A stretch of 64,000 bases of DNA, from positions 824 through 64,823 of the forward strand of contig JBBPZQ010000127.1 of assembly GCA_038198935.1 (NCBI GenBank), written 5' to 3'. Positions within the stretch are counted from its first letter, which is position 1; the number at the start of each line of letters is the position of its first letter. Source of the DNA: Anaerolineae bacterium (GTDB taxonomy: Bacteria; Chloroflexota; Anaerolineae; JACRMK01). This document shows, in pieces, positions 1-64,000 of the stretch. Made by a program: the position numbers and the translations under genes. The notes beneath the pieces were generated by a model. The model was not told where the DNA came from. It ran no database searches and saw nothing but the letters and a program-made list of their open reading frames with translations.

Positions 1-546
1 GCGATCAGCATCAGCGTCATCCCGCTGACACCGACTGCAACATTGCCAAGTAGTACGACGACTAATAATGTGAGCGCGAGCGCCACGCCGCGTCCGACGC
101 TTCAACCCACGAGTGCTGTGCCACCATCTGCAACGAGCGAGCCGACGCGCGACGTGACAACCACGCACACAGCCGATGCAACACGTACGCCAACTGCCAC
201 GCGCAGCGACGATAGCACGCGCGCACCCACTGCGACGCAAGCGCCACAATCCTCGCGCACGCCCGAGACAACACAAACGCCACAACCCTCACAAACGCCC
301 AAACCAACACAAGAACCATCGCAGTCACCGCAGCCAACACAGACGCCCAAACCGACACAAGAACCATCGCAGACGCCGCAGCCGACACAATCGCCCAAGC
401 CAACGCAGACGCAAGCGCCAACGCAAACACCACAAGCGACGCAAACCCAGAAGCCAACGCAGACACCCGAGCCAACGCGCACTTCGACCCCAGTCACACC
501 GACGCGCACGCCAGAGCCGACGCGCATACAAACGGCGACGCGGTAG
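1..546 (+). CDS. 3' end of a CDS entering the window; Pro/Thr/Gln-rich low-complexity C-terminal region built from about 48-nt tandem units (TPKPTQEPSQSPQPTQ)
   Basis: Reading frame open from nt 1 with no upstream stop; track ORF 43..546; repeated 16-aa units; stop TAG at 544-546. Confidence 0.5.
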   Translation, partial: AISISVIPLTPTATLPSSTTTNNVSASATPRPTLQPTSAVPPSATSEPTRDVTTTHTADATRTPTATRSDDSTRAPTATQAPQSSRTPETTQTPQPSQTPKPTQEPSQSPQPTQTPKPTQEPSQTPQPTQSPKPTQTQAPTQTPQATQTQKPTQTPEPTRTSTPVTPTRTPEPTRIQTATR

Positions 547-696
547 GTTGCAGCGCGACTTGCCGCTCGTGTAAGCCCTCACGAGTTTTTAGAAACCTGT
601 GACGGCTCACTCCCGTCAGTGCTGCACTTTGCTTTGGCGCGCCTACGCGATTCCGTTATAATCGTCCAGTTGATTCAACATTAGCGCAGGAGCGAT

Positions 697-1269
697 GTGA
701 TGGTGAATGGCGAGGCGCAGCGCGCAGCGGAGCGACTGCTAAACGATGAGTCGCTGATTGCAAACTTGAAAGACGACGAAGCGAAGGCGCTGATTGATTG
801 GTCGTTGGGTGAACTGCGGAGCGACGATGATTCACTCGATACACGCGAGGCGCGCGTGCGCGAGGCGATGCGCGAGATCAATGAGCTCGTCGGTCATCGG
901 CAGTCGCTGGTCTCGGATGATCTGGAAGAGCGCATGGCGAAGCTGCTCGTAAACGACCTCGATCCGAAATCGCAAGTGCGGCTCAGCATCGAGCGCGAGA
1001 TTGCGCAGGTCACCGCGGAGAAAGATCACATCGCGGGCTTCGAGTTGGTCAAGCGGCTGACGGACATCGCGTCGAAAACGTGGCGCATGAAACAGCAAGG
1101 CACATTAGAGGTTGAGTCGTCAGCCGAAGTCGGCGCGCCCAGCACAAGCGAACGAGCAACCCCATCGGCGACGAGGGAGGCGGCGACGCGCGCACGGCCG
1201 ATCCCTCGCCCGACGCCAATCCCGCCGCAGAAAGCGGGGCTACTCGCGCGATTGTTAGGACGTAAGTGA
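697..1269 (+). CDS. hypothetical acidic protein with Pro/Arg-rich C-terminal tail
   Basis: Track ORF; AGGAG RBS at about 686-690 before GTG/ATG at 697/700; no recognisable domain. Confidence 0.5.
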   Translation: MMVNGEAQRAAERLLNDESLIANLKDDEAKALIDWSLGELRSDDDSLDTREARVREAMREINELVGHRQSLVSDDLEERMAKLLVNDLDPKSQVRLSIEREIAQVTAEKDHIAGFELVKRLTDIASKTWRMKQQGTLEVESSAEVGAPSTSERATPSATREAATRARPIPRPTPIPPQKAGLLARLLGRK

Positions 1270-1306
1270 TCTGCATCGGTTCACATTTTCGGCATGGGAA
1301 ATACAA

Positions 1307-1333
1307 AGGCGGAAGGAATTTATCCTTCCGCCT
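1307..1333. terminator. bidirectional hairpin terminator between convergent genes
   Basis: Perfect 10-11 bp inverted repeat aggcggaagga-atttat-tccttccgcct between convergent ORFs. Confidence 0.6.
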
Positions 1334-1355
1334 ACTGCGTTCATCCTGCGTCGCG

Positions 1356-2573
1356 TCACAACCCGTTGCCGTATTTCTGCTTCATGAAGTCCTGCCAGCC
1401 CTTCTCAAATTGATCGTAGCTCATGCCGAACACCTTTTGGAACGAGGCATTAAAGTCGCGGGCTTGTGCTTCCTCGACCAGCCATTGCCACGCCTTGTCT
1501 TTGCCACCGAGTTTCTCGACCATATACTGCACGGCGACGGTGCCCTCAGCGCGCATGTATAGGTCGTCTTGTTGGATGCCGCTGCCCGTTTCGAGCGCGT
1601 TCAAGTCTTTGAGCGAGTACACTTTATTTTGTAACGCGCTGTGCACTGTGTTCGGGCGCAGGTCGTTGCTGAAGTAGTGCGCGAACGCTTCGTTGACCCA
1701 CCAGATGGTGCTGCGCGGTGCGAGCGTGAAGTCCACCATCATGTGCGTCATCTCGTGCTGAAGCGTCTGTGATAACTCATCAATGTTTGTGCCGGAGAAT
1801 GAGCCGTGAAATGAATCGGGCGCCGGAATGCTGATCATCTTATTCGACGAGATATAGGTCGCGCCAACGCCAATCGGCGTGCGTCCCGCGTCCGTTTCAA
1901 ACGTCGGCGCCATGCGCACCAAGAATTTGGATTTGGCTTGCTGTCCCGTATTCTTCTTGACTTCCGCATAGGCAATCTTCACGTTCTTCACGACTCGATC
2001 TACCAGTCCCGCATCCCACGCATAGTAGCGCAGCGTGAAATCGTCGCTCTCAAAGTTTTGCAGATCGCCCAGTTCATCTTCCTGCGGTTCGCTGAGAATC
2101 CAGCCACTACCCGTCCACTTGAAGACCCAGACGTGATCGCCGCGAATCGTCTCGTTGAGCCAAACTTTGACGTATGGCTCTTTTGCCACTTGCACTTTGC
2201 TGATCGTGCCGCGTGGGCTGCGGCCCTTCCAACCATAGACGGGCGAGTGCATGAAGTCATTCATCGCGCGCTTGAACGACAAATTCGTTTGATCGGCAAC
2301 GGCTGCGAGTTGGTTGTCGTCCACCTTGTTCAGCGCATCCAGAAACTTGTCGAGTGCAGGCTTTACGCCCGCTTGAATCTTCGCAGAGTCGGTCGGCATC
2401 GCACCGCTCTGCGCGGGTTCAGTGGTAGGCGCAGCAGTCGGCGGTGCGACACTTGTCGTCGGCGCAGACGCTGGCACGGTGTTAGTCGTCGGCGGTGTCG
2501 TCGGCGATTCAGTCAGCGCGCACGCGGTCAAGCTCAACAGCAGCACGACGGCGAACCAGTATAGACGTGACAT
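1356..2573 (-). CDS. secreted lipoprotein, putative zinc metallopeptidase (HExxH)
   Basis: N-terminal signal with lipobox LTAC; HEMTH motif; Thr/Pro-rich linker after signal. Confidence 0.6.
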   Translation of the reverse strand: MSRLYWFAVVLLLSLTACALTESPTTPPTTNTVPASAPTTSVAPPTAAPTTEPAQSGAMPTDSAKIQAGVKPALDKFLDALNKVDDNQLAAVADQTNLSFKRAMNDFMHSPVYGWKGRSPRGTISKVQVAKEPYVKVWLNETIRGDHVWVFKWTGSGWILSEPQEDELGDLQNFESDDFTLRYYAWDAGLVDRVVKNVKIAYAEVKKNTGQQAKSKFLVRMAPTFETDAGRTPIGVGATYISSNKMISIPAPDSFHGSFSGTNIDELSQTLQHEMTHMMVDFTLAPRSTIWWVNEAFAHYFSNDLRPNTVHSALQNKVYSLKDLNALETGSGIQQDDLYMRAEGTVAVQYMVEKLGGKDKAWQWLVEEAQARDFNASFQKVFGMSYDQFEKGWQDFMKQKYGNGL

Positions 2574-2733
2574 AGGAACTCCTCATCTCGTTGACTCGTT
2601 CTTATCTTACGTTAATCAGATGATGCAAAAATTATAGCATCCTTAAAATGCGCTAACAAACGGGCGAGTCAAAAATCCCTTGACACGCCTCTTTGATGTG
2701 TGCTATCGTTGGCGTGTTCGAGAGGATGTGCCT

Positions 2734-3714
2734 ATGAAACGAGAACGAGTTTCCGACGACATCGTGGTGTTCACCAGCACCTTGTACGCGCAGGTGAATG
2801 CCGGTGCGGTGCTCACGCCGGCTGGCGCGGTGCTGATTGACACGCTGCCCTTCCCCGAAGAGACGCGCGAGATCATTGATTACTTGAAAAGCGAGGGGGC
2901 GCAAGGCGTTGTGCGTTACGTCATCAACACGCATCGGCACGGCGACCACACGCACGGCAATTTTCTGTTCCCGCACGCCGAGGTCATTGGCCATCACCTC
3001 TGCCGCGAGACGCTGCTGCGGTGGGGCAACGACAGTTTGCAAGCCGCGAAGGAAGCGACGCCTGAACTCGACGAAGTGCAGATGCGAGTGCCGAGCATTA
3101 CGTTCGAGCGCGAGATGTCGCTATACATGGGCGGCATGACGCTGGAGTTGCTCTACTTGCCGGGCCATAGCATTGATGGCATCGGCGTGCACATCCGCAG
3201 CGAGCGCGTGCTGTTTTCGGGCGACGCGATCATGCCGCTGCCTTCGTTCGTGTGGGGCGATCGCGAACAGTTGATGGATTCGATGCAGCGCGTCAAGGCG
3301 ATGGACTTGGAGCATATTGTACAAGGCCACGGCGACGTGTTGCTGCGCGGCGAAATGGGCGAAGTGATTGATGGTAGTCTCGCGTACCTCGACAGCATCT
3401 ATCAGAAGGTGAAAAAGCGCGTCGCGATGGGCGCGAGCGAGCGCGACCTGGAAAAGATCACAGTCGAGAAGTCCGGCGGCTCGCCGATTGCGATGGACGG
3501 TATGGGCAAAAAACTGCATCAGGCGAACTTGCTCAAGCTGTATCGCACATTCAAAGAGGAGCAGCGCGAGCCGCTACCGCACGAGACTGCCGAGCCGAGT
3601 GTGAAGAAGCCGCGTGCGCGCCGCAAGGCATCACGGGCTGAGACACAACCGACCAACGGCACGACGCGCAAGCGCAACCCGCGCAAGCGCGAGACGACGA
3701 CCACGCGCTCGTGA
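2734..3714 (+). CDS. MBL-fold metallo-hydrolase with Lys/Arg-rich C-terminal tail
   Basis: HRHGDHTHGN (HxHxDH) motif; track ORF 2680..3714, start refined to ATG giving MKRERV; possible -35 TTGACA upstream at about 2676. Confidence 0.8.
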   Translation: MKRERVSDDIVVFTSTLYAQVNAGAVLTPAGAVLIDTLPFPEETREIIDYLKSEGAQGVVRYVINTHRHGDHTHGNFLFPHAEVIGHHLCRETLLRWGNDSLQAAKEATPELDEVQMRVPSITFEREMSLYMGGMTLELLYLPGHSIDGIGVHIRSERVLFSGDAIMPLPSFVWGDREQLMDSMQRVKAMDLEHIVQGHGDVLLRGEMGEVIDGSLAYLDSIYQKVKKRVAMGASERDLEKITVEKSGGSPIAMDGMGKKLHQANLLKLYRTFKEEQREPLPHETAEPSVKKPRARRKASRAETQPTNGTTRKRNPRKRETTTTRS

Positions 3715-3715
3715 T

Positions 3716-3744
3716 TTGACAGCACGGCAATCGGATTGCATAAT
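3716..3744 (+). promoter_or_regulatory. sigma70-type promoter (TTGACA - 17 nt - CATAAT) driving the T-box leader
   Basis: Consensus -35 hexamer, 17-nt spacer, near-consensus -10 immediately after the upstream stop. Confidence 0.55.
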
Positions 3745-3750
3745 CGAACA

Positions 3751-4066
3751 TAACGGCGATGATGGAAACGAGTAGCATCTGACGATCTGGCCAGCGAGTC
3801 TGGAATGGTGCAAGCCAGACACAGAGCGTGGACGCGAAAATCCTTCCGGAGCCACTGGGCGAAACAGTGCTGAGTGCTGAGTCCTGAGTATGAACTCCCG
3901 ACTCGGAACTCAGGACTTTAATAGTCCTCGTCGGGGTCGCTCCCGTTAGCAACGCGCGAGCATGATAGTGCTCGATAAAGTGGTGATGCGCTTGCGCGTC
4001 GTCAGCTGGGTGGTACCGCGGGAATCTTTTGACTCTCGTCCCTGTTTTGGGATGAGAGTTTTTTTG
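3751..4066 (+). promoter_or_regulatory. T-box riboswitch leader (tRNA-sensing antitermination) preceding the AlaX-like gene
   Basis: Conserved T-box sequence GGGTGGTACCGCGG at about 4007-4021 overlapping the 5' side of an intrinsic terminator (gactctcgtccc-tgttttg-ggatgagagt plus T7 at about 4030-4066); Stem-I-like distal element AGCGAGUCUGGAAUGGUGCAAG at about 3795-3820; leader of about 315 nt. Confidence 0.6.
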
Positions 4067-4123
4067 TATGCGACGGCAGACGGTGGACGGCTACGGTCTG
4101 CCCTCAGAATGCGAACAGAACAC

Positions 4124-4858
4124 ATGACAGAATTACTCTACCAACTTGACGCATACCTAAAAGACTTCGACGCAACCGTGACTGAGGTCAACGCCGACGT
4201 GGTTGCGCTCGACCGCACGGCGTTCTATCCGGGTGGCGGCGGCCAGCCCCATGATTTCGGCACGCTCGAAGTGGATGGCCAAACGTGGCAAGTCGTGAAG
4301 GTGAAGAAAGAGGGCGACAAGGTGTGGCATACGCTCTCCCTCACGCCTACCTCTCTCCCACAGGGCGACGGGACACCAGCCGTCGGCGCGCGCGTGCATG
4401 GCGCGCTCGACTGGGAGCGGCGCTATAAGTTGATGCGCACACACTCCGCGCTGCACGTGCTGTGCGGCGTGGTGTGGCGCGACTACGGCGCGCAGGTGAC
4501 AGGCGGCAACATGGAACCGCTCGACGCGCGCATGGATTTTGAGTTCGAGCGAATGCAGAAAGAGTTGGTCAGCGAGATCGAGCGGCACGTGAACGAGGGG
4601 ATTCAGAAGGGCTACAACGTCTCGGCCAAGATACTGCCGCGCGAGGAAGCGTTCAAGATTCCCGACCTGATTCGCACGAAGATTAACCTGCTGCCGCCGG
4701 GCATTGCGGAAGTTCGCACGGTCAACATCGAAGGACTCGACCTGCAAGCCGATGGCGGCACGCACGTCGCCAACACGCGCGAGATTGGGCGCGTGAAGGT
4801 GGTCGGCTACGAGAGCAAGGGGAAGATTAACAAGCGTATTCGGATTCAGGTGGAGTAG
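4124..4858 (+). CDS. alaX: AlaX-type trans-editing protein (alanyl-tRNA synthetase editing-domain homolog)
   Basis: HSALHVL and CGxxxxH zinc-binding motifs typical of AlaRS/ThrRS second additional domain; track ORF 3962..4858, start refined to ATG giving MTELLYQ. Confidence 0.7.
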   Translation: MTELLYQLDAYLKDFDATVTEVNADVVALDRTAFYPGGGGQPHDFGTLEVDGQTWQVVKVKKEGDKVWHTLSLTPTSLPQGDGTPAVGARVHGALDWERRYKLMRTHSALHVLCGVVWRDYGAQVTGGNMEPLDARMDFEFERMQKELVSEIERHVNEGIQKGYNVSAKILPREEAFKIPDLIRTKINLLPPGIAEVRTVNIEGLDLQADGGTHVANTREIGRVKVVGYESKGKINKRIRIQVE

Positions 4859-5123
4859 TCAGTAGCCAGTAGCCAGTAATCAGACTCCTCAATCTGGCTA
4901 CTGACATCTGATTACTGTATGACATTGGCAAGGCGCACGGCGAGTTCTTCGGCGAGATTCGTCCTGCCACCAGCATGGTCGAAGTCAAACGCTTGATTGA
5001 CCCCGCGATGCTGGTCGAGATTGAGGCGGAGGCGGTGGTTGGTGCAACGGAGTGATTCGGCGGCTGATATAGAACGGATAAGCGAACACATATGCTGCCA
5101 ACGGTTTATCCGTTTCACCTCGG

Positions 5124-5678
5124 TTGTCAAAGACATCCGCCACTAGACAGGAAAAGACAGTGATGACTCGCAGCTTGCTAATACTGGGCACGCGCACGAT
5201 GTTCGTTGCGAACATCGTACTCGCCACTGTCGCGTTCGTTGTCATTTTGAATTGGTACGATACCGGAACGTTCGACAACGGTGGATTGACTTCAATTGGT
5301 GGACTGACTTCGATTGCGATTAGCGGCGTTTTGATCGGCATGCTTGCACTGGCGTTTGAGGAATGGGTTTCCAAAGCTCTCAACTGCTGGACAGGGCGCA
5401 GTTTTCTCAATTTCATGAGAATCATTGTTCAGAGTGTTATTTACATGGCTCTGGTTCTTGCGGTTGCAGCTAGCGCCAGTGCTGCATTCTACGAATTTAC
5501 ATCGGGAAGAGGCTTACTCACCAGCATCCTAATGTTCGTGCATCTTCCAGTACTTGTACTGTTTTATGCAATTCTCCTGATTCCATTTGGAATCGGTGTT
5601 GGTATCCTCAACGGACTTTTACTCCGGTGGAACCATCTTTTGCAGTTGGAAAACGCACGAAGCCAGAATCATAGTTGA
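5124..5678 (+). CDS. hypothetical polytopic membrane protein (atypically low GC)
   Basis: Four to five hydrophobic helices; AT-rich codon usage unlike neighbours; internal 18-nt tandem duplication (GGLTSIGGLTSI). Confidence 0.55.
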   Translation: MSKTSATRQEKTVMTRSLLILGTRTMFVANIVLATVAFVVILNWYDTGTFDNGGLTSIGGLTSIAISGVLIGMLALAFEEWVSKALNCWTGRSFLNFMRIIVQSVIYMALVLAVAASASAAFYEFTSGRGLLTSILMFVHLPVLVLFYAILLIPFGIGVGILNGLLLRWNHLLQLENARSQNHS

Positions 5679-5685
5679 GGTACAA

Positions 5686-8600
5686 ATGTTCAAACCCGTT
5701 TCATCTCAAGTGAAGTATCCAGAACTGGAAGAGCGTGTGTTGCAGTTCTGGAAGCAGAACGACACGTTCAAGAAGTCCATGCAGTTGCGTGAGCAGAACG
5801 AGCACTACGTCTTCTTCGAGGGGCCACCGACGGCGAACGGTCGCCCTGGTCTGCATCACGTGCTCGCGCGCGTGTTCAAAGACTTGATGCCGCGCTATCA
5901 CACGATGAAAGGCAAATACGTCCTGCGCAAGGGCGGCTGGGATACGCACGGCTTGCCCGTCGAACTGGAAGTTGAGAAGAAGATTGGCTCGCGCGGCAAG
6001 CAGGACATCGAGAAGTTCGGTATCGCCGAGTTTAATCGCTTGTGTCGGCAGTCGGTGTGGGAGTATGTGCAAGAGTGGGAGCGCATGACCGACCGCATCG
6101 GCTTCTGGGTGGACACGGAGCACGCCTACATCACTTACGACAACTCGTATATCGAGTCGGGCTGGTGGATACTCAGGTCACTTTGGGATCGCGCGCTGCT
6201 GTTCAAGAATTACAAGGTGACGATGCACTGCCCACGCTGCTCGACCACACTCTCCGATGCAGAGGTCGCGCTCGGCTATAAAGACAACGTCGAAGACCCG
6301 TCGGTGTGGGTGAAGTTTAAAGTAACGGACGGTCCGTTCGCGGGCGCATATCTGCTCGCGTGGACGACGACGCCGTGGACTCTGCCCGCGAACGTCGCGC
6401 TCGCGCTCAAGGGCGACGCCGACTATGCGCTCGTTCGAGTCGGCGACGAAAAGTATTTGCTCGCGCAGGCGCGCGTGAACGACGTGTTCGATACAGATGT
6501 ACGCCTGCTGCAGACGATGCGCGGCGCAGACCTTGTGGGCACGCGCTACGAAAATCTGTATTCGGCTGTGCCCGCCAAAGGCGAGACGCCCAACATGACC
6601 AACGCGTACACGGTCATCAGTGACGAGACAGTCACGCTCGAAGACGGCACGGGCATCGTGCACATCGCGCCCGCGTACGGAGACTTGGAAGTAGGACGGC
6701 GTCACCACCTGCCGACGCTCTTCTCGGTTGACCTGAGTGGTCACCTGATGCCTGAGTTCGGCGAGGAACTGGGCGGCAATAAGTGGTTCAAGGAAGCCGA
6801 CAAAGACATCGCGCGCAACTTGCGCAAGCGCGGACTGCTGCTCAAAGAATCGCGCGTGCATCACTCGTACCCGTTCTGCTGGCGCTGCGATTCGCCACTG
6901 CTCTATTATGCCAAATCGTCGTGGTACATCCGCACGACAGCGGTGAAAGATCGCCTGCTGGCCGCGAACGACGAAATCAATTGGTATCCGCCGCACATCC
7001 AGCATGGGCGCTTCGGCAACTGGCTAGAGAACAACGTGGACTGGGCGCTCTCGCGCGAGCGCTATTGGGGCACGCCGCTGCCCATCTGGCAGTGCGAGCA
7101 GTGCGGCGCGTATGCGTGTGTCGGCTCGGTGAAGGAATTGCGCGAGCGTGCGCTTAACGCCACCGACGTGAATTGGGATGAGATGGACTTGCACCGTCCG
7201 TGGATTGATGCGGTCAAACTGAAATGCGACGAGTGCGGCAATGTGATGGATCGCATGCCCGACGTGCTCGACTGCTGGTTCGATTCGGGCGCGATGCCGT
7301 ACGCGCAGTGGCACTACCCGTTCGAGAATCAAGATATGTTCGAGGATCAGTTCCCCGCAAACTTCATCTGCGAGGCGATTGACCAGACGCGCGGCTGGTT
7401 CTACTCGCTGCACGCGCTGGGCGTGTTGATGAAGGACACACCTGTTTACAAAAACGTGATGGTGCTCGGCCACCTTCAGGATACATCGGGCAAGAAGATG
7501 TCGAAGTCGCTCGGCAACGTGATTGACCCGTGGCACATCCTGAACACCTACGGCGCCGACCCGCTGCGTTGGTATCTGTATCGCACGACAGCGCTCGGCA
7601 ACCCGTATCGCTTCAACGAGCACACGCTCGCGCGTGAGGTTGTGTCCGGCGTGTTCAATACGCTGTGGAACACGTACTCTTTCTTCGTGATGTATGCGAA
7701 TATTGACGGGTGGAGTCCGAGCCAACCCCCACCCCAGCCCTCCCCCGTTTCACAGGGGAGGGAGCAGACGCGCACGGAGGACTCCCTTCTCCTGCGCAGC
7801 GGGGGAAGGGTCGGGGATGGGGGTTCGTCCGCACTCGACCGCTGGATTCTCTCCGAACTGCACACCCTCATCGCGGACGTGGATGACGACCTCGCGCAGT
7901 ACGAAATCACCGATGCGGTGCGGCGCGTGGAAGCGTTTGTCGAGGTCTTGTCGAATTGGTATGTGCGCCGCTCGCGCCGCCGCTTCTGGAAGACAACGAC
8001 GGATGCGGATAAGCGTTCTGCCTACGCGACGCTATACGAGTGCTTGGTCACGCTCGCAAAATTGATGGCACCATTCACGCCATTTGTGGCGGAGGAGATT
8101 TATCAGAACCTCGTGCGGAGCGTGGATACGAGCGCGCCTGAGTCGGTGCATCACGCCGACTTCCCGCGCGCCGACACGAGCAAGCTGGACGAGCAGTTGA
8201 TGACCAACACGCGGTTGGTGATGCGCCTCGCTTCGCTCGGACTTGCCGCGCGCAAGCAGGCGAACCTAAAGGTACGTCAGCCGCTCGCTGAAGCGCTGGT
8301 GGTCGTGCCCAGCGCCGACGAGCGCGGCGCGCTGCAAGCGCTCAGCGACCAACTGGCGGAAGAGTGGAACGTCAAGGTGGTGCGCGTCGCGGAATCGTCG
8401 AGTGATGTCGCAGATTTGAAGTTGAATCCATTGCCCGCGAAACTGGGCCCGAAGTTCGGCGCAAAGTTCGGCGCAGTACGGCGGGCGCTGCTCGCGCACG
8501 AAGACGACCACGCACTGAAGTTGCAGCAAGGCGAGCGTGTGCACGTGCAGTTGAACGGCGAGACTCACGAGGTCTTGCCCGAAGAGGTCGAGGTCAAACT

Positions 8601-8970
8601 CACGCCGAAGCAGGGCTGGGCGCTGACCAATGATACGCAGTACGTCGTCGCGCTCTCGACCACGCTGACGCCGTCGCTCAAGCGCGAGGGTGTCGCGCGC
8701 GAGTTGGTGCGCCAGTACAACGATTTGCGCAAGAGCGCGGGCTTCCGCGTCGAAGACCTCATGCGTGCGACATGGAACGGTAATGGAGAACTTGAACAAG
8801 TTTTCAGTGAGTTCGGCGACTACATCAAGCAGGAGACGCTTGCTACCGAACTCGTGCGCGCCGACGATGTGCCACAAGGCGTGACCAGTGGCACGCTCAA
8901 ACTCGACGAGGGTGAAGTGTTACTGAGCGTACGACCAGCGGGCGCAAGGGTGAAAGAGACACAACGCTAA
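5686..8970 (+). CDS. ileS: isoleucine--tRNA ligase
   Basis: Class I aaRS; HIGH-like PTANGRPGLHH, KMSKS, editing domain, zinc motifs; track ORF 5587..8970, start refined to MFKPVSS. Confidence 0.95.
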   Translation: MFKPVSSQVKYPELEERVLQFWKQNDTFKKSMQLREQNEHYVFFEGPPTANGRPGLHHVLARVFKDLMPRYHTMKGKYVLRKGGWDTHGLPVELEVEKKIGSRGKQDIEKFGIAEFNRLCRQSVWEYVQEWERMTDRIGFWVDTEHAYITYDNSYIESGWWILRSLWDRALLFKNYKVTMHCPRCSTTLSDAEVALGYKDNVEDPSVWVKFKVTDGPFAGAYLLAWTTTPWTLPANVALALKGDADYALVRVGDEKYLLAQARVNDVFDTDVRLLQTMRGADLVGTRYENLYSAVPAKGETPNMTNAYTVISDETVTLEDGTGIVHIAPAYGDLEVGRRHHLPTLFSVDLSGHLMPEFGEELGGNKWFKEADKDIARNLRKRGLLLKESRVHHSYPFCWRCDSPLLYYAKSSWYIRTTAVKDRLLAANDEINWYPPHIQHGRFGNWLENNVDWALSRERYWGTPLPIWQCEQCGAYACVGSVKELRERALNATDVNWDEMDLHRPWIDAVKLKCDECGNVMDRMPDVLDCWFDSGAMPYAQWHYPFENQDMFEDQFPANFICEAIDQTRGWFYSLHALGVLMKDTPVYKNVMVLGHLQDTSGKKMSKSLGNVIDPWHILNTYGADPLRWYLYRTTALGNPYRFNEHTLAREVVSGVFNTLWNTYSFFVMYANIDGWSPSQPPPQPSPVSQGREQTRTEDSLLLRSGGRVGDGGSSALDRWILSELHTLIADVDDDLAQYEITDAVRRVEAFVEVLSNWYVRRSRRRFWKTTTDADKRSAYATLYECLVTLAKLMAPFTPFVAEEIYQNLVRSVDTSAPESVHHADFPRADTSKLDEQLMTNTRLVMRLASLGLAARKQANLKVRQPLAEALVVVPSADERGALQALSDQLAEEWNVKVVRVAESSSDVADLKLNPLPAKLGPKFGAKFGAVRRALLAHEDDHALKLQQGERVHVQLNGETHEVLPEEVEVKLTPKQGWALTNDTQYVVALSTTLTPSLKREGVARELVRQYNDLRKSAGFRVEDLMRATWNGNGELEQVFSEFGDYIKQETLATELVRADDVPQGVTSGTLKLDEGEVLLSVRPAGARVKETQR
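7725..7826. repeat. GC-rich palindromic element inserted in frame within ileS (family copy A)
   Basis: cccccaccccagccctcccccg-tttcaca-ggggagggag ... cccttctcc-tgcgcag-cgggggaaggg-tcggggatggggg; nested inverted repeats; encodes SQPPPQPSPVSQGREQTRTEDSLLLRSGGRVGDGG. Confidence 0.7.
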
Positions 8971-9070
8971 AAACCAACATACCGTCGTGTGGAATTGCTG
9001 CGGGGCGATGCGTGCATCGCCCCTATTCCTGTCGTGCGCGGCTTTGACACTCCAACCCTCACCCGCTAAA

Positions 9071-9454
9071 ATGAAAACATCTTTTAGGGTCAGAACGGAA
9101 GCGATGAATTACGAACCACTGAAACAGAAGTTGATCGAAGAACGCGCTCGCTTGCAGAAAGACATCGCGTTCAACGAACCCATCGTTGCCACCGAACACG
9201 TCGGCTACAGCACGCATCAGGCGGACGACGCGAGCGACGTGTATGAGCAGACGCGCAACGCGACATTGCAGAGCCAACTCGAATGGCTGCTTGGCGAAGT
9301 GAATTACGCGCTCACCAAATTCGAGAAAGGTACGTACGGCAAATGTGAAGCGTGTGGTGAGGAGATCGCGTTCCAACGTCTCGATGTGCTGCCAACCGCC
9401 CGCTTCTGCATCGTGGACCAACAGAAGATGGAAAAGAAAGTTGTGGCTGCGTGA
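9071..9454 (+). CDS. DksA/TraR-family C4 zinc-finger protein
   Basis: CEACGEEI...ARFC zinc finger at C-terminus; start could be 9071 or 9104. Confidence 0.6.
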   Translation: MKTSFRVRTEAMNYEPLKQKLIEERARLQKDIAFNEPIVATEHVGYSTHQADDASDVYEQTRNATLQSQLEWLLGEVNYALTKFEKGTYGKCEACGEEIAFQRLDVLPTARFCIVDQQKMEKKVVAA

Positions 9455-9990
9455 AAGGTCGTCTCTTCCTCGTGTGGCTTGTGCCGCTCATCGCCGCGCT
9501 CGTCTTCGCCGCCGACCAATACACCAAGTTTCTCGTCTCCAGCCATCTCGCCATTGGCGAGGCATGGATGCCCATCGAGTCGCTCGCACCATTCGTCGTA
9601 ATACGGCACGTACGCAATTCTGGCGCGGCGTTCGGCATGTTCCCGCAGGGCGGCACGCTATTCCTCATCATCGCGGTCATCGTCGTTTGTACGATTGTGT
9701 GGTACTACTATCGGCGCGCACTCTCGGCGCCGCTGTGGGTGCGCCTCAGTCTCGGCTTGATGCTTGGCGGGGCGCTCGGCAACATGATTGACCGCATCCG
9801 CTTCGGCTACGTCGTGGACTTCATTGACTTGGGCTGGTGGCCCGTGTTCAACGTCGCCGATAGTTCCATCGTCGTTGGCGTGACGCTGTTAGCCATCTAC
9901 ATGGCGTTCTTCCAGCCGAAAGAGCGGGCTGAGCAGTCGTCCGCGGTCAGCACTCAACAGGCAACGGTCAGTGCGCAACAATCGGAATGA
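9451..9990 (+). CDS. lspA: lipoprotein signal peptidase II
   Basis: Four TM helices, conserved NxGAAFG and DxxR/FNxAD motifs; GTG start overlapping upstream stop; classic ileS-lspA neighbourhood. Confidence 0.85.
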   Translation: MKGRLFLVWLVPLIAALVFAADQYTKFLVSSHLAIGEAWMPIESLAPFVVIRHVRNSGAAFGMFPQGGTLFLIIAVIVVCTIVWYYYRRALSAPLWVRLSLGLMLGGALGNMIDRIRFGYVVDFIDLGWWPVFNVADSSIVVGVTLLAIYMAFFQPKERAEQSSAVSTQQATVSAQQSE

Positions 9991-10064
9991 CGCGCTTGCC
10001 CTTGTTCAGCACAGCAAGCCATCCGTCGGCGCGGGTGGCTTTTCTGTTATAATAGCGAACGTTG

Positions 10065-10985
10065 ATGCACGACAACACGCACTGTTTTGAGGTCATGCAG
10101 TCGGGCCAGCGGCTCGACATATTCCTATCGCAGCAGCGAACGGATTGCTCGCGCTCGCAATTGCAGCGAATGATTCGCGAGGGGCGCGTGCGCGTAGATG
10201 GTGGCGCAGCGAAGCCGAGCCAGAAATTGGCATTGGGCCAGCAGGTCGTGCTTGAGCTGCCGCCGCCTGCGGAACCCGTGATCGTCGCAGAGTCGCTTGC
10301 GCTTGCCATCCTGTACGAAGATGACGACGTCGTGATCGTGGACAAGCCAGCGGGCATGGTCGTGCATCCGGGGCACGGCGTATCGTCGGGCACGTTGGTC
10401 AATGCGCTGCTCGCGCGTTATCCGCAAATGCGCGCGTTCGAGAACTCGCGGCGGCCGGGTATCGTGCATCGCTTAGACAAGGATACGTCGGGCGTGATGA
10501 TCGTGGCGAAGCATCCGGCCGCACTGCAATTTTTACAGGAGCAGTTTGCCTCGCGCAGCGTGCAGAAGCTATATTGGGCATTGGTGAGCGGCACCATGCA
10601 GCAGCCGCACGGCATGGTCGAAGCGAGCATCGGGCGCAGCCGCACTCAGCCGACGCAGATGGCTATCGCGGGCAAAGCCGAGCGACCTGCGCGCACCTCG
10701 TTCAGCGTGCTCGAACGCTTCGCACGGCAGACGCTGGTCGAAGCGCATCCAATCACCGGGCGCACACATCAGATTCGTCTGCACTTCGCCGCGCTCGGTC
10801 ATCCGCTCATCGGCGATCAGACGTATGGCGCGCACGCTGATGCGCTCGGCTTGACGCGCCAGTTCTTGCACGCCAAGCAACTCACCCTGATCCTGCCATC
10901 GTCGCGCGAGCCGCACATGTTTGCTTCAGAGTTGCCAGCCGAGTTGCAAGCCGTGCTGCACCACCTACGCGCGCAGGCGGCGTGA
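10065..10985 (+). CDS. rluD: RluA/RluD-family 23S rRNA pseudouridine synthase with S4 domain
   Basis: S4 RNA-binding N-terminus; catalytic HRLDKDTSG motif. Confidence 0.85.
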   Translation: MHDNTHCFEVMQSGQRLDIFLSQQRTDCSRSQLQRMIREGRVRVDGGAAKPSQKLALGQQVVLELPPPAEPVIVAESLALAILYEDDDVVIVDKPAGMVVHPGHGVSSGTLVNALLARYPQMRAFENSRRPGIVHRLDKDTSGVMIVAKHPAALQFLQEQFASRSVQKLYWALVSGTMQQPHGMVEASIGRSRTQPTQMAIAGKAERPARTSFSVLERFARQTLVEAHPITGRTHQIRLHFAALGHPLIGDQTYGAHADALGLTRQFLHAKQLTLILPSSREPHMFASELPAELQAVLHHLRAQAA

Positions 10986-11140
10986 TGGAGATGTTGAACA
11001 AGAATTAGACGTGTGAGTTCGGCGGTCAGAACGGTGAGTGGGTCAGTATGCTGGCCAAACTCGCCGTGCCCGCCAGCGAGCGAATGGAACGCAACCACGC
11101 GTGAGCCATTGAACCTTACAACTACATTTGAGGAGTATTG

Positions 11141-11953
11141 ATGCGTCAAGTATCAGTTGCAGTTGCCCAGATGATGCCCAAGTTGAATGCGTTCGAGGAA
11201 AACCTCGACCACATGGGCGACATCGTCGCGGAGATTTGCAAAGCGCAAAAAGTTGATCTGATTGTCTTTCCTGAACTAACGACGAGTGGCTACGAATGTG
11301 GCGTGCGCTTTACGGATCTCGCGCAGACCATTCCGGGTCACGCGGTCAACGTGATCGCGCAGCGTGCGTCTGAGTTCAACGTGCACATCTTGTTCGGGAT
11401 GCCCGTCAAAGCCAAAGTCGAGAGCATCATCTATGACGGCGCGGTGTTGGTCGGACCCGACGGCGAAGTGCTCGGCGATTATCGCAAGGTGCATCTGCGC
11501 GGCGCGGAGCGCATGGTGTTCCGGCCCGGTTTTCGCTTCCCCATATTTGAAACATACTTCGGCATGTTGGGCGTGCTTATCGGTTGGGACTTGGCATTCC
11601 CCGAAGCGGCACGCTCGCTCGCGCTCGACGGCATTGATCTGCTCGCCGTGTGCGCCAACTGGGAGACACCGCACGAAGAAGAATGGCACGCCTACTTGAT
11701 GGCGCGCGCATTCGAGAACTCGCTGTTCATCGCCGCCGCGAATCGCATCGGCGACGAGCCGTCGTTCAAGTTCTTCGGCGAGAGCACGATCATCGGGCCA
11801 CGTGGCGAAGTGTTCGCATCAGTGGATACGGGTGTCGAGGGTTATGGTCTGGCCAAGATTGACCTCGACCAAGTGAAGCAGAACCGCGAAGAGTTTCAAT
11901 TGCTGCAATATCGCCAGCCGCTCGCGTATCGGAATGTGGTGAGGAAATACTAA
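11141..11953 (+). CDS. carbon-nitrogen hydrolase (nitrilase superfamily)
   Basis: FPEL catalytic Glu motif, catalytic Lys and Cys region; AGGAG RBS. Confidence 0.8.
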   Translation: MRQVSVAVAQMMPKLNAFEENLDHMGDIVAEICKAQKVDLIVFPELTTSGYECGVRFTDLAQTIPGHAVNVIAQRASEFNVHILFGMPVKAKVESIIYDGAVLVGPDGEVLGDYRKVHLRGAERMVFRPGFRFPIFETYFGMLGVLIGWDLAFPEAARSLALDGIDLLAVCANWETPHEEEWHAYLMARAFENSLFIAAANRIGDEPSFKFFGESTIIGPRGEVFASVDTGVEGYGLAKIDLDQVKQNREEFQLLQYRQPLAYRNVVRKY

Positions 11954-11978
11954 CTACCTATGGAAGGAACGGTGTCAC

Positions 11979-12308
11979 TTGTATATTCAAGTTCTCGAAG
12001 GCTGGAATTATCGCCCTGGCGCACGCGCGGTGCGCGCTGAACAACTATCAAAATTGCGTGAGGCGCACGCTGGCAAATTCCCCTTGGAGCCCGAAGTGCC
12101 CGGCCTGATTGCGCGTATGTTCGGCACCGATCCAAACTCACCCGACACCACCATCGCCGTATGGGTTTGCGAGAGCAAAGCCGACGCCGATCAGTGGCCA
12201 TGGCTGGACGATCCGAAACTGCGTGCGCCGCTTGAGGCCTATATGGATTTATCTCAAGCAACCATTCGTGGATTTGATGGGTTGTACTTTGCCCATCGTT
12301 GCGAATAA
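11979..12308 (+). CDS. small hypothetical protein
   Basis: Track ORF with TTG start; fills an otherwise 370-bp gap; alternative ATG at about 12115. Confidence 0.3.
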   Translation: MYIQVLEGWNYRPGARAVRAEQLSKLREAHAGKFPLEPEVPGLIARMFGTDPNSPDTTIAVWVCESKADADQWPWLDDPKLRAPLEAYMDLSQATIRGFDGLYFAHRCE

Positions 12309-12320
12309 CTGGAGCGCTGA

Positions 12321-13397
12321 ATGTCCACCTATGACATGACCACCCACACCCGCAACGGTCACATTGATTTGCGCAGCGACACTGTGACGCAGCCGACAGA
12401 GGCAATGCGCAAGGCGATGTATGAAGCCGAAATCGGCGACGATGTGTACGGCGAAGACCCGACCGTCAATCGCTTGCAGGAAATGTCGGCGCAGCGCTTG
12501 GGCAAAGAGGCAGGCTTGCTCGTCTTGAGCGGCACGATGGGCAATTTGGTTTCGCTGCTCACGCACTGCGGGCGCGGCGACGAAGCGATAATGGGCGACC
12601 GCGCGCACACGTTCACGAGTGAGCAGGGCGGCACATCAGGCATGGGCGGCATCCATCCACGCACAGTGCGCAACCAACTAGACGGTACACTTGACTTGCA
12701 AGCAGTTGAAGCGGCGATACGCACTGACAACGAACACTATCCGCGCACCAAACTCATCTGCATCGAGAACACGCAGAACAACATGGGTGGGCGCGTGCTG
12801 CCGCCGGACTATATGCGTGAACTCGGTACGCTCGCGCGTAAGCACAACCTGAAGGTGCATGTGGATGGCGCGCGCATCTTCAACGCTGCCGTCGCACTGG
12901 GCGTAGATGCGAGCGTGCTCGCGGAAGATGCCGACTCACTTACGTTTTGTTTGAGCAAAGGGCTGGCCGCTCCCGTTGGCTCGCTCATCGTCGGCGATAC
13001 GGATTTCATCAAAGAGGCGCGGCGTAATCGTAAGATCGTCGGCGGCGGCATGCGACAAGCGGGCGTGTTCGCGGCGGCCGGCATTGTCGCGCTGAATGAG
13101 ATGATCGAGCGACTCGACGACGATCATCGCAACGCGAAACGCTTGGCGGAAGGGCTTGCCAACATTGACGGTATGGGCGTTGATTCGAAGAGCGTCGAGA
13201 CCAACATCGTCTTCTTCGAGTTGACGAGCGAGCGCATCACGCCGCAGCAACTGGCATTGCGCTTGAAGGAGCGCGGCGTGCTGATCGGCGCAGGCGGTTC
13301 GCGGCGCATCCGCCTTGTCACGCATTTCGGCATCGAAGCGGTCCACGTCGAGCAGACATTGAGCGCGTTTCAAGACGTGATGCGTCAAACAATCTGA
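12321..13397 (+). CDS. ltaE: low-specificity L-threonine aldolase (PLP-dependent beta-eliminating lyase family)
   Basis: N-terminal DLRSDTVTQPT...GDDVYGEDPT motif; PLP-binding Lys region. Confidence 0.85.
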   Translation: MSTYDMTTHTRNGHIDLRSDTVTQPTEAMRKAMYEAEIGDDVYGEDPTVNRLQEMSAQRLGKEAGLLVLSGTMGNLVSLLTHCGRGDEAIMGDRAHTFTSEQGGTSGMGGIHPRTVRNQLDGTLDLQAVEAAIRTDNEHYPRTKLICIENTQNNMGGRVLPPDYMRELGTLARKHNLKVHVDGARIFNAAVALGVDASVLAEDADSLTFCLSKGLAAPVGSLIVGDTDFIKEARRNRKIVGGGMRQAGVFAAAGIVALNEMIERLDDDHRNAKRLAEGLANIDGMGVDSKSVETNIVFFELTSERITPQQLALRLKERGVLIGAGGSRRIRLVTHFGIEAVHVEQTLSAFQDVMRQTI

Positions 13398-13490
13398 TGG
13401 TCGCATTGTCAAGTGGTCGATTAATCATCAGTCACACTAACCCAGCGACTAACTGACCACCTAACGGGCCGCCCTACCCTCTCCGCGACC

Positions 13491-14276
13491 ATGAAACCGC
13501 CGTATCGAATTTCACACTCGGTACTCATCCCCTACATTCCTTCTTTTCTGTTCGGTCAGCGTCGTTCACTACCTCATGATGTGCAACGCCTCTTTGGCGC
13601 GAACGGTAATGCGCCGCGCGCAATTGATGCTGATTTGATTCCTACGCACGATGCGTTTCTGCTTGTGATGAATCATTATCATCGAAGCGACATTCCCGCT
13701 TGGTGGTCTGCACTCGCCGCATTCAAGCCGATTTCCGAACAGCGTGTGGGCACAGCGTCGAAAGCGGTGCGGCTGATCATCGCCAGCCAGTGGACGTACA
13801 CGCAGCGCTGGCAGCAACTCGTCGTGGAGCCGGCCACTCGCTTCGTGATCGGACGAATCGTGCGCGCATACAACTTCGTCGCCATAGAACCAACTGCGCT
13901 CGGTGCCGCACACGCCAATCAACGCGCGCAGTCCATCCGTCGTGTACTGGAGGCAGCCAAGCAAGCCGTGCGCAATCAACAAGTGCTCGCGCTCGCACCT
14001 GAAGGCGGCGATTCACCTGACGGCGCGCTGATGCATCCACCGGCAGGCGCGGGCCGTTTCATGCTGCTGCTTGCGGCGACGGGCTTGCCGTTGGTGCCCG
14101 TTGGAATTTTTACTGACGGCGACACGCTCGTGACACGCTTCGGCGAGTCGTTTCAATTGAAAGCGCCGCGTAATCTCAATAAGTCTGAGTTGGACGAGTG
14201 GGCAGCGCGTGAAGTGATGACGCGCATCGCAGGTCTATTGCCCGCAAATTTGCGAGGCGCTTATGATGCGCGATGA
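13491..14276 (+). CDS. lysophospholipid/1-acyl-glycerol-3-phosphate acyltransferase-like protein
   Basis: NHYHRSD (HxxxxD) block and PEGG block. Confidence 0.55.
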   Translation: MKPPYRISHSVLIPYIPSFLFGQRRSLPHDVQRLFGANGNAPRAIDADLIPTHDAFLLVMNHYHRSDIPAWWSALAAFKPISEQRVGTASKAVRLIIASQWTYTQRWQQLVVEPATRFVIGRIVRAYNFVAIEPTALGAAHANQRAQSIRRVLEAAKQAVRNQQVLALAPEGGDSPDGALMHPPAGAGRFMLLLAATGLPLVPVGIFTDGDTLVTRFGESFQLKAPRNLNKSELDEWAAREVMTRIAGLLPANLRGAYDAR

Positions 14277-15592
14277 GTGCTGAGTCACGCGCACATGCGC
14301 TGCAAATCTTTCGCGCGGCATTGCGTGCCGCCGACGCGCACGCGGCAGTCACACGCAACTTGAAATGGCGAGGCGATGCGTTGCAAATCGGCGAGCAGGC
14401 AGTTGCCGTCACCCATGCTTCACGCATCATCGTCGTCGGCGCAGGCAAGGCTGGCGGCGCGATGGCGCAAGCCGTCGAGCAAGCGCTTGGCACGCGCGTG
14501 AGCGGCGGTTTGGTGTCGGTGAAAGAAGGACACGGCGCGCCGACGCGCGTGATTGAGATATGCGAGGCGAGTCACCCACTGCCCGATGAGCGCACTCTTG
14601 CCAACGGCCGCGCGATCATCGAGCGCGTGCGTGGATTGAATGAAGATGATGTGGTGCTCTGCCTCATCTCAGGCGGCGGCTCCGCGCTGATGGAAGCACT
14701 CGGCGAGGGACTGTCGCTCGACCAACTGCGCGTGCTCACGCGCAAGTTGATGCACGCCGGCGCGAACATCGTGGAACTGAACTGCGTGCGCAAACACTTG
14801 TCGCTCATCAAAGGCGGTCAACTCGCGCGGTGGGCACAGCCCGCGACAACCTGCGCGTTGATTTTGTCGGATGTGGTCGGCGACGATCTGTCGTCCATTG
14901 CGTCGGGCCCGACTGCGCCGGATCCGACGACGTTCTTAGATGCGCTAGACCTCATCGAACGCTGCGGATTACGCAGCGACGCGGAGAGCGCGTCCATTCA
15001 GGCAGTCCTTACTTATCTCCAACGTGGCGCGCGCGGAGAACTACCCGAAACGCCGAAGCCTGATGATGCGCTCTTCGCGCGTGTCCACAATTTCATCATC
15101 GGCAGCAATGCGCTCGCGCTGAACGCGATGGCACACGAAGCATCTATGTTAGGGTATGCGAGCCAGATCGTGAGCACGACGATGGACGGCGAAGCGCGTG
15201 ACGTCGGATGCGACATCGCCAGATTTGTACGCGCGCGCAATGGTTCACATCAATGTCTGTTGTGGGGCGGCGAGACGACGGTGACGGTCAATGGACACGG
15301 AAGAGGCGGACGCAATCAGGAACTCGCGCTCGCCGCCGCGATGGAGTTGGACGGCGCACAGAATACCATACTGCTTAGCGCGGCAACCGACGGCGGCGAC
15401 GGTTCCAGCGATGCGGCGGGTGCCATCGCTGACGGCGACACGCTGCGCCGCACGCGCGCGCTTGGACTGGATGCGCAGCAGTCAATCGCGCAAAATGATT
15501 CACATTATTTCTTCGCCGCGCTGGGCGATCAAGTCATCACGGGTCCCACCTTAACGAACGTGAACGATGTGGTGATCGCGCTCATTCAATAA
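14273..15592 (+). CDS. glycerate kinase (MOFRL/GckA family)
   Basis: DUF4147 plus MOFRL architecture; start overlaps upstream stop (ATGA). Confidence 0.8.
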   Translation: MSAESRAHALQIFRAALRAADAHAAVTRNLKWRGDALQIGEQAVAVTHASRIIVVGAGKAGGAMAQAVEQALGTRVSGGLVSVKEGHGAPTRVIEICEASHPLPDERTLANGRAIIERVRGLNEDDVVLCLISGGGSALMEALGEGLSLDQLRVLTRKLMHAGANIVELNCVRKHLSLIKGGQLARWAQPATTCALILSDVVGDDLSSIASGPTAPDPTTFLDALDLIERCGLRSDAESASIQAVLTYLQRGARGELPETPKPDDALFARVHNFIIGSNALALNAMAHEASMLGYASQIVSTTMDGEARDVGCDIARFVRARNGSHQCLLWGGETTVTVNGHGRGGRNQELALAAAMELDGAQNTILLSAATDGGDGSSDAAGAIADGDTLRRTRALGLDAQQSIAQNDSHYFFAALGDQVITGPTLTNVNDVVIALIQ

Positions 15593-15628
15593 AAAACGTC
15601 CGAGTGATGAGTCATCACTCGGACGTTT
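15591..15628. terminator. bidirectional intrinsic terminator
   Basis: A-tract plus cgtccgagtgatga / tcatcactcggacg hairpin plus T-tract between convergent genes. Confidence 0.7.
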
Positions 15629-15653
15629 GCACAGGAGGCACAACGCAAGAAAT

Positions 15654-15980
15654 CTAGTGAGCGCCCGCTCTGCGATCCATCGGGCGATTGGTCGGGTCCA
15701 GTGAATCCATAATCTCTTTGACTTTCACCTCTGTCGCCTCACGGTCACTGAAAAAGTCTTTCTCGATTTGAATATAGTTCGCCCACTGCGGCGGAGTGCT
15801 GTCGGCGTCGAAGATGGCATCCACGGGGCACTCTGGCTCGCACGCGCCACACTCGATGCACTCGTCAGGGTGAATATAATATTTATCCGCGCCTTCGTAG
15901 ATGCAGTCTACCGGGCAAACCTCTACACAGCCGGCATCCTTCACCGCAATACACGGCTCCGCAATAATGAAGACAGCCAT
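15654..15980 (-). CDS. fdxA: 7Fe-type ferredoxin (2x [Fe-S] cluster motifs)
   Basis: CxxCxxCxxxCP pattern twice. Confidence 0.85.
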
Positions 15981-16026
15981 TGACCATCGTCTCCTTCAAC
16001 CATAGTTATCTAGGCAAGACCGGCTT

Positions 16027-16055
16027 ATTTAATCACAATTCAAATCGTCTGTCAA
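16027..16055 (-). promoter_or_regulatory. sigma70-like promoter for ferredoxin gene (TTGACA - 17 - TTAAAT on minus strand)
   Basis: Hexamers with 17-nt spacing about 45 nt upstream of start; AAGGAG RBS. Confidence 0.45.
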
Positions 16056-16103
16056 CCATTTCACAAGTGCGACGCGCGGCGCCGCCGCATTTTTGCCGAA
16101 TGC

Positions 16104-16132
16104 TTGCGACGGTAAATGAATGATGCTATACT
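16104..16132 (+). promoter_or_regulatory. sigma70-like promoter for response regulator/kinase operon (TTGCGA - 17 - TATACT)
   Basis: Hexamers with 17-nt spacing about 40 nt upstream of ATG 16176. Confidence 0.45.
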
Positions 16133-16175
16133 TGCGCTGCCGTCGCGGGAATGGCGATGAAATAAACAGACGAGG

Positions 16176-16871
16176 ATGCGTGTGCCCAGCCTGCGTTTAT
16201 TGATTGTTGACGATCATCCGCTCGTGCGTCAAGGACTGCGCCGTGTACTAGAACGCGAGAAGGACATCGACGTAATCGGCGAAGTTGCCGACGGCCAACA
16301 GGCGATTGACGAAGCCAAACGGCTCACCCCGGATGCGATCTTGATGGACATCAACTTGCCGTCGGTCAACGGCTTGCAGGCGATGCGCGAGATCAAACAC
16401 CGCCAGCCCAGCATCGCCGTCGTGACGCTCACGGCATATAACAACCCCGCGCAGTTGTTCCACGCGATGCGCGCGGGCGCGTCGGTGTACTACCCCAAAG
16501 AGGTTTCCCCAACCGAGTTGCTGCGCGGTATCCGCACGGCGGTCGAAGGTAAATACATTGTGGATAGCCGCGTGCTGAACGAGAAGCAGCTGAACGATTG
16601 GCTCTTGCAACAATTTGCGACCATCGGCATCGGCAGCCACGATTACCCCGAAGAGATGTTCGTGCCGCTCTCCGCACGCGAGATGGAAATCCTGCAACAA
16701 ATTTCGCGCGGACTGAGCAACAAAGAGATCGCCAAGGAACTCGGTATCTCGCGCCAGACCGTGAAGAATCACATGACCTCGATACTGCGGAAGTTGTCGG
16801 TCAACGACCGCACGCAGGCGGCGCTGTACGCGCTGCGTCACGGCTGGATTCGTCTCGAGGACACGCAATAG
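16176..16871 (+). CDS. NarL/FixJ-family response regulator (REC plus LuxR-type HTH)
   Basis: DD...D...K receiver residues; C-terminal LuxR HTH. Confidence 0.85.
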   Translation: MRVPSLRLLIVDDHPLVRQGLRRVLEREKDIDVIGEVADGQQAIDEAKRLTPDAILMDINLPSVNGLQAMREIKHRQPSIAVVTLTAYNNPAQLFHAMRAGASVYYPKEVSPTELLRGIRTAVEGKYIVDSRVLNEKQLNDWLLQQFATIGIGSHDYPEEMFVPLSAREMEILQQISRGLSNKEIAKELGISRQTVKNHMTSILRKLSVNDRTQAALYALRHGWIRLEDTQ

Positions 16872-17939
16872 ATGAGCGCGGAAATCGCGGTGGTGCCGAC
16901 CGGCGTGGCCGGCATTCTGCTCGACTTGGAGCAGGAAGCGCAGCGCATCGAGAATGACCGCGGCGAGATCGATATGCTAGTGCGCCAGAGTCGCGGCGAA
17001 ACGGAAACGCTCAGCCGCCGCGAGCAGCAGATGACCAATCGGCTGCGGCAGGTCGAGACAAACCTCGACAACTATTCGCGCGACGAGATTCGTGAAATCT
17101 ATACGACTGTGCGCGACACGCAGATGCGCTTGTTCGTGATGCGCAGCCAAGCCGAGCAGCTCGAACACAAACGCCAGACGCTAGAGCAATATGCCGAGCA
17201 GCTCAGCCGACTACACGAATCGTTGCAGCGGATGGACAGCAGCGCACCTGCACCCGCGCCTGCAATCGCGCAACTCGCGACGCCGCAGCAGACCATCATC
17301 CGCATCATTGACGCGCAAGAAAAAGAGCGGCAAATGCTCGCGCGACAGATGCACGATGGGCCCGCCAGTTCACTTAGCAACCTGGTGTTGCAAGCCGAAG
17401 TCGTCGAGCGACTTTTCGAGGTCAATCCGTCGCAGGCGCGGGCAGAGCTTGGCGCGCTGAAGAATACCGTCAACCTGACGTTCCAACGCACGCGCGACTT
17501 CATCTTCAACTTGCGTCCGATGATGTTGGACGATCTCGGACTGTTCCCCACGCTGCGCCGCTACGTGCAAGAATTTCAAAGCAAGACGGGCATCACCTCG
17601 CAACTGACGATCATGGGCAAGGATCGCCGCTTGCCCGCACACAGCGAAGTTATATTATTTCGCGTGATTCAGGAATTACTCGGCAACGTCGAGCATCACG
17701 CGAACGCCAATCGCGTGCTCGTCAGCCTCGACGTAGGCGAGCAATTCGTCAGCGCGACGGTCGAAGACGACGGCAACGGCTTCGACGTACAGCAGACGTT
17801 GAGCGATGCCCGAGGGGGCAAGACGCTCGGCATCGGCAACATCCTCGAACGCGTCGAGTTGCTCGGCGGCGAAATCCGCTTCGAGAGCAGTATCGGGCGC
17901 GGCACGCGCGTCAGCCTGCGCTTGCCGGCTCTCGACTGA
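16872..17939 (+). CDS. cytoplasmic sensor histidine kinase (HisKA_3 plus HATPase_c), coiled-coil N-terminus
   Basis: H-box QMHDGPASSL; N/G boxes; no TM segments; start overlaps RR stop (translational coupling). Confidence 0.8.
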   Translation: MSAEIAVVPTGVAGILLDLEQEAQRIENDRGEIDMLVRQSRGETETLSRREQQMTNRLRQVETNLDNYSRDEIREIYTTVRDTQMRLFVMRSQAEQLEHKRQTLEQYAEQLSRLHESLQRMDSSAPAPAPAIAQLATPQQTIIRIIDAQEKERQMLARQMHDGPASSLSNLVLQAEVVERLFEVNPSQARAELGALKNTVNLTFQRTRDFIFNLRPMMLDDLGLFPTLRRYVQEFQSKTGITSQLTIMGKDRRLPAHSEVILFRVIQELLGNVEHHANANRVLVSLDVGEQFVSATVEDDGNGFDVQQTLSDARGGKTLGIGNILERVELLGGEIRFESSIGRGTRVSLRLPALD

Positions 17940-17966
17940 AATCAGCTGCTCGAATTGAGGTGCTTG

Positions 17967-18004
17967 ACGTAGAGACGTAGCGATGCTACGTCTCTACGTT
18001 TTTG
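17967..18004 (+). terminator. intrinsic terminator after kinase gene
   Basis: acgtagagacgtagc / gctacgtctctacgt hairpin followed by TTTT. Confidence 0.7.
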
Positions 18005-18033
18005 TACTGACCGTTAATAAGGTTGCGGTACTA

Positions 18034-18062
18034 TTGTTCGCGCTGCTATTACAACCTATAAT
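18034..18062 (+). promoter_or_regulatory. sigma70-like promoter of flp pilin gene (TTGTTC - 17 - TATAAT)
   Basis: Perfect -10, 17-nt spacer; about 68-nt 5'UTR with small hairpin and AAGGAGGTG RBS. Confidence 0.5.
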
Positions 18063-18130
18063 CCAATCACAAACACCACTGAACCATCTCGTTCAGATTC
18101 AAGTTCCAAAGCGAAAGGAGGTGAATCCCC

Positions 18131-18277
18131 ATGCTATTCAATCCACGCGAGGAAGGGCAAGGTTTGGTAGAGTACGCACTGATTCTGGTGCTGGTCGCCG
18201 TCGTGGTCATCGCCATTCTGACCCTGCTCGGGCCGGCCATCGGCAACGTCTTCAGCACGATCAAGAACAACTTCTAA
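18131..18277 (+). CDS. flp: Flp-family type IVb prepilin (48 aa), not in ORF track
   Basis: MLFNPREEGQG/LVEYALILVLVAVVVIAILTLLGPAIGNVFSTIKNNF: class III signal peptide with G/xxxxEY cleavage motif and hydrophobic stretch; strong RBS AAGGAGGTG 7 nt upstream. Confidence 0.85.
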   Translation: MLFNPREEGQGLVEYALILVLVAVVVIAILTLLGPAIGNVFSTIKNNF

Positions 18278-18308
18278 TCATCCCCCTGTCCTAGTTCGTC
18301 ATTTACGT

Positions 18309-18340
18309 TAGAGCCCGAATCCGTCGTGAGGAGGGCTCTA
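18309..18340 (+). terminator. hairpin (partial terminator/attenuator) after flp
   Basis: tagagccc - 16 nt - gggctcta; no clean T-tract so likely partial readthrough into tadE genes. Confidence 0.35.
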
Positions 18341-18411
18341 CTTGCGTCAGCCTGTAATGAAGTGTCACGGTCCTGCAGCAAAGAACGCGCTCAATTGCGC
18401 AAAGTAGATTT

Positions 18412-18867
18412 ATGCATCAGTCATTATCAACCCGCCGCACCGTCGAGCGCGGTCAAAGCGTCGTCGAGTTTGCGATGTTCCTGCCGCTGCTCATCTTGTT
18501 ACTCGCCGGCGCGATTGATTTGGGCAACGCCTTCCAGACATGGATCAATTTGACCAATGCCGCACGCGAGGGCGCACGCTATCAATCCAAGTTCAACGAC
18601 TCGAGCGTCGCGTGCTCGCGGGTGCAGAATGAGTTGGCGAACAACAGCATCACGATCCCGTGCGGTCAAGTCAGCGTGAGTTATCCATCCGAGAGCGATA
18701 TTGATCCGAGGCTCGACTGCACGAGAGGCGCGTACACCACTGGCTGTCCGCTGCGCGTCTCGGTGCGCTACGGGCTGTCCACGCTCGTCGGCGATGTATT
18801 GAAATTCAATCCGATCACGATTACCGCATCGGTTGACATGGTGATCTATGGCGACGACACCCGCTAA
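18412..18867 (+). CDS. tadE: TadE/TadF-like minor pilin (pseudopilin)
   Basis: N-terminal xxVEFAMFLPLLILLL TadE motif. Confidence 0.75.
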   Translation: MHQSLSTRRTVERGQSVVEFAMFLPLLILLLAGAIDLGNAFQTWINLTNAAREGARYQSKFNDSSVACSRVQNELANNSITIPCGQVSVSYPSESDIDPRLDCTRGAYTTGCPLRVSVRYGLSTLVGDVLKFNPITITASVDMVIYGDDTR

Positions 18868-19249
18868 ACGCACACATACACACGCGCAGAGCATGGTCGA
18901 GTTCGCACTACTGCTGCCGGTGTTCGTGCTCGTCACCTTCGCTATCTTCGAGTTCGGGCACGCCTTCTACATCTACAATGCGATTGCCAATGCGGCGCGC
19001 GAGGGCACGCGCTACGGCGTCATCGCGCCGACCGACACGAACGGTATTAAAGATCGCGCCGTCAACAATGCAGTGGGCGTCAACATCACGCGCAGCGACG
19101 TGACGGCGACGACGATCACTTCAGGCTCGTGCGTGCTCGACACCCCGATCACTGTCACGGTGCGCTACACGTTCTCTGCCGTCGTCGCGATGGAGCCGAG
19201 CTTCGTGATGAATCGCAGCGCCAGTATGCGCATCGAGCAGTGTCCATAG
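18848..19249 (+). CDS. tadF: TadE/TadF-like minor pilin (second copy)
   Basis: N-terminal SMVEFALLLPVFVLV motif; overlaps upstream gene by 20 nt. Confidence 0.75.
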   Translation: MATTPAKRTHTHAQSMVEFALLLPVFVLVTFAIFEFGHAFYIYNAIANAAREGTRYGVIAPTDTNGIKDRAVNNAVGVNITRSDVTATTITSGSCVLDTPITVTVRYTFSAVVAMEPSFVMNRSASMRIEQCP

Positions 19250-19296
19250 CGGTTCACAATCAAACGAAGCATTGTCTGCTTGAGCACGACCACGCG

Positions 19297-19342
19297 CACG
19301 GTGTACAGCCCGATGGACGGCATACACCGTGATTTTGTTTTT
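19297..19342 (+). terminator. intrinsic terminator after tadE-like genes
   Basis: cacggtgta - loop - tacaccgtg followed by attttgttttt. Confidence 0.65.
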
Positions 19343-19473
19343 GGCGGCATTCCCGGCGTGAACAGAAAGCCGTTCCAATTCGCGTTCAGAGCGGGAGAGT
19401 CGTCCTTGCCATCACCGATAGACCTCATGGGTTTTACTAAACGGGCGAGGTCTGTTCCACCAACGGAGACCGT

Positions 19474-22400
19474 ATGAACAACCTCAATGAGCGCCGTCTG
19501 TTGTGCATCATCAGCATCCTGAGTTTTGCGTTCGTCCTCTGGCTGGCCAGCGTGAGCACGACCGGAGCCGTGCCGCGCGGCATTCAGGAATATACGCTCA
19601 CCACCACGAGCGATTTTGCGGCGGGCACGGCGCTCCGCACGGGACTCGTCAACAATAATGGCGGTGAGGTCGAGTTGGTGCCCGTCGGCGTGACCGGCAT
19701 CTGGGTGACGGACACGCAACAGCTGCCGCTGCCCCGCATGGAACTGGCCACCGCAACTGATGGCAATCGCATTTACGCGCTCGGCGGTGTGGACGACTCG
19801 TCACTGCCGCAGCGCACCATTTACTCGACGACAGTAGTCGGCGGCGCCTTGACCAAATGGGTCACGCAAACGAATGCTTTTCCGATTCGCCTATCGGGTC
19901 CCAATGCGCTCATCGCGACGGCCGGCGGCGCCACACGCCTGTACGTGCTCGGCGGATTCGACGGCTTCAACGTATCCAATAAGGTTTACTACGCTGCACT
20001 CAATAGCGATGGCTCAGTAGGTATCTGGATCACGAACTCGATCAACTTGCCGGTTGGCGTGTATTTCGCGTCGAGTGTCGTAAATCGCAATTACATTTAT
20101 GTCATCGGCGGCATTGACAACCTGAACGCCTATCGCAACATCGTCTATCGCGCGCCTTTCAACAATGACGGTTCGGTCGGCGCATGGACGGCGGTTGCAT
20201 CGCTGCCGCAGCCCATCGCGCTGTCGGCCGCCGTGGTGTATAACGGCTCCAATGCTGACACGATTTACGTGCTCGGCGGCGCGACCAGTTCGCTGACGAA
20301 CACGGCGAATGTTTACTTCAGCGACATCAATCCGGCTGACGGCACGCTGACCAGTTGGACATCGTCGGATGGTGTGCTGCCGCAGGCGTTCTCCAGCCAC
20401 GCAGCCGTCCAAGCCAACGGGCAAATCTATGTCATCGGCGGCAACTCCGGCGGTTTGGTGAGCAGCTTGCAGCCGCGCAAGCTCGTGCTGGCTGCGCTCG
20501 TGGACGAAAACAATCCGACGCGCCGCTTGTTTGACTTCGGCGGCGGCCAATCATCGTGGGTCGAGACAGAGCCGCTGCCGGTACCGCGTCGCTTGCACGG
20601 CGCGGCGCTGGTGAGCAGTCAGCTGTTTGCGATTGGCGGCGACAGCGCGACGGGCAACTCGAACAGTTCGCCGAGCACTCTCACGTATCACGGACCCATC
20701 GGCGGCGTTGGCGCACGATATGCACCGTCGGGCATTTACGTCTCGCCCATCATCAACGTCGGCGGCAGTTTCCAAATGCTCGATCTGGAGTGGTCAACAG
20801 TCATCACCAACCAGAGCGCGCTCAGTGTGACTCTACGCTATCACACCAGCACGAACGGCATGGATTGGTTCCCGTATAGCGGCTTACTGCCGTCGTCGAG
20901 TGCGACCTCAGCCAATTTGCTCGACGCGAAACCGATCACTTATCCATTGAACACCATCGGTCAATACTTCCAGTATCAGGTGTTCTTCACGACGACGCTC
21001 AGTTCGGTCACGCCGTTTTTCACCGAAAGCCATCTGCGCGTGCTGCCGCCGCCGCCCGACTTGGCTGTGAGCAAAGCCGCGCAAGCCAAGCAGGTGCTGC
21101 CCGGCAACCTGATTACTTACACGATTGCGTACAGCAACGTGAACGGCAGCACCGCCGTCGGCGTGATCTTGACGGAGTCAGTGCCGTCCAACACGACGTT
21201 CGTCGGCGCAGATCCGGGTTGGCTGCCAGCAGGCAATGGCTTGTACACGAAGCTCGTCGGCACACTGGGTCCCAATAACAACGCGATCACCCATTTCGTC
21301 GTGCGCGTCAACAACCCGCCGCTGGCATCGTCGGTGGCGAATATGGTGAGTATTGGGGGCGATCCGAGCGAGACGAATTTCAGCAACAACAGCGCAGGCG
21401 TGAACACCATCGTGCAGTCGCTCGTCAACGGCGTTGACCTGCGCGTGAGCTTAGACGATCAGTTGACGTATCCCATCGCGGGGCAGGTCATCAGCTACGC
21501 TGTCACGTACATCAACTTTGGCGACACCGCCGCGAATGGCGCGCGCCTGACCGAGACGCTGCCTGCGAATATGACTTACGTCGGCGGGCCCGAATGGTCC
21601 AATGTCGGCGGCAATCAATACGCACACGACATCGGCACGGTCGCCAGCGCAGACTCCGGCGGACTGAATTTTGTCACGCTGCTGGACGCCAATGTCGGCG
21701 GCAACACGCAACTGACGAATACGGTGACGATTGGCTTGGCTGGCACGGACGTGAACACCGCCAACAATACTGCAACGGATGTTGATCTGGTACTGCCACC
21801 CAATTTAAGCGTAACGCAAGATGACGGCACCGCCGTCTTGACGCCGATGCAAATCGTAACGTACACCATCCTTTATCAAAACGTCGGCGGTGCGGCGGCG
21901 ACGAGCGTGATGCTGACTGAGACATTGCCACTCGCCGTCAGCGTATTCAATGCGTCGGGCTGGACGCCAGCCGGCGGTCAGTACGTGCGCAATCTAGGCA
22001 CGCTGGCACCGGGCGCCAGCGGCAGCGCGACCTTCGCGGTGCAGGTGAACAATAATGTGAGCAATGGCACACTCATCACCAACAACGTGACCATCCTCGG
22101 CGGCGGCGAAAATCTGTCAACGCTTGGCGACAACAGCGCGCGCGACGTGGACACCGTGTTCGTCGGCGGCGCACCTGACCTTCAAATCAGCGGCGCGAGC
22201 GGCGCGTTGGCTGTGGCTGGCCAGCCCGCCAGTGTCGTCGTGACCGTCACCAACGCCGGCAGCGCGGCGACGCCGACGTGGTTCTTTGTTGATCTGTACG
22301 TGGATCCGAGCGCGCCGCCGACGAACCGCTCGCAGTTGGGCAACAATTTCACTACGAATGGCGACCTGCTGGCACCGGGCGAGTGGCGTCGCTTGAGCAT

Positions 22401-22596
22401 TCCGTGGACATTTGCATCGGCCGGTTCGCACACGCTCTATCTACAAGCGGACACGTGCGATGGGAGCACGGATTGCCTTGATCCATCCTACGGGCGCGTC
22501 GCCGAATCAAACGAGGCAAACAACATTTTTGGGCCCCTCCTCGTCAACGTCACGGCGACGGGCGCGACGATCTATCTGCCGCTGATCCGACGATAG
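19474..22596 (+). CDS. large secreted/cell-surface protein: N-terminal signal/anchor, six Kelch-type beta-propeller blades, then multiple DUF11 (conserved repeat domain) units
   Basis: Repeated IYxLGG/YVIGG Kelch signatures at residues about 90-400; at least 4 DUF11-like repeats (e.g. TYTIAYSNVNGSTAVGVILTESVPSNTTFVG); Asn/Thr-rich. Confidence 0.7.
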   Translation: MNNLNERRLLCIISILSFAFVLWLASVSTTGAVPRGIQEYTLTTTSDFAAGTALRTGLVNNNGGEVELVPVGVTGIWVTDTQQLPLPRMELATATDGNRIYALGGVDDSSLPQRTIYSTTVVGGALTKWVTQTNAFPIRLSGPNALIATAGGATRLYVLGGFDGFNVSNKVYYAALNSDGSVGIWITNSINLPVGVYFASSVVNRNYIYVIGGIDNLNAYRNIVYRAPFNNDGSVGAWTAVASLPQPIALSAAVVYNGSNADTIYVLGGATSSLTNTANVYFSDINPADGTLTSWTSSDGVLPQAFSSHAAVQANGQIYVIGGNSGGLVSSLQPRKLVLAALVDENNPTRRLFDFGGGQSSWVETEPLPVPRRLHGAALVSSQLFAIGGDSATGNSNSSPSTLTYHGPIGGVGARYAPSGIYVSPIINVGGSFQMLDLEWSTVITNQSALSVTLRYHTSTNGMDWFPYSGLLPSSSATSANLLDAKPITYPLNTIGQYFQYQVFFTTTLSSVTPFFTESHLRVLPPPPDLAVSKAAQAKQVLPGNLITYTIAYSNVNGSTAVGVILTESVPSNTTFVGADPGWLPAGNGLYTKLVGTLGPNNNAITHFVVRVNNPPLASSVANMVSIGGDPSETNFSNNSAGVNTIVQSLVNGVDLRVSLDDQLTYPIAGQVISYAVTYINFGDTAANGARLTETLPANMTYVGGPEWSNVGGNQYAHDIGTVASADSGGLNFVTLLDANVGGNTQLTNTVTIGLAGTDVNTANNTATDVDLVLPPNLSVTQDDGTAVLTPMQIVTYTILYQNVGGAAATSVMLTETLPLAVSVFNASGWTPAGGQYVRNLGTLAPGASGSATFAVQVNNNVSNGTLITNNVTILGGGENLSTLGDNSARDVDTVFVGGAPDLQISGASGALAVAGQPASVVVTVTNAGSAATPTWFFVDLYVDPSAPPTNRSQLGNNFTTNGDLLAPGEWRRLSIPWTFASAGSHTLYLQADTCDGSTDCLDPSYGRVAESNEANNIFGPLLVNVTATGATIYLPLIRR

Positions 22597-22742
22597 CATA
22601 GGAATAAAGTAGTGAGAACAATGGGTTGTTGCAATGGCATGCTGTGCGTCGTAGAATACTCGCGCCTTGCTGAGGTTTAAGCGCTCTATCCGTTGACGTG
22701 CGGACGGCTGCAGCGAGAGTTCATCAGATACGGAGGCGCATC

Positions 22743-23549
22743 ATGCGTCGTGTCGGTCGCATTCTGATCGTTTTGGGTGTCGCGCTGGGGTTGATCACCT
22801 TCCTTGCAGCAATGATCATTCTGCCACAACTGTCGAGCAGCGGCGGGCCCGTCGTCAAGACGACCAAAGTCGTCGTGGCGCAGCAGAACATCGCCTCGCG
22901 CGCGCCCGTTCCACGCGCCGCGCTGACGGTTGTCGAATGGCCCGACGACGAAGTGCCGGCCGGTGCCTTCACCGATCCGGACCTGGCCTCCAAGGACAAA
23001 TTGTCCAAGACAAACATTGCCATCGGACAAGTCGTCTTGTCGAGCATGGTGATCGAAAAGAAGAACGAGGAGAAGCGCAAAGGCATCGGCTCCGATGCGT
23101 CGTACATCGTGCCGGCCGGCAAAGTCGCCGTCGCGTTCCCGCTCAGCATGTTGTCGGGCGTGGCGTCGGCGCTGAAAGATGGCGACACGGTGGACTTGCT
23201 CGTGAGCTACGAATTGGTGCCGGCGCCGGGACAGGCACAGACTGGCGTAACGCGCCGACAGATCACGCAGTTGACGATGCAAGACGTGGAGATTTTGCGC
23301 GTGGGTCCATGGAACCAGCCGGCGGCCGCCGACGGCGCGCCGTCGAAAGATGCGAACGTCTTGACGTTATTGGTCAATCCGCAGGACGCGCTCGTGCTGA
23401 AGTTCCTGCGCGAGACCAGCGCCGACGTGCAGTTCGCCCTGCGCGCGGCCGGCGATCATCAAGTGTACAAGACCGACGCCGTCATTATCGAGTACGTTGA
23501 CCAGCGTTTCAATTTCACGGGCTCACTCGTGGGTCGCCCATCACGCTAA
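22743..23549 (+). CDS. cpaB: Flp pilus assembly protein CpaB/RcpC (SAF-domain)
   Basis: Single N-terminal TM then SAF/RcpC region; track ORF 22698..23549, start refined to MRRVGRIL. Confidence 0.65.
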   Translation: MRRVGRILIVLGVALGLITFLAAMIILPQLSSSGGPVVKTTKVVVAQQNIASRAPVPRAALTVVEWPDDEVPAGAFTDPDLASKDKLSKTNIAIGQVVLSSMVIEKKNEEKRKGIGSDASYIVPAGKVAVAFPLSMLSGVASALKDGDTVDLLVSYELVPAPGQAQTGVTRRQITQLTMQDVEILRVGPWNQPAAADGAPSKDANVLTLLVNPQDALVLKFLRETSADVQFALRAAGDHQVYKTDAVIIEYVDQRFNFTGSLVGRPSR

Positions 23550-23564
23550 TTTTCAGGATGACGT

Positions 23565-24983
23565 ATGAGCATGTTGGCAGATAAAATTCGCATCGTCGTC
23601 GTGGACGACAACACGGACACGCTCAACAACTTGAAGAAGTTGTTGTACTTTGAAAAAGATATTGAGATCGTCGCGACGGCCGCTTCGGGCGAGGATGGCG
23701 TGCAGGCGTCGGTGCTGCATCAACCCGACGTGGTGTTGATGGACATCAACATGCCCGGCATGGACGGCATCTCTGCCAGCGAGATCATCAACACGCGCGT
23801 GCCAAGCGCACAGATCATCATCATGTCGGTGCAAGCCGAAGCCGACTACTTGCGGCGCGCGATGATGGCTGGCGCGCGCGATTTTTTGATCAAACCGTTC
23901 AGCAGCGAGCAATTGGCTTCGACGGTGCGCAAGGTGTATGCGCTCGGCGCGGGGCAGCGCAGCGGCGCGCTTGTCACTGCCCTCGCCGCGCCAGCGCAGC
24001 GTGAGCCTGTCGAACGAGCCGCGCCGATGGTTGGCATGCCGCAGTCCGTGGCAGCGCAGCCGAGCGTGCTGACGCAGTATGCACAGACGAGCACGCTCAC
24101 GCCGCCAAAGCCGCAGTACGCGTCGAGCGCGCCGACGTTCGTGGTCGCGCCGGCGGCGCCCACCAATCCGATTCCAGTGGACGGCGTCAAGCAAGGCACA
24201 GTGTTCGCGGTCGTCAGCGCCAACGGTGGCGTCGGACGCAGCACTATCGCCGCGAATCTAGCGATTGCGTTGAAGGGCGAGACGAACGGCAAAGTCGGAT
24301 TGGTGGATTGCAGTCTGCGCTTCGGCGACATTGGTGTGCTGCTCAATCTGACTTCGACACACACGATCTCGGATATCGCGGCAGCCGAAGGCGGTGTGGA
24401 CACGGAGATTCTGGTGGATGTAATGTCCACGCATCCGTCGGGCATCAAGGTGCTGCTTGCGCCCGCATCGCCGGAGTTGGCCGATCTGGTGGGTCCGCAG
24501 GCGATGCGCACGATCTTGAACACGCTGCGCGAGCATTTCGATTTTCTCATTCTGGACACCTTCACCTCGTTCGACGAAGTGATGCTGACCATCCTCGACG
24601 TGGCGGACCAAATCGTGCTGCTCACGACGAGCGAGCTTCCATCCATCAAGAACACGAAACTGTTTTTTGAAGTGATTGATGCGCTGAAGTATCCGACCGA
24701 AAAAACGCTGCTGGTGCTGAACAAGTACGACCCGAAGAGCACGATCAAGCCCGACGACATTCAGGCAAGCATCAAACATGCGGTGTACTCCATGATCGAG
24801 CGTGACGACCGCGCGACGACGCAGGCCGCGCAGACGGGCCAGCCTTTCGTCGTCAATCAGCGAAACTCGTCGGCGACCGTCGGCGTGCAGCGTCTGGCAA
24901 AACTGCTGACGCGCCCGCCCGAACCCGTGGCCGTACCCGCGTCCGCGGACGCGAAACCGCAACGCAGAGGATTGTTTCGCTGA
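23565..24983 (+). CDS. cpaE: CpaE/TadZ pilus localisation ATPase with intact N-terminal receiver domain
   Basis: REC domain with DD, phospho-acceptor D (LMDINMPGMDG), S and K conserved; ParA/MinD-like domain with VVSANGGVGRSTIAANLA deviant Walker A. Confidence 0.8.
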   Translation: MSMLADKIRIVVVDDNTDTLNNLKKLLYFEKDIEIVATAASGEDGVQASVLHQPDVVLMDINMPGMDGISASEIINTRVPSAQIIIMSVQAEADYLRRAMMAGARDFLIKPFSSEQLASTVRKVYALGAGQRSGALVTALAAPAQREPVERAAPMVGMPQSVAAQPSVLTQYAQTSTLTPPKPQYASSAPTFVVAPAAPTNPIPVDGVKQGTVFAVVSANGGVGRSTIAANLAIALKGETNGKVGLVDCSLRFGDIGVLLNLTSTHTISDIAAAEGGVDTEILVDVMSTHPSGIKVLLAPASPELADLVGPQAMRTILNTLREHFDFLILDTFTSFDEVMLTILDVADQIVLLTTSELPSIKNTKLFFEVIDALKYPTEKTLLVLNKYDPKSTIKPDDIQASIKHAVYSMIERDDRATTQAAQTGQPFVVNQRNSSATVGVQRLAKLLTRPPEPVAVPASADAKPQRRGLFR

Positions 24984-25075
24984 GCGGATATCATTCACCA
25001 CCGAGACGCAGCGATGTTGCTGCGACCGTACTTCTAGAGTAGCAACCCGGACGTTTAGATGATCGAGGTAATCCT

Positions 25076-26524
25076 ATGTCCTTGCTAAAACGCATCGAGC
25101 GCAGTTACCAACAGCAGTCGGAGCTGACCGCGCCGCCCACCAACGGCGGCAGCAGCGGCGCGCTGCCGCCCACATCGCCAGCGCCGCCCGACAGCAACGG
25201 CTCGAAGTTGGAAGAGCTACGCCTGCGCCGTGTGCAATCCGCGCCGGTGCGCGACGCTCAACGCGAACTGCGCGAGCGCATCCACGCGCGCCTGATCGCC
25301 GAACTCGACCACAAACTCGACGTCTCCAAGACCGACGAGGTGCGCAAGAATTTAGACGTTTTATTCAACACCGCACTCGACGACGAAAACGTACCGATGA
25401 ATCGGGCGGACAAAGCGAAACTGTTCGAGCAAATTGTTGCGGACATCCTCGGCTTTGGTCCCATCGAGCCGCTGCTCGCGGACGACTCCATCTCGGAGAT
25501 CATGGTCAACGGACCTAAAGCGGTGTACATCGAGCGCAACGGCAAGGTCGAGAAGACCGCCGTCACCTTCGAGAACGATGGGCACGTTGGACGCATCATT
25601 GACCGCATCGTCTCGCCGCTCGGCCGGCGCGTGGACGAATCGCAGCCGTATGTGGATGCGCGCTTGCCCAACGGCTCGCGCGTGAACGTCATCATCCCGC
25701 CGCTGTCCTTGAAGGGGCCAACCATTACCATCCGCAAGTTCTTCAAGCGCATGTTAACGGCGGAGCGGCTGATAGACTTAGGTTCGATCACGCCCGAAGC
25801 GATTGAGCTGCTGAAAGCCTGCACCTACGCGCGCCTCAACATGGTGATCTCGGGCGGCACCGGCACGGGCAAGACGACGTTTCTCAATATGCTCAGCGGG
25901 TTCATTCCCTCCGACGAGCGCATCATCACGATTGAGAACGCGGCGGAGTTGCAGCTGCAGCAGGAGCACGTCATCACGCTGGAGTCGCGTCCGCCCAACA
26001 TCGAAGGCAAAGGCGAGGTGACCATTCGCGATCTAGTTATCAACGCCTTGCGCATGAGACCCGAGCGCATCATCGTGGGCGAGTGTCGCGGCGGCGAGGC
26101 GCTGGACATGCTGCAAGCGATGAACACGGGGCACGATGGCTCGCTGACGACCATTCACGCCAACACGCCGCGTGATGCGCTGGCGCGCATTGAGACGATG
26201 GTGCTGATGGCGGGGCTGGACTTGCCCGTGCGCGCGATTCGCGAGCAGGTGGCGAGTGCGCTCGACGTGGTGGTGCAGTTGGAGCGGCTGCGCGATGGCA
26301 CGCGGCGGGTGGTGCAGATCGCGGAAGTGCAGGGCATGGAAGGCGACGTGATCGTGATGCAGGACATCTTCAAGTTCGAGCAGTTGGGCATCGAGAACGG
26401 CAAAATCAGCGGGCGCTTACAGCCGACGGGCATTCGTCCGAAATTCAGCGAGAAGTTGGACGCGGCCGGCATTCAACTGCCGCCCGAAGTCTTCGGCTTC
26501 GGCGCCGATAAACGACGGCGCTGA
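25076..26524 (+). CDS. cpaF: CpaF/TadA type II/IV secretion ATPase
   Basis: Walker [10 protein letters not shown], Asp box, Walker B, His box. Confidence 0.9.
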
Positions 26525-26630
26525 AACCAAACCACAGAGGCGCAGAGATTTTATTGAGCATTGCTCCGCGCCTCTGTAGCTCTGCGGTGCAATCAACTGA
26601 ACTGCTGAGCGAATTGAAAGTGAGTGAACG

Positions 26631-27596
26631 ATGAACCCAGCCGCATTGGGGCTCGCATTGAGCTGCATGTTTTCGGTCATCATCTTTTTCTTTGGATTGG
26701 CGCGCTTCGTGGGCGGGGGCAACCAGCAAGTTTCCAATCGGCTCGAACGCTTCGCCACACGACCAGGTGCGACGCTGCCAGCCGCGTCGAGTAAAGACCA
26801 AAAGCGCGGACGCATCGCCGCAGAGATTGACAAAGAGCTGAGTCGGCGCGGGCGCAGCAATAACATCGCCGCCGAACTCGCGCGCGCCGATCTCAAGCTG
26901 ACGCCGGGCGAATTCTTTCTCATTCAAGTGCTGGTCATCATCGTGTTAGGCATCACGGGATACCTCGTCTTTCGTCAGCTGGTGATGGCGCTGCCGATGG
27001 GCATCGTCGGCTATTTCCTGCCGCGCTTTTACGTGCGCTTCCGTCAAGGACTGCGGCAGCGCACGTTCTACACACAACTGCCCGACGCCATCAGCTTGCT
27101 CGCCAACTCACTGCGCTCTGGCTACAGCCTGCCGCAATCTATGGAGTTGCTCTCGCGCGAGATGCAGCCGCCCATCGCCACTGAGTTCGGGCGTGTCGTG
27201 CGCGAGATCGGGTTGGGCTTGCCGTTCGAGCAAGCTATGGAGAATATGGTGCGCCGCAACAAGAACGACGATCTCGATCTGACCGTGACCGCCATCCTCG
27301 TGAATCATGAAGTCGGCGGCAACTTATCGCAGGTGCTGGAGATCATTGGCCACACCATCCGCGAGCGCATCCGCATCAAAGGCGAGATTCGGATCATGAC
27401 CGCGCAGCAGCAGTTGTCCGGCTACATCGTCGGCTTGATGCCATTCGGGTTGACGTTTTTCCTCTTCGTCATCAACCCCGACTACATGGGCGAGTTGTTT
27501 CATAGCCTGTGCGGGCAGATGCTCGCGTGCACGGCCTTCTCGTTCGTCGGCATTGCGTTCGTGCTCATCCGCAAGATCGTGAACATCGAGGTCTAA
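26631..27596 (+). CDS. tadB: TadB platform protein (T2SS-F family)
   Basis: T2SSF domain, three TM segments. Confidence 0.8.
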   Translation: MNPAALGLALSCMFSVIIFFFGLARFVGGGNQQVSNRLERFATRPGATLPAASSKDQKRGRIAAEIDKELSRRGRSNNIAAELARADLKLTPGEFFLIQVLVIIVLGITGYLVFRQLVMALPMGIVGYFLPRFYVRFRQGLRQRTFYTQLPDAISLLANSLRSGYSLPQSMELLSREMQPPIATEFGRVVREIGLGLPFEQAMENMVRRNKNDDLDLTVTAILVNHEVGGNLSQVLEIIGHTIRERIRIKGEIRIMTAQQQLSGYIVGLMPFGLTFFLFVINPDYMGELFHSLCGQMLACTAFSFVGIAFVLIRKIVNIEV

Positions 27597-27597
27597 C

Positions 27598-28524
27598 ATG
27601 GCTGTCTTTATCGCGCTGGGTTTGGGCGTCGCCGTCGTGATGGTTTTCGTCGGCTTGGCGATGCCGCGCGGCGTTGATCCCGTGCAAGCGCGACTCAATC
27701 AATATGGCTCGCGCGTCCGCACGCTGGAAGAAATGGAACTGGAGCGTCCCTTCAACGAGCGCACCGTTAGGCCGCTCTTGCAAAACATGGCCCGTTTGGT
27801 GCTGCGCTTTACGCCGCAGACGAACTTGAAAGAAGCGCAGCGCAAGCTCGACATGGCAGGCAATCCGAACAACTGGACGGCGTCGGATTTTCTCGGCGTG
27901 CGTGGGCTGTCGGCGCTGGCGTGTGGCAGCATTCCATTGCTCCTGCTGTGGTTCAGCCACGCGCCGCTGCAAAACATGATTTTGCTCACTGCGGCGGGTG
28001 CGCTGCTCGGCTTCTTCTTGCCGGTCATCTGGATCGCGCAAAAAATTAAAGCGCGGCAGAAAGCGATTCAAAAAGGACTCCCCGACGCGCTCGACCTGCT
28101 GACGATTAGCGTCGAAGCCGGACTCGCACTCGATGCGGGCTTCGCCAAAGTGGCAGAGAAAGCCGACAGCGAAATCGCGCGTGCGTTCGGGCGCGTCATC
28201 AGCGAAGTGCGCGTCGGTCGTCCGCGCAAAGATGCATTGCGCGACATGGCAGATCGCGCGGGCGTGCCCGACCTCACCAACTTTGTGACCGCGCTGATTC
28301 AAGCCGAGCAACTCGGCGTGAGCATGACGAAGATTCTGCGCATCCAGTCGGAGCAGATGCGCATCAAGCGCCGCCAGCGTGCAGAAGAGCAAGCGCAAAA
28401 AGCGCCGGTCAAAATGAGTGTGGTACTGGTGCTCATGCTTCTGCCTGGCTTGTTCATCGTCATCCTCGGTCCGTCGGTGCCCCGCATCTGTCGGCAGTTC
28501 GATATATCTGACATCTGCAAATGA
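27598..28524 (+). CDS. tadC: TadC platform protein (T2SS-F family)
   Basis: T2SSF domain; start 1 nt after tadB stop. Confidence 0.8.
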   Translation: MAVFIALGLGVAVVMVFVGLAMPRGVDPVQARLNQYGSRVRTLEEMELERPFNERTVRPLLQNMARLVLRFTPQTNLKEAQRKLDMAGNPNNWTASDFLGVRGLSALACGSIPLLLLWFSHAPLQNMILLTAAGALLGFFLPVIWIAQKIKARQKAIQKGLPDALDLLTISVEAGLALDAGFAKVAEKADSEIARAFGRVISEVRVGRPRKDALRDMADRAGVPDLTNFVTALIQAEQLGVSMTKILRIQSEQMRIKRRQRAEEQAQKAPVKMSVVLVLMLLPGLFIVILGPSVPRICRQFDISDICK

Positions 28525-28859
28525 GAATTGCCAACCTCACGCGCGCCACGCTCATCGCCGCCGACGCGCGTGAGGCGCGCACCTTCGTGCAGCGGCTGTT
28601 CGGCTTGATGGGCCGACGGCGGCTGTCCGACAATGCTGCGCTCGTTCTGCCCGACAATTGGGTGCATACCTTCTGGATGTACTTCCCCCTCGATCTCGTG
28701 TATATTGATCGCGCGCGGCATGTGGTAGGATTGCAAGAAGCCGTGCCGCCCAATCGCCTCGGCAAACCGTATTGGTCTGCGCACGCCGTGGTCGAATTGA
28801 ATGCGGGCGTGATTCACAACAGTCAAACACAAGTTGGCGATCAATTACAATTTGAGTAG
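28521..28859 (+). CDS. DUF192 family protein
   Basis: ATG overlaps tadC stop (ATGA); conserved LDLVYIDRARHVVG core typical of COG1430/DUF192. Confidence 0.65.
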   Translation: MRIANLTRATLIAADAREARTFVQRLFGLMGRRRLSDNAALVLPDNWVHTFWMYFPLDLVYIDRARHVVGLQEAVPPNRLGKPYWSAHAVVELNAGVIHNSQTQVGDQLQFE

Positions 28860-28882
28860 GCGCTTCCGCCTCCCCTGAGCAT

Positions 28883-29581
28883 ATGTCAGCGCCACGCTGG
28901 TTTCAGTACGCTCGGCTGGCACTCCTCGATTTGATTTTTCCGCCGCGCTGCGCGGGCTGTGGTCGCGCGGGCGAATGGTTCTGTGCCAAATGCGTCGCGT
29001 CGCTGCATCGCGTGCGTGAGCCGATCTGCGGGCGCTGCGGCCAAGAGTTGTCTTCGCGCTCGTGCTTAGCATGTCGCCGCCATGCGCTCCCGGCCTATCT
29101 GCACGGCTTGCGCGCCGTCGCGCATCACGATGGGCAACTGCGCAAAGCCATTCATAGACTGAAGTACGAGCGACTGAGCGCCATTGCCGAACCCTTGGGC
29201 CAATTGCTGTGCGATTACCTCGACGCAAATCCGCTGCCTTTCACGCTGATTGTGCCGGTGCCGCTGCACGACGAGCGTCAGCGCGAGCGCGGCTACAATC
29301 AATCTGCGCTGCTGGCTGATGTTGTCAGCCGACGCACTCAGCAACCCGCGCAACAAAACATCCTCGTGCGCACGCGCCACACCATTCCGCAAGTCGGCTT
29401 GAACGAACACGAGCGGCGTCAAAACCTGATTGATGCATTCGCATGCGTGCAGCGCGTGGATGACGCACAAGTGTTGTTGATTGATGATGTGTGCACGACG
29501 GGTTCGACGATGAGCGAGTGCGCGGCGGCGCTGCACGCGGCGGGCGCGCGTTCCGTCTGGGGATTGACTTTGGCGCGCTAA
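28883..29581 (+). CDS. comFC: ComF/ComFC-family phosphoribosyltransferase-like protein
   Basis: N-terminal CxxC...CxxC zinc ribbon; C-terminal PRTase motif LIDDVCTTGST. Confidence 0.75.
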   Translation: MSAPRWFQYARLALLDLIFPPRCAGCGRAGEWFCAKCVASLHRVREPICGRCGQELSSRSCLACRRHALPAYLHGLRAVAHHDGQLRKAIHRLKYERLSAIAEPLGQLLCDYLDANPLPFTLIVPVPLHDERQRERGYNQSALLADVVSRRTQQPAQQNILVRTRHTIPQVGLNEHERRQNLIDAFACVQRVDDAQVLLIDDVCTTGSTMSECAAALHAAGARSVWGLTLAR

Positions 29582-29666
29582 GGTTCAATAATTGACATTG
29601 AACGTTGGACGTTGGAGGCATTCCAATTCAACATCTAACGTCCAGCATCCAAATCAGGAGGATCGT

Positions 29667-30248
29667 ATGCAACTTTCGATCACGGGCCGCAATGTCGAGA
29701 TCACGGAACACACACGAGACTACGTAGATAAGCGGCTGCAGCGCGTCGTGCGCCATTTACCCGCTCTCACCGAAGCGCGCTTCGAACTCACAGTGGAAAG
29801 CACCAAAGGTGCAGAACAGCGCAACGTGGCGCAAGTCACGCTGCGCGCGGGCGGCGTCATTCTGCGCAGCGAGGAGCGCGCGTCCGATTTGTTCACCGCG
29901 ATTGACGCTGTGATGGATCGCGCAGTGCGCCAAGCAGACCGCTTCAAAGGCAAACGACAGCAGAAGCGCAAACGTGCAAACGGACTACACGAGAATGTCG
30001 AGGCGTTCAACCAAGAAGCGGTGCTGACGGCCGAGCCGACGACAGAAGAAGCAGTTGAATCGTATCAACCCATCGTGCGCATCAAACGATTCCAGAGCGC
30101 GCCGATGGAGCCCGAAGAAGCCATCGAGCAAATGGAATTGCTGGGCCACAACTTTTTCGTGTTCTTCAGTAGTGAGGATGGCCAAGTCAACATCCTCTAT
30201 CGCCGCAACGACGGCACTTACGGAGTACTGATCCCCCAAATTGCATAA
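29667..30248 (+). CDS. hpf: ribosome hibernation promoting factor, long form
   Basis: MQLSITGRNVEITE N-terminus; C-terminal dimerisation domain; track ORF 29592..30248 refined. Confidence 0.85.
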   Translation: MQLSITGRNVEITEHTRDYVDKRLQRVVRHLPALTEARFELTVESTKGAEQRNVAQVTLRAGGVILRSEERASDLFTAIDAVMDRAVRQADRFKGKRQQKRKRANGLHENVEAFNQEAVLTAEPTTEEAVESYQPIVRIKRFQSAPMEPEEAIEQMELLGHNFFVFFSSEDGQVNILYRRNDGTYGVLIPQIA

Positions 30249-30267
30249 CCATTGAACCACAGAAATC

Positions 30268-30304
30268 AAAACGGGTAGATCATATTGGATCTACCCGTTT
30301 TTTG
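30268..30304. terminator. bidirectional intrinsic terminator
   Basis: aaaacgggtagatc - atattg - gatctacccgtttttt between convergent hpf and GT2 gene. Confidence 0.75.
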
Positions 30305-30316
30305 TACGCTTGCTTT

Positions 30317-31090
30317 TCACCGTGAAGTGGCCGCTGATGGCGGGATGTGACGCAATTCTCGATACACCTCGAATGTGTACCACGCCATCAGCAGACTCAG
30401 CAGCCAGCCGCGCCAGCCGTCGCGCCAGCCTTGCAGCGTAATAAGACGGCGGCGAAACTCGCGCAGCGGCTGCAACATGAAGTTGTGCGGTCGTGCACGC
30501 GCGCCTTCAGCGAAAAGTTTCTGTGCATCGTAGCGCGCATATTGTTTTTGCTTGCGCACGAACTCGCCGACACTCTCGTAGTTGAGATGAACGAGATGAC
30601 CACGTAGTGTGCCTGCCTCACCATCGAGCACGACAAGTTCGTGCACGGGTCGTGTCGCGTCGTAGTGCGCGCGCGCACGCTGCATCAAGCGCAATTGCCG
30701 ATCGGGATACCAGCCTGTGTGCTTGATCCACGCGCCGAAGATCACGTTCTGACGCGGAATCCAGAAGCCGACGATAGATGGAGAGCGGGATGCGAGAGCC
30801 AGCCCTGCTTCAATTTCGTGGCGCAATTCATCGCTGACTCGCTCGTCCGCGTCCACGAACAGCACCCACTCACCGCACGCCAGCGCGAGTGCAACGTCGC
30901 GCTGCGCAGCATAGTTCACGAAAGCATGCTGCTCGACGCGCGCGCCGAACGCGTGCGCAATTGCGACCGTGCGGTCGCTGCTGAATGAATCCAGCACCAG
31001 CACTTCGTCTGCCCAACGCACGCTGGCGAGACAATCAGGTAAATGTTTTTCTTCGTTGTGCGTGAGGATGACGGCGGAGAGCGAGGGCAT
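30317..31090 (-). CDS. family 2 glycosyltransferase
   Basis: ILTHNEE...VLDSFSSDRT GT-A N-terminus, DxD region. Confidence 0.8.
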   Translation of the reverse strand: MPSLSAVILTHNEEKHLPDCLASVRWADEVLVLDSFSSDRTVAIAHAFGARVEQHAFVNYAAQRDVALALACGEWVLFVDADERVSDELRHEIEAGLALASRSPSIVGFWIPRQNVIFGAWIKHTGWYPDRQLRLMQRARAHYDATRPVHELVVLDGEAGTLRGHLVHLNYESVGEFVRKQKQYARYDAQKLFAEGARARPHNFMLQPLREFRRRLITLQGWRDGWRGWLLSLLMAWYTFEVYRELRHIPPSAATSR

Positions 31091-31140
31091 AGTATCTGGA
31101 AGAGACCTCGCGGGTATTGGAATCCCGCGACGTCCTTTAG

Positions 31141-32145
31141 CTACAGCAGCGCACGTACTTTCGTGAAAGCGTCCAGTAGGCGGGTGCGCTCGTCAGGCGC
31201 CAACGACTCGCGTGAAAGTTTGCGCGCCTCGCTCCACAAACCGAGCCGAATGATCGCGCGAACGAGCGCGACATACTGGGGCGAATGAAACTTATGAAAG
31301 TAGCGCACGCGACTGCGCCACTTGGCAACGAACATCGCGTGGCGGAACTGGCGCGTGGCTTGCCCTTCGTGATGTACGATGCGCGCGCGCGGCTCGCACC
31401 AGATTTGCCAGCTAGCCCGTTTGATGCGCCGACACCAGTCCACTTCTTCGACGTACATGAAGTACGCCTCGTCCATCAAGCCGACCTGCTCAATCACGTC
31501 GCGCCTCGCGAGCATGCACGCGCCGAGTGGATGATCAATCTCGAACGGTGTGTTGCGTTGTGGGTAGCGTCCGTTCAGGCGCGAATTGATCAAGCGCCCA
31601 TGCAGCGGAAAAAAATCGAAAATGGTTTGCGCCAGGCCAGGGAAGCGAAACGCCGAATGCTGAAAGCGTCCATCCGCAAACGTCAATTGCGCGCCAACGA
31701 CGCCCGCGCGCGGGTGTGCTCGTATAAAGCGTAACAGCGTTACAACCGCATCGGGCTGCACTTCCGTGTCGGGATTGAGGAGCAGAATGTATTCGGGTAA
31801 TCCACCCTCACCCCGGCCCTCTCCCTGCAAGGGAGTGGGCCGGGGTGAGGGCTGCCCCCTAAACCCCAACTCCCGCAAAGCCACGTTGTTCGCTGCCGCG
31901 AATCCTCGATTACTGTCGAGCGCGATCACGCGCACACACGGAAACTCGTCACGCACCATCGCGGCACTGCCGTCGCTCGACGCATTGTCCACGACGATAG
32001 GTTGCGGCGCGACGCCCTCGCTTGCCAACAGCGCGCTTAGGCATCGGCGCAGCAACTCGCGCGTGTTATAGCTGACGATGATGACGGGAAGATGTTCTTG
32101 ACCGCCGCTTGCCGACTGCCGTCTGCCGTCCATCTCAGAACCCAA
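31141..32145 (-). CDS. family 2 glycosyltransferase carrying an in-frame palindromic element
   Basis: VIIVSYNTRELL...VVDNASSDGS; insertion encodes RGQPSPRPTPLQGEGRGEGGLPE. Confidence 0.8.
   Translation of the reverse strand: MGSEMDGRRQSASGGQEHLPVIIVSYNTRELLRRCLSALLASEGVAPQPIVVDNASSDGSAAMVRDEFPCVRVIALDSNRGFAAANNVALRELGFRGQPSPRPTPLQGEGRGEGGLPEYILLLNPDTEVQPDAVVTLLRFIRAHPRAGVVGAQLTFADGRFQHSAFRFPGLAQTIFDFFPLHGRLINSRLNGRYPQRNTPFEIDHPLGACMLARRDVIEQVGLMDEAYFMYVEEVDWCRRIKRASWQIWCEPRARIVHHEGQATRQFRHAMFVAKWRSRVRYFHKFHSPQYVALVRAIIRLGLWSEARKLSRESLAPDERTRLLDAFTKVRALL
31802..31870. repeat. GC-rich palindromic element, in frame within GT2 gene (family copy B)
   Basis: ccaccctcaccccggccc-tctccctgcaagggag-tgggccggggtgaggg, near-perfect palindrome. 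Confidence 0.7.
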
Positions 32146-33343
32146 TCGTCACGCGCGTCGGCGCGATGCGGTCGTCCACAATGCGCACCTGTTCGTGCAG
32201 CAGTCCGACCCAGAAGAACGGATTCACCAAACTGAATTGCGTTTTGTCCACTAGCTTGATCGAGCCGCTAACGACGACACGCTGGTTCGGCATCAAATAA
32301 TAATATTTATGCGCGTTGATGGTACGCGTCGTCAGGTCGCTTTCTTTGCCAAGCCCCCAGCGATACGGATAGGCGCGCCCCGACGAGTTGCCCTCGAAGT
32401 CCACGCCGACGCGGAACACGCCAGGCTCTTCATATTGGCTCATGGCGTTGAAGTTTTCGAGCGACGTGTATTGCGTGCCGCTCCACGGCCCCTTCGTGCG
32501 GATCGGAACCGTGCCGACGTTCGCCACCGTCGCCGTGAATATTAGCGCAGCGCCGATGGGCACGGATGTTGGCGCGATGCTCGCCGTCGCGCCGACGATT
32601 TCCGCGCGCGGCACGCCGCCTTCTGCAATCGTGAGCGTCGCCGTCTTGCGCACAACGTTCCCCGCCGAATCCGTCGCTTCGGCGATGACTTGATAGGTGC
32701 CGTCGGGCGGCGGCGGCGCGCCGAGATCAACGCCGCCTTCGTAGTCGTAGGTGTGTACGCCCGCCTCACCGGACTTCACGGCATTATCTCTGCGCTCCGC
32801 GATGGGCCACTTGTGACCATCGCCGCCGAGCAAATACACGAATACGTCCGCTTTCTTCGTGAGGTTGTACGTGATGCTCACGCGGTCGTCCACGCCGTCG
32901 CGGTTCGGCGTGAAGTGATCCGGGAAGACCGTGAAGTTTTGGATGTCGGGTAACTGCGTGTCGGAATCCTTCACGCTGATGGTGCGTTCCATGCGCATCG
33001 GCGTGCCGCCGTCCGTCGGACTGGCTTCGATGAGCAGCGTGTATGTGCCGTTGGGCATCACCGTGCCACTGACGACGCCGCCGAACAGCAGATCGTAATC
33101 GCCCGCCGCACGCGCTTGGTTGCCGCGCAGCGCATACACTCTGCCGTCGCTCGCGCGCAGCGTGATCGTCACGTTGGCGTTCGCCGACAGCGAGTATTGC
33201 AGCTCCGCCACATCGTCCCTGCCGTCGCCGTTCGGCGTAATCACGTCAGGATGGACATCCACTTTCGTCAGCAACGGTTGCGTTCCGCACGCGGCGAGGC
33301 TGAGCAGCAGGCAGAGCGCGACAATTTTTGGAAGAACGTTCAT
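32135..33343 (-). CDS. lipoprotein with Ig-like/beta-sandwich repeats
   Basis: Signal plus lipobox LAAC; track ORF 32135..33481 trimmed to MNVLPKIV; repeated ...TPNGDGRDD / TPNRDGVDD units. Confidence 0.55.
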   Translation of the reverse strand: MNVLPKIVALCLLLSLAACGTQPLLTKVDVHPDVITPNGDGRDDVAELQYSLSANANVTITLRASDGRVYALRGNQARAAGDYDLLFGGVVSGTVMPNGTYTLLIEASPTDGGTPMRMERTISVKDSDTQLPDIQNFTVFPDHFTPNRDGVDDRVSITYNLTKKADVFVYLLGGDGHKWPIAERRDNAVKSGEAGVHTYDYEGGVDLGAPPPPDGTYQVIAEATDSAGNVVRKTATLTIAEGGVPRAEIVGATASIAPTSVPIGAALIFTATVANVGTVPIRTKGPWSGTQYTSLENFNAMSQYEEPGVFRVGVDFEGNSSGRAYPYRWGLGKESDLTTRTINAHKYYYLMPNQRVVVSGSIKLVDKTQFSLVNPFFWVGLLHEQVRIVDDRIAPTRVTIGF

Positions 33344-33398
33344 CGAGATAATTTCAAAACAATCACACAAGGCAACCACCAAGACCCTAAGGCGCAAG

Positions 33399-33432
33399 GA
33401 CACAAAGAAGCATAGTTCTGAAACTTTGTGTC
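33399..33432 (-). terminator. hairpin downstream of GT-C gene
   Basis: gacacaaag - 16 nt - ctttgtgtc. Confidence 0.4.
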
Positions 33433-33578
33433 TCCGTGTCTTGGTGTCTTTGCGGATAAATCGTTCAGCCACTTTTAACACACGCTATGATGTCTTGATT
33501 GTGTGGACACAAAAATTTCTGGAGCATTCGCCCCAGAATCGCCGCGAGTCTAACAGAGGGGGTGCGCGTCGTCAAATG

Positions 33579-36500
33579 TCAGCGCACGACGACACGCACG
33601 CCGAGCGTTGCAGCGCTGATCGCAGTCGGCGGCGGCGGCGAGCCTTGCAGAAGTAGTCGCTCGTTCGTGCGCGAGTCGTACAAGCCGACCTCGACGACAT
33701 AGACGCCCACAGGCGTGCTGCGCGGAACCGTCAACTCATAGGAATCGCTAATGAATTCGCCGGGCACCCACGCCGGCGTAGGGCGCGCGCCGTTCCCGGG
33801 CACCGCATCGCGTTGCGCCACAATACCCGCGCCTTCAGCGTTAGCTGGCACGCGCGCGGGATCAGCGAGCAGATGCACGAACACGCTGTACGATGCGCTT
33901 ACACGCTGCAACGAGCGCCAATACAACGTCACACGCAGCACGTCGCCCGCGCTCACCGTTGTCGTGCCTTGCACCGTCGAGCGCAGCGTCGGCAGCGGCA
34001 GGATGTCGTAGCCGTACAATTGAATCGCACTGCCGAATCGCTCGACATCTACCACGCGCGGTACGGGCGGGCGAAAGACGCGCGTGCTCGGCTGCACGTG
34101 CAGATCGCCGAGCGCGACGGCTGCGCCAACTTGTTTGTTGTTATGGTCGAACAGCAACAGTCGCAAGATGCGGTCGCCGGGCAAGAGGTCGTTCGGTAGG
34201 AAGTACGTATATTGCGCGCGCGCGATCTCGCCCGGCCGCCATTTGCTCGTCGCATAGCCCGACACCAACTCGTTGCGCTCGAACTCGAAGCGCGGGTTAT
34301 CGCCGTCGGGAGCGCGCTGCATTTGGAACGCGACGGTGAAGTCTTCTTTGGGCGGAGTCACGGCGCGCCAATAGACCGTGATGGCGATCGGGTCGCCGGG
34401 CTCCGCCTTGTCCTTGTCCATGTCGAAGCCGAGCATCTCGATGCTGCTGCCGAAATTGAAGCGCAGCGGATGTTTGATCTTCAACTTCTCGATGGCGGGC
34501 TGCGCCTTAGCGCGCTCGACGGGAATCGGTTGCAGCACGATGAATTTGCTGCGCGCGTTGCCTGCTGCGTCCAGCACGTCCAGACCTTCTGTGTTATCAC
34601 GCGTGTAGAGCGTGACTTCCAGTTGCTCGCTGCCGGGCGGCGTTGCCAATTCGAGCGGCACCGTAAACTTGCCGAACAGCAGATCACCTTTTTTCCAGCG
34701 CGTCGTCGGATAGTTGTACGCGCCCGGCCGCCCATCGTAGCTGCCGAGCAAGAATTGGCCCGACCCATCGCGCACTCGCAGCGCCACCTGATAATCTTTT
34801 TGCAAATCGGCGAGCGCGCGCCAATACAGTGTCACGCGGACGCCTTGATCGGCGGGCGGCGGCGCATCGGGCAACGTATAGCCAAGCAACTCGATCTGAT
34901 TGCCGAAGTTCACGCTCAGCGGATGTTGAATTTGCGGCTTGTCGGCGAATGTGACGCCCGCGGGAATATCATAGTGCAATACCTGCACGCCGAAGAACTC
35001 TTGCGCTGCGATGCGCTTCGCTTGCGAATCAAGGATAGTCGTCACAAAACCGTTCGGGTCAACCACGTCGTTCTGCCACAGCACGACCCACGCGCCGCGC
35101 TTGTTCCTCAGCGCGCGGTTCAAATCGTTGGCGACGTTGTAGCCGAGCACGCGTTGCGTGTCGAGCGTGGCGATGTCGGGCAGACGCACTTCCTGTGCAC
35201 CCCGATCATAATATTCATAGACGGGGAACATATGGCCCGATACCAGCACGGTCGGCTCGCCGCTCACGCGCTGCGCTTGGATGGCGCGGGCTGCGCCGCG
35301 GAAATCATCTTTGCCGAACGCGGCGTCGAAATACAAATTGTTGTCGGCGATCAATGTCGTCGCCAGCACGAACATGCCGACGACGCTCGCCAGCGGTAGC
35401 GCGAAGTAGTGGCGGCGCGAATGGGCCGGCGTGTTAACAAACTGCATGGTGAACGTGGCAACCGTCACCGCGACAAGGATGATAAACGGCGGCGAAGCGA
35501 TCATCAAGTAGCGCGGCTCGAACTTCGGGCGCGCATACGAGACGAGGTACAGCAGCACGAATGGCACGATGAGCCACAGCAGCAAAAACCAGCGCACGGC
35601 CGTCGTGCCCGTCAGCGATTGACGGAACGGATTGTCGTCGGACGATTTCAAGCGATCGGTGCGGATGCTGCGAATCGCGACGACGCCAAACAGCGCAAGC
35701 AGCACGAAGCCCAGCGCGACGGCGACGGCTTGCTCTTCGAGCATGCTTTGCCCTACGCTGAACAGCGCAAACGTCTTGCGCAGGACTTCGCCGAGCGGCA
35801 GCGTGCCCTCGTAGAAACTCTGGTCGGCGCCGAAACGTGCGACGGCGAACTGCGCCCACGGCAGGTATGCCGCGCCGACGAGCGCGGCACTGCTCAGTCC
35901 CGCCAGCAGCATCAGCCAGCGTGTCTCCTGCCGCACCCACCAGATGAAAAAGTATAGTGCCTGAAACGCGACGACAAAGAAGCCGTAGAAATGCAAATAC
36001 ACTGCGAGCACGTCGAGCAACGTCCACGCCAGCCACCACTGCCACGTCGCGCGCTCCGTCCAGCGCCAGAACGCATACGACGACAGCACCGTCAGCAGCA
36101 CGAGCCATTCGTACATGCGCGCTTCTTGGGCGTACCAGATGTACAGCGGCGAGAGCGCGGCCATAAGCGCGGCGACCCATGCGACGGGTTCGTTCAGCAA
36201 GCGGCGCGCGAGGATGAAGAACGCGGGCACCAGCAGCACGCCTGCCATGAGTGACAGATAGCGCAGCGCGAACTCGCTCGCACCCGCCGCACTCATCCAG
36301 AAGTGCAAGACGAGGTAATACAGCGGCGGGTGAATGTCGGCTGCGGTGCGCGCGATGATCTGGTCGAGCGGATGCGACGACAGCCACCAACTAAAGCCTT
36401 CGTCATACCACAGAGATTGGTAATCGAGATGAAACAGCCGCAGCGCAAACGCGAGGAAGCACAACGACAACAGGAGCGAGCGACGGTTCAGGAGCGAACG

Positions 36501-36605
36501 AATCCCCGCCCAAGCCACGCGCGGAAGGGTAGGGCTTGTCCTGAGTGCAGTCGTAGGAGTGGGGGTATGGTTCGCGCTCGTCATCGCGACTAATCTTAAC
36601 GACAA
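33579..36605 (-). CDS. GT-C superfamily membrane glycosyltransferase (GT39/PMT_2/ArnT-like) with three C-terminal beta-domain repeats
   Basis: About 12 TM N-terminal region with YDEGF motif; C-terminal repeats each starting ...VTLYWRA.../...ITVYWRAV... Confidence 0.7.
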   Translation of the reverse strand: MSLRLVAMTSANHTPTPTTALRTSPTLPRVAWAGIRSLLNRRSLLLSLCFLAFALRLFHLDYQSLWYDEGFSWWLSSHPLDQIIARTAADIHPPLYYLVLHFWMSAAGASEFALRYLSLMAGVLLVPAFFILARRLLNEPVAWVAALMAALSPLYIWYAQEARMYEWLVLLTVLSSYAFWRWTERATWQWWLAWTLLDVLAVYLHFYGFFVVAFQALYFFIWWVRQETRWLMLLAGLSSAALVGAAYLPWAQFAVARFGADQSFYEGTLPLGEVLRKTFALFSVGQSMLEEQAVAVALGFVLLALFGVVAIRSIRTDRLKSSDDNPFRQSLTGTTAVRWFLLLWLIVPFVLLYLVSYARPKFEPRYLMIASPPFIILVAVTVATFTMQFVNTPAHSRRHYFALPLASVVGMFVLATTLIADNNLYFDAAFGKDDFRGAARAIQAQRVSGEPTVLVSGHMFPVYEYYDRGAQEVRLPDIATLDTQRVLGYNVANDLNRALRNKRGAWVVLWQNDVVDPNGFVTTILDSQAKRIAAQEFFGVQVLHYDIPAGVTFADKPQIQHPLSVNFGNQIELLGYTLPDAPPPADQGVRVTLYWRALADLQKDYQVALRVRDGSGQFLLGSYDGRPGAYNYPTTRWKKGDLLFGKFTVPLELATPPGSEQLEVTLYTRDNTEGLDVLDAAGNARSKFIVLQPIPVERAKAQPAIEKLKIKHPLRFNFGSSIEMLGFDMDKDKAEPGDPIAITVYWRAVTPPKEDFTVAFQMQRAPDGDNPRFEFERNELVSGYATSKWRPGEIARAQYTYFLPNDLLPGDRILRLLLFDHNNKQVGAAVALGDLHVQPSTRVFRPPVPRVVDVERFGSAIQLYGYDILPLPTLRSTVQGTTTVSAGDVLRVTLYWRSLQRVSASYSVFVHLLADPARVPANAEGAGIVAQRDAVPGNGARPTPAWVPGEFISDSYELTVPRSTPVGVYVVEVGLYDSRTNERLLLQGSPPPPTAISAATLGVRVVVR

Positions 36606-36715
36606 CGCGCGCGTGCGTCAATTACAACGAGCTGAGCTGTGCAAACGAAACGGTACTTGCAATTCAGCCCACCTTAGTTGAAGCACCGATACGCGCGTGA
36701 TATAATCACGAAGAG

Positions 36716-37453
36716 ATGACGACGTTTATTTTGGTGCGGCACGCGACGAACGATTGGGTGAAGAAGAATCGGCTGCCGGGCTGGACGGCGGGCATTCATC
36801 TGAACGAGGACGGACGCAAACAGGCGCAAGCCGCCGCCGAGCGACTCATGCCCGTGAAGGTGAGCGCGATTTACGCGAGCCACCTCGAACGCGCCATCGA
36901 GACGGCGGAGTTCATCGCGGGGGGCCGCAATCTCGAAGTGCAAGTGCGCGAGAACCTCGCCGACTTAAAAACGGGCGATTGGACGGGCCGCTCGGTGAAG
37001 CAAGCCGCGCGCTCGAAGTTGTGGAAGGACATCCAGCAGCGCCCGACGCACACACGGATGCCCGGCGGCGAATCGTTCAGCGAGATGCAGGGGCGACTCG
37101 TCGGCGAACTCGAACGCATTCGGGCGGCGCACCGCAAGGGCACCGTCGTCGTCGTCTCACATGCGGATGCGATCAAGGCGATGGTCGCGCATTACTTGAA
37201 ACTCGACCTCGATCAGTTCCAGCGCATCATCATCAGCCCTGCGTCCATCAGCATCGTTCACGCCGACGAGCATGGCACGCGCCTGCTGCGCCTGAACGAC
37301 ACGGGCCCACTGCCGCCCACAGCGCCGAAGAAGCGCAGGCGAAAGACAGATGAGGGCGGACGGAAGCGGGCGAGGCGCAATGGGCATCCGTCGTCCAAGG
37401 CCACACGTCCAACAACCAAAATCAAACGTCGTCCGTCTGCACACTCGTCCTAA
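36716..37453 (+). CDS. histidine phosphatase superfamily (phosphoglycerate mutase-like) with Lys/Arg-rich tail
   Basis: LVRHATNDW (RHG motif) and second His region SHADAIKA. Confidence 0.75.
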   Translation: MTTFILVRHATNDWVKKNRLPGWTAGIHLNEDGRKQAQAAAERLMPVKVSAIYASHLERAIETAEFIAGGRNLEVQVRENLADLKTGDWTGRSVKQAARSKLWKDIQQRPTHTRMPGGESFSEMQGRLVGELERIRAAHRKGTVVVVSHADAIKAMVAHYLKLDLDQFQRIIISPASISIVHADEHGTRLLRLNDTGPLPPTAPKKRRRKTDEGGRKRARRNGHPSSKATRPTTKIKRRPSAHSS

Positions 37454-37462
37454 AGCGAATCT

Positions 37463-37963
37463 ATGCCGAACATCCTATACGAATTCAATCCGGTGACGCG
37501 CATCGTCGCCGATGCAATAGGCGAGCCCGGCAATCGCACGTTCTACTTGCAGGCAAAGCAGAGCCGCACCACGGTAACGCTCATCATCGAGAAGTTTCAA
37601 GCTCAGGCGCTCGCCGAAGGGATAGACGAATTGCTGGAGAAACTCGGCGGACCGCCGACCGCCAGCACGAGCGAACTGCACCTCGAAGAACCGATGGAGC
37701 CGTTGTTCCGCGTCGGACAGATGGGGCTGGGGCACGACGAGTTAAGCGACCGCATGATTATCGTCGCCTACGAAGTGCCGGAAACCGAAGAGACCGATCC
37801 CGACACACTCAACGCGGTGCGCCTCTGGATGTCGCGCGAGCAGGCGCGCGCGCTGGCGATGCACGCACTCGTCGCGGTGTCTGGCGGGCGACCGTTGTGC
37901 GTGCTGTGCGGCAACCCGATTGACCCCGCAGGGCACTTCTGCCCAAAACGGAATGGACATTGA
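37463..37963 (+). CDS. DUF3090-family protein with C-terminal Cys cluster
   Basis: Conserved YEFNPVTRIVADAIGEPGNRTFYLQA N-terminus; C-terminal CVLCGNP...HFCP. Confidence 0.6.
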   Translation: MPNILYEFNPVTRIVADAIGEPGNRTFYLQAKQSRTTVTLIIEKFQAQALAEGIDELLEKLGGPPTASTSELHLEEPMEPLFRVGQMGLGHDELSDRMIIVAYEVPETEETDPDTLNAVRLWMSREQARALAMHALVAVSGGRPLCVLCGNPIDPAGHFCPKRNGH

Positions 37964-38035
37964 ATGAGTAGCCAGTCGTCAGTCGCCAGTGGCCCGACGG
38001 TTCTCATCTGACGACTGACGCCTGAGTACTGTTCT

Positions 38036-38824
38036 ATGGCAAAGCGCCGCCGAAGTTCCGCGAGAGAAAGTCGCACGATTCAAATCCCCGACGCGCATTT
38101 CCAAAATCTGCCGCAAGCACAAATTGTCGCGCTGCTGACGAACGGAGAGATGGAACTGGAAGGCATCATGCCGTGGAGTTCCAATTACACCTTCCTCGCG
38201 CGCGTCACGCAGGACGATTTGCAGCTGCTCGTCATCTACAAACCGTGCAAAGGTGAGCGACCGCTGTGGGACTTTCCGCACGGGACGCTGTGCAAGCGCG
38301 AGGTCGCGGCGTTTCTGCTCAGCGAGTCACTCGGTTGGGGTCACGTCCCGCCGACGGTGCTGCGCGATGGTCCACACGGACTCGGCTCGGTGCAATTGTT
38401 TATTGATTGCGACGCGGAGCAGCACTACTTCACATTGAAGGACGAGCACGCCGACGAGTTCAAGCGTCTGGCTGTGTTCGACGCGCTATTGAACAACACC
38501 GATCGCAAAGGCGGCCACTGCCTGATTGATCACAACGGCAAGATTTGGGCGATTGATCACGGCGTCACGTTCCACTGCGAGCCAAAACTGCGCACCGTGA
38601 TCTGGGACTACGCGGGGGAGAAAATTCCGGCTGCGGTGATGAATGACTTGAAGCAATTGCAGCAGCGCATGTGCGGCAATGCGCTGATAGCGCGCGAACT
38701 GCACGCGCTGCTCGACCGCGACGAAATTGACGCGCTGCTGGGCCGCCTCAATGAATTAATCGAGATGGGCACGTTCCCCGAACCGAACTCCGACTGGTAT
38801 ACCATTCCTTGGCCGCCAGTGTAG
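38036..38824 (+). CDS. SCO1664-family protein, PI3/PI4-kinase-like atypical kinase fold
   Basis: Catalytic-loop-like NTDRKGGHCLID and DFG-like IDHG motifs. Confidence 0.6.
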   Translation: MAKRRRSSARESRTIQIPDAHFQNLPQAQIVALLTNGEMELEGIMPWSSNYTFLARVTQDDLQLLVIYKPCKGERPLWDFPHGTLCKREVAAFLLSESLGWGHVPPTVLRDGPHGLGSVQLFIDCDAEQHYFTLKDEHADEFKRLAVFDALLNNTDRKGGHCLIDHNGKIWAIDHGVTFHCEPKLRTVIWDYAGEKIPAAVMNDLKQLQQRMCGNALIARELHALLDRDEIDALLGRLNELIEMGTFPEPNSDWYTIPWPPV

Positions 38825-38844
38825 AGTCGTTGCATGCAACATCT

Positions 38845-40746
38845 CTACGGCGTTACTCGCAGCGCGTCGCTGCCGTCTTCCAGTTTCAGCCGCTCGCCGC
38901 TGCGCGCATCGTACAGACCCACTTCAATTCGTGAGACATTGGCCTCAGACGCGAGGTAGTGAATGTCCTTCACGATCTCGCCTACCTCCCACTGCGTCGT
39001 CGGCATGAAGCCATTCGCAGGCGGGCTGTCGTGCTGGCCCACCAGCGTTCCGTTCGCAGCGAGCGCGTGCACGAACACAGTGTAGTTGGTGACGAGCGGC
39101 GTGCCTGCCTTCCACCACAACGTCACGCGCAGCGCGCGCGCGCCCCACGCGCGCTCCGTTGGCTGATAGGCTCCCTCGGCGTCGGCATCCGCAATCTCGT
39201 AACCGAGTAAGTGAATCGTCTGAGAAAATAGTTGATCGCGCATGTGCGCGATCACGGGCTCGTCCGTGTAGCGCAGCAACTTGTAGTCGCACGCATCGCC
39301 GATCAGTATATAGTCTGGTCGCGCGAGAAATTGGTTGAGTGCGTGCGGCACTTCGAGCGGACGGAACGGCGTCCAATTGTTGTGGCCGTCGCTCAGGTCA
39401 ACACGACCGTCGAGCACGACATACTCGGCCGTCGGCTCGCCCAGCGATGGAAACACATTTAGCGCGCGGCGATGCGCGAGGTGCGGCAGCAGATTGTCCT
39501 GCGCGCTGATGGATGCGTTCGGCGGCACGAGCGCCAGCACACGCTGCGCGCAAGCCCGGCGTGCGCTCACGTCGAAACGCATCGGCGCGAACTCGCGCGC
39601 GAAAGGACCAACACTCCACAACCAATACGACAAGCCGCCCAACAGCAGCAGCGCAACCGTCATCGCGCGTGCCAATTGGCGCGGGGCAGAGGCAATCGCC
39701 ATTGAAGTCGCGACGAATAGAATCGGCAGCAGTGGCGCGACATACCAAGCCTGCAACTGCGATACGCTCTGCTTATCGCTCAACAACAAATACGCGAAGA
39801 CGGGCAGCGCCACTGCGAATAAACTCGGCGCAAGCACCGGCAAGAACGCAAGCGGCAGCAGCACGCGCGCGACGGCGATAATCTTTGGCGCGGAGAGGTA
39901 GCGCGACACGAGCAGCAGCGGATCGGTGAGCAGACGCACGATACCTTGTGTTGGCGTTGGCGCGATGTCACCATAGCGATCCTGCCAATGCGAGATAGCA
40001 TCGGGCAGCATGCTCGGCAGTATGCCCCACACGAACACGAGCCATGCAACGGCGACGACGATCAGCAACATGCCCGCTCGCACAGCGTGCGGCTTGACTA
40101 CGAGCATGTACACGCCGACCGCCGCAACCACAATGGCGAGTTCTTCTTTGACGACGAGCGCCGCTAAAAGCAGAGCGAAGACGGAAGGCGAATGACGTAG
40201 GCGCGCTACGTCCGCCGTCCGCGGTCCGTCGTCGGTGGTTCGTCGCGCAAGCAACCACAGCGCGAACGCCATGAGCGGCGCGGCGAGCGCGATCTCGTGG
40301 AACTCACTCAGTGCGACGCCAAGCAGCGCAGGATTGAGATACAGTGCGAGCAGTGTGAACACGGCGAGGCGCGGATGACGCTCGCGCACAAGCAGGTAAC
40401 ATGGCACGACGCTCAGCGCGAGCGCGAGTGCCTGCGCAATCAGCAACATGCGCGGGTCCGACCACAAGCGGTAGAGTAGCGCGACGGCAATCAATGCGGG
40501 CGAGAAGTGATCGGCGAGGAAGATTTCGGGCTTGTCGGGCAGGTCGTTAACGAAGGGACGACCTTGAGAGGTGTTCCACACGACGTTATCGAAGTACGCC
40601 ATGTCGAAGGCGTGCGTGTGAAACGAGTCGTGCTGGCGCACCGCAAGCGCGGACGCGAACACGACATACGAGAGGAAGAGCACAACGGGTGCGATGCGCC
40701 ACGCGACGCCGAGTTGGCCCGCGCGCAGAGACGAATCGCGTCTCAC
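38845..40746 (-). CDS. DUF2079-like polytopic membrane protein with C-terminal beta-domain homologous to GT-C repeats
   Basis: HAFDMAYFDNVVWNTSQG N-terminal motif; at least 10 TM; C-terminal LRVTLWWKAGTPLVTNYTVFVHALA... matches repeat 3 of the 1008-aa protein. Confidence 0.6.
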   Translation of the reverse strand: MRRDSSLRAGQLGVAWRIAPVVLFLSYVVFASALAVRQHDSFHTHAFDMAYFDNVVWNTSQGRPFVNDLPDKPEIFLADHFSPALIAVALLYRLWSDPRMLLIAQALALALSVVPCYLLVRERHPRLAVFTLLALYLNPALLGVALSEFHEIALAAPLMAFALWLLARRTTDDGPRTADVARLRHSPSVFALLLAALVVKEELAIVVAAVGVYMLVVKPHAVRAGMLLIVVAVAWLVFVWGILPSMLPDAISHWQDRYGDIAPTPTQGIVRLLTDPLLLVSRYLSAPKIIAVARVLLPLAFLPVLAPSLFAVALPVFAYLLLSDKQSVSQLQAWYVAPLLPILFVATSMAIASAPRQLARAMTVALLLLGGLSYWLWSVGPFAREFAPMRFDVSARRACAQRVLALVPPNASISAQDNLLPHLAHRRALNVFPSLGEPTAEYVVLDGRVDLSDGHNNWTPFRPLEVPHALNQFLARPDYILIGDACDYKLLRYTDEPVIAHMRDQLFSQTIHLLGYEIADADAEGAYQPTERAWGARALRVTLWWKAGTPLVTNYTVFVHALAANGTLVGQHDSPPANGFMPTTQWEVGEIVKDIHYLASEANVSRIEVGLYDARSGERLKLEDGSDALRVTP

Positions 40747-43562
40747 TTCGCCTCGTCAGTTGGTTGAACTTGAATCCACTCGACCGCGCCCGCCACCGTC
40801 GGCGACGTGATGCGCTCGCCAATCGAGACGATGGCAGGACGGATGGGCGATGCATCTTCGCGGATGATGATGTTCTCGCCCGGCACCGTGATATAGCGAA
40901 CGAAGGCGTGGCTCGATCGCCAACCAACCGGTAGTTTGGAGCCTTCCGATTTCAATGCCATTGCCAATCTTAAGCTCGCACTCAGTGATGCCTCGTCGCG
41001 AACTGCCAACGCAACATTGTGGAACTTTTTATCGTGTTCCAGAAACTGCGCTAATCTGTCCGCTTCATTGGAAGACGCAAAGGTATCAAAATGATCTACA
41101 TAGTCCGCTGAGTTAATTCCTGTGATGAATGCGAGCAGATTGTATCCACGTTGATTCGGCGAGCGATCCTCTCCATCAATCCAGATATGAGCGAAATCGC
41201 CAACTTCTTCACCTGCACTTTTGACGACAACGAAACGATATGAATCAGGTTGACCGGTTTCACTTGGCAAATACCAAGTCGAGAACAGGGACGTCCATCG
41301 CAATGTCAACTCATTTAATCCCTCTGGCGTCCCTTGCATTTTAATCTGCACTCCATAATCCTTCGTGCCTTTCTGCAACGCAAACGAACCTGCCGGCCCA
41401 CCATTGACCAGTACGGTTAATTTCTGTCCTTCATCTGGCACGGTCACTCGCAGTGTGAGCACGACATCGGTATCCTGCTTCGGCATTAGCAGCCGCGTCT
41501 CATTGCGCTGCGCCCAAACGCGCTGCTCGCCCAACTCGCCCCAGCCGTCGGCGAAGTAAAGTCGCGCCATTGGCGACTTTGGATCAACCCCCACCCCTGC
41601 CCTTCCCCGCTGCGCAGGGGAGGGAGAGAGCCGATAGAGTCGCGTGCCGTCTGCATCGCGCCACAACTTGAGATCAGGCAGCACCGCTTCGAGCCACGGC
41701 TGCACTTTGCCACCGGCTTGCGCGCGCAGCACGATGTAGCGCACGTTGAAGAAGCGCATCACCTCGGGCGCGTACTGCTTGTCCTGCGCGAGCGTCGCCG
41801 CGTCGAGGTCGTGGCCCGTTTCGAGCGCGATGAGCGAATTGATGAGCGGCGCTTCGGTGAAGTATTGAAATTTCAATTCAGGGTTGCGGCTGGTGTTGCC
41901 GCTTAACATGCGCTTCTCGTGCACAGTCTGATAAAACTGGGACAGCATAAACACCTTGTCGAGCGTGCCCGTCACGCGGAAACTGTTGCGCCAGTCGAGC
42001 GGAATTTCGAGGACGGCGAAATCGCCGGGCTCATTGCGAATCTCGTCGTAGAACGACGGCGCGCGATAATCGGAGAGCGGCAAAACTGAAAAATGCTCAA
42101 CGAGTATTAGGAAGGAAATTAGGGAAGATAAAAGGAGATTAGGGGAAATCAATGCGTGCCCTTTATTTCTCTTATCTCCCCTAATCTCCCCTAATTTCCT
42201 CGCTTTCACGAGCAGATACTGAACACCGAACGCAACGAGCACCGCAACTCCGAGCGTGATCATCACCGAGTAGCGACTTGGATAGCGATTGCCTTTGAAA
42301 AATGGCAAGACTTGGAAGACGGCGAAGGGAAGCGGGATCGGAAACGCATTGCCATTCACTCGCAATTCGGGTCCGAGCGCGATGACGGCGAACGCGAGCG
42401 TCGTGACGCTCCAAAATTTCGCGAGCGTGTAGCGCCGATACACCCGCGCGCCGATGAGCGCAAGCGCCAGCGTCAGCCAGCCGACGAACACAAAGTTGAT
42501 GTAGGGAAACTCAAACCAAGTATCCAACCAGCCAACTATCGGATTCAACTTGCTCGGCACGAAGAAGCCAATCACGTCCGCTGAGAACGCATCTGCAAAG
42601 CCGGAGCCTTGCACGAGATAGTCGCCTTCGACGCGCAACTCTTGGATCATCGGCACGATGATCGGCGCGAAGCCGACGACGAATACGATGGCGACGAGCG
42701 CCAGCGCGAGCGTCATGCGCCAGAACGATTGCCGCGCACGCCAGTGCCACAGCCAGAAGAAAAATGTGAACACAATTAAAAACGAAGCGAAGGTGAATTC
42801 GGCATAGGCTTGCAGCAACAAGAACGTTGCGGCGAGGATGGCGTGACGAGCGGGGAGAAGCGAGTGGCGAGATGTCCTGTGCCGCAGGCATTCGCCTGCT
42901 TTGCGCGCAATTGCGCGCGGCACAGGATGCGCGAGTGGCGTGCGGTGAGTGGCGAACAAGTCAGAACGCAGCTTGAACAGGTACAGCACGTAGAATGGAA
43001 TCCACTGCGACGATGCTATGTTGAACTGGCCCAGCGAGGCATAGAGCATCTTGTTCGACGAGAAGGCAAACACAATGCCTGCGATAAACGCCGCCCAATC
43101 TCCAGTCTCCAGTCCCCAGTCCGCAATCCCTAACTCTTCAACCAACAGAAACATTCCATATCCGCACAACACAAACGACGACAACAACAGCATGTTCGCC
43201 GCAGGCACGAGCCCGAACACGGCTTGCAACGGGAGCGAGAGCGCGTCGTTCAGCAGCGTGAGCGTGTAGAAGACGAGGTTGATGCCAATCGGATAGAACA
43301 TGAAGTCGGTCGTGAGCGGCGAGGTGTGCAGATCGAGCAGCGCATGTTTGAACCACCACAAGTTCCATGTCAGCGCGGGGTCGTCGCTGCCATCGCCGAC
43401 GACGTGCGTCGTGAAATTCGCGGCGAGGGGCCAAGTCAGCACCAGTGCGAGCAGAGTATATGCGCCGAGCACGAGCAAATGTTTTCGCACGCAGCAGACT
43501 ATACCACAGAGACATATTTGGGCTAAACACTGTGCGCCAATTAGTGAACAAAGCACCGACAT
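40743..43562 (-). CDS. large polytopic membrane protein, probable glycosyltransferase/YfhO-like, carrying two in-frame palindromic insertions
   Basis: At least 12 TM N-terminal half, large C-terminal soluble domain; start overlaps downstream-gene stop. Confidence 0.55.
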   Translation of the reverse strand: MSVLCSLIGAQCLAQICLCGIVCCVRKHLLVLGAYTLLALVLTWPLAANFTTHVVGDGSDDPALTWNLWWFKHALLDLHTSPLTTDFMFYPIGINLVFYTLTLLNDALSLPLQAVFGLVPAANMLLLSSFVLCGYGMFLLVEELGIADWGLETGDWAAFIAGIVFAFSSNKMLYASLGQFNIASSQWIPFYVLYLFKLRSDLFATHRTPLAHPVPRAIARKAGECLRHRTSRHSLLPARHAILAATFLLLQAYAEFTFASFLIVFTFFFWLWHWRARQSFWRMTLALALVAIVFVVGFAPIIVPMIQELRVEGDYLVQGSGFADAFSADVIGFFVPSKLNPIVGWLDTWFEFPYINFVFVGWLTLALALIGARVYRRYTLAKFWSVTTLAFAVIALGPELRVNGNAFPIPLPFAVFQVLPFFKGNRYPSRYSVMITLGVAVLVAFGVQYLLVKARKLGEIRGDKRNKGHALISPNLLLSSLISFLILVEHFSVLPLSDYRAPSFYDEIRNEPGDFAVLEIPLDWRNSFRVTGTLDKVFMLSQFYQTVHEKRMLSGNTSRNPELKFQYFTEAPLINSLIALETGHDLDAATLAQDKQYAPEVMRFFNVRYIVLRAQAGGKVQPWLEAVLPDLKLWRDADGTRLYRLSPSPAQRGRAGVGVDPKSPMARLYFADGWGELGEQRVWAQRNETRLLMPKQDTDVVLTLRVTVPDEGQKLTVLVNGGPAGSFALQKGTKDYGVQIKMQGTPEGLNELTLRWTSLFSTWYLPSETGQPDSYRFVVVKSAGEEVGDFAHIWIDGEDRSPNQRGYNLLAFITGINSADYVDHFDTFASSNEADRLAQFLEHDKKFHNVALAVRDEASLSASLRLAMALKSEGSKLPVGWRSSHAFVRYITVPGENIIIREDASPIRPAIVSIGERITSPTVAGAVEWIQVQPTDEAK
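41587..41632. repeat. GC-rich palindromic element in frame (family copy C)
   Basis: cccccacccctgcccttccccgctgcgcaggggagggagagag; near-identical core to copy A; encodes SPSPAQRGRAGVGVDPKS on minus strand. Confidence 0.65.
42105..42207. repeat. second-type nested-palindrome element (cccctaatctcc / ggagattagggg units) in frame
   Basis: aggaaattaggg-aagataaaa-ggagattagggg ... cccctaatctcc-cccctaatttcct; AT-richer than host gene; encodes KARKLGEIRGDKRNKGHALISPNLLLSSLIS. Confidence 0.6.
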
Positions 43563-43703
43563 TCTGAGCGGCGCAACGCGCAGTCGAAGCGTGGTACGTC
43601 ACGGCCCACTCGGTTACCGTGATCGCCCAGCCAGCGCGCCTATACCAAACCTTAAAACTTATGTGGTACAATAGCGCCCCGTTAATCGGAAAAGGAGTTT
43701 TAG

Positions 43704-46166
43704 ATGGCCAGCACACGTCGGCGTGCACGCGCGCCGCGTTCCAGCGCGATCGTGTTGCCTGAATATGCGCTCATCCCGCTGCGCGAAACGGTTTTGCTTC
43801 CCAAAGTCGCCGCACCGCTCCTCATCGGGCGCGAGCATTTGTTGCTCGCGCTTGAAGAGGCGATGGACAACGAGAAAATGGTCGTGCTCGTTGCGCACAA
43901 AGACTCGTCCGATCACGAGCCAACGCCTGAGCAACTGCACTCAATTGGGACGCTTGTCGAAGTGGGACGCTTGCTCAAAATGGCGGATGGCTCGTCGTCG
44001 TTGCTGGCGATGGGCGTGCAGCGCGTGAAGATTCTCGATTACGTGCAAAGCGAGCCGTTTTACAAAGTACGAGTCATGCCGATCTTCGAGCCGAACGCGG
44101 ATTCGGTTGCGACGGAAGCATTGGTGCGCGCGGTGCGTTCGCTGTTCGAGCAGTGCGCACAGTTGGGCGGGCACGTGGCTGACGACGTTTATAGCCTTGC
44201 CGTCAACGCCGACCACGCGGGCGCGCTCGCCGACATCGTGGCGTCCACGCTGAAGCTGAGCAAGAGCGAGAAACAGGAACTACTCGAAACACTCGACCCG
44301 TCGGCGCGTCTGCAAAAGGTGCACGCTTACCTCAGCAAAGAAGTGCAAGTCATGGAGTTGGAGCACAAGATTCACGAACGCGTACACGAGGAACTGGACA
44401 AGTCGCAGCGCGACTATTTTTTGCGCGAGCAATTGCGCGTCATCCAAAACGAATTGGGCGAGGGCGGCGCGCACTTCGGCGAGTACAAAGAAGTACACGA
44501 TACGTTATCGCAGTTACAGCTGCCGGTCGAAGTGCGGCGCAAGGCAGAGAAAGAACTGGAGCGGCTCGTGCAGATGCCGCCCGCGTCGCCCGAAGTGGGC
44601 ATCATCCGCACGTATCTCGATTGGCTCAGTGAGCTGCCGTGGTCACAGGCGAGCGAAGACAGCATTGACATGTCGCAGGTCGAGCGCGTCTTGAACAAAA
44701 ATCATTTTGCGCTGCCAAAAGTCAAAGCACGCATCATCGAGCACATTGCCGTGCGCAAGCTCGCACCAAATGAGATGCGCACGCCGATCCTGTGCTTTGT
44801 TGGGCCACCCGGTACCGGCAAGACTTCGCTCGGCAAATCCATCGCCGAAGCATTGGGGCGCAAATTCGTGCGCGTCTCGCTCGGCGGCATCCGCGACGAA
44901 GCGGAGATTCGCGGGCATCGGCGCACCTACATCGGCGCGATGCCCGGCCGCATCGTTCAGACCATGCGCCGCGCGGGGACGATCAACCCAGTGTTCATGC
45001 TCGACGAGATTGACAAGATCGGCGCGGACTATCGCGGCGATCCGTCGGCGGCACTGCTCGAAGTGCTCGACCCTGAGCAGAATTTTTCTTTTTCCGATCA
45101 TTATCTCGACTTGCCTTATGATCTGTCGAAAGTGATTTTCATTTGCACCGCGAACTGGCTGGAGCCGGTGCCATGGGCGCTGCACGACCGCCTCGAAGTG
45201 ATTCCATTCTCTGGCTACACGGAACATGAGAAACTGCGCATCGCCAAAATGTATTTGGTTCCAAAACAATTGAAAGAGCATGGACTGAAATCGTTGAACT
45301 TCAACGATGCCGCACTGCGCATGCTGATCCGCGAGTACACTTACGAAGCGGGCGTGCGCAATCTCGAGCGCGAGATCGCGAATGTGTGCCGTAAGGTCGC
45401 GCGGCGCGTCGCCGAAGACAAGACAACGGTTCGGCAGGTCACGCGGCAGGTAGTCACGAAGTTTTTGGGACCCGCCAAATTTGATTTTGGCGTGATGGAA
45501 GACGAGGATCAAATCGGCGTGGCCATGGGTGTGGCGTGGACGGCCGGTGGCGGCGACACGATGCCGATTGAAGTCACGATCATGGACGGCAAAGGCGGCA
45601 TGCAATTGACGGGTAAACTCGGCGATATGACACAGGAATCGGCGCACGCCGCGTTCTCGTATGCGCGCTCGCACGCACGCGAACTCGGCGTCACGACGAA
45701 CTTTGATCGCATTGACATCCATGTGCACTTCCCCGAAGGTGCCGTACCGAAAGATGGACCGAGCGCGGGTATCACGCTGGCGACGGCGCTCATCTCTGCG
45801 CTCTTGCGGCGGCCCGTGCGGCGCGACGTGGGCATGACGGGCGAGATCACCCTGCGCGGTCGCGTGCTGCAGATAGGCGGCCTGAAGGAGAAGGCGCTCG
45901 CCGCCCATCGCGCCGGATTGAAAGTGCTAATCATCCCGCTCAAGAATCGCAAAGACTTGCCCGACGTGCCGCGCGAGGTACAGCGCGATCTCAAGTTGAT
46001 TTTCGTAAAGAACATGAACGACGTGCTGTCCGTGGCGCTCGTGCCCGAACGCCGTCAAACCGTGCAGACGCGCAAGAACACGCCGCGTCGCGAACGCTCG
46101 CTGCGCCGCCGTGACGCAATGCGCCCACCAACCGAAGCGCCGAGTGCGCCGCCGCCGGCTCCATGA
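43704..46166 (+). CDS. lon: ATP-dependent Lon protease
   Basis: LON N-domain, AAA+ Walker [11 protein letters not shown]16 protease domain with catalytic Ser (DGPSAG) and Lys. Confidence 0.95.
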
Positions 46167-46220
46167 AAATCTGTGGTCATTGATCGTGTCCTCATTCGGT
46201 TAGCCGTATAATATTGCATT

Positions 46221-47450
46221 GTGATCAATCATTTGCTTCGTGATGGGCTTGCGCTGATTGCGCGCATCGGCGCCGATCCGAACGACAGCGACGAGATTCG
46301 CCTCAAGAAAGAATTGTCCGTCGGCATTGCGCTGGCGGGCATCGTGTCGCTGTCCGCGTGGGCGCTTTTGCTGTTTCAGTATGGCGAGCTGCTCGCCGCG
46401 AGTTTATGGCTTGCCTTCGCGCTGGAACTGGTATTCGTGATCTTCGTCGTCGCAGCCACGCATAAGTTTTACAATTGGCTCGCCGTGCTGCAAGTCGTGC
46501 TCGTGCTGCTGGTGCCGCTCGTGTCGTATCTGCTGCTGGGCGGGCTGGTGCTGCTGGGCGGTGTGCTGTGGGGCTTTCTCTCGCCGCTGATGGCGCTGTT
46601 CTTCTTGGGCCGCCGCGCCGCGACGTTTTGGTTCTTTGCCTACGTGCTCTCGATTGTCGTCGGACTCGCCTTGCAGCCACTCTTTCCGCCCAGCACCCAC
46701 ATGGGCGGGAACCTCGTCCTGCCGCTGTTCGCAATCACGCTCATCTCAGTCTCACTGTTCACCTACGGGGCGTTGTATTATTTTGTCGGACAGCGCAACT
46801 TGTTTCAGGAGCAAGCGGATAATCTGCTGCTTAATATTCTGCCTGCCGACATCGCGGCAATCCTCAAACGCGAGCAGCGCACCATCGCCGACCAGTACGA
46901 TGACGCGAGCATCCTGTTCGCCGACGTCGTAAACTTCACGCCGCTGTCGGCGTCGCTCACGCCTGCTGAATTGATCGAATTGCTCAACGAAGTCTTCTCA
47001 CATTTCGATTTGCTCGTCGAGCAGCGATCATTGGAAAAGATCAAAACGATTGGCGATGCGTACATGGTCGCGGCGGGCGTGCCGCGACCGCGCGCCAATC
47101 ACGCGCAGGCACTGGCGGATCTCGCGTTGGCGATTCAGGCTTACGCACAGTCGCATCAGTTTCGCAACGGGCGCAAGATCAGTTTTCGCATTGGCATCAA
47201 TTCGGGTCCGGTTGTCGCGGGGGTGATCGGGCGCAAGAAGTTCATTTACGATCTGTGGGGCGACGCCGTGAACGTCGCCAGCCGCATGGAATCCACCGGT
47301 GCGAGCGGCATGATTCAGATCACACGCGCGACGTATGAGCGTATTCGCGACGAGTTTGCGTGCGAGCCGCGCGGCATGTTGAATGTCAAGGGCAAGGGCG
47401 AGGTCGAGGTGTGGAACGTGATCGGGCGCAAGGCGAATGGGATAAAATAA
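46221..47450 (+). CDS. membrane-anchored class III adenylate/guanylate cyclase
   Basis: N-terminal 5-6 TM helices; C-terminal CYCc domain (FADVVNFT...IGDAYMVAAG...GPVVAGVIG). Confidence 0.8.
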   Translation: MINHLLRDGLALIARIGADPNDSDEIRLKKELSVGIALAGIVSLSAWALLLFQYGELLAASLWLAFALELVFVIFVVAATHKFYNWLAVLQVVLVLLVPLVSYLLLGGLVLLGGVLWGFLSPLMALFFLGRRAATFWFFAYVLSIVVGLALQPLFPPSTHMGGNLVLPLFAITLISVSLFTYGALYYFVGQRNLFQEQADNLLLNILPADIAAILKREQRTIADQYDDASILFADVVNFTPLSASLTPAELIELLNEVFSHFDLLVEQRSLEKIKTIGDAYMVAAGVPRPRANHAQALADLALAIQAYAQSHQFRNGRKISFRIGINSGPVVAGVIGRKKFIYDLWGDAVNVASRMESTGASGMIQITRATYERIRDEFACEPRGMLNVKGKGEVEVWNVIGRKANGIK

Positions 47451-47483
47451 ATTGCAATTCGATTTTTGTGAAAGGCTGCGTGC

Positions 47484-47867
47484 ATGATCTGTCCAAACTG
47501 CGGCAAACACAATCGCGAGGGCGCAAAGTTCTGCGACGAGTGCGGCATCGTGCTGCCGACTAGCGCGGCTGCCCCGCGTGCGACCACGACTCCGCCCAAC
47601 ACGCCATATGCGGCGCGTCCACAGCGAATGGTGGCACGGCGTGCCGTCTCGGACGAGCCCCCGACGCCGGTGTTGGACGAAACAGCCGACACGCGCTCGG
47701 ATGAGCAGCCAAGCGGCACGACCATGCTCGACGACATCGGCCAATCTGATACGGGTCGTGCGCGCCGAATGTTTGCATTGATCGCCGGATTACTCATTCT
47801 TTCGCTGTGCGTATGCTGCGGCGCAGCCGCTATCGCGCTGTATGCGCTCACGCAGAATCCGTCGTGA
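47484..47867 (+). CDS. zinc-ribbon protein with C-terminal TM helix
   Basis: MICPNCGK...CDECG zinc ribbon; disordered linker; hydrophobic C-terminus. Confidence 0.55.
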   Translation: MICPNCGKHNREGAKFCDECGIVLPTSAAAPRATTTPPNTPYAARPQRMVARRAVSDEPPTPVLDETADTRSDEQPSGTTMLDDIGQSDTGRARRMFALIAGLLILSLCVCCGAAAIALYALTQNPS

Positions 47868-47913
47868 ATGGTGTCGTCGAAAGTTGTGTGATGCGCCGAC
47901 TTGTTTTTGAATC

Positions 47914-49293
47914 ATGAACGAGCGTGAACTGCGCGAGTTGATTGACGGCGGCGTGGGTACCAACGTCGAATTGTTAAGCGAGCCTGTGTCGCTGCGCGAG
48001 CTGGCTGGCGCACTCATCGCGTTTGCGAATGCCGAGGGCGGCACCGTCGTGGTCGGTGCGAACAAGAGCAGTGAAATCATCGGTTTGAAGGCACCTGAGC
48101 GCGCGTCTGAGGTGGCGATGCGCGCCACGCTGGCGAGCACGCCGTCGCTCATGCTGCCGCTGCCGGAGCCAATCATAGTGGACGGACGCACACTGCTGGT
48201 CGTGAGCGTGCCCAAAGGTCTGCCGCACGTTTACCATTTGCGCGGACAATATTTGATCCGCGATGAGAAGCGTAACGTGCCGATGCCCGCGCGCCGCTTG
48301 CGCCAACTGCTGCTCGAACGCGGCGAACTCGGCTACGAATCGCAATTCGTGACCGGTGCGACGCGCGACGATTTGGACGAGCGCAAGATACAGAATTATT
48401 TGAACGCGGTCGAAGTATTTGCCGACGAAGACCTAGGCGATGTGCTACTGCGGCGCGGCTGCCTGCGCAAAGATGGCGGAGAACTAAAGCCTACAGTCGC
48501 CGGCGTGCTGATGTTTGGGCGCGAGCCGACGCGCTTCTTGCGTCAATGCAGCATCCTGCTCACGCACTACCTCAGCGAGCAGATGAGCGACGATTTCAGC
48601 AAGGAAGAAGTGCGCGACACGTTGCCCGAACAGATTCGCCGCGCCGAAAACTTTTTAGTCGCGCACATGCGCAAGTCGCAGCGCATCACGCGGCTGGAGC
48701 GCGAAGAAAAGTTTGAGTATCCGCGCGCCGCCATCCGCGAAGTCATCGTCAACGCGGTCGCGCATCGAGACTACTCGATTCGCGGCGACGAGATTCGCAT
48801 CAGCATGTTCAGCGACCGCATCGAAGTCTATTCGCCCGGCCGCCTGCCCGGCCACGTCACGGTCAAAAACATTGTAGCAGAGCGTTTCAGTCGCAATGAC
48901 GTGATAGTGCAACTACTGGCTGATCTCGGCTACATCGAGCGGCTCGGCTACGGCATTGATCGGCTGCTGCGCTTGATGAAGGAGAACGGTCTGCCGAGAC
49001 CGCGCTTCACAGAGACGACGAATGGGTTTAAGGTGATGCTGATGGGACCGGCGGATGGATTCAAGGTCGAGACACTGGATGTCGCGCGCTGGCAGCGGCT
49101 CGGCTTGAACGAGCGGCAGGAAGCGGCACTGCGCTGGATACAAAAGCAACAGCGCATCACCAATCGTGATTATCACGACCTGTATCCGGATGTGTCAGAA
49201 GAGACGATTCGGCGCGACTTGGCAGAGTTGGTGGATAAGAACATCTTACTGAAAATAGGCGACAAGCGCGCAACATATTACATTCTCAAGTGA
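47914..49293 (+). CDS. AlbA_2 (Schlafen-like) plus HATPase_c_4-type putative transcriptional regulator with C-terminal wHTH
   Basis: N-terminal divergent AAA-4/AlbA_2 DNA-binding region; central ATPase-like; C-terminal HTH. Confidence 0.55.
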   Translation: MNERELRELIDGGVGTNVELLSEPVSLRELAGALIAFANAEGGTVVVGANKSSEIIGLKAPERASEVAMRATLASTPSLMLPLPEPIIVDGRTLLVVSVPKGLPHVYHLRGQYLIRDEKRNVPMPARRLRQLLLERGELGYESQFVTGATRDDLDERKIQNYLNAVEVFADEDLGDVLLRRGCLRKDGGELKPTVAGVLMFGREPTRFLRQCSILLTHYLSEQMSDDFSKEEVRDTLPEQIRRAENFLVAHMRKSQRITRLEREEKFEYPRAAIREVIVNAVAHRDYSIRGDEIRISMFSDRIEVYSPGRLPGHVTVKNIVAERFSRNDVIVQLLADLGYIERLGYGIDRLLRLMKENGLPRPRFTETTNGFKVMLMGPADGFKVETLDVARWQRLGLNERQEAALRWIQKQQRITNRDYHDLYPDVSEETIRRDLAELVDKNILLKIGDKRATYYILK

Positions 49294-49459
49294 ATTCGCG
49301 CGCGTGGCACGCGCTGTCATATTCGCACAACGTATCCCACACCTAACCCACAGTTATCCCACACTTATCCACACGGTTTCCACAGTCTTTATCGCACCGT
49401 GAGTGACGTGTTTAATAATGCAGTGTGATCGGTCGGAAAAACTAAAAGGCTCGTTTAAA

Positions 49460-50197
49460 ATGGAAGTCAATCTGCTAACATTTGGAATTGCATTCGGCGC
49501 GGGCGTGCTCTCGTTCGCCTCACCGTGCTGCCTGCCGCTCGTGCCCGCCTACTTGAGTTATATCACCGGCGTTTCGGTGGATCAATTCGCGCAGGAGCAA
49601 ATCAGCGCACAGCGCAAGCAGATCATCTTCAGCGCGATGGCGTTCGTCCTCGGACTCGCGCTGGTCTTCACGCTGCTCGGCGCGAGCGCGAGTGTCATCG
49701 GCCAAGTACTGCTCGAATATCAGGATTGGGTCGCGCGCATCGCGGGCATTATCATCGTGATCTTCGGGCTGCAAATGCTCGGCGTGCTGCGCTTCGGCTG
49801 GTTGGAACAGGAAAAGCGGCTCGACTTCACCAGACGCCGAGCGCCCGGCTATGTTGGCGCATTGCTGATGGGTAGCGCGTTCGGCGTTGGTTGGACACCA
49901 TGCGTAGGGCCGTTTCTTGGTTTGGTGCTTGGACTGGCCAGTCAGGCTGACACGGTGCTTACGGGAATGACCCTGCTGTTCATCTACGCGCTCGGACTCG
50001 GACTGCCATTCGTCCTCGCTGCCTTACTCATTGGTCAATTGATGGGCGTGCTCACGCGCATCAAGCACCACATGCGCACGCTGACCTACGCGAGCGGCGG
50101 ACTGCTGATTGTGATGGGTTTGCTCGTGTTCAGCAATCAACTGCCGCTCATCACGAGTTACCTCATCCGCATTTTTGGAAACGGGTTCGCGCAGTAA
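49460..50197 (+). CDS. ccdA: cytochrome c-type biogenesis/thiol-disulfide transporter CcdA (DsbD family)
   Basis: Six TM; paired Cys SPCCLPLVP and second conserved Cys region. Confidence 0.85.
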   Translation: MEVNLLTFGIAFGAGVLSFASPCCLPLVPAYLSYITGVSVDQFAQEQISAQRKQIIFSAMAFVLGLALVFTLLGASASVIGQVLLEYQDWVARIAGIIIVIFGLQMLGVLRFGWLEQEKRLDFTRRRAPGYVGALLMGSAFGVGWTPCVGPFLGLVLGLASQADTVLTGMTLLFIYALGLGLPFVLAALLIGQLMGVLTRIKHHMRTLTYASGGLLIVMGLLVFSNQLPLITSYLIRIFGNGFAQ

Positions 50198-50261
50198 AGA
50201 CGGCGGACGGCAGACGACAGACCACCGTCAACCGTCCGCCGTCTCTCGTCCTCCATCAGCC

Positions 50262-50504
50262 ATGCAGCAACTTACCCTCTTCAGCAAACCCGATTGTCAC
50301 CTCTGCCATGACGCGCGAGACTTGCTGATCGCACTGCAGCGCGAATACGATTTCAGTTTCGAGGAACTGGACATCACTCAAGATCATGCGCTCGAAGACA
50401 AATATCGTGACTCGATTCCTGTGATCGTGATTGGCTCGCAACTTGAATTGGCCGCGCCGATACACGAACGCGAGCTGCGCGCGGCGCTTAAACAAAACGG
50501 GTGA
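50262..50504 (+). CDS. glutaredoxin-like thioredoxin-fold protein (CxxC)
   Basis: KPDCHLCH active-site motif in about 80-aa protein; track ORF 50175..50504 trimmed. Confidence 0.6.
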   Translation: MQQLTLFSKPDCHLCHDARDLLIALQREYDFSFEELDITQDHALEDKYRDSIPVIVIGSQLELAAPIHERELRAALKQNG

Positions 50505-50549
50505 AGTCTGATTGGAACTTCACCCGTATTGTTGTTTGCCGACAGCACA

Positions 50550-50936
50550 TCACTTGCGTCGCGCTTTGGCAATGGCGCGCAGCGTGCCGAACAAGTTCCA
50601 GATCAGCCACGCAGCCAGCGCAATGCCCGCGAGCGCAATGCGCGTCGGGTCTTCAATCGGACGCACGCGCGTTTCAGTTGGCGTCACTTCGAGCATGGCG
50701 ATGGGTCGCGCGCGCGCATGTCCCCCACCTCCACCGCCGCTGCCGCCCTCACTCTGGCCATCGCTCTCGGCATTACGAGTCGAGCCACTGCCGTACCCGA
50801 AGCCAAACACATACGTCACGGCGGCGACTGGAATCACCGTCGTCTCGCCGAATGTCTGCGGCTCGCCGAACACCTGTCCGACCGAAGCAACCTCGCGCGC
50901 ATCGTCCAGCACACGCATCATGCGTTCAGCATTCAT
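50550..50936 (-). CDS. ytfJ: YtfJ/GerW-family protein
   Basis: GEP...VIPVAAVTYVFGFGYGSG...poly-Gly...IAMLEV architecture typical of the family. Confidence 0.55.
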   Translation of the reverse strand: MNAERMMRVLDDAREVASVGQVFGEPQTFGETTVIPVAAVTYVFGFGYGSGSTRNAESDGQSEGGSGGGGGGHARARPIAMLEVTPTETRVRPIEDPTRIALAGIALAAWLIWNLFGTLRAIAKARRK

Positions 50937-51247
50937 GTCTTGTTACTCCTGCGTGCGAACAGCCTGCGCGCAAACCACGTCAGCGCACTGACGACCACAC
51001 CGCTGATCAAGATGAAACGCAGCGCAGCGCCCGTCACATCTTCAATCGGCACGCGCCGCTCGACCTCATCAATCTTTTCGATGACGCCGATGGGCTGCAC
51101 CTGTTCGACGTGCGCGCCCGTTGTCGCTTGCGCGCCGAGCCAATCGAAGCGCACGACGATGCGGCGGACCAGTGGCGTGATCGTCTTCATGCCAACCTGA
51201 ATCGGCTCGCCGCGCACCACCTCGTGTGTGAACCAGCGTGTGTTCAT
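50933..51247 (-). CDS. hypothetical protein (YtfI/DUF2953-like partner of YtfJ)
   Basis: Overlapping start/stop with ytfJ-like gene; hydrophobic C-terminal segment. Confidence 0.4.
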   Translation of the reverse strand: MNTRWFTHEVVRGEPIQVGMKTITPLVRRIVVRFDWLGAQATTGAHVEQVQPIGVIEKIDEVERRVPIEDVTGAALRFILISGVVVSALTWFARRLFARRSNKT

Positions 51248-52248
51248 GTCGTGACCTCTTCTGTAACGCCTGCACTTTCAAACGACGCAAACTGCAACGC
51301 AGCATCCAGCACGATGGACGGCGATGGCTTATCGCCACGTTCCCACATGCGGCAGAATGAGCATAGCCCCGGCGCGCTCGTGGGTTGGCCGCAATAGTTG
51401 CATTCGTGCAACTGTACGCTGTCCTGTGCTGCTTTGAATAGACCTTCCTTGCGCGCGCGCAAAAACTCCAGATAGAAGCTCAACTTTGCGCCGGGCGATT
51501 GTCCTTCGAGTTGATTGAGCAGCGTCTTGTAGAACAACGTCGTCGCGCCGGTCGAGAACGGACACTCTTCGTAAATGTAGTCAATGCCGCGCACAAGCGC
51601 GTATGCCGCCATTTCACGTTCGTATATGCGCGCGAGCGGCTTAACCTTTCGCGCAAAATTTGGATGCGTGGATTCGAGTAAGGGCGCTTGCCGCGCGAGA
51701 TAGCCCGTCTGCCAGCGCAGCGTGTTCTGCATCAGCACCGCCGCTTCGTCGTCGAGGTTGTGGCCCGTCACCAGTATGTAGCCGCCCTCGACGGCGACGC
51801 GGTTCATGATGTGCCGTTTGTTCAAGCCGCACACCGAACACGGCTTGTCATGCCGCCGCCGCGCACGCGACAATTCGGGAATCGTCATGCCGTATGTCTG
51901 CTCGACATCCACGACATGCAACTGCACGTCGGGATGAAACTTCTCGATGAACTGGACGGTTTTCTGATGAGACTCTTCCGAATACGCGATGCCCTCGTCA
52001 ATGCCCAAGCCGATGTAAAACCCAGCGGCTTTGTAGCCGAGCCGCAACAACATGTCCCACAACGACAGCGAATCTTTGCCACCCGACACGGCGACGAGTA
52101 ATCGGTCTTCGTGCGTGAACAGTTTTTGCTTTTCGATGAAACGCTGCACTTGCGAGGGCAGCCATTCAAGATAATGCTCGCCGCACAACGCGAGCTTGTG
52201 ATGGCGCATGTTGACCGCGGCCGTCTTGCCGCACGTTTTACATTTCAT
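51244..52248 (-). CDS. ttuA: tRNA 2-thiolation PP-loop ATPase, TtuA/NcsA family
   Basis: N-terminal CxxC-x15-CxxH zinc finger, PP-loop SGGKDS, C-terminal CxxC...CxxC zinc finger. Confidence 0.75.
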   Translation of the reverse strand: MKCKTCGKTAAVNMRHHKLALCGEHYLEWLPSQVQRFIEKQKLFTHEDRLLVAVSGGKDSLSLWDMLLRLGYKAAGFYIGLGIDEGIAYSEESHQKTVQFIEKFHPDVQLHVVDVEQTYGMTIPELSRARRRHDKPCSVCGLNKRHIMNRVAVEGGYILVTGHNLDDEAAVLMQNTLRWQTGYLARQAPLLESTHPNFARKVKPLARIYEREMAAYALVRGIDYIYEECPFSTGATTLFYKTLLNQLEGQSPGAKLSFYLEFLRARKEGLFKAAQDSVQLHECNYCGQPTSAPGLCSFCRMWERGDKPSPSIVLDAALQFASFESAGVTEEVTT

Positions 52249-52441
52249 TCACGCCTCCGGACACCACCGCCACCAACTTCACCACGTCGCCCTCTTTCAA
52301 TATGTAATCCGTTGTAATCAGTGTATCCTTGATCGTCGGCAGCACCGCTTCAGGGTCAATGTCCAGTTTTTTCAGCGCCGACTCCACCGTCATGCCGGGT
52401 TTCACTTCCCATTCGTTGCTGCGAAAAGTTAATTTGACCAC
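52238..52441 (-). CDS. ttuB: ThiS/MoaD-like ubiquitin-fold sulfur carrier (TtuB-like) with 4-residue extension after Gly-Gly
   Basis: 67 aa beta-grasp-like; ...VVSGG followed by VNEM; overlaps ttuA start by 11 nt. Confidence 0.55.
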   Translation of the reverse strand: MVKLTFRSNEWEVKPGMTVESALKKLDIDPEAVLPTIKDTLITTDYILKEGDVVKLVAVVSGGVNEM

Positions 52442-52500
52442 CAGACACTCACTTCCTCGCGGGCGCGTATCAATGCGCTCGCTGGCTTCATTCTAACGAC

Positions 52501-52526
52501 AAAAAAACCGAGGGTCAACACCTCGG
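52501..52526 (-). terminator. intrinsic terminator downstream of mdh
   Basis: On minus strand: ccgagg-tgttgac-cctcgg followed by T7. Confidence 0.75.
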
Positions 52527-52599
52527 CTTCGGCAGTGCTGGGCAAAAACGCTGAGTGCTGCGAATTGTTACTCAGCACTCAGCACTCAGCACTCGGCAC

Positions 52600-55049
<2,450 letters not shown>

Positions 55050-55152
55050 AACGAATCCTCTCTCTACAACTTGAATTCAGGAGTGCGCGCATTTTCGCAC
55101 ACGCATTCATCAGCTGCTAGGTTGAAGTATCTTACAAGCAGCATTCCGTCCT

Positions 55153-55932
55153 TCACAGCCCCGCGCGCCGCTTCACGTCGGGATCGTTGATGTCGAGTAT
55201 CTGGCCGTTGAGGTCGTGCTGCTGCGCGAGCCACACGATCAGCCGGGCGGGCAATTCGGGCGGATAGTTCTCACCGCGCTCGTGGCGCTGACGGAAGAAT
55301 TCTGCGCCGCCCGCCATTTGCTTGTCATGCGTCGTGCGAATCGTCTGCTGCATCTGCGTCTCAGTGATGCCCGGATAAATCGCATTGACGCGAATGTTGT
55401 AGCCGTGCAACTCAACTGCCATACAGCGCGTCAGTTGATCAATTGCCGCCTTGGCAGTGCAATATGCCGACCACCCGTAGCGCGGATTCCGCGCCGCGCC
55501 TGAAGAGACGTTGATGATCGCGCCGCCGCTGCCGCGCATCATGGCAAGCACAGCCTCGCGCGCGACAAGATAATAGCCTTCGAGATTGATCGCAAGACTA
55601 TCGCGCCACGCCTTCGGCTTCACATCCCAGATCGGACCAATCGGCTCCAGCACACCCGCATTATTCACGACCACGTCCACGCTGCCGAACTTTTGTAACG
55701 TCACGCTCACTAGGTGCCGCACATCCTTCGACTTGGACACATCCGCGACGATGCTTGCCGACTCAGCGCCCTGCTGTTTGATCGCGTCGCGCACCTGATT
55801 GATTTCTTTCTTCGTGCGTGCCGCAAGCACCACATGCGCGCCTTGCGCCGCAAACGCCAGCGCCGTCGCGCGCCCGATGCCGCGACCCGCGCCGGTAATG
55901 AGCACGACTTTATCTGCCAATGAATCATTCAT
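55153..55932 (-). CDS. short-chain dehydrogenase/reductase (SDR) family oxidoreductase
   Basis: TGAGRGIGRA cofactor motif; YxxxK catalytic pair; track ORF trimmed to MNDSLADK. Confidence 0.8.
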   Translation of the reverse strand: MNDSLADKVVLITGAGRGIGRATALAFAAQGAHVVLAARTKKEINQVRDAIKQQGAESASIVADVSKSKDVRHLVSVTLQKFGSVDVVVNNAGVLEPIGPIWDVKPKAWRDSLAINLEGYYLVAREAVLAMMRGSGGAIINVSSGAARNPRYGWSAYCTAKAAIDQLTRCMAVELHGYNIRVNAIYPGITETQMQQTIRTTHDKQMAGGAEFFRQRHERGENYPPELPARLIVWLAQQHDLNGQILDINDPDVKRRAGL

Positions 55933-55953
55933 AGGTCGGCAATGAAAAACAAA

Positions 55954-56013
55954 CCACGAAGACACAAAAGGCACGAAGAAATAGTAGGCTTTGTGTTCTT
56001 CGTGTCTTCGTGG
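55954..56013 (-). terminator. hairpin terminator downstream of pckA
   Basis: Perfect 12-bp stem ccacgaagacac / gtgtcttcgtgg. Confidence 0.55.
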
Positions 56014-56028
56014 CTTGCTTCTTCCTCT

Positions 56029-57624
56029 TTAACCCACTGCTGCACCCACACCCTTGCCATACTTCACAAGATGCTCGTAATTGTTTTCAAGCCGCTGGCG
56101 CAACTCGCGCGCTTTGGTATCGTATGCGTCTTTATCCGCCCACGTGTTACGTGGATTAAGCAAATCACTCGGCACGCCGTTGACGCGCGCGGGGACGTTG
56201 AGGCCGAAAATTGGATCGGGATGGAACGGCACATTATCCAAATCGCCTTCGAGCGCGGCGCGAACCATCTCGCGCGTGTAACTCAACTTCATGCGCGAGC
56301 CGACGCCATGCGGACCACCTGTCCAGCCCGTGTTGACGAGCCAGACGTTCGCGCGATGCTTCCGAATTCGATCCACGAGCATGTCAGCATAGACCTGCGG
56401 CTTATGCACGAGGAACGGCGCGGCGAAGCACGCACTGAATGTTGCCTGCGGTTCGGTGACGCCCTTCTCGGTGCCAGCCACTTTCGCGGTGTAGCCCGAC
56501 ATGAAATGGAAATTCGCTTGATCAAGCGTGAGCCGACTGATCGGCGGCAGCACGCCGAATGCATCAGCCGTCAGGAACACGACGTTACGCGGGTGCGGAC
56601 CCACGCCCGACTGCGTTGCATTGGGAATGTACCAAAGCGGATATGCCGAGCGCGTGTTCTCTGTCAGCGAGTCGTCATCAAAGTTCACGCGCCGATTGTG
56701 CTCGTTGATGACGACGTTCTCCAACACAGTGCCAAAGCGGTTCGTCGCAGCGAAAATCTCCGGCTCACTTGATGCCGACAAGTTGATAACCTTCGCGTAG
56801 CAACCGCCTTCAAAGTTGAAGATGCCGAAATCACTCCAGCCGTGTTCGTCGTCGCCGATGAGCGTGCGCGTCGGGTCGGCGGAGAGCGTCGTCTTGCCCG
56901 TGCCACTCAATCCAAAGAACAGCGCGGATTGGCCATCATGCCCCACATTCGCCGAACAGTGCATCGGCAGCACGCCCTGCAGCGGCAGCAAATAGTTGAG
57001 CACACTGAAAATGCATTTCTTGTTCTCACCCGCGTAACTGGTGCCGCCGACAAGAATTACTCGCTTCGCGAAGTTGACGATGATGAACGTCTTCGAGCGC
57101 GTTCCGTCGCGCGCAGGATCAGCCTCGAATGTGGGCGCACTGAGCACGATCCACTGTGGCGCGAAATTGGTGAGCTGAGAAATCGTCGGACGGATAAACA
57201 AGTTGCGCAGGAACATCGCTTGCCACGCGCTCTCCATCACGTAGCGAATCGAAAGACGATAGTGCTCGTCCGCATTTGCGTATAAATCTTCGATATACAG
57301 GTCGCGCTGATTGAGATGTGCGATGACGTGCTTGCACAGCGCATCAAACTTGTCGGGGTCGAAGGGCTGATTCACGTCGCCCCAATCAATATTCGTTTCG
57401 GACGACGGCTCACGCACAATGAACTTATCTTTAGGCGAGCGCCCGGTGTGCTGGCCTGTCTTTACCACTAAGGGGCCACCCGACGCGACCAAGCCCTCAC
57501 GTTTGCGCGCAACGTGCTCGTACAGTTCGGGCACGATCACGTTCCAGTAAACATCGCAACACGGGCGCAATCCGATCTGATCAAGTTCAACAGAGCCTTT
57601 GCCGTTGCCGATGAAGTCAGTCAT
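56029..57624 (-). CDS. pckA: phosphoenolpyruvate carboxykinase (ATP)
   Basis: GLSGTGKTTLS kinase-1a motif; ATP-type PEPCK N-terminal domain. Confidence 0.9.
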   Translation of the reverse strand: MTDFIGNGKGSVELDQIGLRPCCDVYWNVIVPELYEHVARKREGLVASGGPLVVKTGQHTGRSPKDKFIVREPSSETNIDWGDVNQPFDPDKFDALCKHVIAHLNQRDLYIEDLYANADEHYRLSIRYVMESAWQAMFLRNLFIRPTISQLTNFAPQWIVLSAPTFEADPARDGTRSKTFIIVNFAKRVILVGGTSYAGENKKCIFSVLNYLLPLQGVLPMHCSANVGHDGQSALFFGLSGTGKTTLSADPTRTLIGDDEHGWSDFGIFNFEGGCYAKVINLSASSEPEIFAATNRFGTVLENVVINEHNRRVNFDDDSLTENTRSAYPLWYIPNATQSGVGPHPRNVVFLTADAFGVLPPISRLTLDQANFHFMSGYTAKVAGTEKGVTEPQATFSACFAAPFLVHKPQVYADMLVDRIRKHRANVWLVNTGWTGGPHGVGSRMKLSYTREMVRAALEGDLDNVPFHPDPIFGLNVPARVNGVPSDLLNPRNTWADKDAYDTKARELRQRLENNYEHLVKYGKGVGAAVG

Positions 57625-57664
57625 CGCCGTTTCTCATGTCGTCAGGGAAATGATTGCCAGTCCG

Positions 57665-58615
57665 TCAGCGCCCCGTCACCGCCACAGGAGCAGGCACAGC
57701 ACTCGCGATTGTAGGTTCAGTTGTGATCTGTTCCAATCCTTCCGCAACCAGCACTTTGCGGAATGCGGTGAGCGCAACTTCGACCATCGAATTGTCGGGC
57801 TGGCGTGTCGTCAAGCGTTGCAGTGCCATGCTCGGCGCGAGCAGCGCTCGCATGATCGGATTACTGTAATGGGCTGCGCCGAAGCGGATGAACTCGTAGG
57901 CAATCGTACCGATGATCGGGATGAGCACGATGCGTGAGAGAATGCGCAGATAGAACGGTGGCCGTCCGAGCAGCGCATATACGAACGTGGCAATCACCAT
58001 CACGACCAAGAGGAAACCTGTGCCGCAGCGTGGGTGCGTCAGCGAAAAACGCTGCACCGATTCCGGTGTCAGTTCCGCGCCGGCTTCGTATGCGTTGATC
58101 GTCTTGTGTTCCGCACCGTGATATTGGAAGACGCGGCGCACATCGGGTATGCGGCCCGCCAACACGAGATAGCCGACGAGGATCACGAGCCTTACGCCAC
58201 CTTCGATCAGGTTCGTGAGCAGGTCCGATCTGATGGCCGAATCAAATAGCCCTGCAAGGAACGCGGGCAGCACGAAGAAGATACCGACGGCGGCGCTCAT
58301 CGAGACGGCGAGCGTGCCCCACACGGCGGGCCCCTCGAATTTTACTTGCTGCGCCTGTTCCGAATTCTCGCTCACCGCGACGTTTGCCGCCCACATCAGC
58401 GCGCGCACGCCGAGTCCGAGCGTGTCCCACAGCAAGGTCAAGCCACGCACGAATGGCAACTGTGCCCAACGCGCTGTGTAGAGCGGATTGGTGAGCGGCT
58501 CGCTGTGCATCGCGATGCTGCCGTCTGGCGCGCGCACCGCGACGGCGAATGCCTTGCGCCCGCGCATCATCACACCTTCGATTACTGCTTGCCCACCGTA
58601 ATTAAAACGTGCCAA
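57665..58615 (-). CDS. DUF1385-family membrane-associated protein (YqhQ-like)
   Basis: MARFNYGGQAVIEGVMMRG conserved N-terminus. Confidence 0.7.
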   Translation of the reverse strand: MARFNYGGQAVIEGVMMRGRKAFAVAVRAPDGSIAMHSEPLTNPLYTARWAQLPFVRGLTLLWDTLGLGVRALMWAANVAVSENSEQAQQVKFEGPAVWGTLAVSMSAAVGIFFVLPAFLAGLFDSAIRSDLLTNLIEGGVRLVILVGYLVLAGRIPDVRRVFQYHGAEHKTINAYEAGAELTPESVQRFSLTHPRCGTGFLLVVMVIATFVYALLGRPPFYLRILSRIVLIPIIGTIAYEFIRFGAAHYSNPIMRALLAPSMALQRLTTRQPDNSMVEVALTAFRKVLVAEGLEQITTEPTIASAVPAPVAVTGR

Positions 58616-58859
58616 GTTTTAACTCCTTTGCCAAATCTGCTTGCCACCAGAATCCCGTTTTCTGCAAGAAAACGGGATTGCGTGCGTGCATCAACCAAGA
58701 TGGAGTGAGTATACAAATTTTGAGTGAGATGCGCAATGTGAACACTCGTCGTGCTCCATCACTTACGGGCGCACTTCACAAAAAATCCGTACTCATCCCC
58801 TACCCCGCTCGTCGCGCCTATGCCAAAATGGTGACGCCAACCCAACACAGGAGCATGTG

Positions 58860-60491
58860 ATGCGCTTTCTGATTGACCCACGCACTTACAATGAACTGCG
58901 TACACGCACCCAACATCCGCCCGATTGCTGCGTGCGCGCAGGCGAGTATCCGCACCATGTTTATCGCGACGGCATTAAGTTCGACGTCGCCGTTGCAATT
59001 GTGGACGGCATGCGCGAGGCGGAGGCGCGCAACGACAAGGAAGCCTTGCATCACTTAATGCTGCACAAAGTGCAATTGGATCGCGCGCTGCTCGACGCCA
59101 AGCAGAATGGAACGCTGAACGGCTCGCTGCTCGGCGATGCGCTGCCGACCGACGAGCCTCATCCAACATTGAGCAACTCATTTGTGCCGTCGCCGCCCGC
59201 CACTCTCGACGACACGGGGCTCAATCGCTCCTTCGCGTTCGAGATGATCCTGCGCACGATTTACTTTCGCGGCCGCCCGACGGGCGGCGACATCGCGCGT
59301 GCGCTCGGCTTGTCATATCGCGCGATCGGGCCACTGTTGCAGGAGATGCGGCAGAAAGAATTGGTGGACATCACGGGTCAAAAGGGGATGGGCGATATCG
59401 GCTACGAGTACATTCTCACGCCGCAGTTCGGAGTGCGTGCGGTGCAAGATGCACTGAAGAAAACCGAGTACGCGGGAGCCGCGCCCGTGCCGTTCAAGAC
59501 GTATGTCGAATCCATTACGGCACAGACGATCAAGAACGTCGTCGTCACGCGCCGCAATATCCGCGAGGCGTTCAGCGATTTGATCATCACCGATGCGGTG
59601 CTGAACGAGATTGGGCCCGCGATCAATTCTGCCTCATCCATTTTTCTATTCGGCTTTCCGGGCAATGGCAAGACGAGCATCGCGGAGCGCATCACGCGCC
59701 TGCTCGGCGATGATATTTACATTCCATACGCAGTCGAGGTTGAGGGCCAAATCATTAAGGTGTTCGACGGTGGCGTGCACGAACTCGCCGACGAATCATC
59801 GCTCAACCTGAAAGGCAACGGCTACCACACCGAGCTGCTGTACGATATGCGCTGGGTGCGCGTCAAGCGGCCCGTCGTCATCACGGGCGGCGAACTGACG
59901 CTGCCCAGCCTCGATCTGATTTACAACGAGCACGGACGCTTCTACGAAGCGCCGTTCCAGATGAAAGCGAACAGCGGCATTTTTATGATTGACGACTTCG
60001 GGCGGCAGCAGGTACGCCCAATGGATTTGCTCAATCGCTGGATCGTGCCACTCGAAAAACGCTACGACTACCTGACGACCGTGAGCGGCAAGAAACTCGA
60101 AGTGCCGTTCGATCAACTGCTCATCTTTTCGACCAATCTCGATCCGAATCAACTCGCGGACGAAGCGTTCCTGCGGCGCATCAAATACAAGATCGAGATT
60201 CGCGATCCTGATGAGGCACAGTGGCGCGAAATTTGGAAGCTGGTGTGCAAGGGACGCAAAGTCGAGTACGACGCGCGTGGCGTGGACTACATGATTGAGA
60301 AGTGGATGAAATCAGAGGGACGGCCATTCCGTATGTGTCAGCCGCGCGACATTCTCGACCAGATGATCAGCCTGGCCAGGTACAATATGGAACAGCCGAC
60401 GTTCTCACCGGATTTGATTGACGCAGCGTGTATGACCTACTTTGTGAGACGCGAGGCGAAGAACTTTGGGGCAAAAGTACGATTGGAGTAA
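58860..60491 (+). CDS. AAA+ ATPase with N-terminal winged-HTH-like segment, function unknown
   Basis: Walker A GFPGNGKTS, Walker B MIDDFG, sensor-1 STN; AGGAG-like RBS; ATG at 58860. Confidence 0.65.
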   Translation: MRFLIDPRTYNELRTRTQHPPDCCVRAGEYPHHVYRDGIKFDVAVAIVDGMREAEARNDKEALHHLMLHKVQLDRALLDAKQNGTLNGSLLGDALPTDEPHPTLSNSFVPSPPATLDDTGLNRSFAFEMILRTIYFRGRPTGGDIARALGLSYRAIGPLLQEMRQKELVDITGQKGMGDIGYEYILTPQFGVRAVQDALKKTEYAGAAPVPFKTYVESITAQTIKNVVVTRRNIREAFSDLIITDAVLNEIGPAINSASSIFLFGFPGNGKTSIAERITRLLGDDIYIPYAVEVEGQIIKVFDGGVHELADESSLNLKGNGYHTELLYDMRWVRVKRPVVITGGELTLPSLDLIYNEHGRFYEAPFQMKANSGIFMIDDFGRQQVRPMDLLNRWIVPLEKRYDYLTTVSGKKLEVPFDQLLIFSTNLDPNQLADEAFLRRIKYKIEIRDPDEAQWREIWKLVCKGRKVEYDARGVDYMIEKWMKSEGRPFRMCQPRDILDQMISLARYNMEQPTFSPDLIDAACMTYFVRREAKNFGAKVRLE

Positions 60492-60560
60492 TGCGTGATC
60501 CGTAATTGGTGCGCGATGGTTACGGATTACGGATCACGCATCCCGCATTACGAATCACGT
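60488..60560. repeat. REP-like intergenic palindromic repeat (copy 2)
   Basis: gtaatgcgtgatccgtaat ... ttacggatcacgcat ... cgcattacgaatcacg between convergent genes. Confidence 0.6.
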
Positions 60561-60561
60561 C

Positions 60562-61158
60562 TCACGCCTTGTGGTTTCGTGGCACCTCGTGGTGCTTGCG
60601 ACAGCGCGCCTGATACGTTTCGCTCGCGCCCACAAGAATGATCGGATCCTCGTAAGCTGCGGGTCTGCCATCAATCAATCGCTGCGTGCGCGTGGCGGGT
60701 GCACCGCATACCATGCAGATCGCGTGCAACTTTTCCAACTCTTCGGCTTGCGCCATCAACAGCGGCATGGGCCCGAATGGCTCGGCGCGAAAATCGAGAT
60801 CAAGCCCCGCGAGGATGACGCGCTTGCCTTGATCGGCGAGCGCGTTTGCCACGTCGGCGATTGCCCAATCGAAAAACTGCACCTCGTCAATCGCGACCAC
60901 GTCCGTCTCCGGAGCGACGCGCTGCATGATCTCCGCCGCCGATTGTACCGGCGTTGCATTCATGTGCGCGCCGCTGTGCGACGAAACCTGCCTCTCACTG
61001 AAGCGATTATCGAGCGCGGGCTTGAACACCTGCACCTTTTGCCGCGCAATCTCCGCGCGCTTCACACGGCGAATCAATTCTTCAGACTTGCCGCTGAACA
61101 TGCTGCCGCAGATCAGTTCAATCCATCCGCCATCTGGTTGCTGTTTCATGACTCGCAC
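60562..61158 (-). CDS. tdk: thymidine kinase
   Basis: P-loop [11 protein letters not shown]; C-terminal zinc ribbon CxxC...CxxH. Confidence 0.9.
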
Positions 61159-61216
61159 TCATTCGAGAGCAGACCCACGGGTTTTGAAAACGCGTGAGGT
61201 TCTGATGAAAGACAAA

Positions 61217-61243
61217 CCTCCGAAGAAATACTTCGGAGGTTTT
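61217..61243 (-). terminator. hairpin terminator downstream of rpmE
   Basis: cctccgaag-aaata-cttcggagg with flanking T-rich run on minus strand. Confidence 0.6.
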
Positions 61244-61247
61244 CACG

Positions 61248-61922
61248 TCAGGCCCCGCCGCCACCTTCAGTGGGTGCGGGTTCACTGCTGGGCGCTTCTG
61301 CCGCCGCGCTCGCCTCCGCCGTTTTGCGGGTGCGAGGTTTGCGCGTGGGCTTCTCGCTGCCTTCAGCGCGCGGTTTTCGTGCTGTGCTGCGACGACGCGG
61401 TTTCTCATCTTCATCAAGCGGCAGTTCGACGGCTTCCGTGAGAACGGCTTGCGCACTCAGTTGCATGGGTAACTCGCTCTCGCTGCCTTCGACGACCGTG
61501 CGCTTGCGCACTTCAGGCTCGCGCTCACTCTCGCGCTCGGCAGACGGCTCACCGATCTGCGGCTCTGGCCCTTGCAATTCGGCTGATGGTGCGTCGGCCG
61601 TCGGCGCAATGTCCACGGTCGGCAATTCAGTCACTATCTGCTCTGGCTTGCGTGTTTCTTCATCGGGGCCAATGACCATCACTTTCTGCTTGCGCTCCTT
61701 CTTCGGCGACTTCTCTTCGCGCTTCTGCGCCAGTCTCATGCGGAAGCGATCCACACGACCGGCCGTGTCCACGATGCGCTGCTCGCCTGTATAAAATGGA
61801 TGACAATTCGAGCAGACATCCACGCGAATCTCTGGCTGCGTCGCGCCCGTCGTCCAGGTGTGACCGCACGCGCAGACGACGCGCGCATTGGGATAATACT
61901 TGGGATGAATTTCAGGCTTCAT
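61248..61922 (-). CDS. rpmE: 50S ribosomal protein L31 (type A, zinc-binding) with about 150-aa low-complexity C-terminal extension
   Basis: [10 protein letters not shown]...CxC...CxxC L31 signature, then Glu/Lys/Pro/Ala-rich tail; track ORF trimmed to MKPEI. Confidence 0.8.
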
Positions 61923-62190
61923 TGACTTCGACTTGCCTCTCTGGATACACACTCACGCACTTCTTATCGCGCGTGAGGTGTTCAAACTTCACGAATCCGG
62001 CAGCGGTGGCAAACAAAGTGTAATCACGGCCGAGTCCGACGTTCTCGCCGGGGTGGAACTTGGTGCCGTGCTGTCGCACGATGATCATGCCCGACTCGAC
62101 TTGCTGGCCGTCGTAAATTTTCACGCCGAGTCGCTGCCCGCCACTGTCGCGACCGTTGCGGCTGCTGCCGCCGCCTTTCTTATGGGCCAT
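61912..62190 (-). CDS. rpmA: 50S ribosomal protein L27
   Basis: [16 protein letters not shown] signature. Confidence 0.95.
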
Positions 62191-62266
62191 GCTTCCTCCA
62201 AACTCTCAATCACCAATCTCCTCATCTCAATCGCTTGCCATTGAGAATAGAAGATTGACTCATTGT

Positions 62267-62578
62267 TTATGGAACGTTGATATCCATAATTTGCACGCGC
62301 GTCAAGTGTGCGCGGTTGCCGACACGACGGCGATAGAATTTCTTCGGCTTGTATTTCAGGCCGATCGTCTTTTTACCACGACCGTGGCCAAGAACTTTGG
62401 CGCGCACGCTCGCACCGCTTAAGTCGTCGGGTGCGAGGCGTGGCTCATCGCCGCCGATGAGCAGCACTTGATCAAATGTGATTTCATCGCCGGTCTTCGC
62501 GTCGAGCTTGCCAACCTCAATCATCTCACCGCTCGCAACGCGAAATTGCTGACCGCCGCTTTTGATAATGGCGTACAC
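62267..62578 (-). CDS. rplU: 50S ribosomal protein L21
   Basis: MYAIIKSGGQQ signature; GTG start with AGGAGG RBS. Confidence 0.95.
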   Translation of the reverse strand: MYAIIKSGGQQFRVASGEMIEVGKLDAKTGDEITFDQVLLIGGDEPRLAPDDLSGASVRAKVLGHGRGKKTIGLKYKPKKFYRRRVGNRAHLTRVQIMDINVP

Positions 62579-62649
62579 GCAGATGCCTCCTGATTTGAAC
62601 AGCGTCGGTCATTATAACAGTCGGGAGCGGAACTGTCAAAAAATTCGAG

Positions 62650-63266
62650 TCACCTCATTAAAAACGTTACCGAACGCACATCGTTGCATTGCGAGACAAT
62701 GTTACGGTGATTACGTGCTAACCAGCATTTGATCGCCTGTTGTTCACAGTCCTGCTTGTCGTAGACAGCTTGTGGCTGAATGAATTCGGGTTCGAGACTG
62801 AACACATGCGGCGAGTCGGGTGCCGCCAACACCGGCGCGATTTGGCTGTGGCTGTAGGTCGTTTGCTCGCCGTGTTGACAGCGCGTGCAGTTCGGGCAAT
62901 GCATGCGCTGGGACGAAAAGTATCGCACGCGCATGCTGTGCCGCAGCCCAAAGCGCTGCATACACGTCTTCGGCGTGTGGCACAGGACATTCGAGCGCGC
63001 AACAGATTGCCCGTCACAGCCGTGTAAGTAGTCAAGCGTTGCTGGATAGGCGGCTGTTGATACACGTGCCAGAACAACTCGCCCAACTGGCTCGGCTCAA
63101 TTGGATCCAAAATGTTGCGAATGTGGCTGTCACGGGGTATCGGTTGCACGCCAAACAGGCGCTGGGCGTTATTGCGCGCTTGGCAGCGCTGCAGATCGCT
63201 TTGATGCGCTAAAAACGAAGGGGCTTGCATGAAAAACGCCGCAAAGGCACTCAAGGCCGCATGCAA
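62650..63266 (-). pseudogene. frameshifted remnant of an IS5/IS1182-family transposase
   Basis: Frame A encodes DUF772/InsH-N-like motif GVQPIPRDSHIRNILDPIEP; coding switches frame near 62960-62990 into a Cys-rich C-terminal piece (CPNCTRCQHG); total about 205 aa, far shorter than an intact transposase. Confidence 0.35.
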
Positions 63267-63447
63267 GACGCTGCAGCTTAGATTCGGACTCGATTGACGG
63301 CAGTCGGCTAGCTCAGCGCAATTTTCGCGTAGTCGGCCCAGTCACGATTCGAGCATGGCCTGCCTCATCTGCTAAACATGAATCACCTGTGGCTCGCCAG
63401 TTTAATCAACCTCCGGTTTTCTGATAAGTCCAAATTGAGAATGGCTG

Positions 63448-63855
63448 CTATTCCGCGATAATTTTTAGCCAGACTGATCGCTGCCGCGGGCCGTCAAATT
63501 CGCAGAGGAAAATGCCTTGCCACTGTCCCAACTGCAAGTTGCCCTCGCTGATGAACACCGCCACCAAACTGCCGGTCAGGATTGTCTTGATGTGCGCGTC
63601 GGAATTCGCTTCGCTGTGCTGGTATGCGCCCTTATGAGGCACGACTTCCGCGAGTTTCGCCAGCACGTCCCGCTTCACGTCGGGATCAGCATTTTCGTTG
63701 ATGGCGACTGCCGCCGTCGTGTGCGGCACAAAGATGTGCACGATGCCCTCGCGCGACTGTGACTGATAGACTGCGCGTTGCACCTGCTCCGTAATGTCGA
63801 GCATCTGCTGACGTTGCGAGGACGACACTTGGAATACCGCCGACAATATCTTCAT
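63448..63855 (-). CDS. yjbQ: YjbQ/UPF0047 family protein (secondary thiamine-phosphate synthase-like)
   Basis: Family-wide conserved 135-aa architecture. Confidence 0.8.
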   Translation of the reverse strand: MKILSAVFQVSSSQRQQMLDITEQVQRAVYQSQSREGIVHIFVPHTTAAVAINENADPDVKRDVLAKLAEVVPHKGAYQHSEANSDAHIKTILTGSLVAVFISEGNLQLGQWQGIFLCEFDGPRQRSVWLKIIAE

Positions 63856-63916
63856 GCATTCATTCTAGCAAAGTTTTGACAGCTCCTTCGTTCGCTGATA
63901 GAATTTTTCTATTCTC

Positions 63917-63989
63917 GGCCCGTTCGTCTAGTGGACTAGGACGCCGCCCTCTCAAGGCAGAAACGGGGATTCGAATTCCCCACGGGCCA
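63917..63989 (+). tRNA. tRNA-Glu (anticodon CUC)
   Basis: Cloverleaf: acceptor ggcccgt/acgggcc, T-arm gggga-ttcgaat-tcccc, anticodon loop cuCUCaa, 4-nt variable loop; close to canonical tRNA-Glu; no encoded CCA. Confidence 0.8.
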
Positions 63990-64000
63990 TCGCTGGTTAT

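Follow-up and report, generated by a model that had tools for sequence, protein, structure and literature searches.

How an amino acid-sensing leader should be assigned is not obvious when its first downstream gene is no synthetase, and such is the situation at alaXM in the window (the whole 64,000-nt stretch of an Anaerolineae genome that we analyzed), where a T-box-like leader precedes a gene for an alanyl-tRNA editing protein. The question is which tRNA the leader senses and which gene it serves. An original prediction, made from the sequence, answered with tRNA-Ala and a stand-alone AlaX-type target. We conclude that, very probably, a canonical transcription-attenuation T-box for tRNA-Ile heads an operon here, with alaXM as its first cistron and ileS as its cognate gene. 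We directly observed the resemblance to the RNA family, the conservation of its alternative structures, an invariant AUC codon, and an association with ileS and ilvB.

The leader and its specifier codon

The T-box element occupies positions 3750-4065 of the + strand, 3' of a promoter-like site and with alaXM as the next gene (Table 1). For comparison we took 80 Anaerolineae/Chloroflexota loci fetched through AlaXM (59-68% identity), giving 39 T-box leaders with the window included, 36 of which had Stem I on the contig. A local covariance search with permissive filters matched 3750-4046 to 219 of the 219 positions of the Rfam model RF00230 at 82 bits (E = 2.8e-18, or 3.3e-16 with the entire window searched). 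The match is significant and sub-threshold, the Rfam gathering score for this family being 93 bits; for that reason an Rfam scan of the window at default settings did not call the T-box and reported a tRNA-Glu only. Two relatives scored 93.8 bits (L056) and 53.4 bits (L043) against the same model. The window leader carries a hairpin insertion of ~65 nt in its Stem II region (tandem heptamers at ~3862-3931, by Rfam alignment and folding, with a period-7 array at 3866-3889), and comparable insertions are present in variable loops of other leaders. As the cause of the low Rfam score this insertion could be accepted only in part, since L043 lacks it and scores lower still.

Table 1. Positions in the window of the leader elements and the genes that follow
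Feature	Position	Strand	Basis or remark
Sigma-70-type promoter	3716-3744	+	-35 TTGACA 3716-3721, 17-nt spacer, -10 CATAAT 3739-3744
Stem I	3756-3852	+	Rfam alignment, nhmmer, RNAalifold
Stem I K-turn GAUGA	3758-3762	+	
Stem I helix below specifier loop	GGAA 3764-3767 / UUCC 3844-3847	+	
Specifier loop, 5' side ACGAGUA	3768-3774	+	Covariance-model alignment
Distal-loop GGUGCAA	3807-3813	+	
Specifier loop, 3' side GAAAAUCC	3836-3843	+	Covariance model, specifier columns
Specifier codon AUC (Ile)	3840-3842	+	C3843 comes next
Stem II / IIA-B region and linker	3853-3982	+	Rfam alignment
Stem III	3983-4002	+	Preceded by AAGUG, an RRRxG-type flank motif of T-boxes (PMC7583486); Rfam alignment and alignment A2
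T-box sequence GGGTGGTACCGCGG (= GGGUGGUACCGCGG)	4008-4021	+	UGGU at 4011-4014
Antiterminator	4008-4042	+	GGG 4008-4010 / CCC 4040-4042; helix 4018-4023 / 4034-4039
Intrinsic terminator	4031-4065	+	12-bp stem 4031-4042 / 4049-4060, then T-run to 4065
alaXM, alanyl-tRNA editing protein, 244 aa	4124-4858	+	First cistron
Heptamer-repeat hairpin	4853-4920	+	Overlaps alaXM stop codon, without U-tract
RidA/L-PSP gene remnant, C-terminal 47 codons only	4912-5055	+	PF01042
ORF184, hydrophobic, without family match	5124-5678	+	Stop 8 nt before ileS ATG
ileS, isoleucyl-tRNA synthetase, 1094 aa	5686-8970	+	TIGR00392 and synteny

The promoter-like site matches the consensus at 11 of 12 positions in a pattern scan, and a TTGACA / TATAAT-like pair was aligned at the equal position in many relatives' leaders. 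At the other end of the leader, the antiterminator bulge reads UGGUACC, and the terminator stem is followed by a run of seven T (pattern scan and folding), the 76-nt stretch 3995-4070 that contains the terminator folding at -27.1 kcal/mol. Nucleotides 4031-4042 are common to the 5' arm of the terminator and the 3' arm of the antiterminator, making the two structures mutually exclusive. Both structures are conserved among relatives: over 30 leaders, antiterminator cells were paired in 98.9% of cases vs. 52-66% with the partner slid, and terminator cells in 94.7% vs. 42-55%, with both sides changed in 6 of the 12 terminator pairs. A T-rich tract follows the terminator in all 30 leaders aligned over the 3' domain (alignment A2), which places the element in the transcriptional class of T-boxes. 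Much of the original prediction thus held: the sigma70 promoter, a leader of about 315 nt, the Stem I distal motif GGUGCAA, and a conserved T-box sequence with UGGU in an antiterminator/terminator arrangement were all borne out, and the covariance search that it had proposed as a check confirmed the T-box by matching the full model.

Its reading of the specificity did not hold. Stem I is complete, with K-turn, specifier loop with S-turn (AGUA...GAA), AG bulge (AGCGA) and distal loop, and compensatory changes were found in 15 of the 18 pairs predicted by RNAalifold from 33 leaders; the two pairs that it predicted within the specifier loop never vary and thus carry no evidence. The specifier loop reads GAA-A-AUC-C in the window and GAA-N-AUC-[C/A] in all 36 leaders with Stem I on the contig (window included; alignment A1), GAA and AUC being invariant. 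Around these the sequence varies: the spacer before AUC is A, U or G, and the base after it is C or, in one leader, A. Of the overlapping triplets, AAU is replaced by UAU or GAU in three leaders and UCC by UCA in one, so that neither is conserved. Covariation in the helix that closes the loop from below (GGAA/UUCC, GGAG/CUCC, AGAG/CUCU, GAAA/UUUC) sets the specifier register, and the specifier bases of two relatives (L043 and L056) fall in identical covariance-model columns. The positional rule of TBDB, by which one counts 5'-ward from where the specifier bulge ends and takes bases 2-4 as the codon, likewise returned the AUC at 3840-3842 when applied to the window leader. Although a purine normally follows the specifier codon of a T-box (PMC7583486), the next base is C3843 here and C in 35 of the 36 leaders, with A in L056 only.

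The original prediction had instead proposed a specifier GCC-A near 3858. The GCCA in question sits at 3851-3854, outside the specifier loop. The covariance model aligns its G3851 and C3852 opposite C3757 and G3756 as basal pairs of Stem I, and a sequence held in this helix is unavailable as a specifier. Inspection of both sides of the window's specifier loop found no Ala (GCN) codon. The loop matches an amino acid unrelated to alanine, an outcome that the prediction had itself named as refuting it, and the Ala reading therefore fails. As read from its loop, the specificity of the T-box is isoleucine, by the codon AUC, and binding of tRNA-Ile itself is predicted from that codon. The UGGU bulge predicts a discriminator A, a base compatible with tRNA-Ile no less than with tRNA-Ala. 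We also looked in the window and 106 loci for a tRNA-Ile gene of the lineage, to check its anticodon (GAU) and A73, and none was present.

Gene partners of the T-box

The relatives fetched by AlaXM show which gene the element accompanies. A regex and profile search of the 80 loci placed the T-box in front of alaXM in 38 and at no other site in any of them. For the 39 loci with a T-box, window included, ileS was found within 3 kb downstream in 36, was absent from the 3 kb in one, and had too little sequence for scoring in two; for the 42 loci without a T-box, these numbers were 0, 34 and 8. Close, same-strand ileS thus accompanied 36 of 37 interpretable T-box loci vs. 0 of 34 without T-box (Fisher P = 1.7e-19, without correction for relatedness; the compared loci are phylogenetically related, and so their counts are not independent events). 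Downstream genes at L021, L043, L006 and L015, the four tested, all passed TIGR00392 (660-963 bits), and the ileS genes so tested include ones only ~34% identical to the window IleRS. Among the 34 loci with neither T-box nor close ileS, ileS lies 3.3-4.6 kb away in 8 and is not seen in the other 26. No separate T-box was found at ileS where it lies 3-4.6 kb from alaXM (nhmmer; Rfam, E <= 0.001), and in five loci where ileS is distant and alaXM lacks a T-box, none was present anywhere (Rfam, E <= 0.001). One locus, L004, has a T-box and alaXM with no ileS within 4.1 kb.

Where ileS follows, its start is often 11-17 nt past the alaXM stop. The alaXM-ileS junction is tolerant of insertions: the gap in relatives ranges from 11 nt to 2.7 kb, many relatives retain the T-box despite insertions of 0.5-2.7 kb, and the gap ORFs include a recurrent 228-aa ORF without family match, Fic, MazG, a TPR/nuclease protein and others.

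As these loci had been collected through AlaXM, we also scanned metagenome contigs for the Stem I signature ACGAGTA-N55-85-GAAAATCCYTCCNGAGC, which makes no reference to alaXM, and obtained 120 loci. The first gene after the T-box was ileS in 52 of these and alaXM in 35, with ileS then seen in 21 of the 35; of the other 14 alaXM-first loci, only 3 extend by more than 1 kb beyond alaXM, and these three show 1-2 kb there with no ileS. The remaining 33 of the 120 loci were mostly contig ends. The first gene was a biosynthetic acetolactate synthase gene, ilvB, in two loci (TIGR00118 scores of 705 and 665 bits vs. 538), and several loci begin with GNAT acetyltransferase genes before alaXM and/or ileS. 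In Ile T-box units with an identifiable first gene, alaXM is the first cistron in ~40%. The constant partners are ileS or branched-chain biosynthesis genes, and we therefore take the element to be this lineage's isoleucine T-box; alaXM is an optional leading cistron between the T-box and ileS. The original prediction was right that an AlaX-type gene comes first after the leader (and under its predicted control), but a "stand-alone" editing gene is not what the T-box tracks, ileS being its companion among relatives and lying 828 nt 3' of alaXM on the same strand in the window.

The AlaXM protein itself appears ordinary for its group. It narrowly passes the NCBIfam equivalog model NF040865 (300.9 bits, cut-off 300), and shares with AlaX-M proteins (NF040865; PDB 2E1B, 9IUW) and the AlaRS editing domain the Pfam domain pair of a C-terminal tRNA-synt_2c piece and tRNA_SAD, and an HxxxH motif (HSALH). 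It differs from archaeal AlaRS and AlaX in the CxxxH zinc motif, where Asp replaces Cys (DGGTH where CGGTH is expected); this Asp could still ligate zinc. DGGTH was found in 80 of 81 Anaerolineae AlaXM copies, T-box-linked or not, and linked and unlinked copies were interspersed on a neighbor-joining tree (10 state changes, vs. ~27 with shuffled labels). The interspersion, together with the presence of DGGTH in both groups, ruled out a distinct paralog as the T-box-linked form.

Predicted regulation and rival readings

On the preferred reading, transcription would start just 3' of the promoter, and tRNA-Ile(GAU) would dock on Stem I by pairing of its anticodon with AUC and by stacking of its elbow on the distal platform. 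If uncharged, its 3' ACCA would pair with UGGU and stabilize the antiterminator, letting polymerase enter alaXM and then, absent any terminator, continue toward ileS. Charged tRNA-Ile could not make this pairing, and the terminator would form, ending transcription before alaXM. That tRNA-Ile binds, that its charging sets the outcome and that the transcript extends so far are all predictions drawn from sequence and structure.

The extent of the transcript is where this genome is least typical. The window ileS passes its equivalog model (925 bits to TIGR00392, cut-off 621). The hairpin over the alaXM stop is strong (-31.4 kcal/mol, z -3.6), and the scans do not call it a terminator. The spacer also holds the RidA remnant (PF01042, 28.9 bits, profile positions 82-121 of 121); we considered RidA as a conserved Ile-related member of the operon and ruled it out, the gap ORFs of relatives being heterogeneous. 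The DNA of ORF184 is lower in GC (0.43-0.51), no homolog of it was found among the 80 related loci, and it is probably an insertion within the operon. Scans of the + strand from alaXM to ileS (4800-5800 included) gave no site resembling a terminator or a promoter, and no second T-box or other regulatory RNA was found between the two genes in the window. Given a spacer that holds a hairpin, a gene remnant and a low-GC ORF, read-through here is something that we infer, and we judge it on balance probable that transcription crosses the 828-nt spacer from the T-box into ileS.

The best surviving rival starts from the same spacer: the Ile T-box would control only alaXM in this genome, the 828-nt insertion having uncoupled ileS, which would use a promoter of its own that our scans failed to recognize. 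The strength of the hairpin, a spacer lower in GC and unrelated in content to the spacers of relatives, and the occurrence at L004 and a few metagenome loci of T-box and alaXM without nearby ileS are all in keeping with such uncoupling. We nonetheless consider it unlikely, because the hairpin lacks a U-tract, the scanned spacer offers no site like a terminator or a promoter, ORF184 ends so close before the ileS ATG, and many relatives keep the T-box across alaXM-ileS insertions of 0.5-2.7 kb.

Three further readings concern the T-box itself. The specifier might be read in another frame, as AAU (Asn) or UCC (Ser), possibly besides AUC; TBDB notes that the -1/+1 frames are occasionally the correct ones, and a link to serine is tempting, Ser being the known mischarged substrate of AlaX. 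We find this highly improbable, since AUC never changes among the leaders while both overlapping triplets do, and since neither asnS nor serS is associated with the T-box. Moreover, tRNA-Ser and tRNA-Asn typically have G73, which could pair with the U of UGGU only as a wobble. Equally improbable is that the element is a decayed, non-functional relic, as its sub-threshold Rfam score and its 65-nt insertion in the Stem II region might suggest: the core motifs are all intact, as are the promoter, the terminator and the antiterminator, the latter two covarying across relatives, and other leaders bear similar insertions in their variable loops. Scarcely credible, finally, is a T-box of Ala specificity through which uncharged tRNA-Ala would regulate a free-standing AlaX. 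In its favor are the position of AlaXM directly after the leader and the compatibility of UGGU with the A73 of tRNA-Ala. Against it, the specifier loop has an invariant AUC and no GCN, and the proposed GCC is taken up by basal pairing in Stem I; alaXM lacks a T-box in 42 of the 80 relatives (with close ileS at none of the 34 interpretable ones), and T-boxes of this type are found elsewhere immediately before ileS or ilvB.

Comparison with known systems

The preferred reading, an Ile T-box heading alaXM and ileS, has familiar counterparts. Transcriptional ileS T-box leaders are exemplified by those of Bacillus and Staphylococcus. The window element resembles these, and that of Dehalococcoides, in its long Stem I with K-turn, AGUA/GAA S-turn, AG bulge and distal loop, in having Stem II, IIA/B and III, in a UGGN antiterminator bulge that competes with an intrinsic terminator, and in an AUC specifier with ileS in the controlled operon (control being predicted here). 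In Chloroflexi an Ile T-box upstream of ileS has already been documented (Dehalococcoides; PMC2494555). The window element differs from the transcriptional ileS T-boxes in that alaXM is interposed as first cistron, that C rather than a purine follows the codon, that its Stem II region carries an inserted heptamer-repeat hairpin, and that its subfamily is GC-rich and scores 53-94 bits, around or below the Rfam cut-off. The translational ileS T-boxes of actinobacteria (Mycobacterium, Nocardia) are also Ile-specific, occur outside Firmicutes and control ileS; unlike the element here, which has a full-length Stem I and a terminator with conserved U-tract, they combine a short Stem I with sequestration of the ribosome-binding site.

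For annotation, this has two practical consequences. T-box specificity must be read from the specifier loop and the whole operon rather than from the first downstream gene, and pipelines that name a T-box by its nearest gene would mislabel the one in the window. GC-rich Chloroflexota T-boxes that score at or below the Rfam cut-off are, moreover, missed by default scans.

Only one point is modestly new, namely, a trans-editing gene riding under predicted tRNA-Ile control; in an incomplete literature search we found no description of T-box control of AlaX, YbaK or another trans-editing factor. Many Anaerolineae would, on this prediction, place the gene for a trans-editing factor under tRNA-Ile-dependent control. 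This placement may be neutral hitch-hiking in an insertion-tolerant operon; if it is not neutral, it would tie proofreading capacity to isoleucine starvation. That AlaXM is functionally coupled to isoleucine or tRNA-Ile homeostasis, with uncharged tRNA-Ile as its meaningful inducer, strikes us as quite doubtful. Such coupling could take more than one form: AlaXM might clear misacylated tRNAs that build up at low isoleucine, or it might have an altered substrate range, at which the clade-wide Cys-to-Asp change could hint. As a separate observation on the pairing of the two genes, alaXM stays near ileS in 8 further genomes that have no T-box.

Repeat hairpins in the T-box leader

Many intergenic hairpins in the window are built on one plan: a heptamer is repeated in tandem three to five times, and an array of its copies in inverted orientation comes next. 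The unit itself differs in sequence from site to site (see table). These hairpins resemble the STRR heptamer repeats of cyanobacteria. One lies inside the Ile T-box leader and another at the stop codon of alaXM, and one further array has no inverted partner. Among the Anaerolineae relatives whose loci were fetched by AlaXM (L001–L080), several leaders carry heptamer- or hexamer-repeat hairpins of their own, in Stem III (L004, L005, L020 and L024) or in the Stem II region (L017 and L021), that is, in variable stems some 100–300 nt upstream of alaXM. Such hairpins have therefore colonised the tolerant loops of the riboswitch repeatedly.

Positions of repeat hairpins, open reading frames and the AlaXM motif
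Feature	Locus	Position	Remark
heptamer hairpin	window	3866-3931	inside T-box leader
heptamer hairpin	window	4853-4920	at alaXM stop codon
heptamer hairpin	window	29594-29650	
heptamer hairpin	window	37967-38030	
heptamer array	window	43094-43130	no inverted partner
heptamer hairpin	window	50198-50245	
heptamer hairpin	window	52550-52600	
heptamer hairpin	window	53564-53650	
heptamer hairpin	window	60490-60545	
ADGGTH of AlaXM	window	near 4745-4762	within alaXM (4124-4858)
184-codon ORF	window	5124-5678	hydrophobic, TTG start
~228-aa ORF	L003	6714-7400	
~228-aa ORF	L008	6702-7388	
~228-aa ORF	L027	6090-6776	
~228-aa ORF	L040	7123-7809	
~228-aa ORF	L080	6723-7421	

Zinc motif of AlaXM

The AlaRS-type editing site has a zinc-binding CxxxH motif, in which Asp replaces Cys (DGGTH) in 80 of the 81 Anaerolineae AlaXM copies (the window and L001–L080); HxxxH is kept.

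Genes accompanying alaXM and ileS

GNAT acetyltransferase genes recur at the head of Ile T-box operons, as cistrons that precede alaXM and/or ileS, with either a single GNAT gene (L113, L114, L083 and L137) or two (L088, L180 and L194) directly following the T-box; these are metagenome loci chosen by their Stem I/AUC signature. NCBIfam includes a model (NF040702) in which IleRS is fused to a GNAT domain; it gave a weak match in the NCBIfam search, and its existence hints that the GNAT–IleRS association is broader than these operons.

Between alaXM and ileS, five relatives share a conserved ORF of ~228 aa that lacks a Pfam match. The same interval of the window holds an orphan remnant of a RidA/L-PSP gene, its C-terminal 47 codons (4912-5055; PF01042, 28.9 bits); RidA is linked to isoleucine biosynthesis, and no intact ridA occurs between alaXM and ileS in the related loci. 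The putative 184-codon ORF that comes next has no family match in Pfam or NCBIfam and no homolog among the 80 related loci; the DNA that carries it has a GC content of 43–51%, versus ~60% in the flanks, and has the look of an insertion.

A metallo-beta-lactamase-fold gene (2680-3714 in the window) precedes the T-box in the same orientation, as also in ~24 related loci (42–55% identity). The window gene stops 2 nt short of the -35 hexamer, so transcription could possibly read through from it into the leader. At the window start is a low-complexity Thr/Pro/Gln-rich ORF (43-546) with tandem DNA repeats of 18–48 nt.

Follow-up and report, generated by a model that had tools for sequence, protein, structure and literature searches.

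The GC-rich palindromic sequences found in three protein-coding genes of the 64-kb window, that is, the whole stretch of Chloroflexota DNA that was analysed, are probably members of a widespread superfamily. Its repeats are small, non-coding GC-rich hairpins that resemble REP/BIME elements (REPIN-like), and copies of it have landed in permissive protein loops. We assign this reading a probability of about 0.7. The repeats are real, and the copy in the isoleucyl-tRNA synthetase gene ileS is a true insertion. A previous sequence-only reading had described a family of palindromic elements inserted in frame in these genes; its observations are in part confirmed and its interpretation is supported.

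Three copies and their host genes

The first copy, A, lies in ileS (5686-8970, + strand), encoding a type 2 isoleucyl-tRNA synthetase (IleRS) of 1094 amino acids. The reading frame is open from 5587 to 8970, and its probable start, the ATG at 5686, is deduced from an alignment with orthologues. The protein contains the Pfam domains tRNA-synt_1, Anticodon_1 and DUF5915, and matches the IleRS2 structure 8c8w in the PDB (E 6e-272); orthologues were found in Chloroflexota. Copy B is hosted by a family 2 glycosyltransferase (GT2) gene (31141-32145, - strand; Pfam Glycos_transf_2) and copy C by the gene of a 939-aa membrane protein with a C-terminal ILEI domain (40743-43562, - strand; Pfam ILEI), of which orthologues are known. 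For both of these proteins an identical sequence is on record (P0241 and P0121, respectively). All window copies are intragenic.

As proposed, GC-rich palindromic sequence is present at all three places, the ileS, GT2 and 939-aa frames all remain open, and both orientations relative to the host gene occur, A and C being read from opposite strands. The motif CCCCWGCCCTYCCCC, allowing up to two mismatches, occurs five times in the window while 0.18 occurrences are expected, and none of 100 shuffles reaches five. The core sequence that had been ascribed to all three copies is shared by the first unit of copy A (A1) and by copy C, but copy B lacks it and is a related variant. Similarly, an added length of about 25-35 amino acids applies to copy A only; copy B contributes about 16 and copy C about 13.

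In copy A, two inverted hairpin units are joined head to head. The dimer measures 102 nt (7724-7825, one base off the 7725-7826 given before), has outer arms of 21-23 nt and spans 34 codons, reading (S)QPPPQPSPVSQGREQTRTEDSLLLRSGGRVGDGG(S). Unit A1, of type 1 (7724-7764, + strand), consists of a tail and 5' stem CCCCCACCCCAG-CCCTCCCCC (7726-7746), a loop GTTTCACA (7747-7754) and a 3' stem GGGGAGGGAG (7755-7764). Its arm is identical to the cross-phylum arm consensus at 21 of 21 positions, and a profile made from units of other phyla detects it with an E-value of 2e-8 (nhmmer). After a spacer of 17 nt (7765-7781) follows the inverted unit A2 (7782-7825, - strand), which is of type 2 and has a second type of arm. 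On the + strand it is composed of CTCCCTTCTCC (7782-7792), the loop TGCGCAGC (7793-7800) and the long arm GGGGGAAGGGTCGGGGATGGGGG (7801-7823). The nested inverted repeats that had been noticed are indeed present: copy A folds as one long hairpin, with an energy of -78.1 kcal/mol for the RNA (z -6.4). The doublet is free of stop codons in five of the six frames.

An alignment with IleRS orthologues, from which the segment is absent, bears out the insertion in ileS and demonstrates a difference in presence at the orthologous site. The closest orthologue (P0001, 81% identical and encoded on the syntenic contig L001) is without 81 nt, or 27 codons, at the loop that contains copy A, and the orthologues P0004-P0007, with 70-78% identity, have loops of 7-14 amino acids there. 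Copy A therefore represents a net gain of 27 codons relative to the closest orthologue, in the manner of an RPE-type insertion, in which an in-frame palindrome adds a peptide. Since the difference in length is 81 nt and not 102, either host codons were lost at insertion or the ancestral loop was shorter. The position of the segment in a loop is demonstrated by several comparisons. The Pfam domains stop at residue 670 and restart at residue 751 of the 1127-aa open reading frame, and the alignment with IleRS2 from the PDB covers both sides of the segment and skips residues 681-714 of the query. In an AlphaFold model of IleRS with a mean pLDDT of 89.6, the sole segment that falls below 50 comprises residues 685-710, between two confident helices, and the copy A peptide models as a disordered, floppy surface loop. 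Unrelated hairpin repeats also occupy this loop in three further IleRS genes from Chloroflexota. In different lineages of the phylum, at least four unrelated hairpin repeats have invaded it independently, which marks it as a permissive site and suggests that palindromic repeats are a main source of its variation in length.

Copy C is a single type 1 unit (41588-41626, + strand), made up of the arm CCCCCACCCCTGCCCTTCCCC (41588-41608), the loop GCTGCGCA and GGGGAGGGAG (41617-41626). Its identity as the same repeat is established by blastn, in which it is 88% identical to A1 with 37 of 42 nt in common (E 4e-7), and by the profile from other phyla, which finds it with an E-value of 4e-7 as well. 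The sense strand of the host gene corresponds to the G-rich strand of the unit and encodes PSPAQRGRAGVGV. Taken alone, copy C does not fold far better than shuffled sequences (z -1.65). L123 and L124, assembled independently from separate sequencing runs, both contain an orthologous copy at this site, and in 41 kb of contigs from relatives this orthologue of copy C is the sole unit. Since an orthologue at 66% identity has it at the same site, copy C is old and vertically inherited.

Copy B is a near-perfect palindrome of 47 nt (31805-31851) with arms CCCTCACCCCGGCCCTCTCCC and AGGGAGTGGGCCGGGGTGAGGG and a loop TGCA. It encodes PSPRPTPLQGEGRGE between NNVALRELGF and PEYILLLNPDT, within a loop of 22 residues that is hypervariable, ranging from 0 to about 60 amino acids among GT2 homologues. 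The DNA hairpin is strongly favoured over shuffles (z -7.4). Copy B is not detected by blastn, and the profile from units of other phyla finds it weakly (E 0.47); 18 of 21 arm positions match. A Dehalococcoidia MAG (L112) has the identical left arm, and other loci contain the variant with clade-matched loops. Copy B is a sister variant, and not a copy of the core of A1 and C.

The repeat family in other genomes

A wider motif search substantiated the idea of a repeat family, as further copies proved to be abundant: the exact pattern matches at least 120 times in genome contigs and at least 120 more times in metagenome contigs. The pattern of the first genome scan ended in GGGGARGGG and could not match the source genome, because the window copies end in GGGGAGGGAG. 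Judging from record titles, the matches listed derive from Proteobacteria, Planctomycetota, Chloroflexota and other phyla. Units are found in isolates of Dongia, Pseudoxanthomonas, Coralloluteibacterium and Azospirillum and also in closed chromosomes; the family is present in Lysobacter CP192602.1, in Dehalococcoidia OZ242018.1 and OY762444.1, and in 5-Mb contigs of Phycisphaerales MAGs. Single genomes contributed several matches, for example six loci in one Anaerolineae MAG. Between a Lysobacteraceae isolate and the Chloroflexota source genome, a unit is common at 36 of 39 nt. Viral contigs yielded only eight matches and give no sign that phages are a main carrier. A search of a plasmid collection with the dimer consensus gave no match, possibly on account of the low-complexity filter.

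The basic unit of about 38-45 nt combines a tail, the 12-nt C-tract CCCCCACCCCAG, with a hairpin of 9 bp, formed by CCCTCCCCC, a loop of 4-10 nt and GGGGGAGGG. The ends are sharp and the flanks are unrelated between loci; in a position matrix, CACC-CCCACCCC stands at one end and GGGGAGGGG-G at the other, with random sequence beyond. Like REP/BIME units, these are short imperfect palindromes with a hairpin, and shuffled sequences fold far less well than copies A and B. The long arm is repeated in inverted orientation downstream of 14 of 107 units (head-to-head dimers) and upstream of 25 of 107 (tail-to-tail dimers), both counts being taken among the matches listed. Elsewhere, the spacer of a dimer may be as short as 4 nt or as long as about 100 nt. 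The type 2 arm, GGGGGAAGG(G)TCGGG(G)ATGGGGG, is also found in combination with type 1 units, in isolates of Lysobacteraceae as well as in metagenome contigs; it has one GG tract. At L122, L084, L101 and L233, tandem modules of about 198 nt and about 98 nt contain the arms of type 1 and type 2 in alternation. Singlets, inverted dimers and clusters with alternating variants are thus all represented, as is typical for REP/BIME families, and copy A is itself a dimer of type 1 and type 2.

Most units do not lie in genes. Among the matches listed, 14 of 122 and 4 of 83 are situated in coding-like reading frames, which leaves 89-95% outside. Copies that encode linkers in frame were confirmed with Pfam in E2 acyltransferases, a class I aminoacyl-tRNA synthetase, a MiaB-like enzyme, a PMT_2 glycosyltransferase and an amidase. 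All six frames of the consensus unit are free of stop codons.

With the exception of a tRNA, the window is without any Rfam match above the gathering score. Microbial relevance was denied to the microRNA-like Rfam matches of the copy A hairpin, which are sub-threshold and meaningless for a bacterium. The motif string does not appear in PMC3733652, in its supplements or in the searchable literature, where the peptide strings gave nothing relevant either.

Relation to known repeats and route of spread

In the BIMEs of E. coli, Y and Z units alternate in orientation. The units described here resemble REP/BIME elements in several respects: they are imperfect hairpins of 20-45 nt that, across the family as a whole, are multi-copy, dispersed and mostly extragenic; they form singlets, head-to-head and tail-to-tail dimers and clusters, with two variants alternating in orientation; they generate no target-site duplication; and a minority is in frame within ORFs. 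They differ from them in that a 12-nt C-tract tail replaces the tetranucleotide tag (GTAG/CGTC in most described REPs), that no linked RAYT was found in the loci, and that the arms are nearly identical across several phyla. REP/BIME families, including those tagged by GTAG or CGTC (Di Nocera et al. 2013), are known from Proteobacteria and other phyla (PMC3733652). REP copies have been found in frame inside ORFs of several non-Rickettsia species, tRNA synthetase genes included, where each dimer accounts for 20-30 amino acids (PMC3733652). As such insertions have already been reported, in-frame repeats outside Rickettsia are not new in themselves. The repeat family is new, whereas the phenomenon of in-frame REP or RPE insertion has been described before.

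RPEs (Ogata et al. 2000) are confined to Rickettsia and, according to PMC3733652, end in CGTC (summarised in PMC3733652 and PMC10969869). The present repeats share with them a palindromic structure and an in-frame position in genes that are unrelated to one another and in some cases essential; in both, the fold and function of the host protein are judged able to accommodate the encoded peptide. In contrast to RPEs, the units are about 40 nt long (about 100 nt for the dimer) and use most frames, and the family is mostly intergenic and spread over many free-living phyla. Furthermore, the host belongs to the Chloroflexota and there is no CGTC end, which sets the repeats apart from the RPE family as described. 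The likeness to RPEs noted in the sequence-only reading is therefore a fair analogy as far as in-frame, loop-coding palindromes are concerned, but does not amount to membership, the architecture being nearer to that of REP/BIME elements.

If the sequences are REP/BIME-like repeats, the dimer would have inserted into the IleRS linker that joins the catalytic part to the anticodon-binding part, at a time after the divergence from the closest relative sequenced. The single unit would have entered the gene of the 939-aa protein before the split from the relative at 66% identity, and the variant palindrome, copy B, would have come to sit in the hypervariable GT2 loop. Two factors probably explain their persistence. 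Units are almost stop-free in any frame and encode disordered peptides rich in Pro, Ser, Gly and Arg, and selection would leave only those copies that keep the frame and reside in tolerant loops. For the host proteins, the insertions are probably neutral. By analogy with the action of HUH/Y1 transposases on REPs, the most likely route of spread would be a trans-acting enzyme that recognizes the folded single-stranded hairpin and leaves no target-site duplication; a candidate enzyme was not found in the loci. When 1.5 Mb of loci were searched by tblastn for relatives of E. coli RayT, one full RAYT emerged (L061, 2334-2828). The repeat on its flanks is a separate REP of the GTAG type and not the C-tract-tailed unit, and this candidate was set aside.

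Competing explanations and implications

Some observations speak against the REP/BIME-like reading. The arms, and sometimes the loop, are conserved almost base for base across phyla, which is unusual for REPs, and selfish spread alone does not explain this conservation. Moreover, no mobilizing gene was found in the loci, and the GTAG/CGTC tag is absent from both ends of the unit in the flank position matrix. It is conceivable, though distinctly less probable, that we are dealing with an undescribed, untagged REP-like superfamily with near-identical arms across phyla, which would depend on machinery other than RAYT or DDE enzymes, on a universal host factor or on a quadruplex or i-motif requirement, and which would repeatedly supply essential enzymes with loop insertions throughout the bacteria.

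It seems unlikely that the repeats serve a host function, be it as a G-quadruplex, i-motif or hairpin signal in DNA, as a stabilizer of transcript ends in RNA or, in ileS, as a place where translation pauses at the boundary between domains, so that their conservation would reflect a shared host factor or physical requirement. The G-rich type 1 arm GGGGGAGGGCTGGGGTGGGGG has four G-tracts with loops of 1-2 nt, and by this sequence rule it is a candidate quadruplex. Across phyla the arms are far better conserved than the loops, and in variants the paired strands of the stem change together, from CCCTCCCCC/GGGGGAGGG to CCCTCTCCC/GGGAGAGGG or CCTTCCCCC/GGGGGAAGG. The sampled stems are nearly invariant, which is partly built in because the sampling patterns fixed the stem sequence. 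Copy C still matches the consensus of other phyla at 35 of 37 nt, while its orthologue has drifted to 29 of 37, and intragenic copies are located at domain boundaries. This last feature, however, is equally expected from selection against disruptive insertions. In addition, copies may have either orientation relative to their host genes and use most reading frames, their presence differs between close orthologues, neighbouring genes are unrelated and no Rfam family matches, all of which argues against a host function.

A further improbable reading is that the repeats are MITEs, in which mobility would reside in the dimer, with the 21-nt outer arms as terminal inverted repeats and the DDE transposase of a related IS as the enzyme that cuts and pastes it. 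MITEs with intragenic copies, such as ERIC, Correia/NEMIS and Nezha (PMC10969869), are likewise small non-autonomous palindromes that form in-frame fusions with host ORFs. Size and palindromic form would fit, as the form most often encountered in the metagenome sample is an inverted dimer of about 80-100 nt whose outer arms measure 21 nt, and outer arms of 21-23 nt in inverted orientation have the layout of terminal inverted repeats. However, MITEs possess terminal inverted repeats matching those of an IS, together with target-site duplications, whereas no parent IS was found in the loci and direct repeats of 2-6 nt are not in excess at 118 single units or 58 dimers when compared with permuted flanks. 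Singlets are common and their ends are equally sharp. No transposase gene recurs near the units or is bracketed by them in the loci: when neighbouring genes were clustered around 122 of the matches listed, only ABC ATPases recurred, which is trivial, and the genes between unit arrays encode an MMPL transporter or are unannotated ORFs. Flank complementarity of dimers is slightly above chance (mean run 1.4 versus 0.7), too weak to build on; it fits arms that extend by 1-3 bp together with a few insertions into pre-existing palindromes.

The loops are very improbably ordinary lineage-specific low-complexity loops, the DNA of which would be alike because Pro, Gly and Ser codons are C- and G-tracts in a GC-rich genome: length is variable among homologues at all three sites, and the copy C segment is only about 3 amino acids longer than its equivalent in distant orthologues, but this explanation is already contradicted by a likeness that resides in DNA and not in peptide, with A and C on opposite strands, by the recurrence of the same unit, loop included, in other phyla with unrelated and mostly non-coding flanks, and by shuffles that do not reproduce the motif count.

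REP/BIME-like repeats of this kind illustrate that selfish or structural DNA repeats give proteins loop insertions, even in an aminoacyl-tRNA synthetase, and they extend to the Chloroflexota a picture drawn from Rickettsia and some REP-rich bacteria. The presence of nearly the same sequence in several phyla, untagged and with no known mobilizing enzyme, raises a concrete question about its mode of spread or the reason for its conservation. For genome annotation, the units explain many inserts rich in Pro, Ser, Gly and Arg as well as spurious small ORFs in GC-rich genomes.

Many units are situated at contig ends in other assemblies. One might hence suspect that a repeat was wrongly joined into genes of a metagenome-assembled contig, but there is very little chance of such an artefact, given that the homologous protein continues in frame on both sides, that copy C recurs at its site in the two independent assemblies, and that the family is present in isolate genomes and closed chromosomes. 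Rather, their position at contig ends indicates that the units break assemblies, and they explain contig breaks in metagenome assembly.

Structure of the three copies

The GC-rich hairpin element is a repeat of a known kind, from a family that is new, untagged and widely distributed. Copy A is located in ileS (1094 aa from the probable start at 5686; open frame 5587-8970), copy B in a family 2 glycosyltransferase gene (GT2; 31141-32145, minus strand) and copy C in the gene of an ILEI-domain membrane protein of 939 aa (40743-43562, minus strand). Each site is enclosed by a single long open frame. The DNA is from an uncultured Chloroflexota bacterium: the top matches of all three proteins are in Chloroflexota MAGs, and for GT2 and the membrane protein an identical protein is recorded on an NCBI contig. 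Elsewhere in the window, a tRNA gene at 63917-63989 is the sole Rfam match at gathering score, and a tandem array, in which some 11 copies of period 18 nt overlap at 60-77% identity, lies at 233-466 within a plus-strand ORF (43-546) at the beginning of the window.

Copy A (7724-7825, 102 nt) consists of two mutually inverted hairpin units: A1, CCCCCACCCCAG-CCCTCCCCC-GTTTCACA-GGGGAGGGAG, and, after a 17-nt spacer, A2, which reads CTCCCTTCTCC-TGCGCAGC-GGGGGAAGGGTCGGGGATGGGGG on the plus strand. The outer long arms pair to give a single long hairpin (RNA -78.1 kcal/mol, z -6.4 versus shuffles), and the hairpin of the opposite strand folds about equally well. Copy C (41588-41626) is one unit and is identical to A1 at 37 of 42 positions (E 4e-7). 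In copy B (31805-31851), 47 nt form a near-perfect palindrome, CCCTCACCCCGGCCCTCTCCC-TGCA-AGGGAGTGGGCCGGGGTGAGGG. The core that had been assigned to all three copies is absent from it and blastn gave no link to copy A or C; its arm matches that of A1 at 18 of 21 positions. In its stem, CCCTCTCCC/GGGAGAGGG as compared to CCCTCCCCC/GGGGGAGGG elsewhere, both strands are altered, and such paired changes in stem variants indicate that the hairpin matters. The motif is matched five times in the window against 0.18 expected, far over chance, and a profile search found no further copies of the unit in these 64 kb. Directly past copy B, at 31855-31876, there is a C-tract, CCCCCTAAACCCCAACTCCCGC, resembling a degenerate unit arm; the sequence-only reading had included it in this copy's range.

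Host sites and loop length

Copy A is an insertion in ileS. The extra loop proposed for IleRS is borne out by alignment: P0001, the closest orthologue (81% identical, on a syntenic contig), has AEKSGRGPL where the window protein has 36 residues, and orthologues at 70-78% identity have short loops too. At the DNA level the difference from P0001 is a single 81-nt block. This net gain is smaller than the 102-nt element, so that either the host gene lost some codons or its loop was shorter in the ancestor. The reading frame and the KMSKS motif are unbroken. In the alignment, the IleRS2 structure 8c8w covers residues 7-680 and 715-1067 and omits 681-714, with the Pfam catalytic and anticodon-binding domains on either side of the copy A segment. 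In an AlphaFold model (71 sequences, mean pLDDT 89.6) the sole segment below 50 comprises residues 685-710, with helices 645-674 and 716-737 on its two sides; copy A thus encodes a disordered loop at the domain junction.

Copy B is placed in a GT2 loop that is flanked by NNVALRELGF and PEYILLLNPDT and ranges from 0 to about 60 residues in homologues. In the closest orthologues the loop is 8-22 residues long, and the palindrome is found in none of them; other homologues have inserts that resemble repeats, as judged on peptides alone. The copy C segment, SPAQRGRAGVGV, is just about 3 residues longer than its equivalent in distant orthologues. The initial observation is partly confirmed: the palindromes and the open frames stand, whereas a core common to all copies does not, and an added loop of 25-35 aa applies to copy A and not to the others.

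At the copy C site, an orthologue with 66% identity reads SPAERGRAGVGI, and its DNA there, known from two independent sequencing runs, is a diverged copy of the type 1 unit, one of the two arm variants. Copy C is thus old and vertically inherited. It matches the consensus from other phyla at 35 of 37 positions, compared to 29 of 37 for the orthologous copy at 4054-4092 of L123, a locus outside the window, the host genes sharing 72.5% DNA identity. This asymmetry could be due to chance, to homogenisation by other copies or to re-insertion at the same site.

Other palindromic repeats are found in comparable positions. In other Chloroflexota the same IleRS loop contains hairpin repeats unrelated to copy A and to one another, with arms of about 7-nt tandem units: (GGAGGTT)n in L245 (2493-2582), (ATGCAGA)n in L246 (2138-2239) and the GGGAGATAA type in L002 (2499-2591). 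All are in frame and fold as hairpins, with energies of -35 to -43 kcal/mol, so this loop is a place where repeats land, or are tolerated, repeatedly. The 939-aa gene has a second in-frame palindrome at 42113-42200, unrelated to copy C, with AT-richer arms of about 7-nt tandem units (AGGAAATTAGGGAAGATAAAAGGAGATTAGGGGAA and its inverse) and encoding RKLGEIRGDKRNKGHALISPNLLLSSLIS. This segment is present in the three closest orthologues, L123 has a diverged palindrome at its site, and distant orthologues are shorter by about 11-25 residues. Intergenic palindromes with short tandem units (ATTCGTAATGCGTGATGCG..., AGTGCTGAGTGCTGAG..., ACGAAGACAC...) occur at 53558-53651, 60513-60555, 3866-3897, 52562-52593 and 55947-56020, with related arms at distant window sites; judging from where they lie, they may be gene-end hairpins. 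On the whole, palindromic repeats seem to change loop lengths regularly in these lineages.

Distribution and organisation of the family

Copies beyond the window, whose absence would have weakened the initial proposal, are abundant. A scan of one genome per species with the exact pattern CCCACCCCWGCCCTYCCCC-N5-10-GGGGARGGG matched at least 120 loci, and metagenome contigs scanned with the window's own variant gave at least 120 matches. According to record titles, the matches listed include Alpha-, Beta- and Gammaproteobacteria (among them Dongia, Pseudoxanthomonas, Coralloluteibacterium and Azospirillum isolates), Desulfobacterota-type lineages, Planctomycetota, Chloroflexota (Anaerolineae, Dehalococcoidia and Candidatus Aquidulcis), Armatimonadota, Verrucomicrobiota, Methylomirabilota and others; a few MAG labels may be binning errors, but there are isolates and closed chromosomes among the matches. 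The units have sharp ends, with two extra C on the 5' side, often preceded by CA, and one extra G on the 3' side, and the flanks beyond are unrelated between loci. The arms are the same across clades and the loops tend to be clade-shared (GGAGTACCA in Phycisphaerae, GCAGGC-type in Lysobacteraceae). A unit of a Coralloluteibacterium isolate, CCCCCACCCCAACCCTCCCCCGCTGCGCAGGGGAGGGAG, matches copy C at 36 of 39 positions, including the loop. No earlier description of the motif was found in the searchable literature, that is, outside subscription journals.

An inverted long arm is located downstream in 14 of 107 units with sufficient flank (head-to-head dimer, as in copy A) and upstream in 25 (tail-to-tail). 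A second arm type, CCCCCATCCC(A/G)ACCTTCCCCC, is the inverted partner of the first, and both combine in tandem modules of about 198 nt (L122) and 98 nt (L233). The A2 arm is of this second type, which makes copy A a standard dimer of types 1 and 2. B-type arms co-occur with type 1 in the same genomes with identical clade-specific loops, and at one Dehalococcoidia locus the left arm is identical to that of copy B. Copy B is therefore a sister variant.

Most units are extragenic, with 14 of 122 and 4 of 83 in long ORFs with coding-like GC3. In-frame units between Pfam domains occur in two E2 acyltransferases (lipoyl/E3-binding linker), a class I aminoacyl-tRNA synthetase, a MiaB-like enzyme, an amidase and a PMT_2 glycosyltransferase of Candidatus Aquidulcis. 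Stop codons are missing from all six frames of the consensus unit and from five of the six of dimer A; most frames are found in use. Three loci (L066, L113 and L093) have single ORFs with several in-frame units, giving repeated segments of the PLPASGERG or APPPLAGEGWG type; from their translations the predicted hosts are hydantoinase/oxoprolinase-like, helicase-like (in a Cardiobacterium-labelled MAG) and oxidoreductase-like.

Family-wide, 5-11% of the units lie inside genes, compared to all copies in the window, and 41 kb from three relatives yielded the orthologue of copy C alone. One reading is a lineage with few, partly old copies, in which genic ones would be shielded from the deletions that clear intergenic ones. 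Copy A, however, is near consensus and missing from the nearest relative, and the family was therefore active once the two had diverged.

Kinship with known repeats and spread

The interpretation as repeat insertions is supported, and the closest likeness is to REP/BIME elements: singlets, both kinds of inverted dimer, clusters of two alternating variants, and a mainly extragenic location with a minority in frame in genes. In-frame REPs inside ORFs of several species, tRNA synthetase genes included, have already been reported (PMC3733652), and Rickettsia is the classic case of in-frame palindromic repeats (PMC10969869). In contrast to known REP families, this one lacks the defining GTAG or CGTC tag. 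A DDE-type MITE is argued against by the absence of target-site duplications at single units and at dimers. This absence is consistent with a hairpin-recognising single-strand transposase such as moves REPs, which the architecture of the units suggests may also move this family.

Apart from ABC ATPases, no recurring gene family was found next to units in the loci, and the genes between unit arrays are ordinary. Selfish spread alone does not account for the strong conservation of the arms between phyla; the G-rich arm is a candidate quadruplex, in agreement with the sequence rule, and a host factor or a structure may constrain the sequence. The one complete RAYT gene (REP-associated Y1 HUH transposase) in 1.5 Mb of loci is 51% identical to E. 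coli RayT and belongs to a deltaproteobacterial MAG (L061, 2270-2900). It has a different REP of its own, the GTAG-type GTAGGGCGGGAAAGCGAAGCGCATCCCGCC, on both sides and a GC-rich unit 2.2 kb away, so that two REP-like families are present in one genome.

Follow-up and report, generated by a model that had tools for sequence, protein, structure and literature searches.

The 48-amino-acid open reading frame at positions 18131-18277 (+ strand, ATG start) of the window, the whole stretch of 64,000 nucleotides of Anaerolineae DNA analysed here, is flp, a real and ordinary gene of a known kind, identified as such by its reading frame, Pfam profile, homologs, selection and predicted structure. It is very probably the major-pilin gene of a secretin-less Tad (tight adherence, type IVc) pilus locus of Chloroflexota (Anaerolineae/Caldilineae-like), expressed and processed in the manner proposed below, and its strong predicted expression signals are typical of its relatives. 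All six features that an earlier note on this DNA had described were found where it placed them. The same note had called the gene unannotated, which holds for the six-frame track its author worked from, where ORFs had to reach 60 aa, and fails for public data: pipelines already call and name such genes, NCBI, JGI and Logan data each contain a gene call for the exact 48-aa protein, on contigs as long as 65.6 kb, and MBI1800883.1 and MBI3732199.1 (‘Flp family type IVb pilin’) are members of its 90% cluster. ORFs that, like those of Flp pilins, fall below 60 aa drop out of length-filtered six-frame views; beyond correct annotation, the finding of flp matters little.

Identity of the pilin gene and its Tad neighbourhood

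The product of flp (MLFNPREEGQGLVEYALILVLVAVVVIAILTLLGPAIGNVFSTIKNNF; 48 aa) has the layout of a prepilin, MLFNPREEG/QGLVEY-ALILVLVAVVVIAILTLLGPAIG, in which G9/QGLV-E14-Y15 forms the G/XXXXEY processing motif and leads into an unbroken hydrophobic segment some 23 residues long, in agreement with the motif and hydrophobic core first reported for it. In a six-frame regular-expression scan of the 64 kb, flp was the sole such ORF. The only other match in that scan was the pilin-like N-terminus of TadE1. Searched against Pfam, the product matched Flp_Fap (PF04964) over residues 12-48 (E 4e-8) with 33.4 bits against a gathering cut-off of 32.2, a narrow margin of just 1.2 bits; no NCBIfam model matched the protein. 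The product and its family profile also matched the Tad pilins 8u1k (PilA) and 8u2b (Flp family type IVb pilin) at E 0.0024-0.013, with residue 1 of the mature 45-aa chains aligning in register with Q10. The predicted cleavage site is G9/Q10, with residues 1-9 as the leader, and the mature protein is predicted to be a 39-aa single helix carrying Glu5 and Tyr6. An AlphaFold2 model from a 20-sequence alignment (mean pLDDT 83.9) shows coil over residues 1-9 and one helix from 10 to 47; a Foldseek search of the PDB with this model returned 0 matches, a lone helix being an uninformative query.

A search of 5.8 billion proteins yielded 7,857 homologs at E <= 1e-3; every one of those listed has the PF04964 domain, and the names ‘pilus assembly protein Flp/PilA’ and ‘Flp family type IVb pilin [Chloroflexi bacterium]’ are borne by many. 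The 80 related loci drawn from reference genomes belong almost entirely to Chloroflexota (Anaerolineae, Caldilineae, Ardenticatenales and Chloroflexia), and in an alignment of 20 homologs residues G9, Q10, G11, V13, E14 and Y15 are invariant. The gene is under purifying selection: the locus L002 encodes an identical protein and differs from flp at nine DNA positions, nine synonymous and none non-synonymous, and more distant relatives show 15-26 synonymous codon changes with 6-13 amino-acid changes. Two other ORFs, at 17983-18294 (+ strand, 103 aa) and 18067-18270 (- strand, 67 aa), were considered as genes and rejected, all nine of the nine differences from L002 being synonymous in the flp frame.

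On the same strand, flp is followed by two tadE-like minor pilin genes that overlap by 20 nt, tadE1 (18412-18867; Pfam TadE 6.8e-16; N-terminus ...ERG/QSVVEF...) and tadE2 (18848-19249; Pfam TadE 3.4e-16; N-terminus ...THA/QSMVEF...), and by a gene for a 1040-aa Kelch/DUF11/CARDB surface-type protein with an N-terminal hydrophobic anchor (19474-22596; Pfam), which occupies the same position in L083 and L084. Beyond these, all on the + strand, lie cpaB/rcpC (22698-23549; Pfam RcpC 1.2e-14; TIGR03177 89.2 bits against a cut-off of 71), a tadZ/cpaE-type ParA/MinD ATPase with an N-terminal receiver domain (23565-24983; Pfam Response_reg, AAA_31 and ParA), the secretion ATPase tadA/cpaF (25076-26524; Pfam T2SSE 3.6e-62; TIGR03819 E 1e-100, below the cut-off of that model) and the genes for the platform proteins TadB (26631-27596) and TadC (27598-28524), both recognised by Pfam T2SSF. 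The genes that mark a Tad locus, tadA/cpaF, tadB, tadC, tadZ/cpaE, cpaB/rcpC and tadE/F, thus occur together. Genes for a DUF192 protein, a ComF-like protein and hpf are found further downstream. Among the roughly 50 ORFs scanned across the 64-kb window, none encodes the outer-membrane secretin RcpA/CpaC, TadD or RcpB, components that belong to diderm-type loci only; the missing secretin fits the secretin-less layout of published Chloroflexota clusters and leaves the pilin assignment unaffected. Nor did any of the roughly 50 ORFs scanned over the 64 kb match a Peptidase_A24 prepilin peptidase, and the processing of flp is therefore without a local link. The window carries a complete, and probably functional, secretin-less Tad pilus locus.

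The claim that the ORF is a Flp prepilin gene is thus borne out by its above-threshold profile match, its alignment with solved pilins, its Tad neighbours and its mode of divergence. That it might be a chance small ORF, or some other small membrane protein that is no pilin, is scarcely credible: the shortness of the ORF, a Pfam score barely past the cut-off and the empty Foldseek search could be cited in favour, but the 7,857 homologs, the purely synonymous pattern and the invariant G-Q-G-x-V-E-Y core have for practical purposes already refuted it, and the in-register match to solved Tad pilins and the adjoining Tad genes, a context kept across the phylum, weigh against it as well.

Predicted promoter and translation signals

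Immediately upstream of flp lies a two-component operon on the + strand. Its first gene encodes a NarL/LuxR-family response regulator (REC and GerE HTH domains; 16176-16871; Pfam Response_reg 2.4e-28, GerE 5.3e-22), for which the best NCBIfam matches are NarL-like models and score below their cut-offs; the second, at 16872-17939, encodes a DegS-like cytoplasmic histidine kinase (DegS, HisKA_3 and HATPase_c; assigned from Pfam and synteny). The pair ends in a canonical intrinsic terminator at 17966-18000 (+ strand), with a 16-bp stem, a 3-nt loop and a TTTTTGT tail, which folds to -30.8 kcal/mol (z -8.2) and is equalled by 0 of 200 shuffles. Computation shows that this terminator insulates flp from the NarL-type two-component operon; the operon is closed at this point and flp therefore needs a promoter of its own.

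Such a promoter, TTGTTC-17-TATAAT about 70 nt upstream of the gene, had been proposed, and the present analysis places it at 18027-18062 (+ strand): the -10 hexamer TATAAT (18057-18062) ends 68 nt before the ATG, a 17-nt spacer separates it from the -35 hexamer TTGTTC (18034-18039), and the latter overlaps a GGTACTATTG element at 18027-18036. The site scores 9/12, with only three of six matches in the -35, because of which our consensus promoter scan made no call here and a separate scan with controls was used instead. GC content dips to 0.43-0.46 at this site; a perfect TATAAT occurs only eight times in the window, and TTG-N(19-21)-TATAAT only five times. In six close relatives the upstream DNA has diverged save for two invariant blocks, GTAC-ATTG (overlapping the -35) and the -10. 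Across 100 flp genes, a sigma-70-like site scoring at least 9/12 is present in 46% of upstream regions versus 3% of controls, the controls being random 150-mers from the same loci, mostly coding DNA. Because of that composition, the stronger argument is the positional clustering of the -10, which ends 50-77 nt before the start codon in 38 of the 46 flp sites scoring at least 9/12. Upstream regions of flp are likewise enriched in RGTACY (35%, against 4-8% of controls) and in CTATTG (24%, against 2-3%).

Hexamers, a spacer within 16-18 nt and a position kept among relatives are thus all found at flp, and by sequence the site is of the sigma-70 type. We predict that flp has a phylogenetically footprinted promoter, GGTACTATTGTTC-17-TATAAT, with a transcription start site at about 18069-18070. 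The proposal that the gene has its own promoter therefore stands, on the combined evidence of the terminator upstream, the GTACYATTG and -10 footprint, and the family-wide enrichment at a similar distance.

The weak -35, the perfect -10 and the conserved GTACY element together suggest that the promoter is activator-dependent. By analogy with PprB, the adjacent response regulator is a possible activator of flp, and GTACYATTG is possibly the target of the DegS/NarL-type two-component system that is frequently adjacent to it: the order response regulator, histidine kinase, flp recurs in about 20 of the 80 related loci, as well as in the sister contig L083. Since L087 and L088 carry the element with no adjacent two-component system, the link between the neighbouring regulator and GTACYATTG is tentative. 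GTACY was also compared with the NarL heptamer TACYYMT and with the PprB site GGCTAATAC; both resemblances were unconvincing and neither is claimed.

Translation of flp would begin from an exceptionally strong signal. The Shine-Dalgarno sequence AAAGGAGGTGA (18114-18124, + strand), which lies 6 nt before the ATG, is complementary over 11 nt to a generic 16S 3' tail, and its core AAGGAGGTG (18115-18123) is present in a single copy in the window, where 0.21 are expected. When every ATG, GTG and TTG on both strands of the window was ranked by the energy of its duplex with the same generic tail (n = 6,735 candidate starts), flp came first at -21.7 kcal/mol, ahead of a runner-up at -15.9 kcal/mol, which confirms its description as the strongest ribosome-binding site in the window. 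AAAGGAG(G) is kept upstream of flp among relatives. The sequence ahead of the tadE1 start (AAAGTAGATTT ATG) is a poor Shine-Dalgarno.

Hairpins on either side of flp

The spacer between flp and tadE1 contains a hairpin, UAGAGCCC...GGGCUCUA, at 18309-18340 (+ strand), with an 8-bp outer stem, three inner pairs and a 16-nt loop region; its folding energy is -16.4 kcal/mol (z -2.5), a value reached by 4 of 200 shuffles, and the tail that follows the hairpin, CTTGCGTC, has no T-tract, just as the earlier note had it. Over its full 134 nt, the spacer shows no unusual degree of structure (z -0.47). At least five T in eight nucleotides, the mark of a canonical intrinsic terminator, are not found at 18309-18340 (tail CUUGCGUC), and the structure is a candidate for a leaky terminator, a stabiliser of the 3' end, or both. 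The window has just one copy of it, for which reason a dispersed repeat was rejected. Elsewhere in the window there are 12 strong T-tract terminators, nearly all at gene ends; the first strong intergenic one downstream of flp on the + strand is the bidirectional canonical terminator after hpf (30271-30298).

Among relatives, a canonical terminator (at least five T in 8 nt) lies within 100 nt of the end of the last or only flp in 56 of 76 loci versus 8% of controls, a count made under a strict rule that missed several further terminators. About ten loci, the window included, have a strong post-flp hairpin without a T-tract, and nearly all relatives have a hairpin at this position. Judged by these comparisons, the hairpin at 18309-18340 occupies the place that a canonical terminator takes after flp in about 75% of relatives. 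Within the close clade the stem is kept with compensatory changes (GAGCCC/GGGCTC in the window, ATAGCCC/GGGCTAT in L083, GTAGAGCCCCAC/GTGGGGCTCTAC in L004), and its tail is canonical in L002, L086 and L087 and T-poor in the window, L083-85, L004 and L011. Relatives also vary in what precedes tadE: a second promoter with the same GTACYATTG element is present in L002, L004 and L087, and a possible second promoter with a perfect TATAAT in L083-L086. In the window, 18278-18431 contains no promoter-like site scoring at least 8/12 and no GTACY or CTATTG motif, and the consensus promoter scan likewise found none before tadE1; the gap between flp and tadE1 is 134 nt, versus 190-270 nt in relatives with a second promoter. 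A rule by which a T-less hairpin goes with the lack of a second promoter was dropped, L004 having both, and is kept as a description of the window only.

From these patterns it is plausible that the hairpin is a leaky attenuator, and a partial terminator giving an excess of pilin over TadE is a reasonable reading that fits the comparative data; the hairpin may act as a weak terminator, but not as a canonical one. A decayed terminator with no regulatory role, in which case flp, tadE1 and tadE2 would be co-transcribed and the pilin excess would come only from the Shine-Dalgarno sequence and mRNA stability, is a possibility that we take seriously while doubting it. No hairpin in the clade is weaker than that of the window (-16.4 against -20 to -27 kcal/mol; z -2.5 against -4 to -9), which agrees with simple decay as well as with tuning. 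Its 16-nt loop region, its want of a T-tract, the unstructured spacer and the gulf between the flp Shine-Dalgarno and the poor one of tadE1 point the same way, and decay without function fits the window's hairpin almost as well as does partial termination. Against decay stand a stem that species with diverged flanking DNA have retained, with compensatory changes, and the hairpin found at the same position in nearly all relatives.

We consider it unlikely that the hairpin is instead an efficient stop, or the processed protective 3' end of a monocistronic flp mRNA, with an unrecognised promoter in 18341-18411 driving tadE onward. Such an arrangement would agree with the canonical terminator that most often follows flp in relatives, with the GTACYATTG-type second promoters before tadE in L002, L004 and L087, and with P. 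aeruginosa, where flp and rcpC-tad are under separate PprB-dependent promoters (PMC6821963); it is at odds with a region 18278-18431 devoid of promoter-like sites and GTACY/CTATTG motifs, with the T-tracts on the real terminators of the same genome, and with a gap shorter than that of relatives in which a second promoter is present.

Ahead of the gene, the predicted 5' UTR contains a smaller hairpin, CUGAAC-(6 nt)-GUUCAG (18079-18096, + strand), which folds about 18 nt upstream of the Shine-Dalgarno sequence and whose 6-bp stem is retained in L002 with a different loop. Taken over 100 flp genes, the 46 nt that precede the Shine-Dalgarno sequence are more structured than their dinucleotide shuffles (mean z -0.96, p 8e-11, 49% below -1), and an Rfam search of positions 17800-18600 at a permissive E-value gave no match, that is, no known riboswitch or sRNA in leader or spacer. 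We infer that 18079-18096 is a stabilising 5' stem-loop. Read as DNA, the same inverted repeat (CTGAAC-N6-GTTCAG) could be an operator for a dimeric repressor downstream of the transcription start site, forming no RNA hairpin: its 6-bp arms match perfectly and it would span about +10 to +27, where repressors classically bind, and in L002 its half-sites are identical and its spacer differs. We hold this to be distinctly improbable, since hairpins of unrelated sequence occupy the same place in other lineages, which a constraint on RNA structure fits better than a shared operator, and no repressor gene is evident beside flp.

In the account that we favour, transcription of flp would start near 18069, so that the leader, with its small hairpin, would measure about 61 nt, once an activator, possibly the adjacent response regulator, had switched on a promoter with a weak -35, a perfect -10 and GTACY. 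The 48-aa prepilin would enter the membrane, where a TadV/CpaA-type aspartic prepilin peptidase encoded elsewhere would cut it after Gly9; TadA, TadB and TadC would then polymerise the 39-aa mature helix (Glu5, Tyr6), with the TadE minor pilins priming assembly. The start, membrane insertion, peptidase cleavage, polymerisation by TadABC and priming by TadE are here proposed by extension of established Tad biology. The hairpin at 18309-18340 would descend from the post-flp terminator of most relatives, its U-tract having been lost, and would probably stop or stabilise only part of the flp transcripts, so that read-through past it would supply tadE1 and tadE2, both without a predicted promoter of their own. 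A leaky hairpin combined with a very strong Shine-Dalgarno could thereby yield a large excess of major over minor pilins.

A wider generalisation is offered only tentatively, as a conjecture that may well fail: Chloroflexota flp genes would share an undescribed expression module, made up of a GTACYATTG activator-type promoter, a leader stem-loop, a near-perfect Shine-Dalgarno and a post-gene hairpin, with the U-tract and a duplicate GTACYATTG promoter before tadE gained or lost between species. The window would then represent the state ‘leaky hairpin, no second promoter’, in which read-through sets the ratio of major to minor pilin. The minor leads to come from this work are the GTACYATTG element, the recurrent linkage to a two-component system, the stem-loop in the leader, and the exchange in evolution of a ‘terminator plus second promoter’ for a ‘T-less hairpin’ or the reverse; how the poorly studied Chloroflexota switch on adhesion is a question for which the element, the two-component linkage and the variability of the terminator could serve as guides.

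Comparison with known Tad systems

In common with Flp-1 of Aggregatibacter actinomycetemcomitans, PilA of Caulobacter crescentus (8u1k) and Flp of Pseudomonas aeruginosa, the protein described here is a small prepilin with a short charged leader, a G/XXXXEY motif and a hydrophobic helix, and its gene, like those of other Flp/Fap pilins, heads or adjoins tadE/F, cpaB/rcpC, tadZ, tadA, tadB and tadC. It is shorter than the solved Tad pilins, with a 9-aa leader and a predicted mature length of 39 aa versus 45 aa, and it departs from the textbook Flp/Fap cases in having Gln at the mature N-terminus, no secretin, TadD or RcpB, and no linked prepilin peptidase. Set against textbook Tad cases, the differences of this locus are modest, the post-flp hairpin without a U-tract among them.

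In A. actinomycetemcomitans, transcription from the flp promoter is reportedly reduced progressively downstream in a ‘termination cascade’ (work attributed to Kram et al. in 2008), such that pilin mRNA is said to exceed assembly-gene mRNA. The idea put forward here is the same, with the difference that a single hairpin lacking a U-tract, predicted from sequence, would take the place of the cascade. Unlike that cascade, most Chloroflexota relatives have a full terminator after flp, and some have a second promoter besides.

Closer to the window, an Anaerolineae cluster of pilA(Flp)-cpaB-cpaE-cpaF-tadB-tadC showed ‘strikingly high’ transcription of pilA in metatranscriptomes (PMC4877987), and Chloroflexales carry flp, tadEEG and rcpC-tadZABC (PMC7332563). 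The present locus shares with these clusters the phylum, the gene set and the leading position of the pilin gene; it has in addition two tadE genes and the gene for the 1040-aa Kelch/DUF11/CARDB protein between flp and cpaB. Neither paper gives an account of a promoter, a leader, a terminator or a neighbouring two-component system. No pilus system other than the Tad pilus has been reported from filamentous Chloroflexota, and adhesion, perhaps also gliding, has been ascribed to it (PMC7332563; PMC4877987).

For regulation, the nearest parallel is the PprA-PprB system of P. aeruginosa, in which PprB directly activates separate flp and rcpC-tad promoters (PMC6821963) and where, as in the window, the tad locus has as its neighbours the genes of a two-component system whose response regulator is of a DNA-binding type. 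The separate flp and tad promoters of P. aeruginosa are paralleled by L002, L004 and L087, in which the same element precedes both flp and tadE. The regulator found here differs from PprB in scoring best against NarL-like models, GTACYATTG is unlike the reported PprB site, and the link between regulator and element is one that we infer. Between them, known Tad systems offer both routes to an excess of pilin: separate promoters, as in P. aeruginosa (PMC6821963), and, as reported for A. actinomycetemcomitans, reduced downstream transcription.

Regulatory genes and promoters at the pilin locus

Directly 5' of flp lies a gene pair encoding a response regulator of the NarL/LuxR type and a histidine kinase resembling DegS (16176-17939, + strand). 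The same arrangement was found in approximately 20 of 80 related loci, among them L004, L009, L011, L012, L015, L025, L030, L035, L045, L047, L048, L057, L059 and L064, and also in L083. As this adjacency persists even though protein identity is only 40-70%, we suggest that the pair is a dedicated regulator of pilin expression.

In flp promoters, a conserved element, GTAC[T/C]ATTG, extends into the -35 (18027-18036 in the window). In some relatives it is repeated at a second promoter before tadE (L002, 708-742; L004, 3539-3581; and L087, between flp and tadE); it was not found in the flp-tadE spacer of the window. The element is also absent upstream of flp in an Anaerolineales subgroup (L009, L012, L015, L017, L022, L030, L035 and L057), where it is replaced, ~25 nt upstream of the flp -35, by palindromes such as TTACAAAATTGTAA or TAACAGGATTGTAA, which may serve a similar type of regulator as an alternative operator. 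Further downstream, a weak promoter candidate (TTGCAA-17-TAGAAT, 22629-22657) precedes cpaB.

Pilin copy number among relatives

The window carries a single flp copy, and many relatives encode 2-4 flp paralogs in tandem (L005, L007, L011, L018, L019, L022, L027, L029, L034, L042, L049, L056, L062, L070, L072, L073 and L079). Most of these copies have their own Shine-Dalgarno sequence; a leader hairpin and a terminator accompany many of them as well. Chloroflexota-type Flp proteins, 71-73% identical to that of the window, also occurred on two contigs binned to Proteobacteria, as 'Methylomonas sp.' (L031, CAZGUM010000330.1) and 'Pseudomonadales' (L060, CAZPFY010000019.1); both contigs are probably mis-binned.

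Processing, assembly and the surface-type protein

The two tadE genes (18412-18867 and 18848-19249) share a 20-nt overlap and encode proteins that start with G/QSVVEF and A/QSMVEF, a resemblance to the Flp site G/QGLVEY that suggests a single peptidase common to Flp and both TadE proteins. Among ~50 ORFs scanned across the whole window (1-64000), none encoded a Peptidase_A24 prepilin peptidase, secretin, TadD or RcpB; the prepilin peptidase gene must be located elsewhere in the genome. TadZ/CpaE, a ParA-like ATPase (23565-24983, + strand), has an N-terminal receiver (REC) domain through which phosphorylation may control pilus assembly or localisation. After the Tad genes come DUF192, a ComF-like phosphoribosyltransferase and hibernation-promoting factor (28521-30298), with a bidirectional canonical terminator (30271-30298) closing the cluster.

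The tadE pair is followed by a gene for a 1040-aa protein (19474-22596, + strand) with a hydrophobic N-terminal anchor and domain matches to a Kelch beta-propeller, three DUF11 (CLIPPER) domains and CARDB. L083 and L084 carry the same gene in the equivalent position, and in L087 the slot is occupied by a Tad/TadG-like protein. The 1040-aa protein may be an adhesin associated with the pilus, or may stand in for TadG.

Follow-up and report, generated by a model that had tools for sequence, protein, structure and literature searches.

A 1040-residue Kelch propeller protein encoded within a Tad pilus locus is a strong candidate for an adhesive accessory of the Tad pilus in many Anaerolineae-like Chloroflexota. 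We identified its gene in a 64-kb stretch of DNA from an Anaerolineae bacterium (64,000 nucleotides, called the window below). The protein carries an N-terminal propeller and a stalk of Ig-like domains. Its gene occupies one position in the Tad loci of divergent relatives and has been duplicated together with minor-pilin genes, and its C-terminal tail is conserved. We tentatively propose, with rather less than even confidence, that the protein is a Sec-exported non-pilin adhesin that forms part of the Tad minor-pilin (tip/priming) module and is, by analogy, a counterpart of PilC, PilY1, and MshQ. The preliminary description of this DNA had called the protein an undescribed Tad component, and we found no description of it in the literature we searched.

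The Kelch gene lies within a Tad locus

The gene is an open reading frame on the forward strand (19474..22596) with an ATG start and a GGAG Shine-Dalgarno sequence 5 nt before it (19465-19468). It had been placed between the pseudopilin genes and cpaB, and we confirmed the order flp-tadE-tadE-Kelch-cpaB-tadZ-cpaF-tadB-tadC, with all genes on the forward strand. The open reading frame listing contains a 48-aa Flp major pilin (18131..18277, MLFNPREEGQG/LVEYALIL...). Flp is 69-96% identical in loci L001, L003, L004, L005, and L067-L071, and PF04964 is annotated in the relatives. Two TadE-like minor pilins follow, the first of 151 aa (18412..18867; PF07811, 58.6 bits) and the second, in the TadF position, of 133 aa (18848..19249; PF07811, 59.5 bits). 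A 224-bp spacer (19250..19473) then takes the place that tadG holds in relatives. It contains a 65-aa open reading frame that is not conserved, and tblastn detected no TadG/vWA gene or remnant in the spacer or in the whole 64-kb window.

Downstream of the Kelch gene, a 101-bp spacer with a promoter-like site (22629-22657) precedes the genes for the pilus machine. Pfam and NCBIfam models assigned these to CpaB/RcpC (22698-23549), TadZ/CpaE with a receiver domain (23565-24983), CpaF/TadA (25076-26524), TadB (26631-27596), and TadC (27598-28524). No secretin gene (rcpA/cpaC) was found by Pfam in the window's Tad locus. The next three genes on the same strand code for DUF192 (28521-28859), ComF-like (28883-29581), and HPF (29592-30248) proteins and are syntenic in relatives. 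Glycosyltransferase genes are also conserved downstream, on the opposite strand. The CpaF of the window is 75% identical to that of a relative named Chloroflexi bacterium and 67-69% identical to those of relatives named Anaerolineae bacterium, which places the organism in the Chloroflexota and probably close to the Anaerolineae.

A two-component pair, assigned by Pfam to a NarL/LuxR-type response regulator (16176-16871) and a DegS/HisKA_3 histidine kinase (16872-17939), is encoded on the forward strand directly upstream of flp. The same arrangement is present in L001, L003, L004, L072, and L074. Between the kinase gene and flp, a consensus scan marked a terminator-like hairpin (17966..18000, forward strand) of 16 pairs with a T run.

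The Kelch protein has a propeller head, an Ig-like stalk, and no pilin N-terminus

Residues 1-32 (19474..19569) form a putative Sec-type signal or anchor. This stretch has a basic n-region and about 19 hydrophobic residues followed by TGA/VP, and the AlphaFold2 (AF2) model places a helix at residues 4-27. Homologues carry signal sites of the AxA type (ANA/Y, ASA/F, VSA/S, and ARA/D). Judged from these sequence features, the protein is probably exported by Sec. The prepilin G/xxxxE motif is absent from its N-terminus, the Pfam search gave no match to PF13400 (Tad_N) or PF07811 (TadE), and the residue at +5 in the hydrophobic segment is not Glu. By its sequence, which has neither a prepilin nor a Tad_N N-terminus, the Kelch protein is not a pilin.

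We judged Pfam matches against curated cut-offs. The protein scored above them for Kelch_1 (56.9 against 20.1), Kelch_KLHDC2 (64 against 50), Beta-prop_ATRN-LZTR1 (60.2 against 50), and DUF11 (99.3 bits against 24.6, in three stretches), and the DUF11-repeat model TIGR01451 matched as well (49.9 against 24). The AF2 model has a mean pLDDT of 76, rising to about 90 within the propeller. Pfam, AF2, and Foldseek agree on a Kelch beta-propeller at residues 79-410 (19708..20703). Its six hairpin-defined blades in the model match six GG motifs at residues 104, 160, 212, 268, 322, and 388, which bears out the six blades of the preliminary description. The closest propeller in the PDB is the six-bladed Kelch domain of LZTR1 (TM 0.8). 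A family-specific segment (DFxxGxxxRTGLxN..GEvxLxPxG, residues 47-73) precedes the propeller.

A family-specific jelly-roll domain, a beta-sandwich with the signature YAPSGxY, follows at residues 416-525 (20719..21048). AF2 modelled it as residues 404-531 with a pLDDT of 84.5. Foldseek matched it to the Fbs1 sugar-binding domain, F5/8-C, CBM6/32, and galactose oxidase, with E values of 3e-3 to 2e-2 and TM scores of 0.4-0.56. The modelled domain thus bears a weak similarity to galactose-binding-like folds and carbohydrate-binding modules (CBMs).

The stalk consists of three DUF11/CLIPPER Ig-like domains (residues 527-650, 653-775, and 776-895; 21052..22158), assigned by Pfam and AF2. It gave no match to PDB sequences. 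Judged by sequence, the first repeat alone could plausibly form an isopeptide triad (K534, E568, and N638/639). The Lys position is occupied by L and Q in repeats 2 and 3, and relatives have K in repeat 3. A CARDB domain at residues 897-1028 (22162..22557) completes the folded part of the protein. It matched PF07705 at residues 900-1019 (32.1 bits against a cut-off of 22.7), and contains the pattern DTCD..C.DPSYG..ESNEANN.FGP. In an exhaustive HMMER search, 332 library proteins matched this C-terminal domain at E<=1e-3. For the overall fold, the top Foldseek matches were integrin alpha ectodomains, with E values of about 1e-19 and TM scores of only about 0.2.

These results uphold the earlier reading of a 1040-aa protein with a Kelch propeller and DUF11 repeats, and also its adhesin-like architecture, since signal, propeller head, and Ig stalk are all present. 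The count of at least four DUF11 repeats did not hold. There are three, together with one CARDB Ig domain and one jelly-roll.

The Kelch gene is conserved with the minor-pilin genes of relatives

A genome scan with the single Kelch protein returned no relative. A scan with an alignment of 5 sequences relied on generic Kelch patterns and retrieved Kelch proteins from many phyla, most of them unrelated, and tad genes were present only at L005. The link to Tad therefore belongs to this family and not to Kelch proteins in general. A metagenome scan with a separate 5-sequence alignment of the middle domains yielded 5 further loci.

The family comprises 14 genes in 13 loci. All 14 lie between the minor-pilin genes and cpaB, although their products are mostly only 26-52% identical in pairs. 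The family thus passes the check that the preliminary description had set for itself, co-conservation with tad genes, and the refuting case that it named, a gene not kept beside tad genes in relatives, does not hold. In 10 of the 14 cases, the gene directly upstream of the Kelch gene is TadG-like, coding for Tad_N with or without vWA. The TadG proteins of relatives match PF13400, and those of L003 and L067 carry VWA. TadG is missing only in the window's subfamily, namely in the window, L001, and the first module of L003. The Kelch protein had been thought to stand where other loci carry tadG, but most relatives have both genes. The Kelch protein is thus a component separate from TadG, not a general replacement for it.

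L003 contains two tandem modules, TadE-TadE-Kelch and TadE-TadE-TadG(vWA)-Kelch, which indicates that duplication of the Kelch gene goes along with the minor-pilin sets, not the machine genes. The core locus of L074 lacks both the minor pilins and the Kelch gene. No member of the Kelch family was found in the Tad loci L073 and L074, though the same machine genes are present there. The L075 and L076 contigs stop at cpaB and are uninformative on this slot.

The C-terminal tail is shared by proteins with different heads

After the CARDB domain, the protein ends in a flexible linker and a terminal peptide (...ATIYLPLIRR; 22558..22593), recognized from AF2 and the alignment. This tail (residues 1029-1040) is disordered in the AF2 monomer, with pLDDT below 50. 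The linker is low in complexity and variable in length across the family, and no other short element of the C-terminus is as well conserved as the terminal peptide. Within the family, L1035 and P1036 never vary. A consensus from 21 tails, φ[YF]LPL[IV]x[RK], is kept in all family members.

The same ending occurs outside the family. In L073, an unrelated BNR_4 propeller protein with a signal peptide is encoded within the minor-pilin block and ends in GVFLPLVLRNR. Two LRR-fn3 proteins and one TIG-Kelch protein in L066 share the tail, as does P0039, a Big_1/invasin/DUF11 protein encoded next to minCDE. The gene calls in the retrieved loci of L066 and P0039 include no tad genes, so the tail could be a tag for the envelope in general. 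TadG proteins of relatives have a conserved C-terminus of their own. We rejected the tail as a sortase (LPXTG) signal, as the protein ends 4 residues past LP and has no membrane segment there. Genuine LPXTG-type proteins are encoded nearby in L005, L064, L067-71, and L075.

Comparison with known pilus tips and adhesins

We compared the Kelch protein to tip proteins of other pili. The tip adhesins PilC and PilY1 dock through their final ~10 residues, which join a minor pilin as an added beta-strand, and AlphaFold predicts the same strand docking for MshQ, whose gene is immediately downstream of minor-pilin genes (PMC13533445). In that study, PilC carried a cleavable signal peptide when expressed. 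The Kelch protein resembles PilC, PilY1, and MshQ in being a large non-pilin with an N-terminal Sec-type signal. Further likenesses are a gene directly downstream of minor pilins (as in MshQ and the pilVWXY1 operons), a beta-propeller, and a conserved peptide of ~8-10 residues at the very end (PMC13533445). PilY1 paralogues, like the Kelch genes of L003, are duplicated together with minor-pilin sets (PMC13533445). Other features differ. The Kelch propeller is N-terminal and six-bladed, whereas the PilY1-type propeller is C-terminal, and the Kelch protein has no match to the Pfam PilC/PilY1 model. PilC, PilY1, and MshQ belong to type IVa and MSHA pili, whereas the Kelch system is Tad (type IVc) and docking of its tail is putative.

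In Tad pili, TadG/CpaL provides the strand in cis (PMC13533445). TadG/CpaL is a large pilin-like tip protein, often with vWA, that has been implicated in adhesion and surface sensing. The Kelch protein is likewise large, with exposed domains, and is encoded in the same region of the locus, but it has neither the pilin-like Tad_N N-terminus nor vWA (no VWA match in Pfam). Tad tips elsewhere are built from TadE/F/G complexes with exchangeable exposed domains (PMC12075869). The Myxococcus Kil system resembles L003 in having more than one tip-type module and in encoding variable domains with minor pilins (PMC12075869). The variable domain is part of the pilin KilN there and a separate non-pilin protein here.

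Fibrillar adhesins share with the Kelch protein a signal, an N-terminal binding domain, a tandem DUF11 stalk, and a C-terminal end domain (10.1101/2025.04.25.650565). The Kelch gene differs from them in being tied to a pilus locus, and the stalk is short (three domains here, none in some members). Moreover, the Kelch protein lacks a known anchor, having no LPXTG, membrane segment, or T9SS domain. The integrin alpha ectodomain offers a structural analogy only, a propeller head followed by an Ig-like leg. In relatives, the Kelch gene adjoining that of a vWA protein (TadG) recalls the propeller and vWA head of integrins. The ~10% identity, the low whole-chain TM, and the seven FG-GAP blades of integrins give no sign of common descent.

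Alternative explanations

The main alternative, which we consider doubtful but well short of far-fetched, is that the Kelch protein is an envelope-anchored fibrillar adhesin that is co-expressed with Tad pili and not part of the filament, with the tail as a general envelope tag. Such a protein could, for example, lock the cell to a surface after pilus retraction. The order of head, stalk, and anchor fits, with DUF11/CLIPPER domains as the stalk (10.1101/2025.04.25.650565), and a DUF11 number that varies from 0 to about 5 across homologues is expected for reaching past the envelope. The occurrence of the tail on surface proteins with no tad genes in the retrieved locus points the same way and counts against docking to the pilus. 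In addition, another DUF11 protein builds an appendage of its own in a member of the Chloroflexota (10.1101/2025.08.19.671072). Against a fibrillar adhesin, the slot beside the minor pilins is strictly kept over deep divergence and is co-duplicated with them, and co-regulation rarely fixes gene order so tightly. We also saw no further open reading frame with this tail in the retrieved DNA surrounding these Tad loci, and there is no known anchoring machinery for a tail of this kind without a membrane segment.

The absence of rcpA/cpaC from the locus would suit a structural part of a trans-envelope machine that guides the pilus through the wall or outer layers without a secretin. The gene also adjoins cpaB, and CpaB forms a periplasmic conduit in diderms (PMC12307814). 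This role is very unlikely. The protein is missing from the Tad loci of L073 and L074, which have the same machine genes, it varies in domain content and duplicates with minor pilins, and its model has no ring-forming or membrane-embedded element beyond the signal. An equally slim chance attaches to a secreted enzyme that remodels glycans of the envelope or the pilins, such as an oxidase or mutarotase whose Kelch propeller is catalytic and whose jelly-roll resembles a CBM. The conserved glycosyltransferase genes and the presence of the galactose oxidase CBM domain among the jelly-roll matches would fit an enzyme, as would weak matches to NanM/YjhT mutarotases, but the latter reach only ~25 bits against cut-offs of 243-416. 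Across the family, H309 is the only invariant His of the propeller and no Cys is invariant, so the galactose-oxidase copper site is not conserved, and a long Ig stalk would be unusual for an enzyme. Finally, the flanking spacers of 224 bp and 101 bp and the promoter-like site could suggest a passenger surface-protein gene inserted in the operon by chance. The placement of 14 of 14 family genes in the same slot, in lineages down to 26-30% identity, already contradicts this explanation, which we regard as scarcely credible.

A proposed role for the Kelch protein in the Tad pilus

The tip-adhesin model that we favor draws on the fixed slot after the minor pilins, the co-duplication in L003, and the joint absence with minor pilins in L074. 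The protein of L073, with the same tail and a different head inside the minor-pilin block, also supports it. So do the variable linker, disorder, and strong conservation of the tail, the docking precedent of PilC, PilY1, and MshQ, the exchangeable domains of Tad tips, and the integrin-like overall fold. Besides the tails encoded away from tad genes, the following weigh against it: the propeller is N-terminal and of Kelch type, unlike that of PilY1; a promoter-like site separates the Kelch gene from cpaB; and most loci encode a TadG with its own conserved C-terminus, so that a strand provided in trans is not obviously needed there.

We infer that the Kelch protein acts in adhesion at the pilus tip. 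The signal peptide would be cleaved off, and the N-terminal propeller and jelly-roll would form a distal binding head, for which we suspect a glycan ligand. The DUF11/CLIPPER domains would serve as a stiff stalk, and attachment would occur through the CARDB domain, the flexible linker, and the terminal peptide. Above all, the docking partner is a proposal: we favor a TadE/TadE(/TadG) complex onto which the terminal peptide would dock by beta-strand addition. In the window's subfamily, which has no TadG, the Kelch protein may supply the strand otherwise given in cis by TadG/CpaL.

The model could be extended, to a form that we consider unlikely. Sec-exported non-pilin tip adhesins of Anaerolineae-like Chloroflexota would plug into TadE/TadF(/TadG) through a shared eight-residue peptide by trans beta-strand addition. 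The tips would be exchangeable, including Kelch-CLIPPER, BNR, and perhaps LRR-fn3 or invasin-like proteins encoded elsewhere. In modules without TadG, the role of licensing assembly, played by TadG/CpaL in other Tad systems, would pass to the Kelch protein.

Chloroflexota are a little-studied phylum with an unusual multilayered cell envelope. To our knowledge, all tip proteins so far attributed to Tad pili are pilin-like (TadE, TadF, and TadG/CpaL). For this most divergent pilus class, a conserved propeller protein that is not a pilin but is linked to the minor-pilin block would mark the first proposal of a PilY1-like partner. Type IVa pili were recently shown to use beta-strand addition in trans, and the Kelch protein allows a concrete test of whether the mechanism also operates in Tad pili. 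Whether it docks on the pilus or marks the envelope, the terminal peptide may represent a C-terminal tag so far unrecognized on surface proteins of Chloroflexota, and would then help to predict their surface proteome.

Organization of the Tad locus

The Tad locus is encoded on the plus strand. It opens with genes for a NarL-type response regulator (16176-16871) and a DegS-like kinase (16872-17939), a pair that is conserved directly 5' of flp among related loci. A strong terminator-like hairpin with a 16-bp stem (17966-18000) separates the kinase gene from the gene for the Flp pilin (18131-18277), which at 48 aa fell below the 60-aa threshold of our first ORF listing. A 103-aa ORF overlapping the Flp gene in another frame (17983-18294) has no family match and is probably spurious. 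Genes for two TadE-like minor pilins (18412-18867 and 18848-19249) and a 224-bp spacer (19250-19473) precede the Kelch gene (19474-22596). Downstream lie genes for CpaB/RcpC (22698-23549), TadZ with a receiver domain (23565-24983), CpaF (25076-26524), TadB (26631-27596), TadC (27598-28524), DUF192 (28521-28859), a ComF-type phosphoribosyltransferase (28883-29581), and HPF (29592-30248). Genes for a secretin, TadD, and a prepilin peptidase are absent from the stretch between the response regulator and HPF, which fits a monoderm-type envelope. The organism belongs to the Chloroflexota; the best named relatives of its CpaF come from "Chloroflexi bacterium" (75%) and "Anaerolineae bacterium" (67-69%).

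Almost every related locus has ComF and HPF genes 3' of the tad genes, and most also have DUF192. The presence of comF hints that this Tad pilus might play a role in DNA uptake. Further downstream, a minus-strand set (within 30317-36605) encodes two GT2 glycosyltransferases, a 448-aa protein with a weak CHU_C match, and a 1008-aa PMT_2-type glycosyltransferase. Synteny of this set 3' of the Tad locus extends to the related locus L072 and, in part, to L001, L075, and L076.

Architecture of the Kelch protein

The ORF proposed in the preliminary description is real, with 1040 codons, an ATG start, and a GGAG sequence 5 bases before it. Pfam matches above curated cut-offs comprised Kelch repeats, DUF11 in three stretches, and CARDB at the C-terminus. 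NCBIfam added only a DUF11 repeat model above threshold; its mutarotase matches were far below (~25 bits versus cut-offs above 240). An AlphaFold2 model built from eight family sequences (mean pLDDT 76; ~90 for the propeller) predicts an N-terminal helix (residues 4-27), six propeller blades (residues ~79-410), a beta-sandwich (416-525), three Ig-like DUF11 domains (527-895), a CARDB Ig domain (897-1028), and a disordered tail (1029-1040). The six-bladed propeller described earlier is borne out by six GG motifs and by the top PDB propeller match, the six-bladed Kelch domain of LZTR1 (TM 0.8). The count of at least four DUF11 repeats must be revised: Pfam and the model indicate three DUF11 domains, one CARDB domain, and one further beta-sandwich.

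The closest structural matches to the whole model were integrin alpha ectodomains and a mastigoneme protein. These share a propeller head on Ig legs, an analogy of build and not of descent. Modeled separately, the middle domain adopts a predicted jelly-roll fold (pLDDT 84.5) with weak likeness (E 3e-3 to 2e-2, TM 0.4-0.56) to the sugar-binding domain of Fbs1, discoidin F5/8-C domains, CBM6/CBM32, and the carbohydrate-binding domain of galactose oxidase, a mere hint of glycan binding.

Aligning 17 family members defined a constant frame. It starts with a Sec-type signal, a short segment (DFxxGxFxxTGLxN..GEvQLxPxG), and the propeller, and continues with the middle domain (signature YAPxGxY) and a stalk of 0 to ~5 Ig domains. 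It ends with CARDB (DTCD..C.DPSYG..ESNE.NN.FGP), a low-complexity linker of variable length, and a terminal peptide.

Conservation of the Kelch gene with tad genes

The tie of the Kelch protein to the Tad system is well supported. Full-length relatives are rare, with about seven in a collection of 5.8 billion proteins and one, from a Chloroflexi MAG, in the species genome set. Every one with a readable contig occupies the same Tad slot as the Kelch gene of the window. Same-slot loci are L001/L002, L003 (two copies), L004, L005, L063, L064/65, L067-L071 (found by a scan with the family-specific middle domain), and L072 (reached independently, via CpaF). The family totals 14 genes at 13 loci, with pairwise identities of mostly 26-52% and only three close mutual relatives. 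A shared slot despite such divergence contradicts the refuting case named in the preliminary description, a gene not conserved next to tad genes. Among loci from a Kelch-pattern genome scan, generic Kelch proteins of other phyla had no tad neighbors.

Other Chloroflexota Tad loci, sampled through CpaF, mark the Kelch gene as accessory, as L073 and L074 both lack the family. In L074, cpaB comes after three Flp genes, and minor pilins and the Kelch gene are both missing. The minor-pilin block of L073 (Anaerolineae) contains a BNR_4 propeller protein (2125-3423) along with minor pilins that are decorated in other ways. Across 1-1891 and 4694-7424, it carries a TadE-type pilin fused to CarboxypepD_reg, SdrD_B, malectin, and CARDB domains (>734 aa), a 345-aa TadE, a 545-aa TadG-like protein, and a HicAB pair. 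This set is an alternative means of tip decoration. L075 and L076, independent assemblies of an abundant relative, both break at about the same point just 5' of cpaB; stalk-gene repeats could be behind these breaks, though this is a guess.

TadG and tandem modules

The Kelch gene had been placed where other loci carry tadG. Most relatives instead have a TadG-like gene directly 5' of the Kelch gene (the second module of L003, L004, L005, L063, L067-L071, and L072). All of these TadG-like proteins contain Tad_N, and most contain vWA and CarboxypepD_reg. The Kelch protein is not a general stand-in for TadG. The family has two branches. Type A (the window, L001, and the first L003 copy; 46-49% mutual identity) has no TadG upstream. 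Type B (the second L003 copy, L072, L064, and L067-71) has an upstream TadG-vWA gene, the upstream gene of L064 being cut by the contig end. Searching the 64-kb window by tblastn with five TadG proteins of relatives found no TadG. The spacer at 19250-19473 occupies the exact tadG position of relatives, and no TadG remnant was found in it. A 65-aa TTG ORF there (19280-19477) matches no family and has no equivalent in L001, whose gap measures 21 bp.

L003 carries tandem modules (8976-20713), TadE-TadE-Kelch (1038 aa) followed by TadE-TadE-TadG(vWA, 722 aa)-Kelch (1296 aa). Its two Kelch genes are 45% identical and belong to different subfamilies (KelchA and KelchB). The Kelch gene therefore duplicates with minor-pilin sets, not with machine genes.

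In type B and related loci, a small Thr/Pro/Ala-rich protein is encoded between the Kelch gene and cpaB. It carries an LPXTG-type signal, in which the motif (LPATG, LPTTG, LPSTG, LPSAG, or MPATG) precedes a membrane segment and a basic tail. We located it on the minus strand of L005 (12399-13118), L064 (3000-3656), L067 (9189-9728), L068 (9281-9994), L070 (9309-10175), and L071 (9275-9931) and on the plus strand of L075 (84-533); tblastn did not find it in the window.

A conserved terminal peptide

The consensus of 21 tails is φ-[YF]-L-P-L-[IV]-x-[RK], with 0-6 further residues behind it. Aligned members all share L1035 and P1036, and the window encodes the peptide and linker at 22558-22593. 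The peptide extends beyond the Kelch family and beyond Tad loci. With the last 148 residues as query, exhaustive HMMER searching detected the CARDB-like domain in 332 proteins, and the peptide ends 32 of the best 148. Six of ten longer tail-bearing proteins scanned have Kelch repeats (two also DUF11), and four have DUF11 with no detected Kelch. Three consecutive proteins on the 12-kb contig L066, which has no called tad genes, end in the peptide: two of the LRR-fn3 type and one TIG-Kelch protein (781-2283, 2589-3920, and 4198-6528). So do P0039, a Big_1/invasin/DUF11 protein adjoining minCDE, and the BNR_4 protein of L073 (GVFLPLVLRNR). No other ORF of at least 100 aa across 1.32 Mb of examined DNA ends this way, and no NCBIfam model matches the peptide. 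We rejected a sortase-type or exosortase-type signal because no membrane segment follows. The secreted proteins that share it are otherwise unrelated, and it could be a C-terminal tag, so far undescribed, that marks surface proteins of Chloroflexota.

Models for Kelch protein function

PilC/PilY1 donates its last ~10 residues in trans, as an added beta-strand, to a PilK-type minor pilin. AlphaFold predicts the same strand addition for MshQ, a large protein whose gene comes immediately after the minor-pilin genes (PMC13533445). The buried PilC/PilY1-type strand licenses fiber assembly and is proposed to stop the adhesin from leaving the tip under load; for Tad pili the strand comes in cis, from TadG/CpaL (PMC13533445). 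TadE/F/G complexes whose exposed domains can be exchanged have been proposed as the tips of Tad pili (PMC12075869). The Kelch gene follows the same gene logic as PilC/PilY1 and MshQ. By this analogy we tentatively favor, with somewhat less than even confidence, a Kelch protein that would act as an adhesive, non-pilin partner of the minor-pilin module, its tail docking as a beta-strand. The type A module of the window lacks TadG, and here the Kelch protein might supply the strand given elsewhere by TadG. Its architecture, gene position, co-duplication, and conserved tail are established by the data; we infer its export, ligand, and docking.

The protein could also be a fibrillar adhesin anchored in the envelope of the cell body that only cooperates with the pilus. 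Its head-stalk-end-domain order is typical of such adhesins, in which DUF11/CLIPPER forms a stabilized stalk (10.1101/2025.04.25.650565), and a general envelope tag is the simplest reading of tails that occur away from Tad loci. Co-duplication and a gene order kept strictly despite deep divergence oppose mere co-regulation, yet this model is only a little less likely than the favored one. A machine component in place of the secretin is very unlikely, as the Kelch gene is missing from related loci that have the same machine. An enzymatic role is just as improbable: the family keeps no catalytic set, and a single His but not one Cys is invariant in its propeller. That the gene is a chance passenger is barely credible, since the conservation of its position contradicts it.

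In agreement with the preliminary description, the literature we found describes no such component; it covered Chloroflexota Tad pili, Tad together with Kelch or propeller proteins, and PilY1-like proteins. For the tad cluster of Litorilinea, the account names no genes beyond tadA, B, C, E, Z, and flp. Kelch, CLIPPER, and CARDB are ordinary parts of the protein. What is new is its conserved association with the Tad minor-pilin module, together with the terminal peptide. By analogy, the Kelch protein and Tad system may represent a type IV pilus partnered by an adhesin that is not a pilin, a view that we find plausible though still short of probable.
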